Made by a program: the position numbers and the translations under genes
Part shown: piece after piece, positions 1 through 64,000 of the stretch
How positions within the stretch are numbered: the first letter of the stretch is position 1
How the letters are laid out: every line of letters starts with the position of its first letter
Origin: Marsupella aquatica
Lineage: Eukaryota; Plantae; Marchantiophyta
Direction of reading: 5' to 3'
DNA: 64,000 bases
Assembly (NCBI GenBank): GCA_973895155.1
Contig: OZ316891.1
Span: forward strand, 24,737,899 to 24,801,898
The notes under the pieces: model-generated
Told to the model about the DNA's origin: nothing
The model's database searches: none
Seen by the model: only the letters and a program-made list of their open reading frames with translations

Positions 1-992
1 GGCCGTGCGCCGCCGGGCCGAAGGAGATTTGTGAGTTCATCTCCAATTTTGACACTGATGCGTCAACCACCAAGGTTTCGGGGCAGACCTTATCACTCAC
101 GGAGCATCGGTTAACGCAAATTTTTGGCCTACCAACCGGGCCGGTGCCAGTGGAAATCCGAATTCGGGATAAGGAGTATACGCCGCGGCACTTCAAACCC
201 GAGGGTAAGACGGACAACGGATACAAGCAGGGGGCGTGCACCAACTTAACCTGTATGGAGCGGCTTAACTTCATACGGACTACCCTACACATGATTGAGC
301 CACGATCCGAGATTTCCCTCTGCACGATAGTGCAGGTGGAACAGTACAAATGACGAAACTGGGCCCAATTCTTCTACTGAAGATTCTCGGGGGAGCTGAA
401 GCGGGCTCAGGGTGGTATGGCTATTGGAGGGAAGACTTACTTGGGGAGTCATATCGCCATTATCCTCGCCTGGTACAAGGCACGATGGGAGGCCAGAGGA
501 AAGAATACGGCCACCTCAGCCCCGGGTAATGACACCCCCGCCCAAGAGGAGGCAACCCCGACTACGCGGACTATTGTCCCTCGGACAAACCCCGAGTCAG
601 AAGCCCCGACTAATACTCCGCAACCGCACCCTGCGGAAATTCCACCGCCTCCTTCCGTTGAGCCTCCGCTACCTGCAGTACAACCACCCCCAATCCCTCC
701 ACCACCTGAAGAAACCTTCCCCTCCCCAGCGCTGACTACGGAGGAGCTCATTGCCCCTGCCGAGGAACCACCGGTACCCGAGAGGATGGAGGACTACCAA
801 GTAGCCCCGGGGACCATGGCCTACGACCTGGTCCAGAAGTTTAGCCAGACTATGTCTGGGGAGTTGGCGACATACATCGGACAACAAGTCTCGGCGTACT
901 TTCAGCCAGCCTTCTTCATGTTAGAGCACCAACCACGGATTGTCTGCCGCTTGGAAGAAGAACTCATGGCGAAGGGGAATGAGATCGGGCGT
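1..992 (+). repeat. Element B 5' LTR, left part (position 1 is about LTR nt 1360)
   Basis: Near-identical to the 3' LTR from 29932; ends at TSD GGCGT (988-992). Confidence 0.95.
3..992 (+). pseudogene. Element B LTR-encoded ORF, 5' copy (nonsense TGA at 351-353; split by element A; continues 21017-21520)
   Basis: ORFs 144..353 and 417..1004 match the 29904..31193 protein; the 3' copy has CGA where this copy has TGA. Confidence 0.9.
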
Positions 993-3900
993 TGTGATGC
1001 CTAGACAGGAATCACTCGGCCGGTTAAGTGGGTAAAGCAGGAAGGCACCCTAGGAACACCTTAGTATAGTGACAAAACAAGGAAAATATAAACAATTAGG
1101 GGCAACCATGGAACCCGGGCCGAGGCCGGAGGTAAGGCTGAGGGTGAAAACCCGATTAGGGTTAGGGCGCGTTAAGCGTCGGCGGCTAGGAAGGATCAAC
1201 GGGAAGAAGGACCGGCAGAGGAGAGGGGTAAGGAGCGCTTGCAGGAGATGGTGGCTCATTTGCGAGCACGAACTAGGCAGACGACTACGGGAGGCCAACT
1301 ACTATCAGCTGCTTAGGCAAGCACTCGGGGAGAGAATTGATACCGACGATCGACCTAAGGAGGGTATGAGCAACGTCAATCAAGCGGCACATTTCTGGGG
1401 ATGCCTGTTCGAACGGGCAACTGAGTACATCAAGACTTACGAGGATGAGGAGTCAGAAAGGGCAGCTCGAGAACGGCAAGAGCTCGCTCGATTGTGGGAG
1501 CTGCAGAAGACGGCTTTCTTAGGAGGCGAACTCATCAAGGACGAGTTCCTGTGGACGCCTACTTCCAATCAACTCGACGATCTTCTGTTTTGCAAAGACA
1601 GCGTCGTCGGCATCCGAGAGGCCATCAAGAACTGCAACGACATACACTGGGAATTAAAGGGTAGCACGGAAAGGTGGACCCGGGCAACGGTGCTAGGAGA
1701 AACCTCCACGGCAGCAGAGATGAAGAGGAAGGGAGCCATCAACGATGAAGCCACCCCGGCAAAAAGAACAAGGTCGGCGGCACCAAAGAAGCCAGCCGAG
1801 CAGCAGAGCAGGAGGCAGGGAGAAGCCGAAGAGGAGGAGGTCGATCCCATCAAGGCCATTCCAACCAGGGATGACACCTGGAAGGGCTGGGCGGCAACCC
1901 TACCGGTGGGGGTGCAACTACATTTTGCACGGGAGGAGGATGCATGCTTTACGGCCATGCAGACCAAGAAGTACCAAGGCTTCATGGCCGGATCCGGCTT
2001 GGAGGCCTTTGTAAGATTACCATGGCTGAAGCCGGAGGTACCGGAGTCAGACCTATTAGAATTCGTGGGGTCATGGGAACCCGAGACCAATTGCACGAGG
2101 ATATATGGGAAGGATTTCTATCTTACTCCCAAGGTAATTGCCGAAGTGTTTGGCCTGCCGATAGGCAATAAGACCAAAGTTGATACCAGGAAGACCTTGC
2201 CTGACAAGGAGTTCCGGTCGTTCCCCGGGCCATCAACGAAGAATGGCTTCTTCCGGAACACCTGCACCAACCCGCACATAGGAGAGATGATCGACTTCTT
2301 GCGGGTGACCATGCATTGTAACTTGCCGAGGGCAGAGATTGGCAAGGCACAGGTCTATCTGGCAGAAAGGCCAGACCCAAGTCGGGACTACAACGGGTAC
2401 CTCCTCAACCAATTGAAGAAGATCTTAAAGGAGGAGCAACAGGTAATCGGCATGGGGAGCGTGTCGTGGCTTGGCTATCACATGCCGCTGTTGTGCCGGT
2501 ATGCCAGAGGTCAGACTTTTGCCCCGGTACTTCCCCTGCAGGTAAGGGCACCCGAGGAAGCTCCAACGCCGAGGCCGTTGGCTGAGAAGCCTCAACCACC
2601 TGTTAGTCCTACGATCGAGCAGGTGTTTAGGCCCAGGAAGGAGGACTTGCCGATGCAGCAACCAGGCATGCAGAGTCTGCTGAAACTACTGGAGAAAGAA
2701 AAGAAATCGGCATCGGCAACAACAACGGCAACGGCAACAATGCAGGACACTACTACAGAGGTAGGCCTACACCGGCTCACAAGAGAAAACCCCTTTGCTG
2801 GAAACAAGGAGAGAATCAGGCCGGAATCCAAGCCAGGTGTTCGAATGTACGTGGGAACCTCAAGCTCCGAATCTGAGGCAGAATTGCCTGAAGCTCCTAC
2901 CGACAAAGAGGAGAGGGAGAAGCCGGACGTCCAAGAGGTAGAGGAGGCAGTGGAGGACTGCAACCATGATAATTCCGGCTATGGGTCGGACCATCACGTT
3001 CCAGGAGTAAGGACCTGTGGCCGGTTTGTCCCCACACTTCCAAGGGTAGTGCGAGGGGACCCCAACCAGCAGAGTAGCCCTGAGTCTCCCCCACCAGATG
3101 TTGCTCCCCCGAGCTTCGACGGCATAAAACAGACGGTGCAGGAATTTCAGGAGCGAATCAAGCAGGAGGAAGAGGCCGCCCTGGCTAAGGAAAAGGATTT
3201 ACCAGGAGGAGATTGGCCGGAGGACATCAGGCGGCTAGCCAAAAAAGGAAGCAAACCTCTAGCCACGATTGAAGAGATCCGCAGGACGGCTTGGGAGCAG
3301 AGGCCACGATGGGCGATGCCGATCACTTCTACTTACTCCACCTACGCTAAGAATAGAGCCATGGAGTATGGTGAGATGTGTGGGGAACTTGCGCTCGGCA
3401 TCTTTGGAGAGGAGTTGGAGGTAGGACCCTTTTTCCATAGGGAGCAGTTGGAGAAGCACCAATTAGAAGAAGCGGTGGCTTTAGAGAGAAGCAAGAAGGA
3501 CGAGGTCATTCGGCGGCTTAGGAGGATGGAAGCCGAGATTGAAGATCTAAGGGCGGCCAAGAAAGCCCAAGATGAACTGCGGATTAAACGACATGAGCTG
3601 AACATCATGCAGGGGCAGTTGGACACCGCGCAGGCTGATAATCAGAATATCAAGGATAAACTAACTCAGACGCAGGAAGAATTGGCCGACACGATCAAAG
3701 AGAGGGAGAAGTGGAAGCAAGAGCTGAAGAATACAGAGGAGGCCCACATAACAGCCAACAGCCGGGCCATGGCGGAGACCCAAAGAAAGGAATGGGCGTT
3801 GAAAGGGGAGCTCGAGAAAATCCGTGGAGCCCTTGAGCAGAAGGAGGTCGAGTTAGGGAAATCCTATCAAGGGATTATGGCGCTGCAGCAGGAGCTTGCG

Positions 3901-5616
3901 TCCCTGACGGCCAGCTTCAAGGCCGACCTAAGGGAGAAGGACGAGATGCTCGAACAGACTTACGCCAAGATGAACCAGATGGAGTCTGTCATCATTGCAG
4001 AGCTCGACAAGGAGCTAAGAGCAACCCAGGAGGAGAGGGCTACCTTGAAGAAGGAATTGGAGGAAGCCCACAGGGAGCAGGAGGAGGCCAAAAACGAGCT
4101 GGAGGGGGCACGTAAGGACCTGGATGAAACCCAAGAGGAGTTGGAGGAAATCACGAGGAAGATGGAGAACCTACAGCGGCGGGCCGGCAACCAAACAGAG
4201 CGGCTAAAGAAACAAGCCGCAGTATTTAAATGCTTAGCTGCAGCAGGTCCATCTCCCATTGGGACAAACCAGTTACCAGGGGTGGTAATTGCCGAAGGAC
4301 AAGCCGCGTCAACTGCACCAGTGCCGGAAGTAAGTGGGAAGGGGAAGGGACCAGCTGCCGAGCCACCAACGAAGAAGAAGCGGAAACCTTCAGGGTCAAG
4401 GAGTAATACGACTTCACAGGCCGTGGTGATCAAGGAGGTAGACCCAGCACCGACCCCAGACAGGGTCACGGCTAAGGATCCAACTACCCTAGGGGAAGGG
4501 GAAGCCGAAGCCGTGGGGGTGGCTGAAGCCGAAGCCGTGGGAGTTGTCGAGGCTGAAGCCAAAGGTGGACCCAGTCAGGCCGATGGAGAGTTGACTCGGT
4601 CAAGGGCAGGTAATCTGTCAGTAGGCGGGCCAACGGCAGTGGCTGAGGAGGAAGTGTTGGGGGCGTCCATTGAGGATCCACCACCGGTGTCGTGACGGTG
4701 CAAGGGCGCCGTTCCTTTTAGGGAGGGCGGACGTGGAGGGAGGAGGCGTGAGTGGGCAGGGCGGGCACGGATCTCCACGTTTAGGATTAGGATCAGAACC
4801 AGGAGCAGCCCTGACACTTAGCTTAGTGGGATTGCGGTCCCACTGGTAGGAGCAACACTTGTGCTCCTGCCTTGCTGTACATAGGTAGATTTGGGCAAGT
4901 AGATTACTGTTAAGTAGATTAGGCTTACGATGCAAAGAATGGCGGATCCACTACCAGGATAAGTACCTGGGCAGCGGGGAGCTCAGGGCCTCTTCTTTAG
5001 CAAGTTTTTAGTTTGCACCAGCCGGGCTGGGATCAAGTAGTACGAGAAGCTCTCGGTTAGTCATACAGTGACCCTTGTGTATATTCATGTTTCCTCATGC
5101 CTAAGAGCTGAATAGAGTTGGCCTCACGGCTTAGTTCGCAGAACTTGTGTATGAGATGTACTGTTTGTATGGCAAGTGCATGGTATGACTCAGTCAGAAT
5201 GAGTCATTTTGCTATTTGTGTGTCGCATTAACTTGTGTGAAGAGTGCCCACATCAACAGAAGGAAGGAAAGTAAGCAGGGGAGTGAGAGTTGGATGTGTC
5301 GAGCTGAGAGAGGTCTTAGCGGCTTAACCAAGCCTATTGGGGATCATTCCGGCGGCGGAATCCAAACATACCTAACAAGACGGAGGGGAAGACAGGGGAA
5401 GACAGGGGAAGGCCTATATTAGGCCGGCTACGTATCTCATGACCCGATGAAGGATCTGTCCAGTATATGTATGTAAAATGTTAATAGTAGTAGTAGAAGG
5501 TTAGCAGCGTCCCATGCCGCTAAGCCGCGGAAACGGCCTCGCCAAGCACGAAACCTGCGGGAACCGGCTTGAGCTGGGGGGTTTCTTGGGTTTAGGGAGC
5601 CATGGGACGCACCACA
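993..5616 (+). repeat. Element A 5' LTR (LTR-A1, 4624 bp, TG...CA)
   Basis: Direct repeat of 11841-16490; followed by a 4-nt spacer and the PBS. Confidence 0.97.
1069..4695 (+). CDS. LTR-encoded accessory protein (up to 1208 aa; real start may be ATG 1108 or 1366): conserved domain, acidic/Pro linker, long coiled coil, basic PPTKKKRK patch
   Basis: Uninterrupted 3.6-kb ORF wholly inside the LTR; motifs GLxxFVRLPW, EF, LTPKVIAEVFGLP, NGFFxxxC shared with ORFs of B, D and E. Confidence 0.85.
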   Translation: MTKQGKYKQLGATMEPGPRPEVRLRVKTRLGLGRVKRRRLGRINGKKDRQRRGVRSACRRWWLICEHELGRRLREANYYQLLRQALGERIDTDDRPKEGMSNVNQAAHFWGCLFERATEYIKTYEDEESERAARERQELARLWELQKTAFLGGELIKDEFLWTPTSNQLDDLLFCKDSVVGIREAIKNCNDIHWELKGSTERWTRATVLGETSTAAEMKRKGAINDEATPAKRTRSAAPKKPAEQQSRRQGEAEEEEVDPIKAIPTRDDTWKGWAATLPVGVQLHFAREEDACFTAMQTKKYQGFMAGSGLEAFVRLPWLKPEVPESDLLEFVGSWEPETNCTRIYGKDFYLTPKVIAEVFGLPIGNKTKVDTRKTLPDKEFRSFPGPSTKNGFFRNTCTNPHIGEMIDFLRVTMHCNLPRAEIGKAQVYLAERPDPSRDYNGYLLNQLKKILKEEQQVIGMGSVSWLGYHMPLLCRYARGQTFAPVLPLQVRAPEEAPTPRPLAEKPQPPVSPTIEQVFRPRKEDLPMQQPGMQSLLKLLEKEKKSASATTTATATMQDTTTEVGLHRLTRENPFAGNKERIRPESKPGVRMYVGTSSSESEAELPEAPTDKEEREKPDVQEVEEAVEDCNHDNSGYGSDHHVPGVRTCGRFVPTLPRVVRGDPNQQSSPESPPPDVAPPSFDGIKQTVQEFQERIKQEEEAALAKEKDLPGGDWPEDIRRLAKKGSKPLATIEEIRRTAWEQRPRWAMPITSTYSTYAKNRAMEYGEMCGELALGIFGEELEVGPFFHREQLEKHQLEEAVALERSKKDEVIRRLRRMEAEIEDLRAAKKAQDELRIKRHELNIMQGQLDTAQADNQNIKDKLTQTQEELADTIKEREKWKQELKNTEEAHITANSRAMAETQRKEWALKGELEKIRGALEQKEVELGKSYQGIMALQQELASLTASFKADLREKDEMLEQTYAKMNQMESVIIAELDKELRATQEERATLKKELEEAHREQEEAKNELEGARKDLDETQEELEEITRKMENLQRRAGNQTERLKKQAAVFKCLAAAGPSPIGTNQLPGVVIAEGQAASTAPVPEVSGKGKGPAAEPPTKKKRKPSGSRSNTTSQAVVIKEVDPAPTPDRVTAKDPTTLGEGEAEAVGVAEAEAVGVVEAEAKGGPSQADGELTRSRAGNLSVGGPTAVAEEEVLGASIEDPPPVS

Positions 5617-5620
5617 TTTT

Positions 5621-5637
5621 TGGCGCTAGATGGAGGG
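5621..5637 (+). other. Primer binding site, probably tRNA-Asn(GUU)
   Basis: TGGCGCTAGATGGAGGG 4 nt after the LTR; 16/17 complementary to the plant tRNA-Asn 3' end as recalled (CCCTCCTTCTAGCGCCA). Confidence 0.8.
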
Positions 5638-5685
5638 GGCATTTCGTAAGCCGTGAGATATGAAGTTAGAACGGAAGCGTAGGTA

Positions 5686-8679
5686 ATGACTGACCTTACG
5701 CCGAGGGAAGAAAGAGTGATTCAACGGGAGAGAGCTCGACTGCAGCAGCTCGCCGGGTGGCATGATACACAGCGACTGAGAGGGGCAGAAAGAGCTGGTA
5801 GCTCCGAAACTGGAAGTGGCGTCGAAGAAGACATACCAGAAGAAGAGTCGGTAAGGAGAAGTGAGTCTCCAACCGACATGGGGGAACCAGAGGCACGGCC
5901 AGACGAGAGGCCAGGGACCAGATTGAGCCAGCGGTCGCGCATACATTACAAGGCATTTCATGGGAGAGGAGATGAGGATCCGGACGAATGGTTGGATGAT
6001 TTCGAGGGAACCGCTGCAGCAAATGGAGAATCGGCCATCAAGATGCAGATTCTTCCCGGCCTGTTCAAGGGTGAGGCTAGGCCTTGGTACAGAGCATTAG
6101 ATGTGGAAGATCAAGCCATCTGGGATATCTTCAAAACACTCTTTGTTAAGGAGTTTCGACCCATTGGAACTTCAGAACTAGCAGTGCTGAAGTTGGGACA
6201 ACTTCGGTTCAAGGAGAACAAATCCTTCAGGAAGTTCTTGCAACGCTTTCAGAAACTGGTAAGACGTACAAAGACCAATGCATCTGAAGGTATGCAACTT
6301 CAATGGTTGGTGAATGCTTTGCCACAGAAGATGAGTTTTGCAATTAGGAAGGAGAACCCGGAGACCTTAGCCGAAGCAATTAAGGATATTCAATTATACA
6401 TTAATGCAGATATCACAAGCCGGAAGAAACAGCTTAAGTCTGAGAGTTCCTCATCAGAGGAGGGATCACCCCATAAGAAAAAAGATAAGAAGAAGAAACA
6501 TTCCAAGAAGTCTAGAAGTGATAAGTCAAGCTCGGATAGTGGGAGTAGCAAGAGTGAGTCATCTTCTAGTTCTGAAGAAGAAAAAACTAGGAAAAGGAAG
6601 GGCAGAAGGAGAGGGAAGACGAAAGTCAAGATGGAGGCTAAGCCACCAGATAACATCGTAGCCCTTACCGAGCAACTTAAGGCTATCATTGCAGAGGTAA
6701 AACCAAAGAAGAAGGTAGTACAGGAGGATAGCTCTGTATGGTGTGCCTTATGTTATAAAACCGGACACCATAAAGATGCTTGTCCTAAGCTTAATACTAA
6801 TCATGTTCGGCATGTGGCCGAGATCAGACCATGTCAGGGAGAAGTAGAGTACTTTTTGGGAGATGCCGCTGATAGTGTTTTCGGCATCAGTGAGACTGGA
6901 GCACGAGACCTATCCAACAGACCTGCATCTCTGTGGTCAGGGTTAAGGAACAATCCAGGAGAGATGTATCCTCGGATTATTCAGAACCCGTCAGTACCTC
7001 CTAGGCCGAATGTGCAAAGATTTGCGGCGTGCTATAATTGTGGTCAACCTGGCCATTTTGCTAGAGAATGCCCGAATGCACGCAAACAGGGTGATGGACA
7101 ACCAGCTCAGCTATGTATGGGATGCCGACAGGAAGGTCATATGCTAGGTCAATGTCCTACTTGGTTGGCAGGCCTGGCCGCAAATCATAAGCTTTTGCCG
7201 ATCAAGATCTTACCGCCAGGTACTACCCCCGGAGGAGTTCAAATCAACCACATCGAACTAGGATGGCAAGAGGATGCCGAGGCAGAGTTCGTACCATCTG
7301 ATGATGAGGCTGAAGCCCTATCAACCTTCTCAGAGGAGGATTTAGATCATGATTGCTACCGGGTCTCTACTCGATCTACCAGAAGGAAGGAAAGGTGGGA
7401 TGGGCTGGCCAAAAATAAAGGGAAGGTTACGGAGGAAAGGATCGACTCTTCGTCAACATCAACAGAAGGAGAAGGGAGGGCTCCGGCAATACAGGTAAGC
7501 CATGAGCCCACCAGTGAAACCAATCCTTCACAAGATAGCGACTTCAATCGAGATCATCCTAAGTTGTTCTACCCCTCTGTTACGGCTAGTGTTAAGGAAC
7601 AACTAAGAGAATTAGAAACCCTGGAGAATACCGAAGCCATTGCCAAGGATGTAAAACGAGCAAAAGCATTGTTTGCTTCAGAAGACCCAACAGCTGTGGA
7701 GACTAGCGTGGCAAAACTGGCCGAATCCAAGACGGAAACACCACCAGAAGAGAAGCCGATTGTTCCCTATGACCTGGCTAAAGATGTACTAGAATCTAGA
7801 GTCTCGGCAACAGTAGGTCAACTATTGAAAAATAGCCCGTACTTCCGGAAGCAATTAAGGAAGGCTATTCTCGGCAAGCCGAGATTACCCAAGGTAGCAA
7901 CCAGATCCGACGTACTAATGATAGAAGAAGATCAAGGAGCCCCAGCATTACCATTAATGATTCAAGGAGAATTATTACTACGGGTACCCATCGATGGAGG
8001 ATCAGGGGTATGTATTATGATTGATTCAACAGCAAAAGGGTGGGGTCTAACACCGGAGATGACTGGAAGAGTGTTGAACATGGCCAATGGATATCAGGTC
8101 ATTCCGACGGGAGTGTTAACCGGCATCAAGATAGAGATAGGAGGTATCTTCTTTAGCATTAACTATGTAGTAATGAAGCCGGTAAATCCTATGTCATTCC
8201 GGCTATTGATTGGTAGGCCATGGCTGTACCTAGCCGAGGTAATAGAAGATTGGGGTAAAAAGCAGTTCACTTTCGGGACCCCCTCTATCACGGTATCCTG
8301 GGACACTAAGGATGACCGTAGGAAAAGCATAAGGGAAGTAGATGGGTACGATAGTGGACTGGAGTCAGCCGATGAAGTACGTTGGTTAGAATGCTTCACT
8401 AACCTAACCGAAGAAGGTGTCTTTGGACCAGAGGTACCCCCCAGCGGATTATGGCAAGAACCAATGGAAGGTGACTTGGAAGAAGAAGACGAAGAGGTCG
8501 AGGACTGCTTTACAATAGAATCCACCTTTTTAGCTGCAATTCCGGAGGAAGTTAAGGATGTAGACCAATTGGATGAGACGGCTAAGTGGGGAGCAGTAGC
8601 AGGGACAGTGGATTTTCTGCAGGCGTTGTGGCAGAGCCGACGGGGTCCACAACGCCATCGATCATCGGCAAGGAATTAA
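5686..8679 (+). CDS. gag: Gag-protease polyprotein (capsid, Ser/Lys-rich linker, three CCHC knuckles, aspartic protease)
   Basis: FHGRGDEDPDEWL capsid start; CALCYKTGHHKDAC, CYNCGQPGHFAREC, CMGCRQEGHMLGQC; protease VPIDGGSG...LLIGRPWL. Confidence 0.93.
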   Translation: MTDLTPREERVIQRERARLQQLAGWHDTQRLRGAERAGSSETGSGVEEDIPEEESVRRSESPTDMGEPEARPDERPGTRLSQRSRIHYKAFHGRGDEDPDEWLDDFEGTAAANGESAIKMQILPGLFKGEARPWYRALDVEDQAIWDIFKTLFVKEFRPIGTSELAVLKLGQLRFKENKSFRKFLQRFQKLVRRTKTNASEGMQLQWLVNALPQKMSFAIRKENPETLAEAIKDIQLYINADITSRKKQLKSESSSSEEGSPHKKKDKKKKHSKKSRSDKSSSDSGSSKSESSSSSEEEKTRKRKGRRRGKTKVKMEAKPPDNIVALTEQLKAIIAEVKPKKKVVQEDSSVWCALCYKTGHHKDACPKLNTNHVRHVAEIRPCQGEVEYFLGDAADSVFGISETGARDLSNRPASLWSGLRNNPGEMYPRIIQNPSVPPRPNVQRFAACYNCGQPGHFARECPNARKQGDGQPAQLCMGCRQEGHMLGQCPTWLAGLAANHKLLPIKILPPGTTPGGVQINHIELGWQEDAEAEFVPSDDEAEALSTFSEEDLDHDCYRVSTRSTRRKERWDGLAKNKGKVTEERIDSSSTSTEGEGRAPAIQVSHEPTSETNPSQDSDFNRDHPKLFYPSVTASVKEQLRELETLENTEAIAKDVKRAKALFASEDPTAVETSVAKLAESKTETPPEEKPIVPYDLAKDVLESRVSATVGQLLKNSPYFRKQLRKAILGKPRLPKVATRSDVLMIEEDQGAPALPLMIQGELLLRVPIDGGSGVCIMIDSTAKGWGLTPEMTGRVLNMANGYQVIPTGVLTGIKIEIGGIFFSINYVVMKPVNPMSFRLLIGRPWLYLAEVIEDWGKKQFTFGTPSITVSWDTKDDRRKSIREVDGYDSGLESADEVRWLECFTNLTEEGVFGPEVPPSGLWQEPMEGDLEEEDEEVEDCFTIESTFLAAIPEEVKDVDQLDETAKWGAVAGTVDFLQALWQSRRGPQRHRSSARN

Positions 8680-11600
8680 ATACCAAGGGATCGGCATACA
8701 AGCCGATTACGAGGGCAGAACAAATTGAGGCCCTATTAGAAGCCGAGAAAGCACAGCGGCCTAACTCTCAGGAGCAAGAGGTGGATGAGATGGACAGACA
8801 CGATCCAGAGCCAAGGCAGGAAGGGGAGCCGACCACTAATTCAAAACCGAATAGACCGGTAAGGGGACAATCTATGGACACCAAGGAAGGGACCGACTCG
8901 GCTAGTCCAGCCGAGATCCCAGTTTATGGAGGTATGAGATTAGAGAGACTGGAAGCCGAACTGGACCCGAATTTGAAGAAGCAGATTAATATGATCCAAG
9001 CACGGCAATATCGGAAGCTCGACTTAGGAGAGGGAAGAGAACTGAACTTAGGGAGAAACCTAGCACCTGAGCTCGAGAAAGAGATCAGTGACTTATTGAT
9101 TGAATTTCAGGATGTGTTTGCATGGACTCACCAAGATCTAAAGGGCGTAGATCCAACACTAGGGGAACATCGAATTGATCTCATGTTAGGAGCCAAATCA
9201 TTTCGACAACCAATTCGAAGGATGAACCCGAAGTATTCCCTGCTGGTCAAAACAGAAATCGACAAACTAGTGGAAGCTGGATTCATCACTCCAGTCCTGC
9301 ATTCAGACTGGGTGTCTCCAATTGTGATAGTTCCCAAGAAAGCTGGACCCGATGGTAAACCCAAGATCCGGGTTTGTCAGGATTACAGGAAGCTGAATGA
9401 AGCAACATTAAAAGACCATTTTCCTTTACCGTTTACTGATATGGTACTAGACATGGTAGCCAGTCATGAACTATATTCATTCATGGATGGATACTCTGGT
9501 TATAACCAAATCAGGATTCGGCAGGAAGACCAAATCAAGACGGCCTTCATCACGAAATGGGGGATCTATGTCTTCAATCGTATGTCGTTTGGACTCTGCA
9601 ACGCACCAGCTATGTTCCAACGATTAATGGTGAACATTTTTCATGATTACTTGAGAAAGTTCATGGAAATCTTCATTGATGACTTTGCAGTATTCGGGAA
9701 GGCATCCAAACATGCTAAATACCTCAGGAAAACCTTCATGAGATGTAGGGAGGTGGGTCTCAAGTTACACCCAGATAAATGTTTTTTTGCAGTAACCGAG
9801 GGGGTGCTACTAGGTCACAAGGTATCAAGGAAGGGCATTGAGATTGACAAAGGTAAGCTAGCAGTATGGCTAGATATCATGCAACCTAAGAACATAAAGG
9901 ATGTAAGATCCTTCTTGGGATGCATTGGTTACTATCGCCGGTTCATCAAGGATTTTGCCAAGCTAGCTTTACCATTAACCAATATGCTCAAGGCAGGAGC
10001 AGACTTCGAACCCACACCCGAACGAGTCACAGCGGTGGTAGAATTGAAGCAGATGTTAGTAGAGGCCCCAGTCATGATAGCACCGGACTGGAACAAAGAT
10101 TTTCATGTTTTTGTAGATGTCTCGGGCTTCTGTATTGGCTCAGTACTAAGTCAGTTGGATGAGAAAGGAAGGGACCATCCCATATACTTCGCAAGCCGTC
10201 AGCTTGCCGATGCCGAACGGAACTACTCTACCACGGAAAGAGAAGCATTAGGAGTCATTTATTCTTGTAAAAAGTTTAGGCATTATTTACTAGGGTACAA
10301 GGTAATCTTTCATACTGATCATGAAAGTTTGAAGTACCTAGTCAATAAGCCGGACCTTACAGGCAGAGTAGCAAGATGGATTTTGCTATTACAGGAGTTT
10401 GACTATGAGCTGAGGATCAAGCCAGGAAAGTTACATGCCAATGCCGACTTCTTTTCAAGGATCACAGGTAAACCTGCCACGGATTGCATCGATGATCGAT
10501 TCCCCGACGAGGAGCTATTCATTGTGGAAATAGCTGGTACATGGTACCCTGAGATTTTACAATTTCTCAGCACTTCCAGATTACAGCCAGGATTAAGCCG
10601 AGAGCAAGCCGCAGTCTTTGTGCGGAAGGTCAGACAGTATCAGTGCATTAAAGGCATACTGCACAAGCATGGAATCAACGGCACGATTCAAAGGTGTTTG
10701 GAGAAGAGAGAGGTAAAACGAGTCCTACGGGCCATGCATGGAGAGGAGGCTGGAGGACATTTTGCCCCAGTAACCACGTCTAAGAAGATATTAAATGCCG
10801 GTTACTGGTGGCCCACCTTGCACAAAGATGTCTATCAGTTTATCAAACAATGCGATCCTTGTCAACGAGCGGGAGGACCAAGGGCGTCCACCAGGCATCC
10901 ACTGCACCCTATTCTACCTCTGGCACCATTCGAGAAGTGGGGTATTGATTACATTGGACCTCTGAAACCACTGACCCACCCTCGACGGAACAAGTACATA
11001 ATCCTGGCTACGGATTATGCAACTAAATGGGTAGAGGCCAGACCAACAACGAAGGATGATGCAATTACTACGGCTAGATTCATGTATGAGCAGATCTTCA
11101 CCAGGTATGGAGCACCCCTAGAATTAGTTAGTGATAGAGGAACCCATTTTTTGAATGATATAATTAGTCGTTTAAATGAGCAGTATTTAGTTAAACATAG
11201 GCCTACTACTCCCTACCATCCAAAGGCAAACGGGTTGACAGAACGAGCAAACGGAATCATAGGAAAGATATTGAACAAGACAGTAGCTCAGAACAAACTC
11301 GATTGGGATGATAAATTGTTTGCTGCTGTTTTTGCTTACAATCTGGCCTATAAATCCACTACCGGTCATACACCCTTCTTCTTAACCTTTGGACAAGAAG
11401 CCCTGGTACCCATGCAACTTGAGATACCGACATTTCAAGTTACAATTGAGGAAAGAGCCTCAGCGGAGGAGAGCCTAAAGGAGCGAGAATATAGGTTAGA
11501 AGCTTTAGAGGAAGCGAGAATGATTTCAGCCGAGAGAGTAGAATATAGACAGAATATCATGAAGCAGCAGTATGATAAAAGGTTAAAAGTAGTTAGTATT

Positions 11601-11852
11601 CATACCGATGATCTTGTGCTACTTTATGACAGTAGGTATAGTAGGTTTCCAGGAAAGCTTTACACTCGCTGGTTAGGACCCTTTAGAGTAACCATGATGT
11701 TCCCCAATGGCTCCGTGCAATTGGCCAACATTACGGGAGAGGTATATCCAGTTCGCATCCATTATGACCGCCTCAAGAAATACTATATGGACGAAGATGA
11801 AGTTGTTCGCGAGGACGCTTCACAATTAAGTGGGGAGCTATGTGATGCCTAG
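8586..11852 (+). CDS. pol: Pol (RT-RNase H-integrase), -1 frame relative to gag-PR; intact
   Basis: RT CQDYRKLN, MDGYSGYNQI, FIDDF; RNase H DVSG...EREALG...TDH; integrase HHCC, WGIDYIGP, SDRGTHF, GLTERAN; no chromodomain or extra RNase H seen; stop lies 12 nt inside the 3' LTR. Confidence 0.95.
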   Translation: MGSSSRDSGFSAGVVAEPTGSTTPSIIGKELNTKGSAYKPITRAEQIEALLEAEKAQRPNSQEQEVDEMDRHDPEPRQEGEPTTNSKPNRPVRGQSMDTKEGTDSASPAEIPVYGGMRLERLEAELDPNLKKQINMIQARQYRKLDLGEGRELNLGRNLAPELEKEISDLLIEFQDVFAWTHQDLKGVDPTLGEHRIDLMLGAKSFRQPIRRMNPKYSLLVKTEIDKLVEAGFITPVLHSDWVSPIVIVPKKAGPDGKPKIRVCQDYRKLNEATLKDHFPLPFTDMVLDMVASHELYSFMDGYSGYNQIRIRQEDQIKTAFITKWGIYVFNRMSFGLCNAPAMFQRLMVNIFHDYLRKFMEIFIDDFAVFGKASKHAKYLRKTFMRCREVGLKLHPDKCFFAVTEGVLLGHKVSRKGIEIDKGKLAVWLDIMQPKNIKDVRSFLGCIGYYRRFIKDFAKLALPLTNMLKAGADFEPTPERVTAVVELKQMLVEAPVMIAPDWNKDFHVFVDVSGFCIGSVLSQLDEKGRDHPIYFASRQLADAERNYSTTEREALGVIYSCKKFRHYLLGYKVIFHTDHESLKYLVNKPDLTGRVARWILLLQEFDYELRIKPGKLHANADFFSRITGKPATDCIDDRFPDEELFIVEIAGTWYPEILQFLSTSRLQPGLSREQAAVFVRKVRQYQCIKGILHKHGINGTIQRCLEKREVKRVLRAMHGEEAGGHFAPVTTSKKILNAGYWWPTLHKDVYQFIKQCDPCQRAGGPRASTRHPLHPILPLAPFEKWGIDYIGPLKPLTHPRRNKYIILATDYATKWVEARPTTKDDAITTARFMYEQIFTRYGAPLELVSDRGTHFLNDIISRLNEQYLVKHRPTTPYHPKANGLTERANGIIGKILNKTVAQNKLDWDDKLFAAVFAYNLAYKSTTGHTPFFLTFGQEALVPMQLEIPTFQVTIEERASAEESLKEREYRLEALEEARMISAERVEYRQNIMKQQYDKRLKVVSIHTDDLVLLYDSRYSRFPGKLYTRWLGPFRVTMMFPNGSVQLANITGEVYPVRIHYDRLKKYYMDEDEVVREDASQLSGELCDA
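8610..8669 (+). other. Predicted -1 ribosomal frameshift signal: G GAT TTT plus stem-loop/pseudoknot
   Basis: Heptamer 8610-8616 phased correctly in the gag frame within the overlap; GGCGTTGTGG (8622-8631) pairs with CCACAACGCC (8647-8656); loop GCCGA pairs with TCGGC (8665-8669). Confidence 0.75.
11826..11840 (+). other. Polypurine tract of element A
   Basis: TTAAGTGGGGAGCTA immediately before the TG of the 3' LTR. Confidence 0.85.
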
Positions 11853-14800
11853 ACAGGAATCACTCGGCCGGTTAAGTGGGTAAAGCAGGAAGGCACCCTA
11901 GGAACACCTTAGTATAGTGACAAAACAAGGAAAATATAAACAATTAGGGGCAACCATGGAACCCGGGCAGAGGCCGGAGGTAAGGCTGAGGGTGAAAACC
12001 CGATTAGGGTTAGGGCGCGTTAAGCGTCGGCGGCTAGGAAGGATCAACGGGAAGAAGGACCGGCAGAGGAGAGGGGTAAGGAGCGCTTGCAGGAGATGGT
12101 GGCTCATTTGCGAGCACGAACTAGGCAGACGACTACGGGAGGCCAACTACTGTCAGCTGCTTAGGCAAGCACTCGGGGAGAGAGTAGATACCGACGATCA
12201 ACCTAAGGAGGGTATGAGCAACGTCAATCAAGCGGCACATTTCTGGGGATGCCTGTTCGAACGGGCAACTGAGTACATCAAGACTTACGAGGACGAGGAG
12301 TCAGAAAGGGCAGCTCGAGAACGGCAGGAGCTCGCTCGATTGTGGGAGCTGCAGAAGACGGCTTTCTTAGGAGGCGAACTCATCAAGGACGAGTTCCTGT
12401 GGACGCCTACTTCCAATCAACTCGACGATCTTCTGTTTTGCAAAGACAGCGTCGTCGGCATCCGAGAGGCCATCAAGAACTGCAACGACATACACTGGGA
12501 ATTAAAGGGTAGCACGGAAAGGTGGACCCAGGCAACGGTGCTAGGAGAAACCTCCACGGCAGCAGAGATGAAGAGGAAGGGAGCCGTCAACGATGAAGCC
12601 ACCCCGGCAAAAAGAACGAGGTCGGCGGCACCAAAGAAGCCAGCCGAGCAGCAGAGCAGGAGGCAGGGAGAAGCCGAAGAGGAGGAGGTCGATCCCATCA
12701 AGGCCATTCCAACCAGGGATGACACCTGGAAGGGCTGGGCGGCAACCCTACCGGTGGAGGTGCAACTACATTTTGCACGGGAGGAGGATGCATGCTTTAC
12801 GGCCATGCAGACCAAGAAGTACCAAGGCTTCATGGCCGGATCCGGCTTGGAGGCCTTTGTAAGATTACCATGGCTGAAGCCGGAGGTACCGGAGTCAGAC
12901 CTATTAGAATTTGTGGGGTCATGGGAACCCGAGACCAATTGCACGAGGATATATGGGAAGGATTTCTATCTTACTCCCAAGGTGATTGCCGAAGTGTTTG
13001 GCTTGCCGATGGGCAATAAGACCAAAGTTGATACCAGGAAGACCTTGCCTGACAAGGAGTTCCGGTCGTTCCCCGGGCCATCAACGAAGAATGGCTTCTT
13101 CCGGAACACCTGCACCAACCCGCACATAGGAGAGATGATCAACTTCTTGCGGGTGACCATGCATTGTAACTTGCCGAGGGCAGAGATCGGCAAGGCACAG
13201 GTCTATCTGGCAGAAAGGCCAGACCCAAGCCGGGACTACAACGGGTACCTCCTCAACCAATTGAAGAAGATCTTAAAGGAGGAGCAGCAGGTAATCGGCA
13301 TGGGGAGCGTGTCGCGGCTTGGCTATCACATGCCGCTGTTGTGCCGGTATGCCAGAGGTCAGACTTTTGCCCCGGTACTTCCCCTGCAGGTAAGGGCACC
13401 CGAGGAAGCTCCAACGCCGAGGCCGTTGGCTGAGAAGCCTCAACCACCTGTTAGTCCTACGATCGAGCAGGTGTTTAGGCCCAGGAAGGAAGACTTGCCG
13501 ATGCAGCAACCAGGCATGCAGAGTCTGCTGAAACTACTGGAGAAAGAAAAGAAATCGGCATCGGCAACGACAACGGCAACGGCAACAATGCAGGACACTA
13601 CTACAGAGGTAGGCCTACACCGGCTCACAAGAGAAAACCCCTTTGCTGGAGACAAGGAGAGAATCAGGCCGGAATCCAAGCCAGGTGTTCGAATGTACGT
13701 GGGAACCTCAAGCTCTGAATCTGAGGCAGAATTGCCTGAAGCTCCTACCGAGGAAGAGGAGAGGGAGAAGCCGGAAATCCAAGAGGTAGAGGAGGCAGTG
13801 GAGGACTGCAGCCATGATAATTCCGGCTATGGGTCGGACCATCACGTTCCAGGAGTAAGGACCTGTGGCCGGTTTGTCCCCACACTTCCAAGGGTAGTGC
13901 GAGGGGACCCCAACCAGCAGAGTAGCCCTGAGTCTCCCCCACCAGATGTTGCTCCCCCGAGCTTCGACGGCATAAAACAGACGGTGCAGGAATTTCAGGA
14001 GCGAATCAAGCAGGAGGAAGAGGCCGCCCTGGCTAAGGAAAAGGATTTACCAGGAGGAGATTGGCCGGAGGACATCAGGCGGCTAGCCGAAAAAGGAAGC
14101 AAACCTCTAGCCACGATTGAAGAGATCCGCAGGACGGCTTGGGAGCAGAGGCCACGATGGGCGATGCCGATCACTTCTACTTACTCCACCTACGCTAAGA
14201 ATAGAGCCATGGAGTATGGTGAGATGTGTGGGGAACTTGCGCTCGGCATCTTTGGAGAGGAGTTGGAGGTAGGACCCTTTTTCCATAGGGAGCAGTTGGA
14301 GAAGCACCAATTAGAAGAAGCGGTGGCTTTAGAGAGAAGCAAGAAGGACGAGGTCATTCGGCGGCTTAGGAGGATGGGAGCCGAGATTGAAGATCTAAGG
14401 GCGGCCAAGAAAGCCCAAGATGAACTGCGGATTAAACGACATGAGCTGAACATCATGCAGGGGCAGTTGGACGCCGCGCAGGCTGATAATCAGAATATCA
14501 AGGATAAACTGACTCAGACGCAGGAAGAGTTGGCCGACACGATCAAAGAAAGGGAAAAGTGGAAGCAAGAGCTGAAGAATACAGAGGAGGCCCACATAAC
14601 AGCCAACAGCCGGGCCATGGCGGAGACCCAAAGAAAGGAATGGGCGTTGAAAGGGGAGCTCGAGAAAATCCGCGGAGCCCTTGAGCAGAAGGAAGTCGAG
14701 TTAGGGAAATCCTATCAAGGGATTATGGCGCTGCAGCAGGAGCTTGCGTCCCTGACGGCCAGCTTCAAGGCCGACCTAAGGGAGAAGGACGAGATGCTCG

Positions 14801-16490
14801 AACAGACTTACGCCAAGATGAACCAGATGGAGTCTGTCATCATTGCAGAGCTCGACAAGGAGCTAAGAGCAACCCAGGAGGAGAAGGCTACCTTGAAGAA
14901 GGAATTGGAGGAAGCCCACAGGGAGCAGGAGGAGGCCAAAAACGAGCTGGAGGGGGCACGTAAGGACCTGGATGAAACCCAAGAGGAGTTGGAGGAAATC
15001 ACGAGGAAGATGGAGAACCTACAGCGGCGGGCCGACAACCAAACAGAGCGGCTGAAGAAACAAGCCGCAGTATTTAAATGCTTAGCTGCAGCAGGTCCAT
15101 CTCCCGTTGGGACAAACCAGAAACCGTTGGGGTGGTAATTGCCGAAGGACAAGCCGCCCCACCTGCACCAGTGCCGGAGGTAAGTGGGAAGGGGAAGGGA
15201 CCAGCTGCCGAGCCACCAACGAAGAAGAAGCGGAAACCTTCAGGGTCAAGGAGTAATACGACTTCACAGGCCATGGTGATCAAGGAGGTAGACCCAGCAC
15301 CGACCCCAGACAGGGTCACGGCTAAGGATCCAACTACCCTAGGGGAAGGGGAAGCCGAAGCCGTGGGGTTGGCTGAGGCTGAAGCCGTGGGGGTGGCTGA
15401 AGCCGAAGCCGTGGGAGTTGTCGAGGCTGAAGCCGAAGGTGGACCCAGTCAGGCCGATGGAGAGTTGACTCGGTCAAGGGCAGGTAATCTGTCAGTAGGC
15501 GGGCCAACGGCAGTGGCTGAGGAGGAAGTGTTGGGGGCGTCCAATGAGGATCCACCACCGGTGTCGTGACGGTGCAAGGGCGCCGTTCCTTTTAGGGAGG
15601 GCGGACGTGGAGGGAGGAGGCGTGAGTGGGCAGGGCGGGCATGGATCTCCACGTTTAGGATTAGGATCAGAACCAGGAGCGGCCCTGACACTTAGCTTAG
15701 TGGGATTGCGGTCCCACTGGTAGGAGCAACACTTGTGCTCCTGCCTTGCTGTACATAGGTAGATTCGGGCAAGTAGATTACTGTTAAGTAGATTAGGCTT
15801 ACGATGCAAAGAATGGCGGATCCACTACCAGGATAAGTACCTGGGCAGCGGGGAGCTCAGGGCCTCTTCTTTAGCAAGTTTTTAGTTTGCACCAGCCGGG
15901 CTGGGATCAAGTAGTACGAGAAGCTCTCGGTTAGTCATACAATGACCCTTGTGTATATTCATGTTTCCTCATGCCTAAGAGCTGAATAGAGTTGGCCTCA
16001 CGGCTTAGTTCGCAGAACTTGTGTATGAGATGTACTGTTTGTATGGCAAGTGCATGGTATGACTCAGTCAGAATGAGTCATTTTGCTATTTGTGTGTCGC
16101 ATTAACTTGTGTGAAGAGTGCCCACATCAACAGAAGGAAGGAAAGTAAGCAGGGGAGTGAGAGTTGGATGTGTCGAGCTGAGAGAGGTCTTAGCGGCTTA
16201 ACCAAGCCTATTGGGGATCATTCCGGCGGCGGAATCCAAACATACCTAACAAGACGGAGGGGGAGACAGGGGAAGACAGGGGAAGGCCTATATTAGGCCG
16301 GCTACGTATCTCATGACCCGATGAAGGATCTGTCCAGTATATGTGTGTAAAATGTTAATAGTAGTAGTAGAAGGTTAGCAGCGTCCCATGCCGCTAAGTC
16401 GCGGAAACGGCCTCGCCAAGCATGAAACCTGCGGGAATCGGCTTGAGCTGGGGGGTTTCTTGGGTTTAGGGAGCCATGGGACGCACCACA
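11841..16490 (+). repeat. Element A second LTR (LTR-A2, 4650 bp)
   Basis: Full copy of 993-5616, TGTGATGCC...GCACCACA. Confidence 0.97.
11917..15569 (+). pseudogene. LTR-encoded ORF, LTR-A2 copy, frameshifted near 15121 (1073 aa plus a C-terminal fragment)
   Basis: ACCAGAAACCGTTGGGG here versus ACCAGTTACCAGGGG in the other copies (+2 nt). Confidence 0.85.
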
Positions 16491-19400
16491 GTAAGGCTGA
16501 GGGTGAAAACCCGATTAGGGTTAGGGCGCGTTAAGCGTCGGCGGCTAGGAAGGATCAACGGGAAGAAGGACCGGCAGAGGAGAGGGGTAAGGAGCGCTTG
16601 CAGGAGATGGTGGCTCATTTGCGAGCACGAACTAGGCAGACGACTACGGGAGGCCAACTACTGTCAGCTGCTTAGGCAAGCACTCGGGGAGAGAATTGAT
16701 ACCGACGATCGACCTAAGGAGGGTATGAGCAACGTCAATCAAGCGGCACATTTCTGGGGATGCCTGTTCGAACGGGCAACTGAGTACATCAAGACTTACG
16801 AGGACGAGGAGTCAGAAAGGGCAGCTCGAGAACGGCAGGAGCTCGCTCGATTGTGGGAGCTGCAGAAGACGGCTTTCTTAGGAGGTGAACTCATCAAGGA
16901 CGAGTTCCTGTGGACGCCTACTTCCAATCAACTCGACGATCTTCTGTTTTGCAAAGACAGCGTCGTCGGCATCCGAGAGGCCATCAAGAACTGCAACGAC
17001 ATACACTGGGAATTAAAGGGTAGCACGGAAAGGTGGACCCGGGCAACGGTGCTAGGAGAAACCTCCACGGCAGCAGAGATGAAGAGGAAGGGAGCCGTCA
17101 ACGATGAAGCCACCCCGGCAAAAAGAACGAGGTCGGCGGCACCAAAGAAGCCAGCCGAGCAGCAGAGCAGGAGGCAGGGAGAAGCCGAAGAGGAGGAGGT
17201 CAATCCCATCAAGGCCATTCCAACCAGGGATGACACCTGGAAGGGCTGGGCGGCAACCCTACCGGTGGAGGTGCAACTACATTTTGCACGGGAGGAGGAT
17301 GCATGCTTTACGGCCATGCAGACCAAGAAGTACCAAGGCTTCATGGCCGGATCCGGCTTGGAGGCCTTTGTAAGATTACCATGGCTGAAGCCGGAGGTAC
17401 CGGAGTCAGACCTATTAGAATTCGTGGGGTCATGGGAACCCGAGACCAATTGCACGAGGATATATGGGAAGGATTTCTATCTTACTCCCAAGGTAATTGC
17501 CGAAGTGTTTGGCCTGCCGATAGGCAATAAGACCAAAGTTGATACCAGGAAGACCTTGCCTGACAAGGAGTTCCGGTCGTTCCCCGGGCCATCAACGAAG
17601 AATGGCTTCTTCCGGAACACCTGCACCAACCCGCACATAGGAGAGATGATCGACTTCTTGCGGGTGACCATGCATTGTAACTTGCCGAGGGCAGAGATCG
17701 GCAAGGCACAGGTCTATCTGGCAGAAAGGCCAGACCCAAGCCGGGACTACAACGGGTACCTCCTCAACCAATTGAAGAAGATCTTAAAGGAGGAGCAACA
17801 GGTAATCGGCATGGGGAGCGTGTCGCGGCTTGGCTATCACATGCCGCTGTTGTGCCGGTATGCCAGAGGTCAGACTTTTGCCCCGGTACTTCCCCTGCAG
17901 GTAAGGGCACCCGAGGAAGCTCCAACGCCGAGGCCGTTGGCTGAGAAGCCTCAACCACCTGTTAGTCCTACGATCGAGCAGGTGTTTAGGCCCAGGAAGG
18001 AGGACTTGCCGATGCAGCAACCAGGCATGCAGAGTCTGCTGAAACTACTGGAGAAAGAAAAGAAATCGGCATCGGCAACAACAACGGCAACGGCAACAAT
18101 GCAGGACACTACTACAGAGGTAGGCCTACACCGGCTCACAAGAGAAAACCCCTTTGCTGGAAACAAGGAGAGAATCAGGCCGGAATCCAAGCCAGGTGTT
18201 CGAATGTACGTGGGAACCTCAAGCTCCGAATCTGAGGCAGAATTGCCTGAAGCTCCTACCGAGGAAGAGGAGAGGGAGAAGCCGGACGTCCAAGAGGTAG
18301 AGGAGGCAGTGGAGGACTGCAGCCATGATAATTCCGGCTATGGGTCGGACCATCACGTTCCAGGAGTAAGGACCTGTGGCCGGTTTGTCCCCACACTTCC
18401 AAGGGTAGTGCGAGGGGACCCCAACCAGCAGAGTAGCCCTGAGTCTCCCCCACCAGATGTTGCTCCCCCGAGCTTCGACAGCATAAAACAGACGGTGCAG
18501 GAATTTCAGGAGCGAATCAAGCAGGAGGAAGAGGCCGCCCTGGCTAAGGAAAAGGATTTACCAGGAGGAGATTGGCCGGAGGACATCAGGCGGCTAGCCA
18601 AAAAAGGAAGCAAACCTCTAGCCACGATTGAAGAGATCCGCAGGACGGCTTGGGAGCAGAGGCCACGATGGGCGATGCCGATCACTTCTACTTACTCCAC
18701 CTACGCTAAGAATAGAGCCATGGAGTATGGTGAGATGTGTGGGGAACTTGCGCTCGGCATCTTTGGAGAGGAGTTGGAGGTAGGACCCTTTTTCCATAGG
18801 GAGCAGTTGGAGAAGCACCAATTAGAAGAAGCGGTGGCTTTAGAGAGAAGCAAGAAGGACGAGGTCATTCGGCGGCTTAGGAGGATGGAAGCCGAGATTG
18901 AAGATCTAAGGGCGGCCAAGAAAGCCCAAGATGAACTGCGGATTAAACGACATGAGCTGAACATCATGCAGGGGCAGCTGGACACCGCGCAGGCTGATAA
19001 TCAGAATATCAAGGATAAACTGACTCAGACGCAGGAAGAATTGGCCGACACGATCAAAGAGAGGGAGAAGTGGAAGCAAGAGCTGAAGAATACAGAGGAG
19101 GCCCACATAACAGCCAACAGCCGGGCCATGGCGGAGACCCAAAGAAAGGAATGGGCGTTGAAAGGGGAGCTCGAGAAAATCCGCGGAGCCCTTGAGCAGA
19201 AGGAGGTCGAGTTAGGGAAATCCTATCAAGGGATTATGGCGCTGCAGCAGGAGCTTGCGTCCCTGACGGCCAGCTTCAAGGCCGACCTAAGGGAGAAGGA
19301 CGAGATGCTCGAACAGACTTACGCCAAGATGAACCAGATGGAGTCTGTCATCATTGCAGAGCTCGACAAGGAGCTAAGAGCAACCCAGGAGGAGAGGGCT

Positions 19401-20090
19401 ACCTTGAAGAAGGAATTGGAGGAAGCCCACAGGGAGCAGGAGGAGGCCAAAAACGAGCTGGAGGGGGCACGTAAGGACCTGGATGAAACCCAAGAGGAGT
19501 TGGAGGAAATCACTAGGAAGATGGAGAACCTACAGCGGCGGGCCGACAACCAAACAGAGCGGCTAAAGAAACAAGCCACAGTATTTAAATGCTTAGCTGC
19601 AACAGGTCCATCTCCCGTTGGGACAAACCAGTTACCAGGGGTGGTAATTGCCGAAGGACAAGCCGCGTCAACTGCACCAGTGCCGGAAGTAAGTGGGAAG
19701 GGGAAGGGACCAGCTGCCGAGCCACCAACGAAGAAGAAGCGGAAACCTTCAGGGTCAAGGAGTAATACGACTTCACAGGCCGTGGTGATCAAGGAGGTAG
19801 ACCCAGCACCGACCCCAGACAGGGTCACGGCTAAGGATCCAACTACCCTAGGGGAAGGGGAGGCCGAAGCCGAGGGAGTGGCTGAAGCCGAAGCCGTGGG
19901 AGTGGCTGAGGCCGAAGCCGTGGGTATTGCCGAGGCCGGTGTCGAGGCTGAAGCCGAAGGTGGACCCAGTCAGGCCGATGGAGAGTTGACTCGGTCAAGG
20001 GCAGGTAATCTGTCAGTAGGCGGGCCAACGGCAGTGGCTGAGGAGGAAGTGTTGGGGGCGTCCATTGAGGATCCACCACCGGTGTCGTGA
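16476..20090 (+). CDS. LTR-encoded accessory protein, LTR-A3 copy (1204 aa, intact frame)
   Basis: Nearly identical to 1069..4695; the first five codons come from the end of LTR-A2. Confidence 0.8.
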   Translation: MGRTTVRLRVKTRLGLGRVKRRRLGRINGKKDRQRRGVRSACRRWWLICEHELGRRLREANYCQLLRQALGERIDTDDRPKEGMSNVNQAAHFWGCLFERATEYIKTYEDEESERAARERQELARLWELQKTAFLGGELIKDEFLWTPTSNQLDDLLFCKDSVVGIREAIKNCNDIHWELKGSTERWTRATVLGETSTAAEMKRKGAVNDEATPAKRTRSAAPKKPAEQQSRRQGEAEEEEVNPIKAIPTRDDTWKGWAATLPVEVQLHFAREEDACFTAMQTKKYQGFMAGSGLEAFVRLPWLKPEVPESDLLEFVGSWEPETNCTRIYGKDFYLTPKVIAEVFGLPIGNKTKVDTRKTLPDKEFRSFPGPSTKNGFFRNTCTNPHIGEMIDFLRVTMHCNLPRAEIGKAQVYLAERPDPSRDYNGYLLNQLKKILKEEQQVIGMGSVSRLGYHMPLLCRYARGQTFAPVLPLQVRAPEEAPTPRPLAEKPQPPVSPTIEQVFRPRKEDLPMQQPGMQSLLKLLEKEKKSASATTTATATMQDTTTEVGLHRLTRENPFAGNKERIRPESKPGVRMYVGTSSSESEAELPEAPTEEEEREKPDVQEVEEAVEDCSHDNSGYGSDHHVPGVRTCGRFVPTLPRVVRGDPNQQSSPESPPPDVAPPSFDSIKQTVQEFQERIKQEEEAALAKEKDLPGGDWPEDIRRLAKKGSKPLATIEEIRRTAWEQRPRWAMPITSTYSTYAKNRAMEYGEMCGELALGIFGEELEVGPFFHREQLEKHQLEEAVALERSKKDEVIRRLRRMEAEIEDLRAAKKAQDELRIKRHELNIMQGQLDTAQADNQNIKDKLTQTQEELADTIKEREKWKQELKNTEEAHITANSRAMAETQRKEWALKGELEKIRGALEQKEVELGKSYQGIMALQQELASLTASFKADLREKDEMLEQTYAKMNQMESVIIAELDKELRATQEERATLKKELEEAHREQEEAKNELEGARKDLDETQEELEEITRKMENLQRRADNQTERLKKQATVFKCLAATGPSPVGTNQLPGVVIAEGQAASTAPVPEVSGKGKGPAAEPPTKKKRKPSGSRSNTTSQAVVIKEVDPAPTPDRVTAKDPTTLGEGEAEAEGVAEAEAVGVAEAEAVGIAEAGVEAEAEGGPSQADGELTRSRAGNLSVGGPTAVAEEEVLGASIEDPPPVS

Positions 20091-21011
20091 CGGTGCAAGG
20101 GCGCCGTTCCTTTTAGGGAGGGCGGACGTGGAGGGAGGAGGCGTGAGTGGGCAGGGCGGGCGCGGATCTCCACGTTTAGGATTAGGATCAGAACCAGGAG
20201 CGGCCCTGACACTTAGCTTAGTGGGATTGCGGTCCCACTGGTAGGAGCAACACTTGTGCTCCTGCCTTGCTGTACATAGGTAGATTCGGGCAAGTAGATT
20301 ACTGTTAAGTAGATTAGGCTTACGATGCAAAGAATGACGGATCCACTACCAGGATAAGTACCTGGGCTGCGGGGAGCTCAGGGCCTCTTCTTTAGCAAGT
20401 TTTTAGTTTGCACCAGCCGGGCTGGGATCAAGTAGTACGAGAAGCTCTCGGTTAGTCATACAGTGACCCTTGTGTATATTCATGTTTCCTCATGCCTAAG
20501 AGCTGAATAGAGTTGGCCTCACGGCTTAGTTCGCAAAACTTGTGTATGAGATGTACTATTTGTATGGCAAGTGCATGGTATGACTCAGTCAGAATGAGTC
20601 ATTTTGCTATTTGTGTGTCGCATTAACTTGTGTGAAGAGTGCCCACATCAACAGAAGGAAGGAAAGTAAGTAGGGGAGTGAGAGTTGGATGTGTCGAGCT
20701 GAGAGAGGTCTTAGCGGCTTAACCAAGCCTATTGGGGATCATTCCGGCGGCGGAATCCAAACATACCTAACAAGACGGAGGGGAAGACAGGGGAAGACAG
20801 GGGAAGGCCTATATTAGGCCGGCTACGTATCTCATGACCCGATGAAGGATCTGTCCAGTATATGTGTGTAAAATGTTAATAGTAGTAGTAGAAGGTTAGC
20901 AGCGTCCCATGCCGCTAAGCCGCGGAAACGGCCTCGCCAAGCACGAAACCTGCGGGAACCGGCTTGAGCTGGGGGGTTTCTTGGGTTTAGGGAGCCATGG
21001 GACGCACCACA
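16491..21011 (+). repeat. Element A third LTR (LTR-A3), lacking the first 139 bp, joined directly to the CA end of LTR-A2
   Basis: GTAAGGCTGAGG at 16491 matches LTR-A1 at 1132; ends GCACCACA followed by the TSD. Confidence 0.95.
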
Positions 21012-21016
21012 GGCGT

Positions 21017-22502
21017 CTCCAGATGCTGGTAGAGCACCTCGAGGAGGAGGCAACGACCCGCCGCGAGGATTTAGTCCGCACTGTCAAACAGAGGGACGGA
21101 CTAACCCAGGAGTTAAGCGGAGTGCAGGCCGAACTCAAGAAGTTGGACGACACCGTGCTTCAATTACGCTCAGAATCTTCGGCTCGGGTTACCAGCCTGA
21201 CCGACCTCAACAAACAATTCCTGCAGGCAGCACAGCAGGTGGCTAGTCTCTCCGCCGAACGAGATAAATTGCTAGCGCAGGACCAGGTCCATCGCGACGC
21301 CATCAACCAGCTCAACTTGGAGGTGGCGCGGCTCCAGACTGAAGCCAACAAAGCTGCAAACGAGGCGGAGGAAGCATTACGGGACAACAAGGCTTTGCAG
21401 GACCGCGTCACCCTGCTCGTCCTCCAGCGGGGAAAACTTGGGCCCACCTCTGATCAAGGCGGCTCGAGGTCTCGCCCCGACAAGGGGACCAGCCCTGGTC
21501 CAACCACTGCACACACGTAAGGGGTAGTTAGCGAAGGGTAGAAGCAGGCGCCGCGCGAGGCGGTTAAGTCAGCGGCATCTTTTAGTTAGGCGTAACGACA
21601 GAATGACTGTCATTAGGCGCTGATTAGCGGCAGTAGGAAGAATTAGGGCCGGTCAGTTAGGATAACCCAACGTAGGATTGAGTCCATCAACGGACTAGAG
21701 GTTGTCAGTAGGCTTGGCCGCCGCCATTCCGGTTGGCACACTCGTAGTCGGCGGTCAACCGATCAGTACAGCGCGACCGGTAGTCAGCAGTTAGTTAGTT
21801 AGTAGGTAGTACCCGGAAGGTAGTATCCTCCGGTTCTCTCCGCTATGGTAGTATTTAGGCTTCCCCTTCCGCGATGGGAAGGGGGAGAAGGCTTAGTTAT
21901 CTCAGCAGAAGAAAGGCGAGGCACGGGGAGTCCCGGCCTGAGTAGGGTCAGAGCGTACTAAGGAGTGAGAGCCAGAGTCGAGCTTGCTGGGCAAGTGCGA
22001 GGCAGGGCCTCGTAGAGACTGGGCATCGACTGCCGTTGGGCCTGCTGACCCCCTTTGAAGTCGAGTCAACCATGTAAACTGATGCTTCGCTGAGTAAATA
22101 TAGTCTTTTCCCCTTAAATATTTCTGAGAGTAACTGGTGTTGTGTGTATGCTTTGTCCGGGCAAAGGCGCCATTTTAAGGGACGTACCGGGTGCGGACTA
22201 ATGGTAGGGATTGCCACTCATTGCATGTCACAAGGTCCTGTCACGTCGATGGCTTGAAAAGCCTCAAGTCGGGAGTTAGTCCGCGTCACTAACTGAGGGA
22301 AAATTCCAGCGGTGGAAAATAAATATACCTATGACAAGTACGAATTATGCGAGTGTTATACCAGTAAGTATAGCGGCTTAGCCCGACTTAGGGTTATTGA
22401 AGGTCACTACACACCTCCTTGCCCGAACCCTCACCCCTACTGGTGGTCGAGGTCGCACCACGACACTAACCTGGATTTAAGGCCCAGGGTAGGGGTGCGA
22501 CA
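21017..22502 (+). repeat. Element B 5' LTR, right part
   Basis: Matches ~30924-32409; ends GGTGCGACA like the 3' LTR. Confidence 0.95.
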
Positions 22503-22519
22503 TACGGCGACCAGTTTTT

Positions 22520-22536
22520 TGGCGCTAGATGGAGGG
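22520..22536 (+). other. PBS of element B (tRNA-Asn-like), 17 nt from the LTR end
   Basis: TGGCGCTAGATGGAGGG, identical to the PBS of A and D. Confidence 0.8.
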
Positions 22537-22616
22537 GGCACTCATTTTGCCTTACGAGTGGAGCCGTGTAGTGAGCTAGTAACTTTTGATTTTGTACTCG
22601 ACGTGAAGGAAGGGGC

Positions 22617-25600
22617 ATGCCCCTTACCCGGTCACGTTCTGCGTATTTACAACAACCGGACGGAGCATCAAGGTTGGAAGAGAATACCGCGACCGGCAAA
22701 GCGGGGAGCTCGGCTTCCCAAGCAGGATCGCGTGTTGTGATGGGTACCCAAGCACCGATCGCGGGAGGAACTCCACCGGTTCCACCAGCCCCGCAGGTAC
22801 CAGGTGCGTTGCGGCCCCCTGCGGCTCAGAACGTGTCGCAGCGATCCCGGTTTCACTATTGACCCTTTAAGGGACGACCCACAGACGACCCTGATGAATG
22901 GATAGCTGAGTTCGAGGCCACGGCCAAGGCGAATGGTGAGGAAGCCATTAAGCTAACCATTCTTCCAGGCGTACTACGAGGAGAAGCGCGCCCGTGGTAT
23001 AACTTACAACCCCCGGGTTGTACATGGGGCCAGTTCCAAACGGCGTTCTTGCAAGAATTTCGGCCCGTCGGGATCGAATCTCGGGCCCTGTCAAAAATCG
23101 GGCGAATGCAAATGGGTAAGCATGACTCACTTCGCAAATTTCTGCAGCGGTTCCAGAAGGTTGCCGCCAAGATTCGGCCTAAGCCAGATGACTCTCTGCT
23201 GAGGAAATGGTTCGTCAACGCGCTACCCCAGAGGATGGCATTCTCGGTACTAGAAAAGAAGACCACCACTCTACAGCAAGCAATTGATAGTGCCGAATCC
23301 TTCAGGGAATCGCACTACGCCTCTCAGCTTAATAGGAGGACCAAACATAAGAAGAGCAGGAGGTATCATACCTTCAGCGACTCCGACTCTGAGTACGACG
23401 AGAAGAAGAGGAGGAAGAAACGACGACATAAGAAGAAGGGCCGGACCAGCTCTTCGTCAGACTCTGATTCAGAGTCTAGTGATTCCTTGTCTAGTAGCCC
23501 GACGTCAACTGGCTCATCCTCCAGCGAGACCGAGTCAGAGTCTCGAAACCACAGAAGAAAGAAGGGATCACGGTCAGATACGGGTAAACATAAACCGCGA
23601 GCCAAAGTCGTCACCACGGACCCAAAGGCTGCGGAGGTAGAAAAGCTGAACAAAATCACAGACCGGCTGAAGGCACTATCGGTGCACTTGGCGGAAAAAC
23701 CTCCGGACAAGAAGAAACCACCAGAAATCCGAGCGCATGCTTGGTGCTCCAAGTGTTATCAGTCGGGACATGTGGTGCAAGAATGTCCAAGATGGAACAC
23801 TCGCGTGCACCAGATGGAGTTGGAGCCCGGACAGTCCGAGCCAGAGGGATGCACGATGGAGTACTTCTTCGAGGATCCAGGTGAGGCGGTGTTCCAGATG
23901 AGTATGACGGGACCTCGCACCCTAAGCGGCCACAATCCAGGGTTCCATATCCCTTATCCGTATCCGATAAATGGGCGTGGCCCCCAGATGGTCAGCAATC
24001 CAAGTATCCCACCTAAACCCGGAGTTTGGCGGACCCCGGTTTGCTATAATTGCGAGAAACCTGGTCACTTTGCCCGAGAGTGCACGGAGCAAAGGAAGCA
24101 AGGGGATGGGAGAGCGCTTCCATTGTGCCAGGTCTGTCAAACCGAAGCACATTCCACGTCAAACTGCCCCTTGGTGCTAGCCGCGAAGGCCGGCGCCGTC
24201 AGAGCTGCTCAACCTGCGGCCCCACCAATTATGGATGCAGTAGTACAAATGGTAACAATGGAATGGCAGGACGACTCCACCGAATGGATTGATCTCATAG
24301 AGGCAGTCGAGCAAACGGGAACGCACGCGGACGACGAGTGCTATCGCGTTTCTACCCGATCATCCCGCAAGAAGGATAAGTACAAAGAACGAGATCGGAA
24401 GGATGCCCAGCAGAAAGAGGCGGTCGCAGATAAGAATAGTCCAATGGAACCAGACGAGCTGGAAGACTACCAGCGGGATAACCCGAAGTTATTCTACCCA
24501 CGAGTAGAGGAACTGGTCAAAAAGCAATTGGAAGCCTACGAAGCCCAAGAGCACGAGAAAGCCATTAAGAAGGATATTGCCAATGCTAAGGCGGCCGAAG
24601 AAGCCGAGGAAGCTGAGACTGCCTTGCAAACGGAAGTCAAGGGAGCAGAAGCAGTAAAATCTGCGACCCCACCGTCTAACCAATACGACATCAAAAAGGA
24701 TGTTCAAAACTGTGCAGCCACAGCCACTGTCGGACAACTATTGCAGGATAACCCGAAGTATAGGCAACAACTCAAGGAGATGCTGATAGGAAAGAGGAGG
24801 CGACGGCTACCTCGGGTAAGCACCTTAGCCGACTGTATGATGATTTACCAGGACTTAGGAGCGCCGGAAGTCTCTATCAAGATAGCGGGCTGTACTGTTC
24901 GGTTTGTACCGATAGACGGCGGGTCCGGTGTAAACATCATGACAGAGGACACTTCCGTAAGGTTGGGATATACATCTTATCAACCCACGGCGCGCGCCAT
25001 TCGGTTAGCAAACGGCGCCAGGATCATGCCACTGGGGACGTTAACCAAGATATCCACGTGGATTGGAGGCCTCGAGTTCTTTCTAAATTACCTGGTGATG
25101 CGACCCGTCCGACCCTCTTCTTACCCAGTACTGCTGGGCAGACCCTGGTTATACGGTGCCCGAGTCGTTACCGACTGGGGAAGGAAGGAATTACGATTCG
25201 GTAACCCGACTACGACGGTGTCCTGGAAGGAAGACTACCAGGGCGAGACGCCCCAGGGACCCAAAGAATATGACTCGGAGGAGGACATCTCAGAAGAAGA
25301 GGTGAATATGGTGGAGTTAATCTCTCGCCTGGATGAAGAGGAAGTCTTCGGGGTAAATGCCGTCCGAGAAGCCCATATTCTGAACCAGCCCAGACCAGCG
25401 GCCCAAATCGAAGCACCCGGGAAACCAGAAGGAGATGATGCGGCAACGGGCGGAGCATTCCCCGGTAGGGTGAGCCCTACGAAGGCAGTTGGCCGGCTGG
25501 CCTTACCCGGTATACCCGAGGAAAACGCTACTCAGACCGTCACTCCTCCCGCAAAGAAAAAGGTTACTTGGAGCCCCGAGATTCCGTCCGTAATAAAGGA

Positions 25601-28600
25601 ATCCAAGGAACTCCCAAAGGACCAGCCGACAGTCTGGGAACCTGTGGCCTACGATGGCACCAGACTAGAGGAATTGGAAGCTCACCTCAACCGGGCCACC
25701 AGAGACCATGTGGAGGTAATCCGCAAGGAATCCTATGGCAGGTACACCACCAAGAGGGAGAGAACATTCAACGTCGGTTATGGCCTACGAGCGCCAGAGG
25801 AAAAGGCCATCCAAGAACTCCTATCGGAATATGAGGACGTCTTCGCATGGAGTCACCGAGACTTAACCGGGATTTCACCGGCCTATGGCGAACACGTCAT
25901 CGATCTAAACTTGGGTGCTCATGCCGTCCGAGAAAGGCAACGAAGACTAAACCCAAGACATTCCATCTTGGTAAAAGAGGAGTTGGATCAACTGATCGTG
26001 GCGGACATCATCTACCCCGTCTTATCTAGCGAATGGGTGTCCCCCATTGTGGTGGTTCCTAAGAAGGTAGGGCCTGATGGTAAACCTAAAATTCGAATAT
26101 GCCAAGACTATCTGAAGCTCAACGACGCTACTCGGAAAGACCATTACCCGCTACCTTACACGGATATGGTCCTTGACATGGTAGCCCGAAATGAGGTGTA
26201 CACGTTCCTAGATGGATATTCGGGTTATAACCAGATTTGGATCAGACTATCGGACCAACTCAAAACCACGTTCATAACCGAGTGGGGAACCTACGCGTTC
26301 AGGCGGATACCCTTTGGCTTATGCAATGCCCCGGCTATGTTCCAGCGAATCATTATGAATATTTTTCATGACTTCTTACGAGAATTTTTGGAGGTATTCA
26401 TAGACGATTTTGCCATCTTCGGAACAATCGCCCAGCACCCAGAACATCTGAGGTGGACTTTGGAGCGGTGCCGGGAAGTAGGGTTGAAATTACACCCGGG
26501 CAAATGCTTCTTCGGGGTAACGGAAGGAGTGCTACTTGGACACCGAGTGTCCAAACGGGGGATCAAGGTGGATCAGGAGAAGGTGGCCGCATGGATGAAT
26601 GTCCCTTACCCAGCGGACCAGAAGGCGGTGCGATCCTTCTTGGGCTGTGTAGGATACTACCGACGATTCATTCAGGATTTTGCTAAGATAGCCCTACCCC
26701 TTACGGAAATGATGAAGCAAGACGCGGTCATAGAAATGACTCCCCGTCGAAAATCAGCCTTTGACGAACTAAAAAACCAGCTCACGATGGCTCCGATTCT
26801 GACTACCCCCGATTGGAACAAGGAGTTCCATGTGTATGTCGACGTGTCTGGGTTCTGCATCGGCTCAGTCCTAAGCCAACTGGATGACGAAAAACGTGAC
26901 CACCCCATTTACTTCGCGAGTCGACAACTGTTTGCTGCAGAGAAAAACTATTCGCCCACCGATCGGGAGGCCTTGGGAATCATCTACTCGTGTAAAAAGT
27001 TTCGCCATTATCTATTGGGGTATAAGGTAGTATTCCATACTGACCATGACAGCCTGAAGTACATGGTAAACAAAGCAGACTTAACAGGGAGAATAGCCCG
27101 TTGGGTCCTGCTGCTCCAAGAATTTAACTACGAAGTCAGGGTGCGACCAGGCAAAGCTCACGTAAATGCGGACTTCTTCTCAAGGATCGAAGGGGAGTCG
27201 GACGACGCACCTGTCGATGATGCATTTCCGGATGAGGAGTTATTCCGCATAGAAACGGACCAACCAACATGGTATGGGGACCTAATCACCTTCCTCTTAA
27301 CGGCCCGCATTCCAAGTAACATAAACCAAGAGGCCGTGTCGGTCTTTCTCTGCAAGGCCGCACCATACATGATGATCAGCGGACATCTGCATAAGGAAGG
27401 CGTCGATGGGAAAATCCGCAGATGCCTAGACTATAACGAGACGATCATTGTCATGCGAGCTATGCACGAGGAAGAGGCAGGAGGACACTTCGCCCCGGTC
27501 ACCACGGCTCACAAAATCTTGGACGCAGGTTATTGGTGGCCCACGCTTCATCACGACGTAGCCCATTTTATCCGAGGGTGCGACTTATGTCAGCGCGCAG
27601 GCAAACCTCACAGATCGGGTACTCATCCTCTAACTCCAATCTTTCCCCTTGCCCCGTTTGAGAAATGGGGCATCGATTATATCGGACCATTCACTCCAGT
27701 AACCCGAGGTCGGCGTTGCCGGTACATCCTTCTGGCTATCGACTACTCGACTAAATGGGTCGAGGCCCGGGCAACGGTCAAGGATGATGCAGCCACCACT
27801 GCCAGGTTCCTGTACGAACAGATCTTCACCCGCTTCGGACCTCCCTTGGAATTAGTCAGCGACCGCGGGGCTCATTTTTTGAACGAAATGGTGGAAAAAC
27901 TGACTAACCGTTACCTCGTCAAGCATAGGAAGACTACTCCTTATCATCCCAAATGTAACGGACTAGCAGAGCGGGCTAATGGCATTGTAGGGAAAATCCT
28001 CAACAAAACCGTGGTAGCCCACAAAACAGACTGGGACGACAAGCTTTTCGCGGCGGTCTATTCGTACAACTTGGCGTTCAAAACCACTACAAACCATAGT
28101 CCGTATTTCTTGGTATTCGGACAACATGCGCTAGTACCCGTCGAGTTCAAGGTCGAGACCCCCCGGGTGCGCATCCGCCACAGACTATCGGAGGCCGCTA
28201 GTTCGTCCGATCGAGCATATAAGATCGACAGTCTAGAAGAACACAGATTGTGGGCATCGCAACGCGTGGCAGCTAAGCAAGAAGAAACGAAGAAATAGCA
28301 CGACAAGGGACTGCACCAGGTGGAGATCACTGCGGGAGATCTTGTCCTTCTGTACGATAGTAGGTACATGTACTTTCCAGGAAAGTTACACACGCTGGCT
28401 AGGACCTTTCGTTGTCCAGCAGATGTACCTGAACGGATCCCTACAACTATCGACGTACGCCGGCGACCTCTTTCCCAATCGAGTTAGTTACGATCGTGTG
28501 AAGAGGTACTTTCATCAGGACAACGAGCGTAATGATGTTCGCGAGGACGCTTCACACTTAAGTGGGGAGCTATGTGACACGGGTAACGTGTCACTTGACC

Positions 28601-28620
28601 GAACCCAGGTCGTAGATTAG
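22617..28620 (+). pseudogene. gag-pol: Element B single-frame gag-PR-RT-RH-INT polyprotein, disabled (TGA 22860-2, TAG 28296-8, frameshift near 28390)
   Basis: 22617..22862 and 23049..28298 share a frame; three CCHC knuckles, VPIDGGSG, FIDDF, WGIDYIGP; C-terminus VREDASHLSGELCD is in a shifted frame. Confidence 0.92.
28558..28572 (+). other. PPT of element B
   Basis: TTAAGTGGGGAGCTA before TGTGAC. Confidence 0.85.
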
Positions 28621-31600
28621 GACTTATACGGTCATTAGGACCGTAGCCATAGCGTAGAATAGCACGTATAGCCGTCAAGTTGCCATTATGATTAGATTAG
28701 GAGTAGGTTAAGATAACCGAATAATTACGAGTTCAGGAAAGGGATTATTACGCACGACCGAGGTACGGTGGCGGCAGCGGAGTAAAAATCAGTTAGAAGA
28801 ATCACGCTTGGATCGAGACGCCGACTTCAGCTCGTTATCAATGACCAAACGGCCTGACCTTCTCACGCTCGGGCTCGTCCTGGCACCTCCATAAGAGAGG
28901 AGCCGATGGCACTACGGGCCATTCGCTCACGTTTACCTTTTTGGAATTCACGGACGCTGCCATCCGCTCGCCTTTTCGATTGAATCCAGTCGACCTTTAC
29001 GAGGAAATTATCGAGGGAGAAGAGCGGAATGTGGCGAGATTTAGTCAGGATGAGCGAGGCCTCCGCGAAAAAGGACCAGCCAGGTGGGAACATGGACGCA
29101 ACGAACCGGACTACGAGGTTAGTATGACCCTCACAGCCTTGGGATTTTGGACCTTGTTTGGCGAGGTAGGTGCTAAGTTCTCCGAGACTTACTGGTACTC
29201 TTGCCCCGAGAAAGCCGCTTACGAACGAAGGTACGCGAAGCTGGTAACCAACGTAGCACTGGTTAATTGCGAAAGGACAGCCATCACCAGGGATTCTAGC
29301 TATAACGAGCTGCGAGACTACATCACCGAACTATATCTCAGCGAGGAAGGGCTTAGATCGGTAGCAGAGGTGATTCTTGAGGTTCCAGCTAAGTTCTTTA
29401 AGCTGAAGGGCAACCAGCGGCTTACTCAAGCGGAGTTCGACAAGATTCCGGGGTACCTAGACCAGCAGATCGCAGCCGAAAAGCGCCAAGAAGACATCAG
29501 CAGACAACGGGAAGCGGCGCGTAATCTCACGTTCCTCAGGGAAAGCTCCAACGCCTTCAACTGGGATATGGCTACCCCAGCGCCTCAACCGATGACCACC
29601 GGAGTACCGCCAAACCAGTCCCAAGTCCGTCCAGTAATCAACGCGGAGTGTTCTTCGGGTTCCGAGCGAGCTAGTCTGCAACTCGAACAGCGTCCTCGTA
29701 AGCGGTCAAGGACTACGACGGCCCCCGAATCAACACGGACCGACGCCACGCCTGCACCTGCCCCGGCAAACCCCCCGGCCAACCAGACCCGACGGCCCCC
29801 GGATAACCCGAAGTCCAACTTATTACAGGTAATCCGCGTCCCCGAGGTAGTCTAGATTGCGATCAAGAAACTCGAACATGCGGACTATCTCAAGGAGCAT
29901 CAGTTGGAGCGGTTCGCCCACTTACTATGGAGGCCGTGCGCCGCCGGGCCGAAGGAGATTTGTGAGTTCATCTCCAATTTTGACACTGATGCGTCAACCA
30001 CCAAGGTTTCGGGGCAGACCTTATCACTCACGGAGCATCGGTTAACGCAAATTTTTGGCCTACCAACCGGGCCGGTGCCAGTGGAAATCCGAATTCGGGA
30101 TAAGGAGTATACGCCGCGGCACTTCAAACCCGAGGGTAAGACGGACAACGGATACAAGCAGGGGGCGTGCACCAACTTAACCTGTATGGAGCGGCTTAAC
30201 TTCATATGGACTACCCTACACATGATTGAGCCACGATCCAAGATTTCCCTCTGCACGATAGTGCAGGTGGAACAGTACAAACGACGAAACTGGGCCCAAT
30301 TCTTCTACCGAAGATTCTCGGGGGAGCTGAAGCGGGCTCAGGGTGGTATGGCTATTGGAGGGAAGACTTACTTGGGGAGTCATATCGCCATTATCCTCGC
30401 CTGGTACAAGGCACGACGGGAGGCCAGAGGAAAGAATACGGCCACCTCAGCCCCGGGTAATGACACCCCCGCCCAAGAGGAGGCAACCCCGACTACGCGG
30501 ACTGCTGTCCCTCGGACAAACCCCGAGCCGGAAGCCCCGACTAATACTCCGCAACCGCACCCTGCGGAAATTCCACCGCCTCCTTCCGTTGAGCCTCCGC
30601 TACCTGCAGTACAACCACCCCCAATCCCTCCACCACCTGAAGAAACCTTCCCCTCCCCAGCGCTGACTACGGAGGAGCTCATTGCCCCTGCCGAGGAACC
30701 ACCGGTACCCGAGAGGATGGAGGACTACCAAGTAGCCCCGGGGACCATGGCCTACGACCTGGTCCAGAAGTTTAGCCAGACTATGTCTGGGGAGTTGGCG
30801 ACATACATCGGACAACAAGTCTCGGCGTACTTTCAGCCAACCTTCTTCATGTTAGAGCACCAACCACGGATCGTCAGCCGCTTGGAAGAAGAACTCATGG
30901 CGAAGGGGAATGAGATTGGGCGTCTCCAGATGCTGGTAGAGCACCTCGAGGAGGAGGCAACGACCCGCCGTGAGGATTTAGTCCGCACTGTTGAACAGAG
31001 GGACGGACTAACCCAGGAGTTAAGCGGAGCGCAGGCCGAACTCAAGAAGCTAGACGACACCGTGCTTCAATTACGCTCAGAATCTTTGGCTCGGGTTACC
31101 AGCCTGACCGACCTCAACAAACAATTCCTGCAGGCAGCACAGCAGGTGGCTAGTCTCTCCGCCGAACGAGATGAATTGCTAGCGCAGGACTAGGTCCATC
31201 GCGACGCCATCGACCAGCTCAACTTGGAGGTGGCGCGGCTCCAGACTAAAGCCGACGAAGCTGCAAACGAGGCGGAGGAAGCATTACGGGACAACAAGGC
31301 TTTGCAGGACCGCGTCACCCTGCTCGTCCTCCAGCGGGGAAAACCTGGGCCCACCTCTGATCAAGGCGGCTCAAGATCTCGCCCCGACAAGGGGACCAGC
31401 CCTGGTCCAACCACTGCACACACATAAGGGGTAGTTAGCGAAGGGTAGAAGCAGGCGCCGCGCGAGGTGGTTAAGTCAGCGGCATCTTTTAGTTAGGCGT
31501 AACGACAGAATGACTGTCATTAGGCGCCGATTAGCGGCAGTAGGAAGAATTAGGGCCGGTCAGTTAGGATCAGCCAACGTAGGATTGAGTCCATCAACGG

Positions 31601-32409
31601 ACTAGAGGTTGTCAGTAGGCTTGGCCGCCGCCATTCCGGTTGGCACACTCGTAGTCGGCGGTCAACCGATCAGTACAGCGCGACCGGTAGTCAGCAGTTA
31701 GTTAGTCAGTAGGTAGTACCCGGAAGGTAGTATCCTCCGATTCTCTCCGCTATGGTAGTATTTAGGCTTCCCCTTCCGCGATGGGAAGGGGGAGAAGGCT
31801 TAGTTATCTCAGCAGAAGAAAGGCGAGGCACGGGGAGTCCCGGCCTGAGTAGGGTCAGAGCGTACTAAGGAGTGAGAGCCAGAGTCGAGCTTGCTGGGCA
31901 AGTGCGAGGCAGGGCCTCGTAGAGATTGGGCATCGACTACCGTTGGGCCTGCTGACCCCCTTTGAAGTTGAGTCAACCATGTAAACTGATGCTTCGCTGA
32001 GTAAATATAGTCTTTTCCCCTTAAATGTTTCTGAGAGTAACTGGTGTTGTGTGTATGCTTTGTCCGGGCAAAGGCGCCATTTTAAGGGACGTACCGGGTG
32101 CGGACTAATGGTAGGGATTGCCACTCATTGCATGTCACAAGGTCCTGTCACGTCGATGGCTTGAAAAGCCCCAAGTCGGGAGTTAGTCCGCGTCACTAAC
32201 TGAGGGAAAATTCCAGCGGTGGAAAATAAATATACCTATGACAAGTACGAATTATGCGAGTGTTATACCAGTAAGTATAGCGGCTTAGCCCAACTTAGGG
32301 TTATTGAAGGTCACTACACACCTCCTTGCCCGAACCCTCACCCCTACTGGTGGTCGAGGTCGCACCACGACACTAACCCGGATTTAAGGCCCAGGGTAGG
32401 GGTGCGACA
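28573..32409 (+). repeat. Element B 3' LTR (3837 bp)
   Basis: TGTGACAC...GTGCGACA; repeats the interrupted 5' LTR. Confidence 0.93.
28941..31427 (+). pseudogene. Element B LTR-encoded ORF (~830 codons), two in-frame TAG stops (29853-5, 31191-3)
   Basis: ORFs 28941..29855, 29904..31193 and 31224..31427 share one frame; the 5' copy has CAG at the second stop; homologous to the D LTR ORF (FGLP, DNG, HMxEPR, IGGKxY, SHIxIILxWY, ARLQT). Confidence 0.88.
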
Positions 32410-35400
32410 GCTTCCCTGGAAACCTACTATACCTACTGTCATAAAGTAACACAAGATCACCGGTGTGAATACTAACTACTTTCAACTTTTTATCATACTG
32501 CTGCTTCATGATATTCTGTCTATATTCTACTCTCTCGGTTGAAATCATTCTCGCCTCTTCTAAAGCTTCTAACCTATATTCTCGCTCCTTTAGGCTCTCC
32601 TCCGCTGAGGCTCTTTCCTCAATTGTAACTTGAAATGTCGGTATCTCAAGTTGCATGGGTACCAAGGCTTCTTGTCCAAAGGTTAAGAAGAAGGGTGTAT
32701 GACCGGTAGTGGATTTATAGGCTAAATTATAAGCAAAAACAGCAGAAAACAATTTATCATCCCAATCGAGTTTGTTCTGAGCTACTGTCTTGTTCAATAT
32801 CTTTCCTATAATCCCATTGGCTCGTTCTGTCAATCCATTTGCCTTTGGGTGGTAAGGAGTGGTAGGCCTATGTCTAACTAAATACTGCTCATTTAAACGA
32901 CTAATTATATCATTCAGAAAATGGGTTCCTCTATCACTAACTAATTCTAGGGGTGCTCCATACCTGGTGAAGATCTGCTCATACATGAATCTAGCCGTAG
33001 TAATTGCATCATCCTTCGTGGTCGGTCTGGCCTCTACCCATTTAGTTGCATAATCCGTAGCCAGGATTATGTACTTGTTTCATCGAGGGTGGGTCAGTGG
33101 TTTCAGAGGTCCGATGTAATCAATACCCCACTTCTCGAATGGTGCCAGAGGTAGAATAGGGTGCAGTGGATGTCTGGTGGACGCCCTTGGTCCTCCCGCT
33201 CGTTGACAAGGATCGCATTGTTTGATAAACTGATAGACATCCTTGTGCAAGGTAGGCCACCAGTAACCGGCATTTAATATCTTTTTAGACGTGGTTACTG
33301 GAGCAAAATGTCCTCCAGCCTCTTCTCCATGCATAGCCCGTAAGACTCGTTTTACCTCTCCTTTTTCCAAACACCTTTGGATAGTGCCGCTGATTCCATA
33401 CCTGTGTAGCACACCCTTAATGTACTAATACTGTCTGACCTTCCGCAAAAAGACTGCGGCTTGTTCTCGGGTTAGCCCTGGCTGTAATCTGGACGTGCTG
33501 AGAAATTGCAAAATCTCTGGGTACCATGTATCAGCTATTTCCACAACGAATAGCTCCTCGTCGGGAAATCGATCATCGATGCAATCCGTGGCTGGTTCAC
33601 CTGTGATCCTTGAAAAGAAGTCGGCATTGGCATGTAGCTTCCCCGGCTTGATCCTCAGCTCATAGTCAAACTCCTGTAATAGCAAAATCCATCTTGCTAC
33701 TCTGCCTGTAAGGTCCGGCTTATTGACTAGGTACTTCAAACTTTCATGATCGGTATGAAAGATTACCTTGTACCCTAGTAAATAATGCCTAAACTTTTTA
33801 CAGGAATAAATGACTCCTAATGCTTCTCTCTCTGTGGTGGAGTAGTTCCGTTCGGCATCGGCAAGCTGACGGCTTGCAAAGTATATGGGATGGTCCCTTC
33901 CTTTCTCATCCAACTGACTTAGTACTAAGCCGATACAGAAGCCCGAGACATCTACACAAACATGAAAATCTTTGTTCCAGTCCGGTGCTATCATGACTGG
34001 GGCCTCAACTAACATCTGCTTCAATTCTACCACCGCTGTGACTCGTTTGGGTGTGGGTTCGAAGTCTGCCCCTGCCTTGAGCACGTTGGTTAATGGTAAA
34101 GCTAGCTTGGAAAACTCTTTAATAAACCGACGATAATACCCAATGCAGCCTAAGAAGGATCTTACATCCTTTATGTTCTTAGGTTGCATGATGTCAAGCC
34201 ATACTGCTAGCTTACCTTTGTCAATCTCAATGCCCTTCTTTGATACCTTGTGACCTAGTAGCATCCCCTCGGTTACTGCAAAGAAACATTTATCTGGGTG
34301 TAACTTGAGACCTACCTCTCTGCATCTCATGAAGGTTTTCCTGAGATATTTAGCATGTTTCAATGCCTTCCCGAATACTGCAAAGTCATCAATGAAGATT
34401 TCCATGAACTTTCTCAAGTAATCATGAAAAATGTTCACCATCAATCGTTGGAACATAGCTGGTGCGTTGCAGAGTCCAAACGGCATACGATTGAAGACAT
34501 AGATCCCCCATTCCGTGATGAAGGCCATCTTGATTTGGTCTTCCTGCCGAATCCTGATTTGGTTATAACCAGAGTACCCATCCATGAATGAATATAGTTC
34601 ATGACTGGCTACCATGTCTAGTACCATATCAGTAAAGGGTAAGGGAAAATGGTCTTTTAACGTCGCTTCATTCAGTTTCCTGTAATCCTGACAAACCCGG
34701 ATCTTGGGTTTACCATCGGGTCCAGCTTTCTTGGGAACTATCACAATTGGAGACACCCAGTCTGAATGCAGGACTGGAGTGATGAATCCAGCTTCCACTA
34801 GTTTGTCGATTTCCGTTTTGACCAGCAGGGAATACTTCGGGTTCATCCTTTGAATTGGTTGTCGAAATGATTTGGCCCCTAACATGAGATCGATTTGGTG
34901 TTCTCCTAGTTTTGGGTCTACTCCCTTTAGATCTTGGTGACTCCATGCAAACACATCCTGAAATTCAATCAATAAGTCATTGATCTCTTTCTCGAGCTCA
35001 GGTGCTAGGTTTCTCCCTAAATTCAGTTCCCTTCCCTCTCCTAAGTCTAGCTTCCGATATTGCCGTGCTTGGATCATATTAATCTGCTTCTTCAAATTCG
35101 GGTCCAGCTCGGCTTCCAGTCTCTCTAGTCTCATACCTCCATAAACTGGAATCTCGGCTGTAATAGCCGAGTCGGTTTCTACCTTGGTGCCCACAGATTG
35201 TCCCCTTGCCGGTCTATGCGGTTTTGAATTGTTTGTTGGCTTCCCATCCTGACTCGGCTCTGGATTTTGTCTGTGCATCTCATCCACCTCTTCCTCCTGA
35301 GTGTCAGGCCGCTGTGCTCTCCCGGCTTCTAATAGGGCCTTAATTTGTTCTGCCCTCATAATCGGCTTGTATGCCAATCCCTTGGTATTTAATTCCTTGC

Positions 35401-35632
35401 CGATGATCGATGGCGTTGTGAACCCTGCCGGCTCTGCCACAATGCCTGCAAAAAATCCCCTGTCCCTGCTACTACTCCCCACTTAGCCGTTTCAACCAAT
35501 TGGTCTACATCCTTTACTTCCTCCGGAATTGCAGCTAAAAAGGTGGATTCTATTGTAAAGCAGTCCTTGACTTCTTCGTCTTCTTCTTCCAAGTCACCTT
35601 CCATAGGTTCTTGCCATAGTCCGCTGGGGGGT
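32410..35632 (-). mobile_element. pol: Element C: truncated antisense relic of family A (end of gag-PR plus RT-RH-most of INT; nonsense codons near 33425 and 33080)
   Basis: Minus-strand ORFs 33425..35482, 33080..33412 and 32384..32986 are nearly identical to A pol; cut at SRFPGK by element B; homology ends abruptly at ~35632. Confidence 0.93.
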
Positions 35633-35803
35633 CATGTACTTCATCAGTTATCAGTGAGTTTCATCATTGACTGATATCAGTCCAACACCGAAACTCAGCG
35701 AATCAGCTGAGATGAATTCTTCTGAAACTTCGTATACAACATGTTGCTCTGTTGTGAAATATTCACAAATTGAATTCACAAAGGCAATCCATCGATCCTC
35801 TAT

Positions 35804-36976
35804 CTACAAACTGATCGACTGGCAGATTAGGTCTACAATAATCTTTTGTCGTATAAGCAGTACATGTTTAGGGTCAACCGCCAATACAGAGCCTCTAGAA
35901 AGACGCTCCATGTACATTATGACATATACTCCACAATTGTAACTATCGGGTTGGGCTGGAATATTGTCGCGGACGATGCGTTGCCACTGTAATGGCAATA
36001 AGTGGGGACAATTGCGCAAGCGGGACAGGTCATGGAGAAACCGACCGACATTCACCAAATCGTTGCATTCCGATGCTTTGCCTCCAATGGGATCGAGCAA
36101 ATGTAGTTGCTGCAAAGTAAAATCGACCACAGCTAGTACCCAATGTTTTGGCCTGTGGATGGGGATTAGAATGAGGTCAAATGAAAAGACGTCAATGCCC
36201 TTCACAAATGCCAACGCTGCGTTGAAGCTGTACGCAGGATGCGTCAAGACATTATAAAAATGTGTGGGCAAAAGCATGCATTTGGGTTTTGCAATGACCT
36301 CTGCTCTACGCTCCAATAGAGGAATGTAAGCATTGATGATGTCACAAGTGAGCCATTTTTTTGCCCTCAAGCATTTGAAATCTTTTCTCTTCAATTTTAA
36401 GTCGCCGAGGCTGACTAGGACTTCATCTTGGTCCCTGTTGGAGTCCAATGCTTCTTTGACTATGGTCGCAAGTATGGCGGGTTGATGTCGTTGTGCAGGC
36501 ACCCCCTGATTCGGTCGTTGGTGCATAGGCACCCCCTGATTGACTCCTTGTTGGGCAGTCACTACCTCGTCGACTGGTTGTTGTGGCTCAGTTTGCTTCT
36601 GAGCTGCAATGATGGTAAATTCACCCAAAAATTACTCTTCGGAATTGGAGCTTGACAAACTTATGCTTGCATGGTGAGTTTGGAGACTATCACTATCACT
36701 TCCTACCAAGCTACTCTCATCCGATTCATCCTCTTCTGCCCTATCATCGACAAATTTGAGAGTCTTCCTTGTTCTCTCTTTCACAAAATGAGCAACTCTT
36801 TCTTCATGATACGTATCAGCGTAGCACGGTAGGCTTGACTTCTCCGGAGAGAATAATGCCGAAGCTTCCTCCCAAGCGAGCTTCACAAGTCGTCTGTCCT
36901 GTGTGTCCCATTCCTCGGTTGCCGACTCGGTGGTCCTGTCGGGAACTGCTACTAAGTTATACTTAAATCGAATCAT
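35804..36976 (-). pseudogene. Ulp1/SENP-type (peptidase C48) SUMO-protease-like gene; catalytic domain in 35804..36628, in-frame acidic N-terminal piece 36632..36976 separated by one TAA
   Basis: WLTCDIINAY, THFYN, ILIPIHRPKHWVLAVVD, LLDP, QPDSYNCGVYV: His-Asp-Cys triad plus Gln of C48 proteases. Confidence 0.85.
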
Positions 36977-37129
36977 GTATTGCGCCGGAATAGACGGATC
37001 ACAAGAACGAATTTGTGAGGCAAGTGAGCCGATGTGGACACCCCAGATAATCCATTGAGTCGCCTTTCGAGATAGATCTCAGAGAGGCTAGCCAAGATGT
37101 ATTTTTGTCCCTCCACACGCATCTAAGGC

Positions 37130-37440
37130 CCTACGTGGACTTGCCAGTAGAAGTTGACGTGGCCAGGCCACCCGGGATTCATTTGGGCGAGGCCCGCCGA
37201 CATGCATCTTAGAGAGGCCCGTTGAGATGGACTTGCCTGGAAATCTGAATATGCCCGGGCCAGATGCGATTCCTCTCGGCGAGGCCCGCCGACATGCATC
37301 TCAGAGAGGCAGCTGAGAGGGACTTTCCAGCAAATCTCAAAGTGCCCGGGCCAGATGCAATCCTCTCGGCTAGGCCGGCCGACATGCATCTTGGAGAGGT
37401 CAGCCGAGATGGATTTGCCCAGATGGAGAGCCATCTCGGA
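37130..37440. repeat. Tandem repeat, ~90-92-bp unit, about 3.5 copies
   Basis: Core GGC(G/T)AGGCC(C/G)GCCGACATGCATCT at 37186, 37278 and 37368; TGCCCGGGCCAGATGC also repeated. Confidence 0.85.
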
Positions 37441-37474
37441 GAGTCCGCTGAAATACTATGGGACAATATTAAAA

Positions 37475-38109
37475 TCATTGAAGGGAAACGGTAGTAAACT
37501 CACATGAAGGCTTTTTATTCTTGCGCTTTTCTGGATTGGATTTTTGACGATCCACTGCCTCCTCTTGCTCCGTTAGAGGCACTCCAACGAACTCTGTCAT
37601 TGTGTCTTCCGCATAAGATTTGAAGTACGGATAGGATTCGGTCCCAAAGACCATCCGCCCACAGTTCTCACCAGCCTTAAAGATAGCCCCGAAGTGTGCA
37701 TTGAACGTGACAATAGTTCCCCCTGGCTTAGTTGTATATTCTATTATACATTGGAGTGTAGCTGGAGACAAGGTGCCACCAAAATCATCAATGGTCTCAT
37801 TCTGACCCGTTGTATAGTTAGTTAGCCCGTTCCTCAACTTCATATCAAGCTCGACACTGATTGGCTTCACGTCATCCTTTGGGCATACCTCGGCAGATGA
37901 TTTAAATCCCCAAAGGTCCAGCTTGAGATATTCACTCTGGACGTACAGAACAAAGTCAATGATGAGTCTTTCCGAGTACAAGTCACCGAAAGAACATAAG
38001 ACAAGAATGGAGTTAAATCTATTAGACTTACCCGCTTTCGAGTCGTGAAGTCGAAGGTGGGTGTGGCGTTCCAAATGAAAAAGGTGTCTTTCAGCACCCA
38101 ATTGGTCTC
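37475..38109 (-). pseudogene. 5'-truncated ORF whose C-terminal part resembles an N4/N6 DNA methyltransferase SAM-binding region (degenerate)
   Basis: PATLQCIIEYTTKPGGTIVTFNAHFGAIFKAGENCGRMVFGTE follows the spacing of P..L...I...T.PG..VLDPF.GSG....A....GR...G.E; frame is open up to the element D junction. Confidence 0.4.
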
Positions 38110-38467
38110 TGTGATGCCGCCGGTACGGCGGTTAATGAGTGATTCAGTCTAACTGCGCTCGGCACGCGCATTAGGTGGGTCTTAGGCCGCTATTATTAGC
38201 ATAACGACAGTATTTAGGTAATCATTAGGGGTAGGACATCATTAGGCAATAAGGGGGACTTCAGGTTCGGGCTGGCGGCGGGTTGCTATTCGCACACCCG
38301 GGTTACGAGCGTGGAGGGGCCCCTCCATCGGGTCCGTATAACGAACTTAAGGAAGCGGCCACTGACGCACGCTGACTCAGACCGGCGGAGTGGCCGGTGC
38401 ACCACAAGCGTGAGCGGTTCAACCTATGGGCGTCGAGGAGACGTCGGGGATCGACAAGCCCTCAAAG

Positions 38468-38475
38468 TATAAAAA
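38468..38475 (+). promoter_or_regulatory. TATA box upstream of the D LTR ORF
   Basis: TATAAAAA about 100 nt before ATG 38576, followed by a CT-rich leader; also present in the 3' LTR. Confidence 0.55.
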
Positions 38476-38575
38476 GGGAGCCAACCCTTTGTAGTGCACC
38501 AGTCCATCAGTCCGCGCGCCAGCTTCGACCCCAGCTCTCTCGTTCTCTCTAGGTCGCCACTACTATCTCCTCTGA

Positions 38576-41218
38576 ATGTCGCACACGATCCTCTCCAGCT
38601 CGGCCATTCGATTCTGGACGCAGTTCCTATCTACCGGAAGGCACTTGGCCGATTCATTGAAACACGCCAACCCGCGCCGATACGAGATCGAATGCGAATA
38701 CGAGAGAGCCATCCGCCTAGCAGGACGACACCACTACGTCCTTAACTTTGACTACCCGTCTCAGAGCGAGCTTTACCGACCAGCTGAGGTATCTGGGTAC
38801 TTCTTCAACGGAGACAAATATATCGGGTTCTGGGAAGCATTGCTTCGGCTTCCGGACGAGGTCTTCAATATCCCGGGTACAATCGACCTGCAGCGACATC
38901 ACTTCGACCACATCCCTGCCCAGGTTCGGGCTGTCATTAACGGCGAGTCCAGTACCAACCGTTCGACAAGGGCGTCCGCACTCGCTTCGGAGAACTTCTA
39001 CCAGCACCTACAGAGCTTCATGGGAACTCGGCCATCAACCAACATGACCAACTCAGCCGGACCCGTACCCGTACCCGTACCCGTGCCCATGCAACCTCAG
39101 CTTCGGCTTCAGCCTCAGCCGTGGCCTAGCCAAACCCCACCACCTATCACCCAGCCAGCACAGGTACGCTCCGTCATCAGCGCTGTGGATCTTAGCGATG
39201 ACGACGAGGCTACCCCACCCTTGACCAGGCGGCCCAGAGGAACAAGCGCTCGGGGGGCCGACACTATATCGTCCCCACCCCCTGCTCTGACCCCAGGAGC
39301 GGCCCCAGCAGACAACATGGTGACCGTGGCCGCCCCGGGCCCGTTACCAACCGCAGTGGCACTCCCCAGGCCCGATCGGGAGGATGGGGAAGTATCACCT
39401 TCCCCGAGTCAGTCACGGGGAAAGAAGAGGAAGGAATCCGCCAGTGCATCCGGGTTACCGTTGGCCACGGTAGCCGTAGCCAAGGTAACGATGCATCGCA
39501 TGGGGGAAAACGTTCACAGCAACATCCTCCATCCCAAGCATGCAGTGTACCTGAAGACTCAGGGATTTGAGCACCTCGCCTCTCTCCCCTGGAACACTTG
39601 CAGGTACTACGGGGAGGACATGACAGAATTCGTCAAGAATTATGATGACGTACGTCAACAGACTCGGCTGCGGGGAAGGAATATGTCCCTCACAGAAGAA
39701 CGGCTCAAGATGATCTTCGGGTTACCTGAAGGTGACCATCGAGTCGAATCACGGGCTCCCGGGGGCAAGGGGGCCAAGTACCAATCTTCAAGTTTTCCCT
39801 TAGAGGGATCAGTGGACAACGGGTTCGTGATGAGGACCTGCCTCATGCCCGAGATAGCTGAGCGGCTGGAGTTCCAGAGGTACGCTCTCCACATGATGGA
39901 ACCCCGGGGGGAGATCTCCGCCGCCCAGGTCATCCAGGTCGAGAACTATCGACCTAGGAAATGGGCGTCGTACTTCGCTAAGAAATTCCATGAAGAGATG
40001 GAGCGGCAAAGGAAGACGCTGTACATTGGCGGGAAAGCGTATTTCGCTAGCCACATCGAAATCATTCTTGAGTGGTACGCCCGGTTTGATCGACGAACCC
40101 TTCCCCGCATCAACGTTACAAAGCTGGTCCCAGCTAGGTGGGTTTTTCTGGCATTGGAGAGACGGCCCCAACCCGAGGCCCGAAGTCCAGTGGACACGCC
40201 AGCTTCACCCACCCCACCTCCACAAATAGCTGTAATCGTAACCGAGGAGGCGCCGGAGGGGTCGGTCGTCGCAACCGTTGATGCGACCCAACTAGCCGGG
40301 CTAAGTACAGAAGTTGGTACGGCAGAGGTCTTACCCAAACCCGGGTCTCCCAAGGACCCGCCGGTGGCAATTCCGGAGAATCGGACATTGCTGCAGGAGG
40401 ATACTCCGGCCCCTTCCAACGTTATGTCCCCAGGGCTGGACGTCACTGCCCCGGCCCCTGCGCGTGTTGATGTCTGCCCGTGCCCAAATCCGAACAGGCA
40501 CAACTTGGACCACCCGGAACTCTTCATACAGGGTACGTTTCTGAACGGGCTTCTGGGAGATTTCTCTCATCAAATTGCCCGGGATACCGGGGAGTTCATG
40601 GCCCGGAAGGTAGCCTGTTTCTTCAATCAGGAGTTGGTTGCCGCCGTAAAGGCAGGGCGGGCCCAGTTGGAGGCCCTTCAGAGGATAGAGCGGTACCGGG
40701 TGGAGTCCGTGTACCTAAAGAACAAAGTGGCGGCTCAAGAGGCTGAGCTTCTGCAACTACGACCCAAGGTTGCAGCCGCCGATGAGTTGTTAGCAAAGGC
40801 GTACGCTCTTACCGCCCTAGCCGAACAGGCCAAAGTTGGGAACGAGGCCGAGATTACACGACTCCGGAACCAGATTGACAGTTTGAAGAAACAAGCTGTC
40901 ACCTGGCAGAAAGACCTGGAGGAGGCCGAGGAGCGAGCCCAGCGGGACGCGACGGAGATAGCCACGCTGCAGGCCGAGATGGCGCGGCTCCAAACCGAGG
41001 CCGACAAGCAGGACCAGTTGGCGAGTAAACTGACGAGCGACGCCCAGCAGCTGGAGGAGGCATGTCAGGAGGCAGCAGAGGAGACGGACGCGGCGAGGCG
41101 AGAGAACGAATCTCTGCTGGACCAGGTCCAGCTCCTCAAAGCGGACAATGACAGGCTTCGAAGGCAGCGGGATGGCCGTTCCCATTCGGGCGGCTCTGGC
41201 AAGCGTGCCAGGCATTAG
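38576..41218 (+). CDS. LTR-encoded accessory protein of D (880 aa, intact)
   Basis: ATG-initiated ORF wholly in the LTR; GFEHLASLPW, EFV, LTEERLKMIFGLP, DNGFVMRTC; RGKKRKE basic patch; C-terminal coiled coil. Confidence 0.88.
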   Translation: MSHTILSSSAIRFWTQFLSTGRHLADSLKHANPRRYEIECEYERAIRLAGRHHYVLNFDYPSQSELYRPAEVSGYFFNGDKYIGFWEALLRLPDEVFNIPGTIDLQRHHFDHIPAQVRAVINGESSTNRSTRASALASENFYQHLQSFMGTRPSTNMTNSAGPVPVPVPVPMQPQLRLQPQPWPSQTPPPITQPAQVRSVISAVDLSDDDEATPPLTRRPRGTSARGADTISSPPPALTPGAAPADNMVTVAAPGPLPTAVALPRPDREDGEVSPSPSQSRGKKRKESASASGLPLATVAVAKVTMHRMGENVHSNILHPKHAVYLKTQGFEHLASLPWNTCRYYGEDMTEFVKNYDDVRQQTRLRGRNMSLTEERLKMIFGLPEGDHRVESRAPGGKGAKYQSSSFPLEGSVDNGFVMRTCLMPEIAERLEFQRYALHMMEPRGEISAAQVIQVENYRPRKWASYFAKKFHEEMERQRKTLYIGGKAYFASHIEIILEWYARFDRRTLPRINVTKLVPARWVFLALERRPQPEARSPVDTPASPTPPPQIAVIVTEEAPEGSVVATVDATQLAGLSTEVGTAEVLPKPGSPKDPPVAIPENRTLLQEDTPAPSNVMSPGLDVTAPAPARVDVCPCPNPNRHNLDHPELFIQGTFLNGLLGDFSHQIARDTGEFMARKVACFFNQELVAAVKAGRAQLEALQRIERYRVESVYLKNKVAAQEAELLQLRPKVAAADELLAKAYALTALAEQAKVGNEAEITRLRNQIDSLKKQAVTWQKDLEEAEERAQRDATEIATLQAEMARLQTEADKQDQLASKLTSDAQQLEEACQEAAEETDAARRENESLLDQVQLLKADNDRLRRQRDGRSHSGGSGKRARH

Positions 41219-42129
41219 CGGCGGAGTAGGAATAGATTAGGATTAGGATTGGCTTAGTCAGGCTCTTGGGACAGGCACCTGCCTTAGGTACAGCAACGCT
41301 GCCCTGCTGTCCAGCCTGCGTAGATTAGGATCTTCTAATAAGACACAGCCGTTTTCCGGCCTGACTGTCAGCTTAGTTAGGACCTTGGTCAGCGGATCTT
41401 CGGCGGGAGGACGCCCCGTTCCTCGGCTCTTAGTATTTAGTGCACCCCTCGGTAGAGGCAAGGGGGGGTTTTTAGTTTCAGAGTCGGACATCCGCGGGAC
41501 ATGCGGGGAGTCCCGACCTCTGGGAATGATAGAGTACCAAGGGGAGGGGGTAGGACTAAGCTCGCCGGGCGAGTGCGGAGCCGGGCTCCGTTGTAGTGTG
41601 CACCCTTGGCCTTGAACCTGTGCATTCCAGGGCTGTCGTGTCAACTAAGTGTACGCATATGTTCCCTTTGTAGTAAAATCCTTTCCCATCATTTTTCCTT
41701 CGTGTAAATCGAGATTGTATGCATGTGTGCGCATATGTGTGTGGGTTTCTCGTATATGGGTGGCAGCGCCGGGCCGAACGCACTACCCGAGACGTGCACA
41801 GGGTGCAGCCTGCGGGTAAGTGGTTGCGAGCACGGGTTGAGGACCTGTATCATCAAATCCGGATCGAAGGCGGACAGCACGAAGGCTTAGAAGCCCTTAA
41901 GCCGGGGTCGATCCTGCTATCGACTAAAGTACGTTCCGGCGGCGGAACACAAACCATACCTAGGAGGTGTCCGTATTTAGCAGTATGCGCACTTAGCGCT
42001 AGTTTACGAGAATAAGGTGCATTACGTGCTTCCCTTCCTGCCCGAACCCTCAGATTTACGAGGGATGTGCCCGTCTAAGCTGAAGTCTGAGTTAAGGCCG
42101 AAGCCTACGACGTGACATAGCCTTTGTTT

Positions 42130-42146
42130 TGGCGCTAGATGGAGGG
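42130..42146 (+). other. PBS of element D (tRNA-Asn-like)
   Basis: TGGCGCTAGATGGAGGG. Confidence 0.8.
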
Positions 42147-42240
42147 GGCACTCTACATATCGTAGAGGGGAGACATGTGCGTATTCACCTAGGCAGGATA
42201 CATCAGGACGTAGTACTAACCATTGCATTTATATGAGTAA

Positions 42241-45200
42241 ATGCCCGTCACTCGTTCTCAAGCAGCTTACTTGAGGAGATTGACCAGCGAACGAGAAAGT
42301 GCAAACACAACAAGCTCTGACTCGTCGGGCTCGGAGGACTCGCAATCGTCCCGACGTATGAACATACCCCTGGGATTTTCGGGGTCCGGTTCGACCGGCC
42401 CTGCTGCGGTTCCACCACCACCACCACCACCACCACCTATGGTAGCCGCTCCACCGGTGGCCCGCGCTGCTCAAGTGCCTCCACAAATATCGCAATGATC
42501 GCGATTTCATTATCGACCTTTCAAAGGGCGTCATGGGGATGATCCGGATGAATGGTTGGATGAGTTTGAAGCCACTGCTAAAGCTAATGGGGAAGACGCC
42601 ATTAAGCTAACCGTCCTCCCGGGAGTAATGCGGGGAGAAGCTCGTCCATGGTACAACTCGTTACCACCCGGGACTACCTGGGCACAATTCCAAGCTGCAT
42701 TGCTGCAGGAGTTTCGTGCCATTGGATCAGAATAGCGTTCTCTATTAAAGATTGGCCAGCTTCGCATGGGAAAAAAAGAGTCCCTGCGGAAGTTCATTCA
42801 GAAGTTTCAGAAACTTGCGGCCAAGATCCGGCCCAGGCCAGGAGACGCGCTCCAGCTTACATGGTTCCTTCATGGTTTGCCCACGAATATGCAATTGTGG
42901 GTACGCCAGAATAATCCAATTTCAATGCAGGCGGCCATAGCGTGCGCCGAATCTTACCGGGAGTCCACCTATAACTCCCGGCGGAGCCAGCGAGCACGCC
43001 GCAGGAAGGGTAAGTACGAAACCTTCAGTGACAGTGACTCCGAATCGGACGACGAGAGGAAGAAGAAACGGAAGAAGAAGAAGAAACATCGTTCGACCTC
43101 GTCCAACTCCGAGACGAAATCCAGTTCGGATTCAGCTTCAAGCATCGGATCCTCTACCTCCAGTTCATCAGGAAGTGACTTGGAGAGCGAAAGCCGGAGC
43201 AAAAAGAAGAAGAGACGAGTGAAGAAGGAGGGGAAGATTAAACCTCGGGCGCGAAGAATGATACCAGATCCAAAGGCTGCCGAAGCAGACAAGCTGAACG
43301 AAATCACGGATCGACTCAAAGCACTGTCAGTACATCTTGCGGAGAAGCCGGTGGAGAAGAAGAAACCATCTGAGATTCGAGCCCATGCGTGGTGTTCAAA
43401 GTGCTTCCAATCCGGCCATGTGGTGCAGGAATGCCCAAGGTGGAAGAACCGAGTTCACCAAGTAGAGCTGGATGATGTTGACAACCCGGGCCCCGAATCG
43501 GAGTCCACGGAGTATTTCTTTGAGGACCCTCCTGATTCCGTGTACCAGATTTCAACGGTTGGTCCGCGTAATTTAGCGGGTAGAACTGCGTACCCCTACC
43601 CAAGTAATGGCCGGAGTTTCCAGGTTATCAGTAACCCGAGCATCCCTCCTAAGCCAGGGATTTGGCGGTCCCCGGTTTGTTACAACTGTGAAAAGCCAGG
43701 ACACTTTGCGAGGGAATGCACCGAACCAAGACGTCAGGGAGATGGCCGAGGCACCCCACTATGTCAAGTTTGCAAAACGGAGGCTCATTCCACGGCCAAC
43801 TGTCCGTTGGTAATCGCTGCTTGAACGAGTGCGGCTAGACCGGCCCAGGCTGGACCAGTCACGAGCGATGCAGTCGTCCAAATGATTGCTGTAGAATGGC
43901 AAGATGACAACACCGAGTGGGTGAATCTGGTGGACGTGGCGGAACACCCTAATCCATTGGATGAGGCCGAGTGCTACCGAGTGTCGACAAGGGCCGAACG
44001 GAAGGAAGAAAAGACGGAGGAGAAACGGAGGAAAAAGCAAGATACTACTCCGGTGCAGCCAGCGATAAATATACCCCCGGAAAAGGATGATGACTACCGA
44101 CGGGACGACCCGAAGCTGTTTTTCCCCCGCATCGAAGAATTGGTAAAGAAACAGCTGGAGGCTTACGAAGCTCGGGAATACCAGAAGGCAATCGATAAGG
44201 ACATCAAAGCAGCCGAGACAGCCCGGTGTTAGGAGCAAGAAAAGCAAGATAAACAAGAGGAAGCCAAGCAGCAGCCAACGAAAGAAACAAAGGAGGACTA
44301 TGATATTAAGGAGGACGTGAAGAGTTGCCCGGTTACAGCGACGGTGGGGCAACTGCTGCAGAACAACCCACAGTACAGACGACAACTGAGGGAGTTGCTC
44401 ATGGGTCGCCGAAGGAGAAGACTACCCCGAGTTGGGAGTGCGGACTGCAACATGATATGCGAGGACCTTGGAGCGCCGGACATCTCGATCGAAATTAATA
44501 ACTATACCATCAAGATGGTTCTTGTAGACGGAGGAGCGGGAGTCAACATCATGACTGAAGAAACGTCAGTCAAGTTAGGATACCTCACGTATCAACCCAC
44601 GGCCCGAGCTATCAGATTAGCAAACGGGGCAAGGGTCCTCCCATTAGGCACGCTCACACGAGTGCTCACTCTGGTGGGAGGGGTAGAGTTCTATCTCAAC
44701 TTCTTAGTCATGAGGCCGGTTCGTCCCTCCTCTTATCCGGTTCTTCTGGGCAGGCCGTGGCTGTACGGTGGCCGTGTAGTCACGGATTGGGGAAAGAAGG
44801 AGCTACGGTTCGGGGAACCCACCGTACGGGTATCCTGGGCAATGGACGATTATCAGGGAGAAACCCCACAAGGACCCGAGGAATATGATTCGGAGACCTC
44901 GGAGGAAGAGGAACTCAATATGATCGAACTCATCTCGTCCCTATCCGAGGAAGATGTCTTCGGAGTTGAAGCAACCCAAGAAACACATCTCCTAAATTAC
45001 CCGAGGGCTGCCATTGAGTCCACCCCAAGTACATCTACTGTCGGGGATGAGGAAACGCACGAACAACTCGTCGAGACGGAGGACACGGCTCCAGCCAAGC
45101 AGGGAGCCGAGGCTACTCCTTCCATTTCAGAGCCTTGCAACCATGAACCAGCCCAACAACCGCCTGAGGCCGAAAACTCGAGACCGAGACATAAAAAGCG

Positions 45201-48200
45201 AGTCTCATGGGATCCGTCCATTCCGCAATTGGAGGAAGTAAACCTCATCCCGAGACCAATCCCGGTCCCACCCATGTACGGAGGGGTTCGGTTAGCTGAG
45301 CTTGACGCGAGCCTGGACCCAAGTCTGCAAAACCAGGTTGAAGTCATCAGGAAGGAGCACTACCGGAAGTACACTATTGGGATGGACAAATCTTTTAACC
45401 TGGGCCACGCTTTGACGGGGAAGGCTGAAAAAGCCATCCAAGCTTTGCTCAAGGAATATGAAGATGTGTTTGCATGGAGTCATCATGATTTAACAGGCGT
45501 CTCCCCCGAGTTGGGAGAACACACAATCGATCTGAACCTAGGAGCCCATGCGGTACGACAGCGACAACGTCGCATGAATCCGAGGTACTCCATCTTAGTG
45601 AAGGAGGAAATTGATCGTCTCCTCGCCGCCGATATCATTTACCCAGTAATGGCCAGCGACTGGGTCTCTCCCATTGTCATTGTACCAAAGAAGGGAGGTA
45701 CGGATGGAAAACCTAAGATTCGTATCTGTCAGGACTACCGTAAGCTGAATGACGCAACCCGAAAAGACCATTACCCATTACCATTCACGGACATGGTTCT
45801 AGATATGGTGGCCCGAAATGAAATCTATACATTTCTTGACGGGTATTCAGGTTATAACCAAATCTGGATTCGTCTCGCGGATCAGCTCAAAACAACTTTC
45901 ACTACGGAGTGGGGAACGTTCGCATTTCGGAGGATGCCTTTTGGTCTGTGTAACGCCCCGGCTATGTTTCAGCGCCTTATGATGAATATCTTCCACGATT
46001 TCCTACGGGAATTTTTGGAGATATTTATCGATGACTTTGCCATCTTCGGAACCGTTGCCATGCACCCCGAACACCTACGATGAACGTTGCAACGATGCCG
46101 AGATGTTAACCTCAAACTACATCCCGCCAAATGCTTCTTCGGGGTAGAGGAGGGGGTGTTACTCGGGCATCGTGTGTCCAAACGGGGCATTGAGGTGGAC
46201 CAAGAGAAAGTTGCGGCCTGGATGGCGGTGGTGTTCCCCTTGGATCAAAAAGCAGTACGATCCTTCTTGGGCTGCGTAGGGTATTACCGCCGGTTCATTA
46301 AAGACTTTGCTAAAATTGCGTTGCCCTTAACTGAGATGATGAAGAAGGACGCAGCGGTCGAGGAGACACCCCGGAGACGGATTGCTTTTGAGGAACTCCG
46401 TAAACGACTCACCACCGCGCCTATCATGGTCACCCCAGACTGGAATAAGGAGTTCCACGTGTATGTCGATGTGTCAGGGTTCTGTATCGGATCCGTACTT
46501 AGTCAGCTAGATGAGGATGGACGTGATCACCCCATCTATTTCGCTAGCCGTCAACTATTTGCAGCCGAAAAGAATTATTCCCCCACTGATCGAGAAGCTT
46601 TGGGAATAATCTACTCGTGTAAAAAGTTCCGACACTATCTGCTAGGCTACAAGGTCATTTTCCACACGGATCATGATAGCCTGAAGTACATGGTCAACAA
46701 AGCGGATGTGACAGGACGGATAGCCCGGTGGGTGCTACTTCTCCAGGAATTTAATTACGAAGTTCGGGTTCGGCCAGGAAGGGTACACCTCAATGCCGAT
46801 TTCTTTTCACGACTGGACGGCGTACCAGTCGATCAGCCAATTGATGATATTTTTCCGGATGAGGAGTTGTTCCACGTGGGGGAAGGGACACCAACGTGGT
46901 ACGGCTCAATAATCACCTTCCTTTTAACGGGCCGCATCCCTGACGGCATCAATCAGGAGGCCGCCGCTGTGTTTTTACGGAAAGCCGGGCCTTACGTCAT
47001 GATACAGGGACACCTACATAAGGAAGGTATTAACGGAAAGTTACGACGCTGCTTAGAGTATAAGGAGACACTTATCGTGATACGGGCCCTGCATGAAGAA
47101 GAAGCTGGAGGCCATTTCGCGGCAGTTACGACAGCCCGAAAGATTCTGGACTCGGGGTATTGGTGGCCTACGTTGCATCGGGATGTACAACGCTTCATTA
47201 AGGGCTGTGACTTGTGTCAGCGAGCGGGGGCCCCGAGGCGGGCTCATCATCACCCGCTCACATCTGTGCTTCCATTGGCACCATTCGAAAAATGGGGAAT
47301 TGATTATATCGGACCGTTCACTCCCGTTACCCGAAGGCGAAGGTGCAGGTACATCCTATTAGGTATTGATTACTCCACCAAATGGGTCGAAGCGCGGGCT
47401 ACGGTAAAGGACGACGCCGCAACCAGTGCCAGATTCTTATACGAACAGATTTTCACCCGATTCGGACCGCCCTTAGAATTGGTAAGCGACCGTGGAACCC
47501 ACTTCCTCAATGACACCGTAGCCCAGCTTACGGAGCGTTACCTAGTCAAGCACCGCAAGACTACCCCATATCATCCTAAAGCCAACGGGATGGCGGAGAG
47601 AGCAAATGGTATCATTGGGAAGATCCTCAACAAAACTGTAGCTGCGCACAAAACGGATTGGGATGATAAGTTGTACGCGGCGGTGTACTCGTATAATCTA
47701 GCTTACAAAACTACTACGAGTCATAGCCCGTACTTTCTGGTGTTCGGCCAACATTCGTTGGTGCCCGTCGAATTTGAAGTGCACACTCCATGGGTCAGCA
47801 TTCGGGATCGCTTACCTGAATCTGAAAGTTTGTCAGACCGAGATTATCAGATTGAAGCCTTGGAAGAAGCACGGCTACTGGCAGCTCGACACACCGTGAA
47901 GAAACAGGCAACTTCGAAGAAGCAGCACGACAAAGGACTACGGAGGGTCGACGTCGTGGCAGGCGATCTAGTCCTTTTGTACGATAGTAGGTACATGCAG
48001 TTTCCAGGGAAGCTGCATACCCGGTGGTTGGGGCCCTTCCTTGTCAATCAGATCTACCGAAACGGATCTTTGGAGCTTGCGACGTATGCCGGCGATTTAC
48101 TCCCCACGCGAATTAGCTACGATCGTGTAAAAAAGTACCACCATCAAGACGACGACGCCGATAGCGATGTTCGTGAGGACGCTTCACAATTAAGTAGGGA

Positions 48201-48237
48201 GCTATGTGACGCTGCCGGTACGGCGGTTAATGAGTGA
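42241..48237 (+). pseudogene. gag-pol: Element D single-frame gag-PR-RT-RH-INT with five nonsense codons (near 42496, 42733, 43822, 44230, 46081)
   Basis: All ORF pieces are in one frame; close paralog of B gag-pol; VLVDGGAG, FIDDF, WGIDYIGP; ends 33 nt into the 3' LTR. Confidence 0.92.
48190..48204 (+). other. PPT of element D
   Basis: TTAAGTAGGGAGCTA before TGTGAC. Confidence 0.85.
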
Positions 48238-50192
48238 TTCAGTCTAACTGCGCTCGGCATGCGCATTAGGTGGGTCTTAGGCCACTATTATTAGCATAAC
48301 GACAGTATTTAGGTAATCATTAGGGGTAGGACATCATTAGGCAATAAGGGGGACTTCAGGTTCGGGCTGGCGGCGGGTTGCTATTCGCACACCCGAGTTA
48401 CGAGCATGGAGGGGCCCCTCCATCGGGTCCGTATAACGAACTTAAGGAAGCGGCCACTGACGCACGCTGACTCAGACCGGCGGAGTGGCCGGTGCACCAC
48501 AAGCGTGAGCGGTTCAACCTATGGGCGTCGAGGAGACGTCGGGGATCGACAAGCCCTCAAAGTATAAAAAGGGAGCCAACCCTTTGTAGTGCACCAGTCC
48601 ATCAGTCCGCGCGCCAGCTTCGACCCCAGCTCTCTCGTTCTCTCTAGGTCGCCACTACTATCTCCTCTGAATGTCGCACACGATCCTCTCCAGCTCGGCC
48701 ATTCGATTCTGGATGCAGTTCCTATCTACCGGAAGGCACTTGGCCGATTCATTGAAACACGCCAACCCGCGCTGATACGAGATCGAATGCGAATACGAGA
48801 GAGCCATCCACCTAGCAGGACGACACCACTACGTCCTTAACTTTGACTACCCGTCTCAGAGCGAGCTTTACCGACCAGCTGAGGTATCTGGGTACTTCTT
48901 CAACGGAGACAAATATATCGGGTTCTGGGAAGCATTGCTTCGGCTTCCGGACGAGGTCTTCAATATCCCGGGTACAATCGACCTGCAGCGACATCACTTC
49001 GACCACATCCCTGCCCAGGTTCGGGCTGTCATTAACGGCGAGTCCAGTACCAACCGTTCGACAAGGGCGTCCGCACTCGCTTCGGAGAACTTCTACCAGC
49101 ACCTACAGAGCTTCATGGGAACTCGGCCATCAACCAACATGACCAACTCAGCCGGACCCGTACCCGTACCCGTACCCGTGCCCATGCAACCTCAGCTTCG
49201 GCTTCAGCCTCAGCCGCGGCCTAGCCAAACCCCACCACCTATCACCCAGCCAGCACAGGTACGCTCCGTCATCAACGCTGTGGATCTTAGCGATGACGAC
49301 GAGGCTACCCCACCCTTGACCAGGCGGCCCAGAGGAACAAGCGCTCGGGGGGCCGACACTATATCGTCCCCACCCCCTGCTCTGACCCCAGGAGCGGCCC
49401 CAGCAGACAACATGGTGACCGTGGCCGCCCCGGGCCCGTTACCAACCGCAGTGGCACTCCCCAGGCCCGATCGGGAGGATGGGGAAGTATCACCTTCCCC
49501 GAGTCAGTCACGGGGAAAGAAGAGGAAGGAATCCGCCAGTGCATCCGGGTTACCGTTGGCCACGGTAGCCGTAGCCAAGGTAACGATGCATCGCATGGGG
49601 GAAAACGTTCACAGCAACATCCTCCATCCCAAGCATGCAGTGTACCTGAAGACTCAGGGATTTGAGCACCTCGCCTCTCTCCCCTGGAACACTTGCAGGT
49701 ACTACGGGGAGGACATGACAGAATTCGTCAAGAATTATGACGACGTACGTCAACAGACTCGGCTGCGGGGAAGGAATATGTCCCTCACAGAAGAACGGCT
49801 CAAGATGATCTTCGGGTTACCCGAAGGTGACCATCGAGTCGAATCACGGGCTCCCGGGGGCAAGGGGGCCAAGTACCAATCTTCAAGTTTTCCCTTAGAG
49901 GGATCAGTGGACAACGGGTTCGTGATGAGGACCTGCCTCATGCCCGAGATAGCTGAGCGGCTGGAGTTCCAGAGGTACGCTCTCCACATGATGGAACCCC
50001 GGGGGGAGATCTCCGCCGCCCAGGTCATCCAGGTCGAGAACTATCGACCTAGGAAATGGGCGTCGTACTTCGCTAAGAAATTCCATGAAGAGATGGAGCG
50101 GCGAAGGAAGACGCTATACATTGGCGGGAAAGCGTATTTCGCTAGCCACATCGAAATCATTCTTGAGTGGTACGCCCGGTTTGATCGACGAA
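48205..50192 (+). repeat. Element D 3' LTR, left part (ORF copy has CGA>TGA near 48774 and is cut by E)
   Basis: Matches 38110-~40097; ends at TSD ACGAA (50188-50192). Confidence 0.95.
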
Positions 50193-51550
50193 TGTCGTAT
50201 AGTGCTAAGTATCAAAAGTGACTCTCCTCACCTAAAACCAGGGTTTCGATCCCTTTAAGAACAGATTTCAGAATGAATTGTATAACTTTTATCACTCCGA
50301 GTGATTTAGAGTCTTGAGCTCTATGTTGACTTCACTTCTCAATAAAAAAATCGAATAAACAAACAACAAAGTAACTGAACTTCTGATTTATGAATTAGAG
50401 AAGAAATGAGTAAGGATTTAGAGACTACAAGCTACTGCCACTCCTTCAGAAAGGATTTGGGCTCAGTATAGACATGAAATCTATCTCATAATTCATCCAT
50501 CTCACTCTTCAAAACACAAAGGTTAATGATAATGGAATTCTCAATCTGATGAAGCAGAAGCTTTCTGATTGCAAATGAATGATATGATTTAAAATGCCGT
50601 CAACATGGTTTGACATCAGCGATACGCAATTCAGTCAAACTCTAAACCATATTCCAGAATCAAAGCAACAGTACTAACTACTCTGAGAATCAGAATTTAC
50701 TTCTCATTTATCATTAACTATTCTTGAATTGGCTAGCGAATCCCGACTCTGCAAGCAAGCCTAGCAGTGAATTCAATACGAGTTTCAGAAATCTGCAACT
50801 GAATTCAATCACCACAGGAATCTCTTGAATTCAATCTTAACTTCAATCAATATAGCTTTACTTCCATACAAAACACTCACAGCATGCCTTGTTACAATGG
50901 AAGGAGGAGAAAACTATTCAGAAGACTCAATTCTGAATACAGTATTAACTCTATTTCTCTCTACTTCAAATGAGCATTCTACTCTGTCTTATAAGTGCTG
51001 GAATCCTAAAATGGAGGAGGTAAGAACAGTCGTGCCTTTCCAAGCTTAAAACTAAACAAGGGAGAAGCACAGCATAAGTACTTCAACAAGGGTGGTAGAA
51101 TACTACTTTACTAGTAATCTACTTCAAAAACTAAGTGTTGAGCGGACGCTGCTAGAAGCGTCTTAAGTAAAACCAACGGACGCTGCTCACACTGCTCACA
51201 GCGTCAATACTAGGGTGGACGCTGCTCACAGCGTCGTGTGTTGAAGCTGACGCTTTCCACAGCGTCGGTCGAAATCCTCATAGAGTCTTGGTGGCGGTCG
51301 GGCACTGCCAAAAGCGTCATGAGGAGGTTGGACGCTTCCGCAGCGTCTTGAGTAAAAGAAACGGGCGCTGGTCACAGCGTCGGGCAAAGTACACTAGGAA
51401 TCGTCAGGAAAGCCGGAGATGTCAAATATTTCTATAAGTGTCCAGAACAAGTAAATGTTGGCTGGAAGGTGTCTAAAGTGTAAGTAAATCTTGTGATATG
51501 CTAAAAATAAACAAGTTTCCAGAAAAAATTGCAGGGACACCCATACCACA
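50193..51550 (-). repeat. Element E 3' LTR (1358 bp)
   Basis: Direct repeat of 62319-63676, TG...CA. Confidence 0.97.
51145..51381. repeat. Array of 7 palindromic GACGCT-N5/6-AGCGTC motifs in the E LTR (U3 side); second copy at 63271-63507
   Basis: Copies at 51145, 51179, 51218, 51249, 51301, 51331 and 51364, some degenerate. Confidence 0.85.
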
Positions 51551-51565
51551 TAGCCCTCCACTTAA
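51551..51565 (-). other. PPT of element E
   Basis: Minus strand TTAAGTGGAGGGCTA directly before the 3' LTR TG. Confidence 0.85.
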
Positions 51566-51627
51566 ATTTCGCCGTGTCCCCACAAGACATGACCGAATTG
51601 AATCAGAAGCGAGTGACATGTTCTTCA

Positions 51628-52104
51628 TTAATAATATTCTGGCTTAATAATCCAAGTAGTGCTCAAAATCATTGACGGGAGTTGGGAGATATCCGAATCC
51701 AGAATATAAAAATCGAGGTCATGGAATTCTTCTCCGATCTGTATTGGGACTCCTTTAACTCTTCCCCAAAGATTAATGATTCGTCCATCGATTGATATCT
51801 GAGCAGATATCGGTTGTACTTCTTGATGAACAAATTGCTGGCACAGTCTGTGGGAGAGGAAATTAATTCGAGAGCCTGGATCAATAACAAAGTGTTGAAT
51901 AGCATGTCCTCCCAGTTTGATCTTGCCTTCAAAGGAATGTTGGAAAGCACGGGGTAAAGAATTCCAACAATCCATAGTAGCTTTGATGTCCCACATGAGC
52001 AGATAAATATCAATTCGAAGGAGAAAGAAGGAAACAATTGCAGGATGCTGCAAAAGTAACGGCTTATATACATATAAATGACAACACCGTTTGATATCTC
52101 TCAT
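51628..52104 (-). CDS. Second retropepsin-like (aspartic protease) ORF in the 3' region of E
   Basis: FVIDPGSRINFLS...GRVKGVPIQIG...LDFYIL...MILSTTWI retropepsin pattern. Confidence 0.65.
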   Translation of the reverse strand: MRDIKRCCHLYVYKPLLLQHPAIVSFFLLRIDIYLLMWDIKATMDCWNSLPRAFQHSFEGKIKLGGHAIQHFVIDPGSRINFLSHRLCQQFVHQEVQPISAQISIDGRIINLWGRVKGVPIQIGEEFHDLDFYILDSDISQLPSMILSTTWIIKPEYY

Positions 52105-52116
52105 AAATGGTGTCCT

Positions 52117-53472
52117 TCAAATCTGTGTCCTAGATAAAACACCTTGAATAATCACATCCGGATAAGAAGGAATAATAGGTAGGAACGCTAAACACCTAAG
52201 CGACTTGAACCCTTGGGAAGCCGGTAGCATACATTGTTTTGTAATCAACTGCTCCCTTAGCTTAACAAGCTTCTTCTCATATTTAATTGGAATAGCAAAC
52301 CCACCAGGACAAACCCAAACATAGTATGGATAGGGCCATGGAATTTCCGGCACAAGGGGCGGAAATGGAGCTTGAGCTCGTCGAAGCATATACACCCAAC
52401 ACCAAATTTCGAACTCCGAAAACTTATGTCGTCTGTCCTTATCAATGGGAGGAACCGCCTTCCCAGGTTCATATGTGCGAATCAAACTACGAATCCTCGG
52501 ATGGGATGTCATTGGCAAAATCTGCTGCTGCTGCAAAATGCTCTCCATCTCCAGATGTCGAAAAGCTACTCGAAAATGTTTCTTCTCCCACCTGTGAATT
52601 GAAGCCAAATTAGGGATAGGATTTCGGGGTGGCAAATCCACTGTATGCCGAAGTCGAGGAGGTACTCTGATAATGCGAGGGTCTTCGTCTTCTTCTCCAT
52701 CACTTGGTGCTCCTATCCAACGGAAAATTACATCTGGCATAGCGGAAGGAATCACTGACTCCTTAACTGGTCGAATTGGCAATGTAACAGGAGACGAAGG
52801 AGCAGAAGGTTCGGGCTCCAGTGGTTCAAATTCTTCTCTTGCAACAGTAGCTGGTTGATCTGCAATGGGATGCATTGGTACTAAAACAGGAAGTTCTTCT
52901 TTAAAATTATCGCTAGGTAAAGAGACTTCCTGGTTAGTTCGATCTGTCAAAAGTACAGGAAGGGGTAGCTCGTCTGTTCCGATAGGTGCTTCTCCCTGTT
53001 CAAAATCCTGGGAAGATGCTTCAGGAAAGATCTGTCGACTGATAGCATGGCGCAACCGTTTCCAAGATTTTCGAGTATACGTCACTGAAAACTCCTCCCG
53101 AATGTTTTTATCCTCGTTTGTAGCCAATGAAACTGGTGCTGAGCTGGTTGTCGAAGCGGGTGTCTCGGGTACCAATATGGGTACAGATATACCCATATTA
53201 CCAGATACCTGATTGCGACTCGGAAAACCAGCAGAGCCTCCTTCAATCAACTCATCTTCAGGAGAAACCCATTTTACAGGCGGAAATGAAGGAGCTCCTA
53301 TCGCGGCTATTGCCTCATCTAATTCCTTAGTTATATCCAAAGGAATCGATATGAGTGAACCAGGTGTAGACCAGGCAGGGTATCTTGCGACAGATTGGGG
53401 AGAAGTCACTGGTTCACCTACTTCGTCTATATCCACAATTGCATCCTCCGAATCAACTTTAACCAGCTTCAC
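52117..53472 (-). CDS. E accessory ORF, middle part (Pro/Ser/Glu-rich, unknown function); in frame with both neighbouring ORFs
   Basis: 451-aa ORF; frame is open from the TAG at 53563-5. Confidence 0.6.
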   Translation of the reverse strand: MKLVKVDSEDAIVDIDEVGEPVTSPQSVARYPAWSTPGSLISIPLDITKELDEAIAAIGAPSFPPVKWVSPEDELIEGGSAGFPSRNQVSGNMGISVPILVPETPASTTSSAPVSLATNEDKNIREEFSVTYTRKSWKRLRHAISRQIFPEASSQDFEQGEAPIGTDELPLPVLLTDRTNQEVSLPSDNFKEELPVLVPMHPIADQPATVAREEFEPLEPEPSAPSSPVTLPIRPVKESVIPSAMPDVIFRWIGAPSDGEEDEDPRIIRVPPRLRHTVDLPPRNPIPNLASIHRWEKKHFRVAFRHLEMESILQQQQILPMTSHPRIRSLIRTYEPGKAVPPIDKDRRHKFSEFEIWCWVYMLRRAQAPFPPLVPEIPWPYPYYVWVCPGGFAIPIKYEKKLVKLREQLITKQCMLPASQGFKSLRCLAFLPIIPSYPDVIIQGVLSRTQI

Positions 53473-53562
53473 AATTTCTGAGCTTAATATTTCTGACTCC
53501 TGGACCAGAGGGATTTCACCTATATTTGGGCTAGAACTAAGAGAGTCGGACGAATCATACTC

Positions 53563-54690
53563 CTATAAAGCCTGCAAAGCATCACTATTTGCCTCTATGG
53601 GAACCAAAACAGGGGTAGAAGTAAATCCATCATACTCGTCCTCAGCAGTAGAATGTTGAAGAGGTTCCCCTGAAAAACCTTCTTCATCCACCCTCACCTC
53701 ATCTTCAACATTCATCCGAGAAGCAGAATTATCCTGATCAACATCATAAATAGGCTCGGCAGCACAAGGTGAACACGAGAGTCGAGGTGACATAGAATGC
53801 TCCAACCCTGTTGGCATTGCTGAAGGAACATCTTCGGCAACTTGAGCCTCTCTTGGTTGGTGAAGAATCGGATCGTCACTCCCTTCAGCTGATGCTCTTG
53901 TCTCTTTCAATTTCCGAACTTCACCCACCAGTTCAGGTTCCTCACAGTCGAGTATTGCACATAGCTCTACCACTGTGGAATTGGCTCGGACTTCTCGTAC
54001 TTCAGGCATATAATTTGCTTCACCGGTAGATGCTCTCTGATTGTTGCGATAAAAATCTTTTTCCAAGACAAGCAGACAGTCATACTTATGGTAAATGTGA
54101 GCTAAATAAGGGGCCAAGTAGGTACACCTTATTTTCCCCGTTTTCAGCCTGCTACGAAAATTTTTGACCTGAGTATGAATTACTCGGTGCAAAACCTTCG
54201 TCCAATTGATAGACTGCGTCTGTTCTAATGAACAGATCACCGTTGCAGCGAACGAAAGAGTGATGCGCGTCTGGCTTTCTGGGTAGAAAATTGGTGCCAG
54301 AAATCGAAATAGACGCTGCAGAGAATTATCTAAGCAGTCCGCCGCTAGCCATCCATTCCGCCTCTTGAAAGATCCTGGAGCGAAGAAGGATTCTACATAA
54401 ACCCGAGGCTCACAATCAACCCTCTGTAAATCCTCGCCCTCCATCGGCGTCGAATAGACCTTCGCTATGAGCGCTTCAGTCCAAACACTGGGACGCGAGC
54501 GCACACCAATCCTTTCTTCAGCGTCCCAGACACCTTGATCGATAAGGCTGAATTCGCAAATCTTCCAAGGAAGTTGAAGCAGCTTCTTCAAGCCCATTTT
54601 TGCCAGAGCCGTCTTCAACTGCCGCCTATGCACTGCATTCGATGGAATGTCTGCGAGTATTGGTCGCGTCGTCAGCTCAGTCTCCGCCAT
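53563..54690 (-). CDS. E accessory ORF, N-terminal part; homolog of the A/B/D LTR-ORF domain, in the position of the Athila env-like ORF
   Basis: GLKKLLQLPW, TEALIAKVYSTP, NGWLAADC, INWTKVL and TYLAPYLAHIY align in order with the LTR ORF motifs. Confidence 0.72.
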   Translation of the reverse strand: MAETELTTRPILADIPSNAVHRRQLKTALAKMGLKKLLQLPWKICEFSLIDQGVWDAEERIGVRSRPSVWTEALIAKVYSTPMEGEDLQRVDCEPRVYVESFFAPGSFKRRNGWLAADCLDNSLQRLFRFLAPIFYPESQTRITLSFAATVICSLEQTQSINWTKVLHRVIHTQVKNFRSRLKTGKIRCTYLAPYLAHIYHKYDCLLVLEKDFYRNNQRASTGEANYMPEVREVRANSTVVELCAILDCEEPELVGEVRKLKETRASAEGSDDPILHQPREAQVAEDVPSAMPTGLEHSMSPRLSCSPCAAEPIYDVDQDNSASRMNVEDEVRVDEEGFSGEPLQHSTAEDEYDGFTSTPVLVPIEANSDALQAL

Positions 54691-55073
54691 CGCGTGACTT
54701 GTTAGCTCCGTAAGCTCAGTGAGAATCGTGTTCCATAGTGAACTAGGGCGAAGCGCGACTGCTTACTCCTCAGCGTCCCGTTGAGCTGTCGCAATCCGCC
54801 ATTGTACAAGATGCCTAGTCATCGGCTCACAGCGTCTCATGCAACTGAACTAATACAAAAGCGGACCTCTGCACAACGTCCTTTGTAAACTAAGTGGACG
54901 CTTCCCCAGCGTCGAGTTACAATGGACGCTTTTCACAGCGTCCAATGTAAAAACTGAAAGTAACTAAAAAAAATTAAAAAAATATGCCGAATACTTACTA
55001 GGGAGGGTCACTAATTCTAACTAAGTATAACTACCGCCCTCCACTTAAATTGCAACCTGTCCCAGGTGGAATT

Positions 55074-58046
55074 CTAAATGGAAGACTCATAGTACCGTTT
55101 AATCCTAAACCCATTGATTCTAGTGTTAAGTGGGTGACCATCTAAGGTAGTCAATGAAACTGAACCATTATCCCAGATGTGTGTAACTCGGTAAGGACCA
55201 ATCCAATGAGTATGAAGTTTCCCAGGAAATAGCATATAACGAGAATCAAAGACTAATGCTAAATCACCAACATCTAACTGCACTACGCGCAGCTTCTTAT
55301 CATAAGCAAGTTTACGCTGGTTCTGAATGGTGACTGTATGGTCTAATGCTAAAAGTCTAACTTCTTCTAATTTAACAATATTGGAAAACCGATGTGAGAG
55401 ACTATCTGAAGGAGAGAGTCGGTGTGGTACCAAGATACGTTCCGTTGGTAACGAAAATTCTATTGGAATAATACTATTCAGGCCATAGGTCAGATAGAAG
55501 GGGGTGTGAAGAGTTGTAATCTTCTCAGCGGTGCGGTAAGCCCATAATGCAGAATGGAGCTTCACATCCCAATCTGTCTTGTGAGATTCTACCATTTTAT
55601 TCAGAATCTTGCCCATAATGCCATTAGCTCTCTCGGTTAAGCCATTAGCTCGGGGGTTGTAAGGAGTAGTTTTGCGATGCTTGATAAGATAAAGGTCAGT
55701 GATTAACTCAATAGTTGAGTTAAGAAAATGCAAACCCCTATCGCTTACCAACTCCAAAGGACAACCAAACCGGGTGATAATGTGCTCAAAGAGAAATGCA
55801 GCTGCGGTTATAGCATCATTCTTGCGAGTAGCTTTCGCCTCTACCCATTTGGTGGCATAATCAGTGGCCAGAATAATATATTTGCTTCGGCTTTTCCGAG
55901 CTGCTGGAGAAATTGGGCCAATAAAATCAATCCCCCATTTCTCAAATGGTGCCAACGGAAGGATAGGCGTAAGAGGCCATTTGGAACTAGCAGTGGGCTT
56001 CCCGATCCTTTGACAGGGATCACAGGTCTTAATAAAATTGTAAGTATCTCGATGCATAGTAGGCCACCAGTATCCAGCATCCAAAATTTTCTTAACTGTG
56101 GTATTCACTGCATGATGCCCACCGGTTTCTCCTGAATGTAAAGCTTCAATTACTTGGGGAAGTTCCCTATCCTCTAGACAACGTCGCAATTGTTGATCAG
56201 GACCTTGTTTAAACAAAGTGCCCCGAATAATGGTATAGGGACCCACCTTATGAGCAAAGACAGCTCGTTCTTCCGCATTAAAGCCTTCAGGGAACGTTCC
56301 ATGAAGCAGCATGTGCACAATATTAAAATATCGAGAAGACTCCCCTTCAATGTGCCACAAATGCTCGTCAGGAAATTCATCGGAGAGATTATGCTGATTC
56401 TCCGGACCAGGTAACCGAGATAGGAAGTCTGCATTCTCATGATGTTTGCCAGGTCGGACATGAACTTCATAATCAAATTCTTGGAGTAGTAAAACCCAGC
56501 GGGCTACTCGTCCTGAGAGATCCACTTGGTTAACCAAATATTTTAAGGAATTATGATCAGTGTGAAAAGTAACCTGATACCCCAACAAATAGTGACGAAA
56601 TTTCTTACACGCAAAGACGATGGCCAAAGCTTCCCGTTCAGTGACGGAGTAGTTTTTCTCGGCTGCACTCATTTGGCGGCTGGCATAGTAAATTGGATGG
56701 TCACGGTTTTCCACATCCTTCTGACTGAGATTAGCTCCAATGCAGAACGCAGAAGAGTCAATGAAGACATGAAACTTCTTAGTCCAATCTGGGGGTGACA
56801 AAATAGGTGCAGAGATTAACCGATCCTTGAGCAACTGGAATGCTTGCTGCCGCTCCTCATTCCATGTATATTCCACATCACTTTTTAACAGTTGGGTTAA
56901 GGGTAAGGCAATATTAGCATGTTTATAAATGAACCGACGATAATACCCCACATGTCCCAGAAAAGCACGAAGCTGCTTTAAATCGGTCGGTGGTTGCAAC
57001 TCCATAATTACTCTAACCTTCTCTGTATCAACCTCAATGCCGCGTTGTGAAATAACATGGCCTAACAAAATTCCCTCCTTCATACCAATAAAGCACTTTT
57101 CTGGATGAAGACACAACTGAGCCTCTCTACACTTCTGAAATGTCTTCTCCAAATGGACGAGGTGTTCAGCCGCTGACCCGTAAACACAAAAGTCGTCAAT
57201 AAAAATCTCCATGAAATGCCGCAAATATTCTTGAAAAATAATCATCATAATGCGCTGAAAAGTACCCGGGGCATTACACAGCCCAAAAGGCATCATGGTA
57301 AATGCATATGTACCCCAGTCGGTGGTGAACGTAGTCTTGTCGCGATCCTCCTTCCGAATGGACACCTGGTTATAACCAGAGTACCCATCTAAAAAACTGT
57401 ATAACTCATGCAAGGCCACTGAATCAAGTACCAGATCAATAAATGGCAAAGGATAATGATCTTTCCGAGTGGCAGCATTCAACTTCCGGAAGTCTTGACA
57501 AACGCGAATTTTCGTTTTACCATCGGGTCCCGGCTTTTTGGGGACAATGACAATTGGTGAGACCCATTCACTACTCAAGACCGGGTAGATAAATCCAGCA
57601 GTCGTGAGCTTGTCCAACTCGTCTTTAACCAGGATGGAATATTTGGGATTCAAACGGTACTGTCTCTGTCGGACAGGTACTGCTCCTTCCATAAGGTCAA
57701 TACGATGTTCGCCCAAATGTGGATGGATACCTTTTAAATCAGAATGACTCCAGGCAAAGACATCTTTATACTGGGTTAATAAACTGATATACTGTTCCCG
57801 TAGCTCTCCTTCGATATGCTTACCAATATTCAAAAACTTGCCTGGCTCAATTTCGATTTTCTGACAAGCTTTTGGATCCACAATTCCATCCGTGAGGTTT
57901 GCCGGCTGAAGTCCAAGTTTGGATACTTCTGGTGCAAATGGCTCAAGGGTAGCTGACACTCCCATATCATGGTGTAAATCCCTATTAGCCTCAGTATTAG
58001 GAGGTTCGTCTGCTGCTGGGCCCACTTCCGATGATGAAGTTAATTG
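55074..58046 (-). CDS. pol: E Pol (RT-RNase H-integrase), in frame with gag-PR after a single TGA
   Basis: CQDFRKLN, LDGYSGYNQ, FIDDF, DSS...EREALA...TDH, WGIDFIGP, SDRGLHF; intact. Confidence 0.95.
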   Translation of the reverse strand, partial: QLTSSSEVGPAADEPPNTEANRDLHHDMGVSATLEPFAPEVSKLGLQPANLTDGIVDPKACQKIEIEPGKFLNIGKHIEGELREQYISLLTQYKDVFAWSHSDLKGIHPHLGEHRIDLMEGAVPVRQRQYRLNPKYSILVKDELDKLTTAGFIYPVLSSEWVSPIVIVPKKPGPDGKTKIRVCQDFRKLNAATRKDHYPLPFIDLVLDSVALHELYSFLDGYSGYNQVSIRKEDRDKTTFTTDWGTYAFTMMPFGLCNAPGTFQRIMMIIFQEYLRHFMEIFIDDFCVYGSAAEHLVHLEKTFQKCREAQLCLHPEKCFIGMKEGILLGHVISQRGIEVDTEKVRVIMELQPPTDLKQLRAFLGHVGYYRRFIYKHANIALPLTQLLKSDVEYTWNEERQQAFQLLKDRLISAPILSPPDWTKKFHVFIDSSAFCIGANLSQKDVENRDHPIYYASRQMSAAEKNYSVTEREALAIVFACKKFRHYLLGYQVTFHTDHNSLKYLVNQVDLSGRVARWVLLLQEFDYEVHVRPGKHHENADFLSRLPGPENQHNLSDEFPDEHLWHIEGESSRYFNIVHMLLHGTFPEGFNAEERAVFAHKVGPYTIIRGTLFKQGPDQQLRRCLEDRELPQVIEALHSGETGGHHAVNTTVKKILDAGYWWPTMHRDTYNFIKTCDPCQRIGKPTASSKWPLTPILPLAPFEKWGIDFIGPISPAARKSRSKYIILATDYATKWVEAKATRKNDAITAAAFLFEHIITRFGCPLELVSDRGLHFLNSTIELITDLYLIKHRKTTPYNPRANGLTERANGIMGKILNKMVESHKTDWDVKLHSALWAYRTAEKITTLHTPFYLTYGLNSIIPIEFSLPTERILVPHRLSPSDSLSHRFSNIVKLEEVRLLALDHTVTIQNQRKLAYDKKLRVVQLDVGDLALVFDSRYMLFPGKLHTHWIGPYRVTHIWDNGSVSLTTLDGHPLNTRINGFRIKRYYESSI

Positions 58047-61000
58047 TCAGGAGGGCCTAGTTGGTTTTATGGGAGCATCAGACAGATAAACTTCCAAGTA
58101 ACGAACTTCCTCCAGTTCAAATTCCAATGGCTGCAGGACTAGCGAAGAGGTCGAAAAATCCGAGGTGTACCCATCATCTGTTTGTGTTTCTCCAAAATGT
58201 GGTTCCGGAACCCAACTAACAGTCACCTTAGGCTTCCCAAATGAAAGCTCTTGAGATTGCCAATTAACCTGAACTTGAGCCTTATACAACCATGGTCGGC
58301 CTAACAAAACAGGAAAGCTGGATGGTATTTCCGGATTAATAACCACATAATCCAACAGAAAAGGGACACCAGCAATCAAAGTTTCTACTCTGGTCAGCTT
58401 CCCTATGGGTACCACACGAGACTGATCCGCCATGCGCAAAATCTTGGGAGTGGGCTCAAACTTAGTGAAACCCAAATTAAATGCTGCTGACTGTGTAATC
58501 AGATTAACGCTGGCTCCTCCATCCACAGGAACTCTCCGAATGACACACCCCTGGATTTGAACCTCAATTTCCATCGGTCCTTTGTCCTCCCACTCTGTTC
58601 GTAGCACATCCACCGAAGGTAACTTCTTCTTCCTCCGTTTTCCTGCAAGGAGGCTCCTCAGCTGTCGCCTATAAACCGGATTGTCCTGTAATAATTCCCC
58701 AATGGTGATATGTGCAGGATGATTCTTGACATCTTCAACAATATCATAACCTGGATTTTTCAGTGGCTTTTTAGCTTTGACTACTACTGGTGGGTTAGGA
58801 GATTGCACTTGCTCCTTAACTAGCTCTTCCAGATGGTCTTTCACTTCCAAAGAGATGTCGGGCAAGAAGTATTTTGGGTCATATCGGTCATAAGCAGGGT
58901 CGTCTTCTTTGTCGAGGCCTTCCTTACATGGCTTGCGCCCTTCATCCTTGGGAGCTTTCGCGACCTTCTGATGCTCGTGCTTCTTGGTCTCCTTTTTCTT
59001 CGAACGAGTAGTTGCGTAAATATTAGTCAGAACTTTATCCCGATTCTGAACTCGATCATTCGGCATACCAACTACTTCAGGTTTCACTAAATGACTTACC
59101 AAGACATCAGGCACCACCCCGGATATTGGTTGATGAAAAAGTGAATCTGGCTTTAATTCCACCCGATTTACATCCATATGTTGAATGAAGCTGCATTGCT
59201 CCATCTCTTCAGAATAAACCATCCGAATCTTGGCTTCAGGTCGACTTGCTTCTTTAACTGGCTCTTGAGCAAATCGAACCATCAGCCTAGGCTTAGCCGG
59301 ATTCGGGCATTCCACCGGTAAGTGTCCTTCTTTTCCACAGTTCCCACAGACAGGTGTATACCCCACCTCCTGTTTGGGATAAGGGCACTGGGGTGAATAA
59401 TGATCAGGTTGGCCACAATTCCAACAAGCCCCTTTTTGACGCGGCATTCCTCGTGGTGGGTATCCTCCCGGGGGTCCCATGGGTGGTCTTGACGTTGGTT
59501 TATTGAAAGTGGGCTTAGGTGGTCCCCAAGTCGGTCTGGAAGCAGGAGGTGGTGGGAAATACTGTCCAGGGGGTGCTGTTTGGACGGTATACGTGGGATC
59601 GTACTCATACTCCTCAGCCTCTTCTTGACCATCTACATAATTCACCGGGGTTCGTAATGTGGGGCACTCGTTCGGGTAATGGCCCTGCTGACTGCATCGG
59701 GTGCACCATACGTTCATTCTCATGGGAGCAGGCAACCTTCGTACTGGTTTTACCGCGGCGATATTGACATTCAACTTGGACAATTGGCCAGAGAGTTCTT
59801 CCATCATGCGATCCATCTTCTTCTGGTTGGGAACTTTATTATTCCCTTTTACAGAGGATTTCTTCTTTTTAGGAGCAACGGATTCTGAGTCGGAACTTGA
59901 GCTTGAACTATCACTAGTGCTCGAATTTGTACTCTCGTCCTCCTCACTAGTGCTACTTCCACTTGATTCCGTCTCCGAGTCAGATTTAGACCTGGACGTT
60001 TTCTTCTTCTTTCTTTTGTCTTTCTTCAGGTCCTTCTTAACTCGTTTTCTCTCTGAAATCTCCGAGTCTACGTACTTCTGGGCTGCCTCTTGTACTTCTT
60101 CCAAAGTGGTGCCACCTTCTCGTCTCACGTAACGAGCAATCCTGGAGGGTAAACCGTTAATAAACCAGTCCTTGATAGTAGATTTCGAGGTAGCTGGATT
60201 ATATTGATCTACCAAATCCAATAATTTGTCGGCATATTTCCTCACAGACCCATGTTTCTTCATGTGCAGATGTGAGATTCGGGCAAAGGCACGCGCAGCT
60301 GCTCCTTCTTCTTTATATTTGGCCAAGAAAGCAGCCTTCAATTTCCCCCAATCCTGCTTGTCCGGAAAACGGTCATACCATTTCTGAGCACCCTTTTTCA
60401 TTAGACCACCAAACAGATTGGCTTTTTCAGCGTCTTGACTCTGTCCATTGGATGCAGCTGCAGCTTCAAATTCTTTCAAATACACCTCTGCATCCTCCTT
60501 GGAAGTACCGAAGAACCGGTCGTACCTCACATTATTTCGAGCCATCGTGGTTGGAGCTAGGAGGGTAACGAAAGGAAGAGCTGATCGGGTAGCAAATGGG
60601 TTTGGGCTGCCCAAGCCTGAACTGCTGCTTGTCTCACTAGAAGACGAACCACCGGCTTCACTCAGTGGTTCTGGATTATCCAATTGTGAAAGATCGACAG
60701 AATTATCTTGGGCCAGCGATTCTGCAACTGTATTCTCGGGCAAACCCAAATTTCTTCCTTCGGTATGAGATAAGGCCCTCTCAGTGGTACTATCCACACC
60801 AGAGTCAATTTGGTTCACCGAACGTACTGTCTGCTGGCGGAGCTTGGTCTTTTGAGAACCAATAAGTTTTGGACCTGAACGAAGATTTACAAACAGGGGT
60901 CGGGTCGACGTGGGCCTTTCCAAAGAGCCACTTGCCTCTTGAATAGATCCCACTTGTTTCCACACACTACCCGGTGCAGGTGCTCCTGGTGACTGGAATT

Positions 61001-61100
61001 CGGGTAACAATGTGCGAGGGGTCACTACTAATTTTGCAGCATCCGAATTACTGGAGGTCTTGGTAGGTTTTCTTTTATTCGGTGGATCTCCCTCAGACAT
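58047..61100 (-). CDS. gag: E Gag-protease (three CCHC knuckles, VPVDGGAS protease)
   Basis: FFGTSKEDAEVYLKEFE capsid; CTRCSQQGHYPNEC, CWNCGQPDHYSPQC, CGNCGKEGHLPVEC; LLGRPWL. Confidence 0.93.
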   Translation of the reverse strand: MSEGDPPNKRKPTKTSSNSDAAKLVVTPRTLLPEFQSPGAPAPGSVWKQVGSIQEASGSLERPTSTRPLFVNLRSGPKLIGSQKTKLRQQTVRSVNQIDSGVDSTTERALSHTEGRNLGLPENTVAESLAQDNSVDLSQLDNPEPLSEAGGSSSSETSSSSGLGSPNPFATRSALPFVTLLAPTTMARNNVRYDRFFGTSKEDAEVYLKEFEAAAASNGQSQDAEKANLFGGLMKKGAQKWYDRFPDKQDWGKLKAAFLAKYKEEGAAARAFARISHLHMKKHGSVRKYADKLLDLVDQYNPATSKSTIKDWFINGLPSRIARYVRREGGTTLEEVQEAAQKYVDSEISERKRVKKDLKKDKRKKKKTSRSKSDSETESSGSSTSEEDESTNSSTSDSSSSSSDSESVAPKKKKSSVKGNNKVPNQKKMDRMMEELSGQLSKLNVNIAAVKPVRRLPAPMRMNVWCTRCSQQGHYPNECPTLRTPVNYVDGQEEAEEYEYDPTYTVQTAPPGQYFPPPPASRPTWGPPKPTFNKPTSRPPMGPPGGYPPRGMPRQKGACWNCGQPDHYSPQCPYPKQEVGYTPVCGNCGKEGHLPVECPNPAKPRLMVRFAQEPVKEASRPEAKIRMVYSEEMEQCSFIQHMDVNRVELKPDSLFHQPISGVVPDVLVSHLVKPEVVGMPNDRVQNRDKVLTNIYATTRSKKKETKKHEHQKVAKAPKDEGRKPCKEGLDKEDDPAYDRYDPKYFLPDISLEVKDHLEELVKEQVQSPNPPVVVKAKKPLKNPGYDIVEDVKNHPAHITIGELLQDNPVYRRQLRSLLAGKRRKKKLPSVDVLRTEWEDKGPMEIEVQIQGCVIRRVPVDGGASVNLITQSAAFNLGFTKFEPTPKILRMADQSRVVPIGKLTRVETLIAGVPFLLDYVVINPEIPSSFPVLLGRPWLYKAQVQVNWQSQELSFGKPKVTVSWVPEPHFGETQTDDGYTSDFSTSSLVLQPLEFELEEVRYLEVYLSDAPIKPTRPS

Positions 61101-62294
61101 CCCTCATTCTCCAAGCACGGGTGATTTTGAGACACCAGACCCGCTCCTCAGGAGTCTTTATGCAAGGAGTCACCATTTAGGTGCGACGTTATCACCCCAC
61201 TCCGGGAGATATGAACCTGCTTCCTCAAAGTGACTTCCCGTAGCGTCGTTCAACATCCCTTGCATGATTCCTCCCCCTTGCTATCCCGTAGCTAATACTT
61301 CCCTTCAGTGACCAGCCGAGATTCTAAAACCTCGTTTTCTCTGGTGCGTCCTTCAGGTTGAGACGCGGAAAGGCACACCAGAAGCGTCGCGCACGTTGGT
61401 TCGTCACAGATTCCACCGGACGCTGCTCACAGCGTCCACTGGGATCGGACGCTACTCGAAGCGTCCTGACTTGCGGAATCTTCTGGGACGAATCGCATTG
61501 GACGCTCTTCGCGGCGTCCTTCCTTATCTCCTTTACGGTGGCGATTACTGGAACCGGGCGTTCCCCATAATCTCCGACTTCCTTCACCCTGAAATTTCTT
61601 TACCACATGGTACGCTACACTAGGCCATCCTACTAATCAGACGTCTAACTCCTTCCTAATCTTCTACGCAATTCCTGGTGCATGATTCTTTCCGCTAACT
61701 CCCGAATGGAAATGACTAAATATCACTCCTGTGTGATCCTACCATTCAGCCTTAATATTACTAAATGCAAACTTTCATCTTCCCACCAGGTGATAGTTAA
61801 CCAATGTATGCCATTCCTCCCTCTCAGGCTCAGAACCCAAGAATTAACATAACGATTCCTCAAATTCCTAATTCTTAATGTTCCCAAAGATCGGATAGGT
61901 GGCATCGGTCACACGAACCAGGATGGTTGGACAATTTTACAAATCATACGTCCCGAGCAACGTTAGAATAACTTCACTTGTCACTCAAAGTGTCTTTGGT
62001 GTCTTCGACTATCTCCAAAGCAACTTGACGAGCAACAGCTCCTCTCTGTGAGGCCTTTTCTGGTGGGAGGGCGGTTTCTTCTCTTAAGTTTGGCACCACA
62101 AATTTTTCCAATACTCTTAAGAGAGCTTCCGGGGCGCTTTGGATAGAGTACGGCATCACCTCGAAATGGAAGCTCTTCATCTTTTTAACTGGAGTGATGA
62201 CGCATCTTCACAATTATAGTAGAACGTGAATTCCTCTCCCGTCTAGCTCCTTCTGGCATACACTGCCTGTACGTCAATTCAATCTTAAATTCGT

Positions 62295-62312
62295 TCCCCG
62301 GCAGCGGCGCCA
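62295..62312 (-). other. PBS of element E, tRNA-Asp type
   Basis: Minus strand TGGCGCCGCTGCCGGGGA, 6 nt from the LTR; one mismatch to the Athila-type TGGCGCCGTTGCCGGGGA. Confidence 0.85.
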
Positions 62313-62318
62313 AAAAGA

Positions 62319-63676
62319 TGTCGTATAGTGCTAAGTATCAAAAGTGACTCTCCTCACCTAAAACCAGGGTTTCGATCCCTTTAAGAACAGATTTCAGAAT
62401 GAATTGTATAACTTTTATCACTCCGAGTGATTTAGAGTCTTGAGCTCTATGTTGACTTCACTTCTCAATAAAAAAATCGAATAAACAAACAACAAAGTAA
62501 CTGAACTTCTGATTTATGAATTAGAGAAGAAATGAGTAAGGATTTAGAGACTACAAGCTACTGCCACTCCTTCAGAAAGGATTTGGGCTCAGTATAGACA
62601 TGAAATCTATCTCATAATTCATCCATCTCACTCTTCAAAACACAAAGGTTAATGATAATGGAATTCTCAATCTGATGAAGCAGAAGCTTTCTGATTGCAA
62701 ATGAATGATATGATTTAAAATGCCGTCAACATGGTTTGACATCAGCGATACGCAATTCAGTCAAACTCTAAACCATATTCCAGAATCAAAGCAACAGTAC
62801 TAACTACTCTGAGAATCAGAATTTACTTCTCATTTATCATTAACTATTCTTGAATTGGCTAGCGAATCCCGACTCTGCAAGCAAGCCTAGCAGTGAATTC
62901 AATACGAGTTTCAAAAATCTGCAACTGAATTCAATCACCACAGGAATCTCTTGAATTCAATCTTAACTTCAATCAATATAGCTTTACTTCCATACAAAAC
63001 ACTCACAGCATGCCTTGTTACAATGGAAGGAGGAGAAAACTATTCAGAAGACTCAATTCTGAATACAGTATTAACTCTATTTCTCTCTACTTCAAATGAG
63101 CATTCTACTCTGTCTTATAAGTGCTGGAATCCTAAAATGGAGGAGGTAAGAACAGTCGTGCCTTTCCAAGCTTAAAACTAAACAAGGGAGAAGCACAGCA
63201 TAAGTACTTCAACAAGGGTGGTAGAATACTACTTTACTAGTAATCTACTTCAAAAACTAAGTGTTGAGCGGACGCTGCTAGAAGCGTCTTAAGTAAAACC
63301 AACGGACGCTGCTCACACTGCTCACAGCGTCAATACTAGGGTGGACGCTGCTCACAGCGTCGTGTGTTGAAGCTGACGCTTTCCACAGCGTCGGTCGAAA
63401 TCCTCATAGAGTCTTGGTGGCGGTCGGGCACTGCCAAAAGCGTCATGAGGAGGTTGGACGCTTCCGCAGCGTCTTGAGTAAAAGAAACGGGCGCTGGTCA
63501 CAGCGTCGGGCAAAGTACACTAGGAATCGTCAGGAAAGCCGGAGATGTCAAATATTTCTATAAGTGTCCAGAACAAGTAAATGTTGGCCGGAAGGTGTCT
63601 AAAGTGTAAGTAAATCTTGTGATATGCTAAAAATAAACAAGTTTCCAGAAAAAATTGCAGGGACACCCATACCACA
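62319..63676 (-). repeat. Element E 5' LTR (1358 bp)
   Basis: Direct repeat of 50193-51550. Confidence 0.97.
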
Positions 63677-63681
63677 ACGAA

Positions 63682-64000
63682 CCCTTCCCCGCATCAACGT
63701 TACAAAGTTGGTCCCAGCTAGGTGGGTTTTTCCGGCATTGGAGAGACGGCCCCAACCCGAGGCCCGAAGTCCAGTGGACACGCCAGCTTCACCCACCCCA
63801 CCTCCTCAAATAGCTATAATCGTAACCGAGGAGGCACCGGAGGGGTCGGTCGTCGCAACCGTTGATGCGACCCAACTAGCCGGGCTAAGTACAGAAGTTG
63901 GTACGGCAGAGGTCTTACCCAAACCCGGGTCTCCTAAGGACCCGCCGGTGGCAATTCCGGAGAACCGGACATCGCTGCAGGAGGATACTCTGGCCCCTTC
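63682..64000 (+). repeat. Element D 3' LTR resumes after E
   Basis: CCCTTCCCCGCATCAACG... matches the 5' LTR from ~40098. Confidence 0.95.

Follow-up and report, generated by a model that had tools for sequence, protein, structure and literature searches.

Giant LTRs of Ty3 retrotransposons in Marsupella aquatica enclose an accessory gene predicted to encode a VANC21-like protein

How a protein-coding gene came to lie inside the LTRs of retrotransposons, and what its product may do, are the questions raised by a 64,000-nt stretch of Marsupella aquatica DNA (GCA_973895155.1 OZ316891.1:24737899-24801898; hereafter the window). The carriers compared within the window were three Ty3 elements with giant LTRs (A, B and D) and a comparator with short LTRs (E), whose features are collected in Table 1. 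The elements are nested, A sitting in B and E in D. Pfam searches showed gag, protease, RT, RNase H and integrase, in this order, in all four elements (the protease match being weak for A and E), and by this domain order, the TG..CA LTRs, the PBS and the PPT, A, B, D and E are Ty3/gypsy elements. The Pfam search gave no chromodomain match in the window proteins and no match to a second RNase H family in any of the four pol frames, which places them outside Tat in the strict sense; a passage of PMC13468544 reports the additional RNase H to be missing from liverwort Tat Z2 elements too. The nearest named RTs are from liverworts (Calypogeia, 67-69%; Riccia, 53-59%), with angiosperm rows at 39-51%, three of which bear PF20167, and the host lineage of A, B and D is likely liverwort.

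Table 1. Coordinates of the features of elements A, B, D and E in the window
Element	Feature	Position	Strand	Remarks
A	Whole element (Ty3)	993..21011	+	inserted in ORF of B 5' LTR; repeats, TSD GGCGT
A	5' LTR	993..5616	+	4624 bp, TG..CA
A	TATAAA in LTR head	1087..1092	+	21 nt 5' of first ATG (next Met 1366); putative function
A	LTR ORF	1108..4695	+	1195 aa from first ATG, intact
A	Core domain	1870..2520	+	homologous to D domain; VANC21-like fold presumed by homology
A	LTR tail	4696..5616	+	921 bp, TGTA/TGTG-rich block, ATTAGG copies; presumed old short-LTR remnant
A	Conserved box in tail	5347-5374	+
A	PBS	5621..5639	+	identical 19-mer in B at 22520, D at 42130
A	gag and pol	5683..11852	+	gag 5683-8679, pol 8586-11852 (gag, CCHC, protease, RT, RNase H, integrase)
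A	PPT	11826..11838	+	overlaps pol end
A	3' LTR copy	11841..16490	+	ORF frameshifted
A	Third LTR copy	16491..21011	+	tandem, minus first 139 bp, nearest to 5' LTR
B	5' LTR, left visible piece	1..992	+	rest at 21017-22502
B	PPT	28558..28570	+	pol end
B	3' LTR	28573..32409	+	3837 bp
B	LTR ORF from first Met	29124..31427	+	frame open from 28845; in-frame stops 29853 and 31191
D	5' LTR	38110..42117	+	4008 bp
D	LTR head signals	38468..38552	+	TATAAAAA at 38468; pyrimidine tract ending TAG at 38535-38552; putative function
D	LTR ORF	38576..41218	+	880 aa, intact
D	Core domain	39473..40135	+	AlphaFold pLDDT 93.6; best structural match VANC21 (9LNJ/9LNK)
D	PPT	48190..48202	+	pol end
D	3' LTR	from 48205	+	split by E after 50192, resumes ~63677-63682, runs out of window
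E	Whole element	50193..63676	-	1358-bp LTRs (2 differences), TSD ACGAA, gag, pol, internal accessory ORF
E	Four GACGCT-N5/6-AGCGTC palindromes	51145..51347		3' LTR; candidate target of E protein
E	Terminal PPT	51553..51566	-	identical 14-mer, then TA-TG and 3' LTR
E	Accessory ORF	52117..54762	-	between pol and 3' LTR
E	Core domain	54073-54705	-	homologous to A/B/D domain
E	Pol-proximal PPT copy	55036..55049	-	25 nt past pol stop, no CTA-TG end after it

The LTRs of A, B and D measure 4624, 3837 and 4008 bp, respectively; all have TG..CA ends, a PBS and a PPT at the pol end, and in every family the long repeat begins at a PPT-CTA-TG junction. The sequence at 993-5616 is repeated at 11841-16490 (98.1%) and, minus its first 139 bp, at 16491-21011 (98.4%), and a 5-bp TSD, GGCGT, surrounds the whole of A (988-992 and 21012-21016), abutting the TG at 993. 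A preliminary description of this DNA had fixed all three giant LTRs by TG..CA ends, PPT, PBS and TSDs; the first three hold throughout, but a TSD is seen in A (and in E) and, among A, B and D, in A only, because the 5' end of B and the 3' end of D lie outside the window. Its statement that pol runs straight into the 3' LTR is borne out in A, where the pol frame extends past the PPT and terminates within the 3' LTR, and its statement that the LTR DNA differs between families is mostly right, except that the tails of ~0.9-1 kb have short blocks in common.

The long repeats might also have arisen by local duplication, or by faulty assembly, around LTRs of ordinary short length, as could be suspected from the odd third tandem copy in A, the B and D TSDs out of view and the lack of a public contig spanning the whole of A. 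This is very improbable, given the TSD and PPT-CTA-TG exactly at the long-repeat boundary and no PPT at the tail start. The differences between LTR copies are mainly transitions in CG/CHG context, which fits genuine copies rather than assembly error and matches the expectation for methylated elements; 40 private differences were found in the A 3' LTR copy, the remaining copies having 20 and 18. In 4/4 public runs the ORF depth tracked the LTR depth, the median depth being 2.5-4.1x that of the internal region for the A ORF part and 2.0-4.7x for the A tail (summed contig depth, not copy number), and one run X6 contig departs from the window sequence at 992, where the LTR of A starts. The duplication explanation, named beforehand as one that would overturn the giant LTRs, is thus largely refuted by the TSD, PPT-CTA-TG and depth.

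A single ORF occupies 65-78% of the LTR length in A, B and D, and in the chance control (300 shuffles per LTR) the longest stop-free frame was 302 aa for A and 308 aa for D. The whole ORF is present in both LTRs of A (three copies) and, as far as the window reaches, of B and D; as it lies within true LTRs, the accessory gene is indeed doubled per replication cycle, as had been proposed. A complete gene in each LTR, however, was found for the 5' copies of A and D but not for the others: both B copies contain stop codons in frame (in the 5' LTR, at 351 and 378), the middle A copy is frameshifted, the third A copy lacks the first ATG and the D 3' copy is interrupted by element E. The start given earlier for the B ORF, 28941, has no ATG, the first Met of the frame being at 29124. 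The A ORF consists of an N-terminal region, a basic patch, the core domain, a low-complexity linker, a long predicted coiled coil and a basic patch, in agreement with the NLS-like patch and coiled coil described before. No transmembrane segment was found in the ORF products (top 19-residue hydropathy 0.91 in A, 1.18 in B and 1.13 in D), and an envelope (env) identity was rejected for lack of one. In the dN/dS comparison suggested previously, the pooled synonymous excess between LTR copies was borderline (41/100, p 0.059), and between families the synonymous sites are saturated. Since differences between the LTRs of one element postdate insertion, 'dN/dS near 1' between them would be an unfair test. 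Across families, the protein is conserved despite the saturated synonymous sites.

The ordered domain reported as common to A, B and D was recovered over ~200 aa (BLASTP 2e-19 for A-D, 8e-19 for A-B and 1e-41 for B-D). The AlphaFold-Foldseek comparison proposed for it returned one solved match, VANC21 bound to DNA, at rank 1 for the D model (probability 0.99, TM 0.52, E 0.014). By VIA, VANC21 was matched by the D model with Z 8.3 (206 aligned, rmsd 4.1; next row Z 2.3) and by the E model with Z 7.4 (194 aligned, rmsd 4.1; next 2.4); VANC21 was absent from the Foldseek listing for the E model. Identity between VANC21 and the window domains is just 7-10%, and modelling was confined to the core domain, most of the protein (N-terminal domain, linker and coiled coil) lying outside the models. 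The core domain is predicted from these models to have the fold of the DNA-binding protein VANC21, and the LTR protein is predicted to be a DNA-binding protein that would counter host silencing of its family. The suspected link to PF20167 held distantly: 11/102 aligned members matched weakly (E 0.05), but 0/4 window domains matched at E 10, and the best score among 82 relatives was 34 bits versus a curated cut-off of 45 bits. The suspected link to PF10536 failed, with no match in the window proteins or the 82 relatives (E 0.01), and a Pfam search gave no match to PF09331 (DUF1985) in window proteins or relatives.

The shared fold alone proves no function, and passages of PMC13547354 and bioRxiv 2024.09.27.615353 report the same fold as VANC for the host proteins MAIN/MAIL. 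A PMD/VANC fold put to another job, be it integration tethering to chromatin, a MAIN/MAIL-like host partnership or RNA packaging, is a minority possibility of some weight. It accords with the low identity to VANC21 and the rmsd of 4.1, with models that cover a minority of each protein, with the nesting of the elements, which could reflect targeting, and with a passage stating that direct DNA binding by PMD-C proteins is yet to be demonstrated (bioRxiv 2024.09.27.615353); against it, the sole solved structural match is a DNA-bound anti-silencer, and palindrome arrays in E non-coding DNA are what the VANC model predicts. A passage of PMC5735166 describes VANC21 as binding to arrays of short motifs in the non-coding DNA of its own element. 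All 12 occurrences of GACGCT-N5/6-AGCGTC in the window (12/12) lie in E non-coding DNA, those beyond the four in Table 1 being at 63271-63473 (four), 54897-54942 (two) and 61419-61465 (two); GACGCT itself was seen 15 times versus 0.49 expected, and the palindrome may be a binding site of the E protein. In the LTR heads and tails of A/B/D (4009 bp), ATTAGG was counted 16 times, against 0 in 8460 bp of their ORFs, a weaker signal than the E palindrome. As it is common to all three families and resembles a telomere-type repeat, ATTAGG may be a host-factor site. If the protein counters silencing, its basic patches would serve nuclear import and its coiled coil oligomer formation, and, by analogy with VANC21, the ~200-aa core would bind short motif arrays in family non-coding DNA (perhaps GACGCT palindromes in E and ATTAGG in A/B/D) and lower silencing marks in trans.

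A route by which the gene could have entered the LTR is offered by E, whose accessory ORF is homologous to those of A/B/D (profile-profile probability 99.0, E 4e-18). It is a single frame with an in-frame stop at 53563-53565, and relative P0001 covers both halves. The 14-base PPT of E occurs twice in the window, flanking this ORF; passages of PMC2829016 report an extra PPT in the pol-LTR linker of Athila4 and Calypso, and upstream PPTs of Sirevirus that lack an attachment end. In a quick RT tree (44 rows), A, B and D formed a clade with two Calypogeia fissa rows and one further row (SH-aLRT 100), and E fell outside it. In A, B and D priming is from the PPT next to pol, and the three elements belong to a single RT clade; a single origin of the giant LTRs by PPT switch is therefore likely, in which the PPT right behind pol would have captured the gene into U3 once, with E as the probable ancestral state; the polarity is drawn from one comparator (E), the literature on angiosperm Athila and the quick tree. 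In both LTRs the ORF is now enclosed by the TG and CA termini. In an E-like ancestor with the order pol-PPT-ORF-PPT-short LTR, an upstream PPT with a correct CTA-TG end would have defined a new LTR made of linker, ORF and old LTR, which reverse transcription would then have put at both ends, and the tail of ~0.9-1 kb would be the old LTR, keeping the genomic start and poly(A) site. No distal PPT relic was detectable in the A, B and D tails (best p 0.13, 9 comparisons), and these tails showed no clear homology to the E LTR beyond a single 22-bp match. We put slightly better than even confidence in the combined reading that the gene moved in once by PPT switch and that its VANC21-like product counters silencing.

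Alternatively, the LTR could be one transcription unit with a giant R, the gene having been inserted into R with no PPT capture and a TATA in the head starting both RNAs; transcripts polyadenylated in the 5' tail would be the accessory mRNA, and those reading on as far as the 3' tail the genomic RNA. In line with this, neither TATAAA nor a relic PPT was found in the A, B and D tails, and D shows the order TATA, CT-rich leader, ORF, TGTA/TGTG-rich block and end, which is similar to that of an ordinary plant LTR into which an ORF was placed. Such an origin is nevertheless unlikely: it leaves unexplained the two identical PPTs around the E ORF and the position of the A, B and D PPTs next to pol, and it requires ~4 kb of minus-strand strong-stop DNA and gag translation behind a 900-1200-codon ORF.

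A clear TATA box was found in D only, the canonical TATAAAAA lying 108 nt before the ATG; the box in A is very close to the ATG, and no clear TATA was found in the B LTR head. D also has a pyrimidine tract ending in TAG 23 nt before the ATG, which may be a promoter leader or a splice acceptor. The TATA-leader-ORF-TGTA order of D fits a long R region equally well, and an acceptor-like tract is seen in the E linker (~54984-54964). With TATA clear only in D, and there accompanied by an acceptor-like tract, the protein could come solely from the 3' copy. Expression of the 3' copy alone, through splicing of a subgenomic RNA, the route proposed for ORFs of the Athila type, with 5' and solo copies as silent by-products of the PPT switch, is rather doubtful. 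Since the 3' copy serves as template for U3 at either end, ORF conservation needs no 5' expression, and the D tract, the similar one in E and the missing TATA in B fit; a passage of PMC2829016 also notes predicted acceptors for Athila and BAGY2. The canonical TATAAAAA in D, the TATAAA in the A head and the finding of no pyrimidine tract in that head speak against it. More speculatively, the head TATA would drive the ORF from 5' and solo LTRs. We suggest tentatively that the LTR may be a self-contained anti-silencing cassette of liverwort Ty3 elements, with promoter, VANC-fold gene, terminator and target motifs, whose 5' and solo copies act in trans. If the VANC21-like prediction is right, each new insertion would gain a probable anti-silencing gene in duplicate.

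Athila/Calypso-type aORF-3S ('env-like') genes resemble those of A/B/D in being sense ORFs behind pol of non-chromovirus Ty3 elements, are linked to them by the distant PF20167 matches given above and share with E an extra linker PPT. They differ in lying in the internal region, where passages of PMC7264820, PMC6317226, PMC11728184 and PMC2829016 place them (the preliminary description had them normally outside the LTR in Athila/Tat), whereas the A/B/D ORF is inside both LTRs and PF20167-negative. If the cassette reading is true, Athila-type 'env-like' ORFs, long without an explanation, would be VANC-like anti-silencers and not envelopes.

VANC21 of VANDAL21 shares with the window proteins a fold, predicted over nearly the whole domain for D and E, arrays of short motifs in non-coding DNA (candidates here) and a coiled coil, modelled for VANC21 (PMC13547354, in part) and predicted for the LTR ORF. 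It resides, however, in a VANDAL/MuDR DNA transposon, and VANCs are described in the same passage as dicot-specific MuDR genes, whereas the window proteins belong to Ty3 retrotransposons, have no DUF1985 match and share 7-10% identity with it. The PMD proteins MAIN/MAIL1/MAIL2 and the Ogre PMD ORFs (PF10536) are related through the reported structural similarity of PMD to VANC; 57% of Ogre elements have PMD in additional ORFs, from which the window ORFs differ by their LTR location and the lack of a PF10536 match. PMD clusters were among weak Atlas leads (score 0.81). On the cassette reading, an anti-silencing role would have been present in retroelements of early land plants.

Plant LTRs of similar size are known: Retrosat2/RIRE3 has an LTR of >3.2 kb with ORF0 upstream of gag-pol (PMC3485330), and non-chromoviruses have LTRs up to ~5 kb (PMC6317226), the passages describing no gene inside the LTR; none was found in the plant literature searched. 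MMTV sag/naf, located in U3 (passage of PMC9412291), is like A/B/D a whole ORF in both LTRs (seen in A, and in B and D as far as visible), possibly with its own upstream promoter, but MMTV is a retrovirus with an unrelated protein, whereas here the ORF encodes 880-1195 aa in a plant retrotransposon and both its placement in U3 and its promoter are putative. The giant LTRs duplicate an accessory gene at each replication from inside the LTR, unlike the known plant placement, and, if the cassette reading is true, 5' and solo LTRs would go on making the protein, which would release all members of the family from silencing in trans.

Window self-comparison showed that the segment 993-5616 is repeated at 11841-16490 (98.1%), and that a third copy at 16491-21011 (98.4% to 993-5616) is without the first 139 bp. 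This segment is the 5′ LTR of A, one of three Ty3 elements (A, B and D) with giant LTRs; it is bounded by TG (993) and CA (5616), and Pfam gave the coding order gag, CCHC, protease, RT, RNase H and integrase 3′ of the PBS. The second LTR copy opens at the PPT, which places the pol stop within the 3′ LTR. The whole A unit is bracketed by the 5-mer GGCGT and sits in the ORF of the 5′ LTR of B. The preliminary description had set the limits of all three LTRs by TG..CA ends, PPT, PBS and TSD. These limits were confirmed for A, including the TSD GGCGT, whereas for B and D, each with one end outside the window, the TG..CA ends, PBS and PPT were confirmed. The gap between CA and PBS is long for a tRNA-primed element (4 bp in A, 5617-5620; 17 bp in B, 22503-22519; 12 bp in D, 42118-42129).

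Principal features of the giant-LTR elements and of the comparator element E (window coordinates)
Feature	Position	Strand	Remark
A PBS	5621-5639	+	after 5′ LTR, ahead of gag and pol
A PPT	11826-11838	+	with CTA-TG, opening the second LTR copy
B 3′ LTR	28573-32409	+	PBS as in A, PPT-CTA-TG junction near-identical
D 5′ LTR	38110-42117	+	PBS as in A, PPT-CTA-TG junction near-identical
Element E	50193-63676	-	1358-bp LTRs; ORF between pol and 3′ LTR

One long sense frame was found per LTR (A, 1195 aa; D, 880 aa); in shuffled A and D LTRs (300 each), the longest frames reached at most 302 and 308 aa. The earlier claim that each LTR holds a complete gene applies to the 5′ copies of A and D, but not to the frameshifted A middle copy, the two B copies, both of which have stops, or the D 3′ copy, which is split by E. 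The giant gene-bearing LTR is almost certainly real in A, B and D.

Four public runs were compared with window positions 700-11900, using median depths of nine ORF, two tail (the LTR part after the ORF) and fifteen internal bins, with four boundary bins excluded. The results showed A ORF/internal ratios of 4.1, 3.3, 2.6 and 2.5 and tail/internal ratios of 3.4, 4.7, 4.3 and 2.0; depth is not copy number, and values exceeding 2 may indicate additional LTR copies. That the long repeats reflect local duplication or mis-assembly is unlikely, since the depth of the ORF part tracked that of the tail, unlike that of gag-pol, in all four runs, and since most differences between LTR copies were transitions at CG or CHG sites, a bias that fits genuine methylated copies. 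One contig of run X6 departs from the window sequence at 992.

Among the tandem A LTRs (11841-21011), the closest pair is the 5′ LTR and the truncated third copy (38 differences), and the middle copy has 40 changes of its own, compared with 20 and 18 private to the outer copies (chi-square p 0.003). The tandem suggests that another element of the A family landed some 140 bp inside the A 3′ LTR, with recombination in the common head (the LTR part before the ORF) thereafter. Run X2 showed weak joints linking 5616 back to LTR sequence, which would fit self-insertion.

As the preliminary description had proposed, the A, B and D proteins have a domain in common, a core of ~200 aa (BLASTP 1e-41 to 8e-19, 24-40% identity). 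Synonymous sites between the three families are saturated or nearly so; as judged from these alignments, the between-family conservation shows long-term constraint. An N-terminal region is also common to the B and D proteins; its ~120-150 aa (38576-38990 and 29124-29600) are conserved in the two ORFs and in the relatives P0012, P0157, P0032, P0071 and P0148, without a family match. For the three proteins, Pfam gave coiled-coil families and nothing else, as did sequence searches of the PDB with coiled-coil matches. An envelope identity was rejected because no membrane segment is present.

Profile search gave 143 hits, and word-index protein searches found none among 602 candidates with the A domain or 199 with the D N-terminal region. 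Ten clusters from the 143 hits were looked up, and all three that carried a species name were from the liverwort Calypogeia fissa; the closest named RTs are likewise from liverworts, so that a liverwort host is likely. The proposed link to PF20167 (Transposase_32) stood as a weak match in 11 of 102 aligned members, but the best of 82 relatives scored 34 bits, below the cut-off of 45. ESM Atlas scores (0.81-0.84) are at lead level, the named entries being DUF1985, Transposase_32, ATHILA and PMD. Metagenome scans returned 0 loci with the PBS pattern and 18 with the PPT pattern, and Ty3 gag/pol or the core domain was found in 0 of these 18.

For the confident AlphaFold model of the D core (pLDDT 93.6), Foldseek placed at the top the DNA-bound crystal structure of VANC21, the anti-silencing protein of VANDAL21 transposons (probability 0.99, TM 0.52, E 0.014; runner-up probability 0.03). 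Wide structural alignment of the D core also gave VANC21 (Z 8.3, 206 residues, rmsd 4.1; runner-up Z 2.3). For the core of E, a neighbouring Ty3 element, VANC21 was again the top structural alignment of the model (pLDDT 90.2; Z 7.4, 194 residues, rmsd 4.1; runner-up 2.4), but it was absent from the Foldseek list for the E model. A search of a viral structure library gave no match at E 0.001. Tanaka et al. 2026, a study of the VANC21 structure, may already tie VANC to retrotransposon ORFs. According to the available text, VANC21 counters silencing in a sequence-specific manner, and the short motifs that it targets form arrays in non-coding parts of its transposon (PMC5735166). VANC is described, in the portions available, as resembling the plant mobile domain of MAIN/MAIL (PMC13547354; bioRxiv 2024.09.27.615353), so the fold family is already known. 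A predicted common fold is no proof of common function, and we lean only slightly towards a VANC-like anti-silencing role for the LTR-encoded protein.

Short motifs were found that fit the VANC model as candidate targets. GACGCT occurs 15 times in E non-coding DNA against 0.49 expected, and the 12 GACGCT-N5/6-AGCGTC palindromes present in the window are all confined to the E LTRs, leader and linker. The LTR heads and tails of A, B and D (4009 bp) contain 16 copies of ATTAGG, always on the sense strand, and their ORFs (8460 bp) contain 0 (corrected p 5e-7 for the pool), although its enrichment is not significant in A, B or D singly; it could be a host site.

The LTR ORFs and the E ORF are homologues (pairwise E ~1e-4 to 1e-3; profile-profile probability 99.0, both sets coming from one joint search and not fully independent). 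One 14-base PPT is present twice in E, 25 nt past the pol stop and directly before the 3′ LTR, and TA-TG follows only the latter; the PPT in use in A, B and D is the one at the pol end. In the available text of PMC2829016, Athila4 and Calypso have an extra PPT in the linker, and Sireviruses have upstream PPTs without an attachment end. A quick RT tree (44 rows) placed A, B and D in one clade with two Calypogeia rows and one further row (SH-aLRT 100), leaving E outside. The simplest reading of the origin of the giant LTRs, and one we consider reasonably probable, is a single PPT switch. The pol-proximal PPT would have gained a usable end and taken over plus-strand priming, whereupon all sequence 3′ of it would become LTR, copied to both ends, and the tails of A, B and D (899-982 bp) would be the old LTR. 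Two results count against the switch: no relic distal PPT was detectable in the three tails, and the tails gave no alignment to the E LTR. The window likely pairs the ancestral state (E) with the derived state (A, B and D).

The tails have short blocks in common, including a box at 5347-5374, 32211-32238 and 41934-41962 in which a TTCC-GGCGGC-GGAA-like hairpin is followed by ATACCTA, 155-245 bp from the 3′ end; the box of B contains AATAAA. This conserved box is a candidate RNA 3′-end or promoter element. E itself is very young (2 differences in its 1358-bp LTRs), yet its reading frames are interrupted by stops at 58047-58049, between gag and pol, and at 53563-53565, in the accessory ORF, which may reflect read-through or a defective parent. 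Its PBS is unlike that of A, B and D. A 162-aa frame at 51628-52116 (-), between the E accessory ORF and the terminal PPT, resembles an aspartic-protease fragment by eye, with no Pfam match at E 0.01.

With both a TATA box and an acceptor-like tract in the D head, the LTR may have a promoter of its own for the protein, or the protein may be made solely from spliced RNA of the 3′ copy; selection does not separate the two. Either an ORF in U3 or one in a giant R would fit the sequence. Expression of the accessory ORF from 5′ or solo LTRs is possible, but we hold it with some doubt. Raw dN/dS between LTR copies (0.37-0.63) was discarded as selection evidence, the context-matched null giving p 0.046 only for A5′ versus A3′. 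With the same type of null, the pooled synonymous excess between LTR copies of one element was borderline (41/100, p 0.059), as mostly post-insertion changes are expected between such copies. In a tool-selected subset (40 of 643 rows), 12 of 18 variants were synonymous (p 0.02).

Elsewhere in the window, a Ulp1/SUMO protease frame at 35804-36631 (-) matched Peptidase_C48 (E 1.5e-21), and a 91-bp tandem repeat (37186-37419) and an unnamed 218-aa frame (37475-38131, -) were found; the three are probably part of a DNA transposon hosting insertions of D and an A-like fragment. Directly after the B 3′ LTR, 32410-35632 (-) is an inverted, incomplete copy of A-family pol (94.6% identical to A; dN/dS 0.16), and the insertion site of B appears to be close to the pol end of this copy.

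The role of extra ORFs in plant Ty3 elements is an open question in the text available of PMC7264820 and PMC6317226. The structural lead to VANC21, together with ORFs that are naturally intact and a specified candidate motif, makes accessory-ORF function directly testable in vitro for one family. Solo-LTR formation, normally the host's means of inactivating an element, would leave a counter-silencing gene in place, and E and the giant-LTR elements would illustrate an LTR remodelled up to 4.6 kb by one PPT switch. Annotation software that admits only short LTRs would misjudge such elements, and gene finders would label the LTR ORFs host genes, which may apply to unnamed Calypogeia fissa proteins.

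Liverwort Tat elements without additional RNase H are known, as far as the available text of PMC13468544 goes; that of PMC12885004 held nothing further on LTR structure. The literature searched, in its accessible parts, places plant accessory ORFs in the internal region, as had been stated beforehand (PMC7264820, PMC6317226, PMC11963269, PMC3485330, PMC1142308, PMC11728184). No plant LTR-internal gene was found in the main-text passages covered. Gene-bearing LTRs contradict the rule that plant LTRs are non-coding, and the precedent for a gene carried in an LTR, in the text available, is sag of MMTV (PMC9412291).

Follow-up and report, generated by a model that had tools for sequence, protein, structure and literature searches.

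Element E, a retrotransposon in a 64,000-nucleotide window of the Marsupella aquatica contig OZ316891.1, carries the same PPT twice, with an accessory gene between the copies, and three neighboring elements (A, B, and D) hold a related ORF inside their LTRs. Is E an intermediate in the capture of a gene into the LTR, as a first-pass annotation proposed, or is its layout the older state, and what would the gene do? The reading preferred here, with a probability of roughly 0.6, has three parts: E is a young, Athila-related Ty3/gypsy element with a likely ancestral twin-module layout; in the clade sister to it (A, B, D, and kin), the gene likely entered the LTR by a single move; and the N-terminal domain of the accessory protein, modeled with a VANC21 fold, would bind the CG-palindrome arrays of E against silencing.

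Architecture of Element E

Element E is a non-chromovirus Ty3/gypsy LTR retrotransposon, as indicated by LTRs with TG..CA ends, a TSD (ACGAA, at 63677-63681 and 50188-50192), the order gag-PR-RT-RH-INT and the absence of a chromodomain (Table 1). Pfam detects one RNase H region in the pol ORF, between RT and INT, and neither an extra RNase H nor a chromodomain. The two LTRs show 2 differences, and the PBS agrees in 17 of 19 letters with the Asp PBS given for FIDEL. The short frame 3′ of the accessory ORF has a weak likeness to aspartic proteases, with E-values of 0.024 against Pfam PF13650 and 2e-4 against the element's own protease (0.011 among 4592 ORFs). Element E is itself inserted in the 3′ LTR copy of element D.

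Table 1. Features of element E and the LTRs compared with it (window coordinates)
Feature	Position	Strand	Remarks
5′ LTR, E	62319..63676	-	1358 bp, TG..CA ends
3′ LTR, E	50193..51550	-	motif array inside at 51145-51381, copy at 63271-63507
PBS, E	62295..62312	-	tRNA-Asp type
5′ leader motif array, E	61242..61518	-	GACGCT/AGCGTC; without PPT
gag-protease ORF, E	58047..61100	-	terminal TGA in readthrough-like context
RT-RNaseH-integrase ORF, E	55074..58046	-	same frame as gag-PR
Upstream module, E	55036..55067	-	hairpin 55055-55067, PPT 16-mer 55036-55051, then GGTAG; without TA/TG att site
Array ahead of accessory ORF, E	54772..54942	-	
Accessory ORF, E	52117..54690	-	857 codons
Parts of accessory ORF	~54031-54690 (N-domain)		N-domain Transposase_32-like, predicted VANC21 fold; acidic/Pro-rich linker; C-domain common to the relative L001
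In-frame stop in accessory ORF	53563-53565		absent from family contigs in three runs
Short frame 3′ of accessory ORF, E	51628..52116	-	weak aspartic-protease likeness
Terminal module, E	51551..51589	-	hairpin 51574-51583, PPT 16-mer 51553-51568, TA 51551-51552 preceding the LTR's TG
5′ LTR, A	993..5616	+	4.6 kb; ~1200-codon ORF with N-type domain like that of E
5′ LTR, D	38110..42117	+	4.0 kb; 880-aa ORF, domain also predicted VANC21 fold
3′ LTR, B	28573..32409	+	3.8 kb; LTR ORF inside

Twin Hairpin-PPT Modules

The 16-mer GCCCTCCACTTAAATT has exact copies at 51553 and 55036, as the first-pass annotation had noticed, and no further site in the window at up to 3 mismatches; the repeat around both copies stretches to 28 nt at 86%. 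On the element strand (minus), the terminal PPT is directly followed by TA/TG (the slash marks the LTR start, at 51550). The upstream PPT starts 22 nt past the pol stop and leads into GGTAG, so the TATG already reported missing there is indeed absent. Each PPT is preceded by a hairpin. The module hairpins covary (15 cells changed on both sides, matched in 0 of 500 shuffles), though they are weak, with only 1 of 8 clearly better folded than shuffles. The terminal module would set the LTR end, and the upstream module, because it lacks the att site, would be limited to internal plus-strand priming or to a signal in the RNA.

The E family is young, and matching contigs were found in six sequencing runs. 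Contigs bridge the upstream PPT in five of the six, with 0 differences in X1, X2, X4, and X6, and X5 differs in 3 letters and by 4 gaps; the conservation of this copy among family members, on which the annotated scheme depended, is thus borne out. Diverged contigs that part from E at the upstream PPT go on with GTAG, not TA/TG. Family copies whose LTR starts at the upstream PPT, which the annotation suggested looking for, did not appear: TA/TG follows that PPT in none of the E-family joints, loose ends and contigs listed. Likewise, no joint between the two PPTs occurs among the joints and loose ends listed, in contigs that drop rare variants. Contig depth is about the same over the cassette and pol, and it was left out of the evidence and given no weight because depth is no copy number.

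The same arrangement extends to distant relatives. L001 has an upstream PPT with TAGG, the ORF, a terminal module with TA/TG, an LTR of ~1 kb and a PBS; in L007 the ORF is flanked by both modules; and in L004 and L020 a PPT with GGTAGTTA follows pol, as in E. Several upstream modules also have their own downstream GGTAG in common. That E had duplicated its PPT recently was considered and rejected, because relatives with 55-65% INT identity carry both sites. The twin-module layout (hairpin and PPT, accessory ORF, hairpin and PPT, short LTR) is old and likely ancestral. The layout, of whichever kind, is known for only 9 elements. The LTR start of L003, L005, L006, and L007 was placed by the junction signature rather than by paired LTRs, with a 9-bp terminal inverted repeat in addition for L003. 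Left out of the layout counts were L002, L004, L008, and L020, whose sequences stop short of a readable layout, and L077, which is decayed and has a terminal-type motif 4.7 kb past INT. A scan of viral contigs for relatives returned none.

The Accessory ORF and Its Predicted Fold

The ORF between the PPTs is related to the LTR ORFs of A, B, and D, as had been claimed: they have an N-terminal domain in common, for which BLASTP gives E-values of 2e-4, 6e-6, and 6e-5, respectively, and profile-profile alignment a probability of 99.0 (E-value 4.7e-18, 168 columns). To speak of the same gene goes too far, since the match is confined to an N-domain of ~200 aa at 17-20% identity; the ORF of E reads on beyond one stop as far as 52117, and its C-terminal domain is common to L001 instead (E-value 2e-30) and not to A, B, or D. 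Pfam gives no informative match for the accessory ORFs of the window and none for that of E. PF20167 is matched by 9 of 85 homologues, each below the curated cut-off, and in the Atlas the N-domain of E reaches PF20167/PF03078 clusters at 0.92, and no match for the C-domain attains 0.9. Among 479 candidate proteins of 658-2000 aa there were no homologues of the N-domain. The 3′ ORF of an angiosperm Athila element is described as carrying PF20167 (PMC11728184), and accessory ORFs of Athila-type elements as common and of unknown function (PMC7264820, PMC11728184).

In a comparison with 48,161 chains, VANC21 ranks first for the models of the N-domains of both E and D (pLDDT 92-93): E with Z 7.4, 203 aligned residues and rmsd 4.2 (next chain Z 2.0), D with Z 8.2, 202 residues and rmsd 4.0 (next chain Z 2.4). 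The separately built models hit the same range of VANC21 (294-556), and nearly the whole domain is covered. Identity to VANC21 is 7-8%, and Z values of 7-8 with an rmsd of 4 Å are middling for a helical fold. VANC21 was not recovered by Foldseek against PDB and BFVD (no hit with E≤0.001) or by an HMM of the N-domain against PDB sequences (chance matches only). The accessory N-domain is thus predicted, from modeling, to have the VANC21 fold. Retrotransposon VANC-like proteins may be mentioned already in the VANC21 structure paper and by Sasaki in 2022.

VANC proteins are described as binding motifs that are specific to each family and form arrays in non-coding DNA (PMC5735166), and structural homology between VANC and MAIN has been published (PMC13547354). 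The related PMD proteins, of which PMD-A members from retrotransposons are already on record, are reported to act via DNA motifs, including a palindromic one (bioRxiv 2024.09.27.615353).

Motif Arrays and the Proposed Role of the Protein

The array of GACGCT..AGCGTC motifs reported downstream of both PPTs is real (12 matches, vs. 0 in 100 shuffles), but it is no peculiarity of PPT-flanking DNA: the 5′ leader also holds the motif (61419-61465), with no PPT. For that reason the arrays were rejected as marks of a second U3. All three non-coding regions of E (LTR, 5′ leader and the DNA ahead of the accessory ORF) have arrays, with 25 copies in 2.9 kb of non-coding DNA, where 1.25 would be expected, against 3 in 8.1 kb of coding DNA. 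The motif occurs 0-3 times in each of 10 other elements, and the top motif is not the same from family to family. A CG 6-mer of their own exceeds the shuffle maximum in five of six elements with E-type ORFs, L002 only tying it, and in none of the five whose ORFs are of other subtypes (A, B, D, L004, and L007); these counts are not independent because the elements are kin. The ORF type of L006 was judged by eye from a fragment, and the CCGG words of L003 and L006 are about equally dense in coding DNA.

In the preferred reading, the accessory protein would bind DNA sequence-specifically at the arrays in U3, in the 5′ leader and ahead of its own gene. A substantial minority chance remains with a different function (RNA export, particle chaperone, or an env-like role), the layout being read correctly and the arrays serving as host transcription-factor sites or RNA hairpins. 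Every GACGCT..AGCGTC unit doubles as a 6-bp hairpin, A, B, and D have the fold yet lack arrays, the fold match is middling, and the motifs that Sireviruses repeat in the LTR and ahead of the env-like gene are described as regulatory (PMC2829016). DNA binding is favored by the agreement of two separate models on one VANC21 range far above all other chains, by the DNA motifs through which PMD proteins are reported to work, and by the change of top motif between families.

Direction of the Layout Change

In the pol tree (35 rows, 891 columns), all six LTR-ORF elements (A, B, D, L003, L005, and L006) fall into one clade (100/97), to which the E branch is sister (95/91), with L001 and L007 outside. 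Because these six form a single pol clade, the ORF likely moved from an internal position into the LTR, in a single event; the best pol tree has a single layout change across the 9 rows whose layout is known. The first-pass annotation is thus supported in the direction of capture, though not in its view of E as an intermediate or precursor of A, B, and D. RT-RH identity between E and A/B/D is 64-66%, a pol clade uniting them is rejected (AU p 0.012), the ORF of E groups elsewhere, and distant relatives have the two-PPT layout as well. An INT-only tree gives weak support for the LTR-ORF clade (86/84). Rows were dropped from the RT tree (22 of 125) and the ORF tree (75 of 149), and 51 alignments too short or distant from the INT tree. 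The clade of E includes liverwort-named and unnamed proteins, and the angiosperm rows, putatively Athila, form a clade apart.

The ORF and pol trees disagree (AU p 0.011): the former groups E with L001, L002, L003, and L005 (100/99) and places A/B/D outside. Since a position of A/B/D outside E, L001, and L003 is not rejected on pol either (p 0.087), some room is left for two separate moves or a reversal, in which an LTR-borne ORF appeared early on, or on two occasions, and E-type elements brought it back inside via a new downstream PPT and att site, the old PPT persisting as the upstream copy. The PBS type, which sets A/B/D apart from E, L001, and L003, would agree with such a history. It is nevertheless distinctly improbable: at least two changes are required, where the best pol tree needs one, ORFs are internal in the outgroup L007 and in angiosperm Athila, and the upstream modules, several with their shared GGTAG, do not look like decayed terminal ones.

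How the LTR Boundary May Have Moved

The route first envisaged for a single internal-to-LTR move was a shift of plus-strand priming to the existing upstream PPT, with TA/TG gained by point changes, so that the cassette and short LTR became one long LTR. Its direction agrees with the pol tree, the upstream PPT sits at the exact position of the sole terminal PPT of the LTR-ORF elements, and since the PPTs of E are identical over 16 nt the same RNase H could cut either. That A, B, and D have their only such PPT at the end of pol needs one correction: A has an additional exact 12-nt copy at 8583. The predicted ~4.8-kb LTR is matched by cassette plus LTR in E (4.84 kb) and only approached by the LTRs of A, B, and D (~4.6, 3.8, and 4.0 kb).

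A plain priming switch is nonetheless unlikely, because the post-pol junction of the LTR-ORF elements resembles the terminal and not the upstream module: all six agree with the terminal modules of L001 and L007 in 18-21 of 25 columns and with their upstream modules in 9-12. The modules of E itself do not discriminate (terminal 10-14/25, upstream 9-13/25). The family contigs listed, with no TA/TG at the upstream PPT, also speak against the switch, as does the module profile, which scored no relic terminal module in the LTR tails of A, B, and D, a result of little weight after such divergence. The terminal-module likeness could stem from convergent selection. Under the single move preferred here, a terminal-type junction would have been placed directly after pol, through conversion between paralogous modules or duplication of the junction; all sequence downstream would then have turned into LTR, and the old terminal module would have been lost.

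Relation to Known Systems

The twin PPT by itself is already known, from Athila4/Calypso and Sireviruses. Like Athila4/Calypso, E has an Asp-tRNA PBS, no extra RNase H, a sense ORF between pol and the 3′ LTR with a PF20167-like domain, and one extra PPT, described in those elements as lying in the linker (PMC2829016). In contrast, E belongs to a clade apart from the angiosperm rows, its extra PPT lies directly after pol, and its sister elements hold the ORF inside LTRs of 3.8-4.6 kb; no description of ORF-inside-LTR elements of this type was found in the literature searched. Sireviruses are likewise described with identical upstream PPT copies lacking att sites and with motifs in the LTR and ahead of the extra ORF (PMC2829016). 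They are Ty1/copia elements with about four PPT copies, mostly after the ORF, whereas E has one copy, before the ORF and with a hairpin.

The VANC proteins of VANDAL (Mutator-like) elements and the PMD proteins (MAIN/MAIL) are paralleled in E by family-specific arrays of short motifs in non-coding DNA and, if the prediction holds, by the fold of the N-domain. The protein of E differs in being encoded by a bryophyte LTR retrotransposon, in its 7-8% identity and in its putative binding motif, a CG-containing palindrome. With this match and the sharply defined candidate site GACGCT-N5-6-AGCGTC in non-coding regions, the function of the accessory ORF is reduced to a single binding question. A tentative generalization is that the Athila-type accessory ORF (Transposase_32/Athila ORF, often called env-like) might encode a VANC-fold, sequence-specific anti-silencing protein co-evolving with the CG-palindrome arrays in the non-coding regions of each family, and that one bryophyte clade relocated the gene into the LTR, so that each insertion and each solo LTR carries it. 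Should this hold, the range of sequence-specific anti-silencing would widen from the DNA transposons of eudicots to LTR retrotransposons in early land plants. A whole gene borne by the LTR and polarised against twin-PPT relatives would also be a natural case of LTR boundary shift and of the origin of 4-5 kb LTRs.

Among further lineages, the Tat lineages without extra RNase H (Z1 and Z2) resemble E in domain order and in their occurrence in liverworts; as far as their description goes, it includes no accessory ORF or twin PPT (PMC10508981), and E was compared with them by description only. Phygy and Selgy are short elements whose polyprotein fills nearly all of the internal part (PMC6317226), unlike E with its 3.5-kb cassette between the PPTs and its 1.2-kb leader.

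Element E and Its Relatives

Self-comparison of the window reveals nested LTR elements, among them E, a minus-strand element inside the 3′ LTR of element D. Because its LTRs show only two differences and a TSD (ACGAA) is present, the insertion is, on sequence grounds, young. Its order is PBS, 1.2-kb leader, gag-PR, RT-RH-INT, 3.5-kb cassette and 3′ LTR; the PBS is of the Asp type, as given for FIDEL, and among named pol relatives the nearest come from two liverworts, Riccia and Calypogeia, which makes a bryophyte host likely. Gag-PR and RT-RH-INT share a single frame with one stop between them (TGA CAA TTA), in a context identical in a family contig; L001, a related metagenome locus, has TAG CAA TCA at the equivalent position (814-822). 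Both contexts fit the stop-CARYYA readthrough motif, and they suggest programmed readthrough after the protease.

Features of E and neighboring elements (window coordinates)
Feature	Position	Strand	Remark
E LTRs	62319-63676; 50193-51550	-	
E gag-PR/pol stop context	58041-58049	-	
E upstream PPT	55036		after pol
E accessory ORF	54690 to 52117	-	857 codons
Stop in accessory ORF	53563-53565	-	
Protease-like stretch of E	51628-52116	-	162 codons
E terminal PPT	51553		at 3′ LTR
A in LTR ORF of B	993-21011		
E in LTR ORF of D	50193-63676		
A tandem LTR copies	11841-21011		
12-nt PPT copy in A	8583-8594	+	exact
12-nt PPT copy in C	35474-35485	-	1 mismatch
PBS of A; B; D	5617-5645; 22530-22560; 42125-42150		
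TATA-like box of D	38468		

A metagenome scan gave 80 loci, five of them with the ORF domain at an E-value ≤1.2e-5. L001 (65% INT identity) has the E layout: a post-pol PPT followed by TAGG, a two-domain ORF, a second PPT followed by TA|TG, an LTR of ~1 kb and the PBS. L007 (55% INT) has modules, i.e., a short hairpin plus PPT, on either side of the ORF. In L003, L005 and L006, PPT and TAA|TG come right after pol and the ORF lies downstream of this junction; since a 9-bp inverted repeat links the post-junction sequence of L003 with the LTR end before its PBS, the ORF is likely LTR-borne. For elements A, B and D, paired LTRs directly show the ORF within the LTR.

Twin PPTs and Accessory ORF

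The twin PPT of E reported in the first-pass annotation is borne out: the 16-mer is exact at both sites, with no further window match at ≤3 mismatches. The repeat extends to 28 nt (86%), the terminal copy being followed by TA|TG and the upstream copy by GGTAG. Both sites form a module of short hairpin and G-rich tract; in the module hairpins, pairing holds in 68% of cells, with changes on both sides in 15 (matched by 0 of 500 shuffles), a covariation inflated by kinship and by our choice of structure, and single-sequence folding was mostly no better than shuffles. Extra PPTs are reported for Athila4 and Calypso (one, in the linker) and for Sireviruses (upstream, without att site; PMC2829016), so that the twin PPT alone is known in kind.

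Seven sequencing runs match the E stretch at least in part; six (X1-X6) were compared, the best-matching of which may be the source sample. Among the contigs listed, the upstream PPT is bridged in X1, X2, X4, X5 and X6 (5/6 runs), and no bridging contig occurs among the matches listed for X3. Diverged contigs part from E right after this PPT, with GTAG retained. No LTR beginning at the upstream PPT was found among the joints and loose ends listed, contigs being prone to hide rare variants. Contigs of X1 and X3 join the E LTR and terminal module to other sequence upstream of 51587 and may represent sister subfamilies or non-autonomous partners.

The accessory ORF contains one stop, likely private to the window copy because family contigs of X1, X2 and X5 differ at this codon. 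The in-frame stretch 3′ of it has weak aspartic-protease likeness, with DPG at the catalytic position; it is absent from L001, and in L010-L012 a protease-like stretch (judged by eye) follows the integrase. The proposed homology to the LTR ORFs holds for the first ~200 aa (E-values 2e-4 for A, 6e-6 for B, 6e-5 for D); separately aligned sets match with a probability of 99.0 (E-value 4.7e-18), with mild circularity as both were collected with one joint profile. It does not extend to the C-terminal parts, which match L001 in E and end in coiled coils in A, B and D. The GACGCT..AGCGTC array, described earlier as lying downstream of both PPTs, is real (12 matches vs. 0 in 100 shuffles); since the 5′ leader carries it too, it was rejected as marker of a second U3.

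Likely Direction of Change

The pol tree comprises 35 rows and 891 columns, with four distant rows as root. In it, A, B, D, L003, L005 and L006 form one clade (100/97), the LTR-ORF clade. The E branch is its sister (95/91), followed by L001/L002 with Riccia rows, and the L007 clade lies outside. One change on this tree explains the nine known layouts, and the extra ORF of angiosperm Athila is described as lying between pol and LTR (PMC7264820; PMC11728184); the internal position is therefore likely ancestral. This supports the previously proposed direction, cassette into LTR. The proposal that E itself is the transition form was rejected, as E appears to retain the ancestral layout and its grouping with A/B/D alone is rejected on pol (p 0.012); placing A/B/D outside E+L001+L003 is not (p 0.087). 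The ORF tree conflicts with the pol tree: it groups E with L001, L002, L003 and L005 (100/99), and ORF data reject the arrangement seen on pol (p 0.011, long branches being involved). Judged from this grouping, the comparison that best documents one ORF subtype in internal as well as LTR position is E/L001 vs. L003/L005, not E vs. A/B/D. A literature search (extra ORFs, LTR-internal ORFs, twin PPTs) turned up no plant element clade described as carrying the accessory gene inside its LTR.

The PBS of A, B and D differs from that of E, L001 and L003, though L003 groups with A/B/D on pol; a primer switch may have occurred within the LTR-ORF clade. In L005 (~2950), L006 (~2980) and D, the LTR-borne ORF is preceded by a TATA-like box; if these boxes start genomic RNA, the ORF would be in R/U5, as first cistron.

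Proposed Route into the LTR

A plain priming switch to the upstream PPT, as first envisaged, is unlikely: in 6/6 LTR-ORF elements the post-pol hairpin region matches the terminal modules of L001/L007 in 18-21 of 25 columns vs. 9-12 for their upstream modules (att letters omitted), while E's own two modules do not discriminate. Given this resemblance, a terminal-type junction would have reached the post-pol position by copying or transfer, and from then on the cassette would have been replicated as LTR. Selection on terminal sites could mimic such a junction move by convergence.

Predicted Fold and Motif Arrays

Beside the polarised move into the LTR, the main interest lies in a testable VANC-like lead. 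A search with the joint profile of the ORF domain yielded 140 clusters; 9 of 85 scanned match Transposase_32, all below cut-off, and for the E domain Atlas returns clusters of Transposase_32 and ATHILA at 0.92. Confident models of the E and D domains (pLDDT 93.0 and 92.4; the D alignment held no E-type rows) each clearly match a single chain out of 48,161, the transposon anti-silencing protein VANC21 bound to DNA (9LNK): Z 7.4, rmsd 4.2, 203 aligned, next Z 2.0 for E, and Z 8.2, rmsd 4.0, 202 aligned, next Z 2.4 for D. In helical folds, Z values of this size can reflect no more than arrangement, and neither Foldseek nor HMM searches recovered VANC21. VANC proteins are described as lifting silencing and as binding short motifs, specific to the family, that form arrays in non-coding regions (PMC5735166), VANC and MAIN/PMD as alike in structure (PMC13547354), and PMD proteins as acting via DNA motifs (bioRxiv 2024.09.27.615353).

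The 2.9 kb of non-coding E DNA holds 25 copies of AGCGTC (6 pre-ORF, 12 LTR, 7 leader; 1.25 expected), the 8.1 kb of coding DNA three; across 60 shuffles, no CG 6-mer reached more than 9 copies. In five of six elements with E-type ORFs an own motif exceeds the shuffle maximum, L003 and L006 sharing one that is dense in their coding DNA as well; none of five elements with other ORF subtypes (including A, B and D) exceeds it. Because of the modeled fold, the reported VANC/PMD mode of action and these arrays, sequence-specific anti-silencing is taken as the most likely job of the E protein, with about even odds between this and other roles; for the superfamily at large it is less probable. PMD-encoding retrotransposons are already reported (PMC6317226), and a paper from 2026 does not settle the Athila question (PMC12844716); no account linking Transposase_32/Athila ORFs to a VANC fold with motif arrays was found in a literature search on VANC/PMD links.

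Other Observations

Element A carries a 12-nt copy of its own PPT at the gag-PR/pol junction, possibly a central PPT, and in element C the corresponding copy has 1 mismatch. At its end, A has a tandem pair of LTRs, of which the second lacks ~139 bp at its start; a single TSD (GGCGT) flanks the entire structure. A and E are each inserted in an LTR ORF, and both TSDs contain CG.
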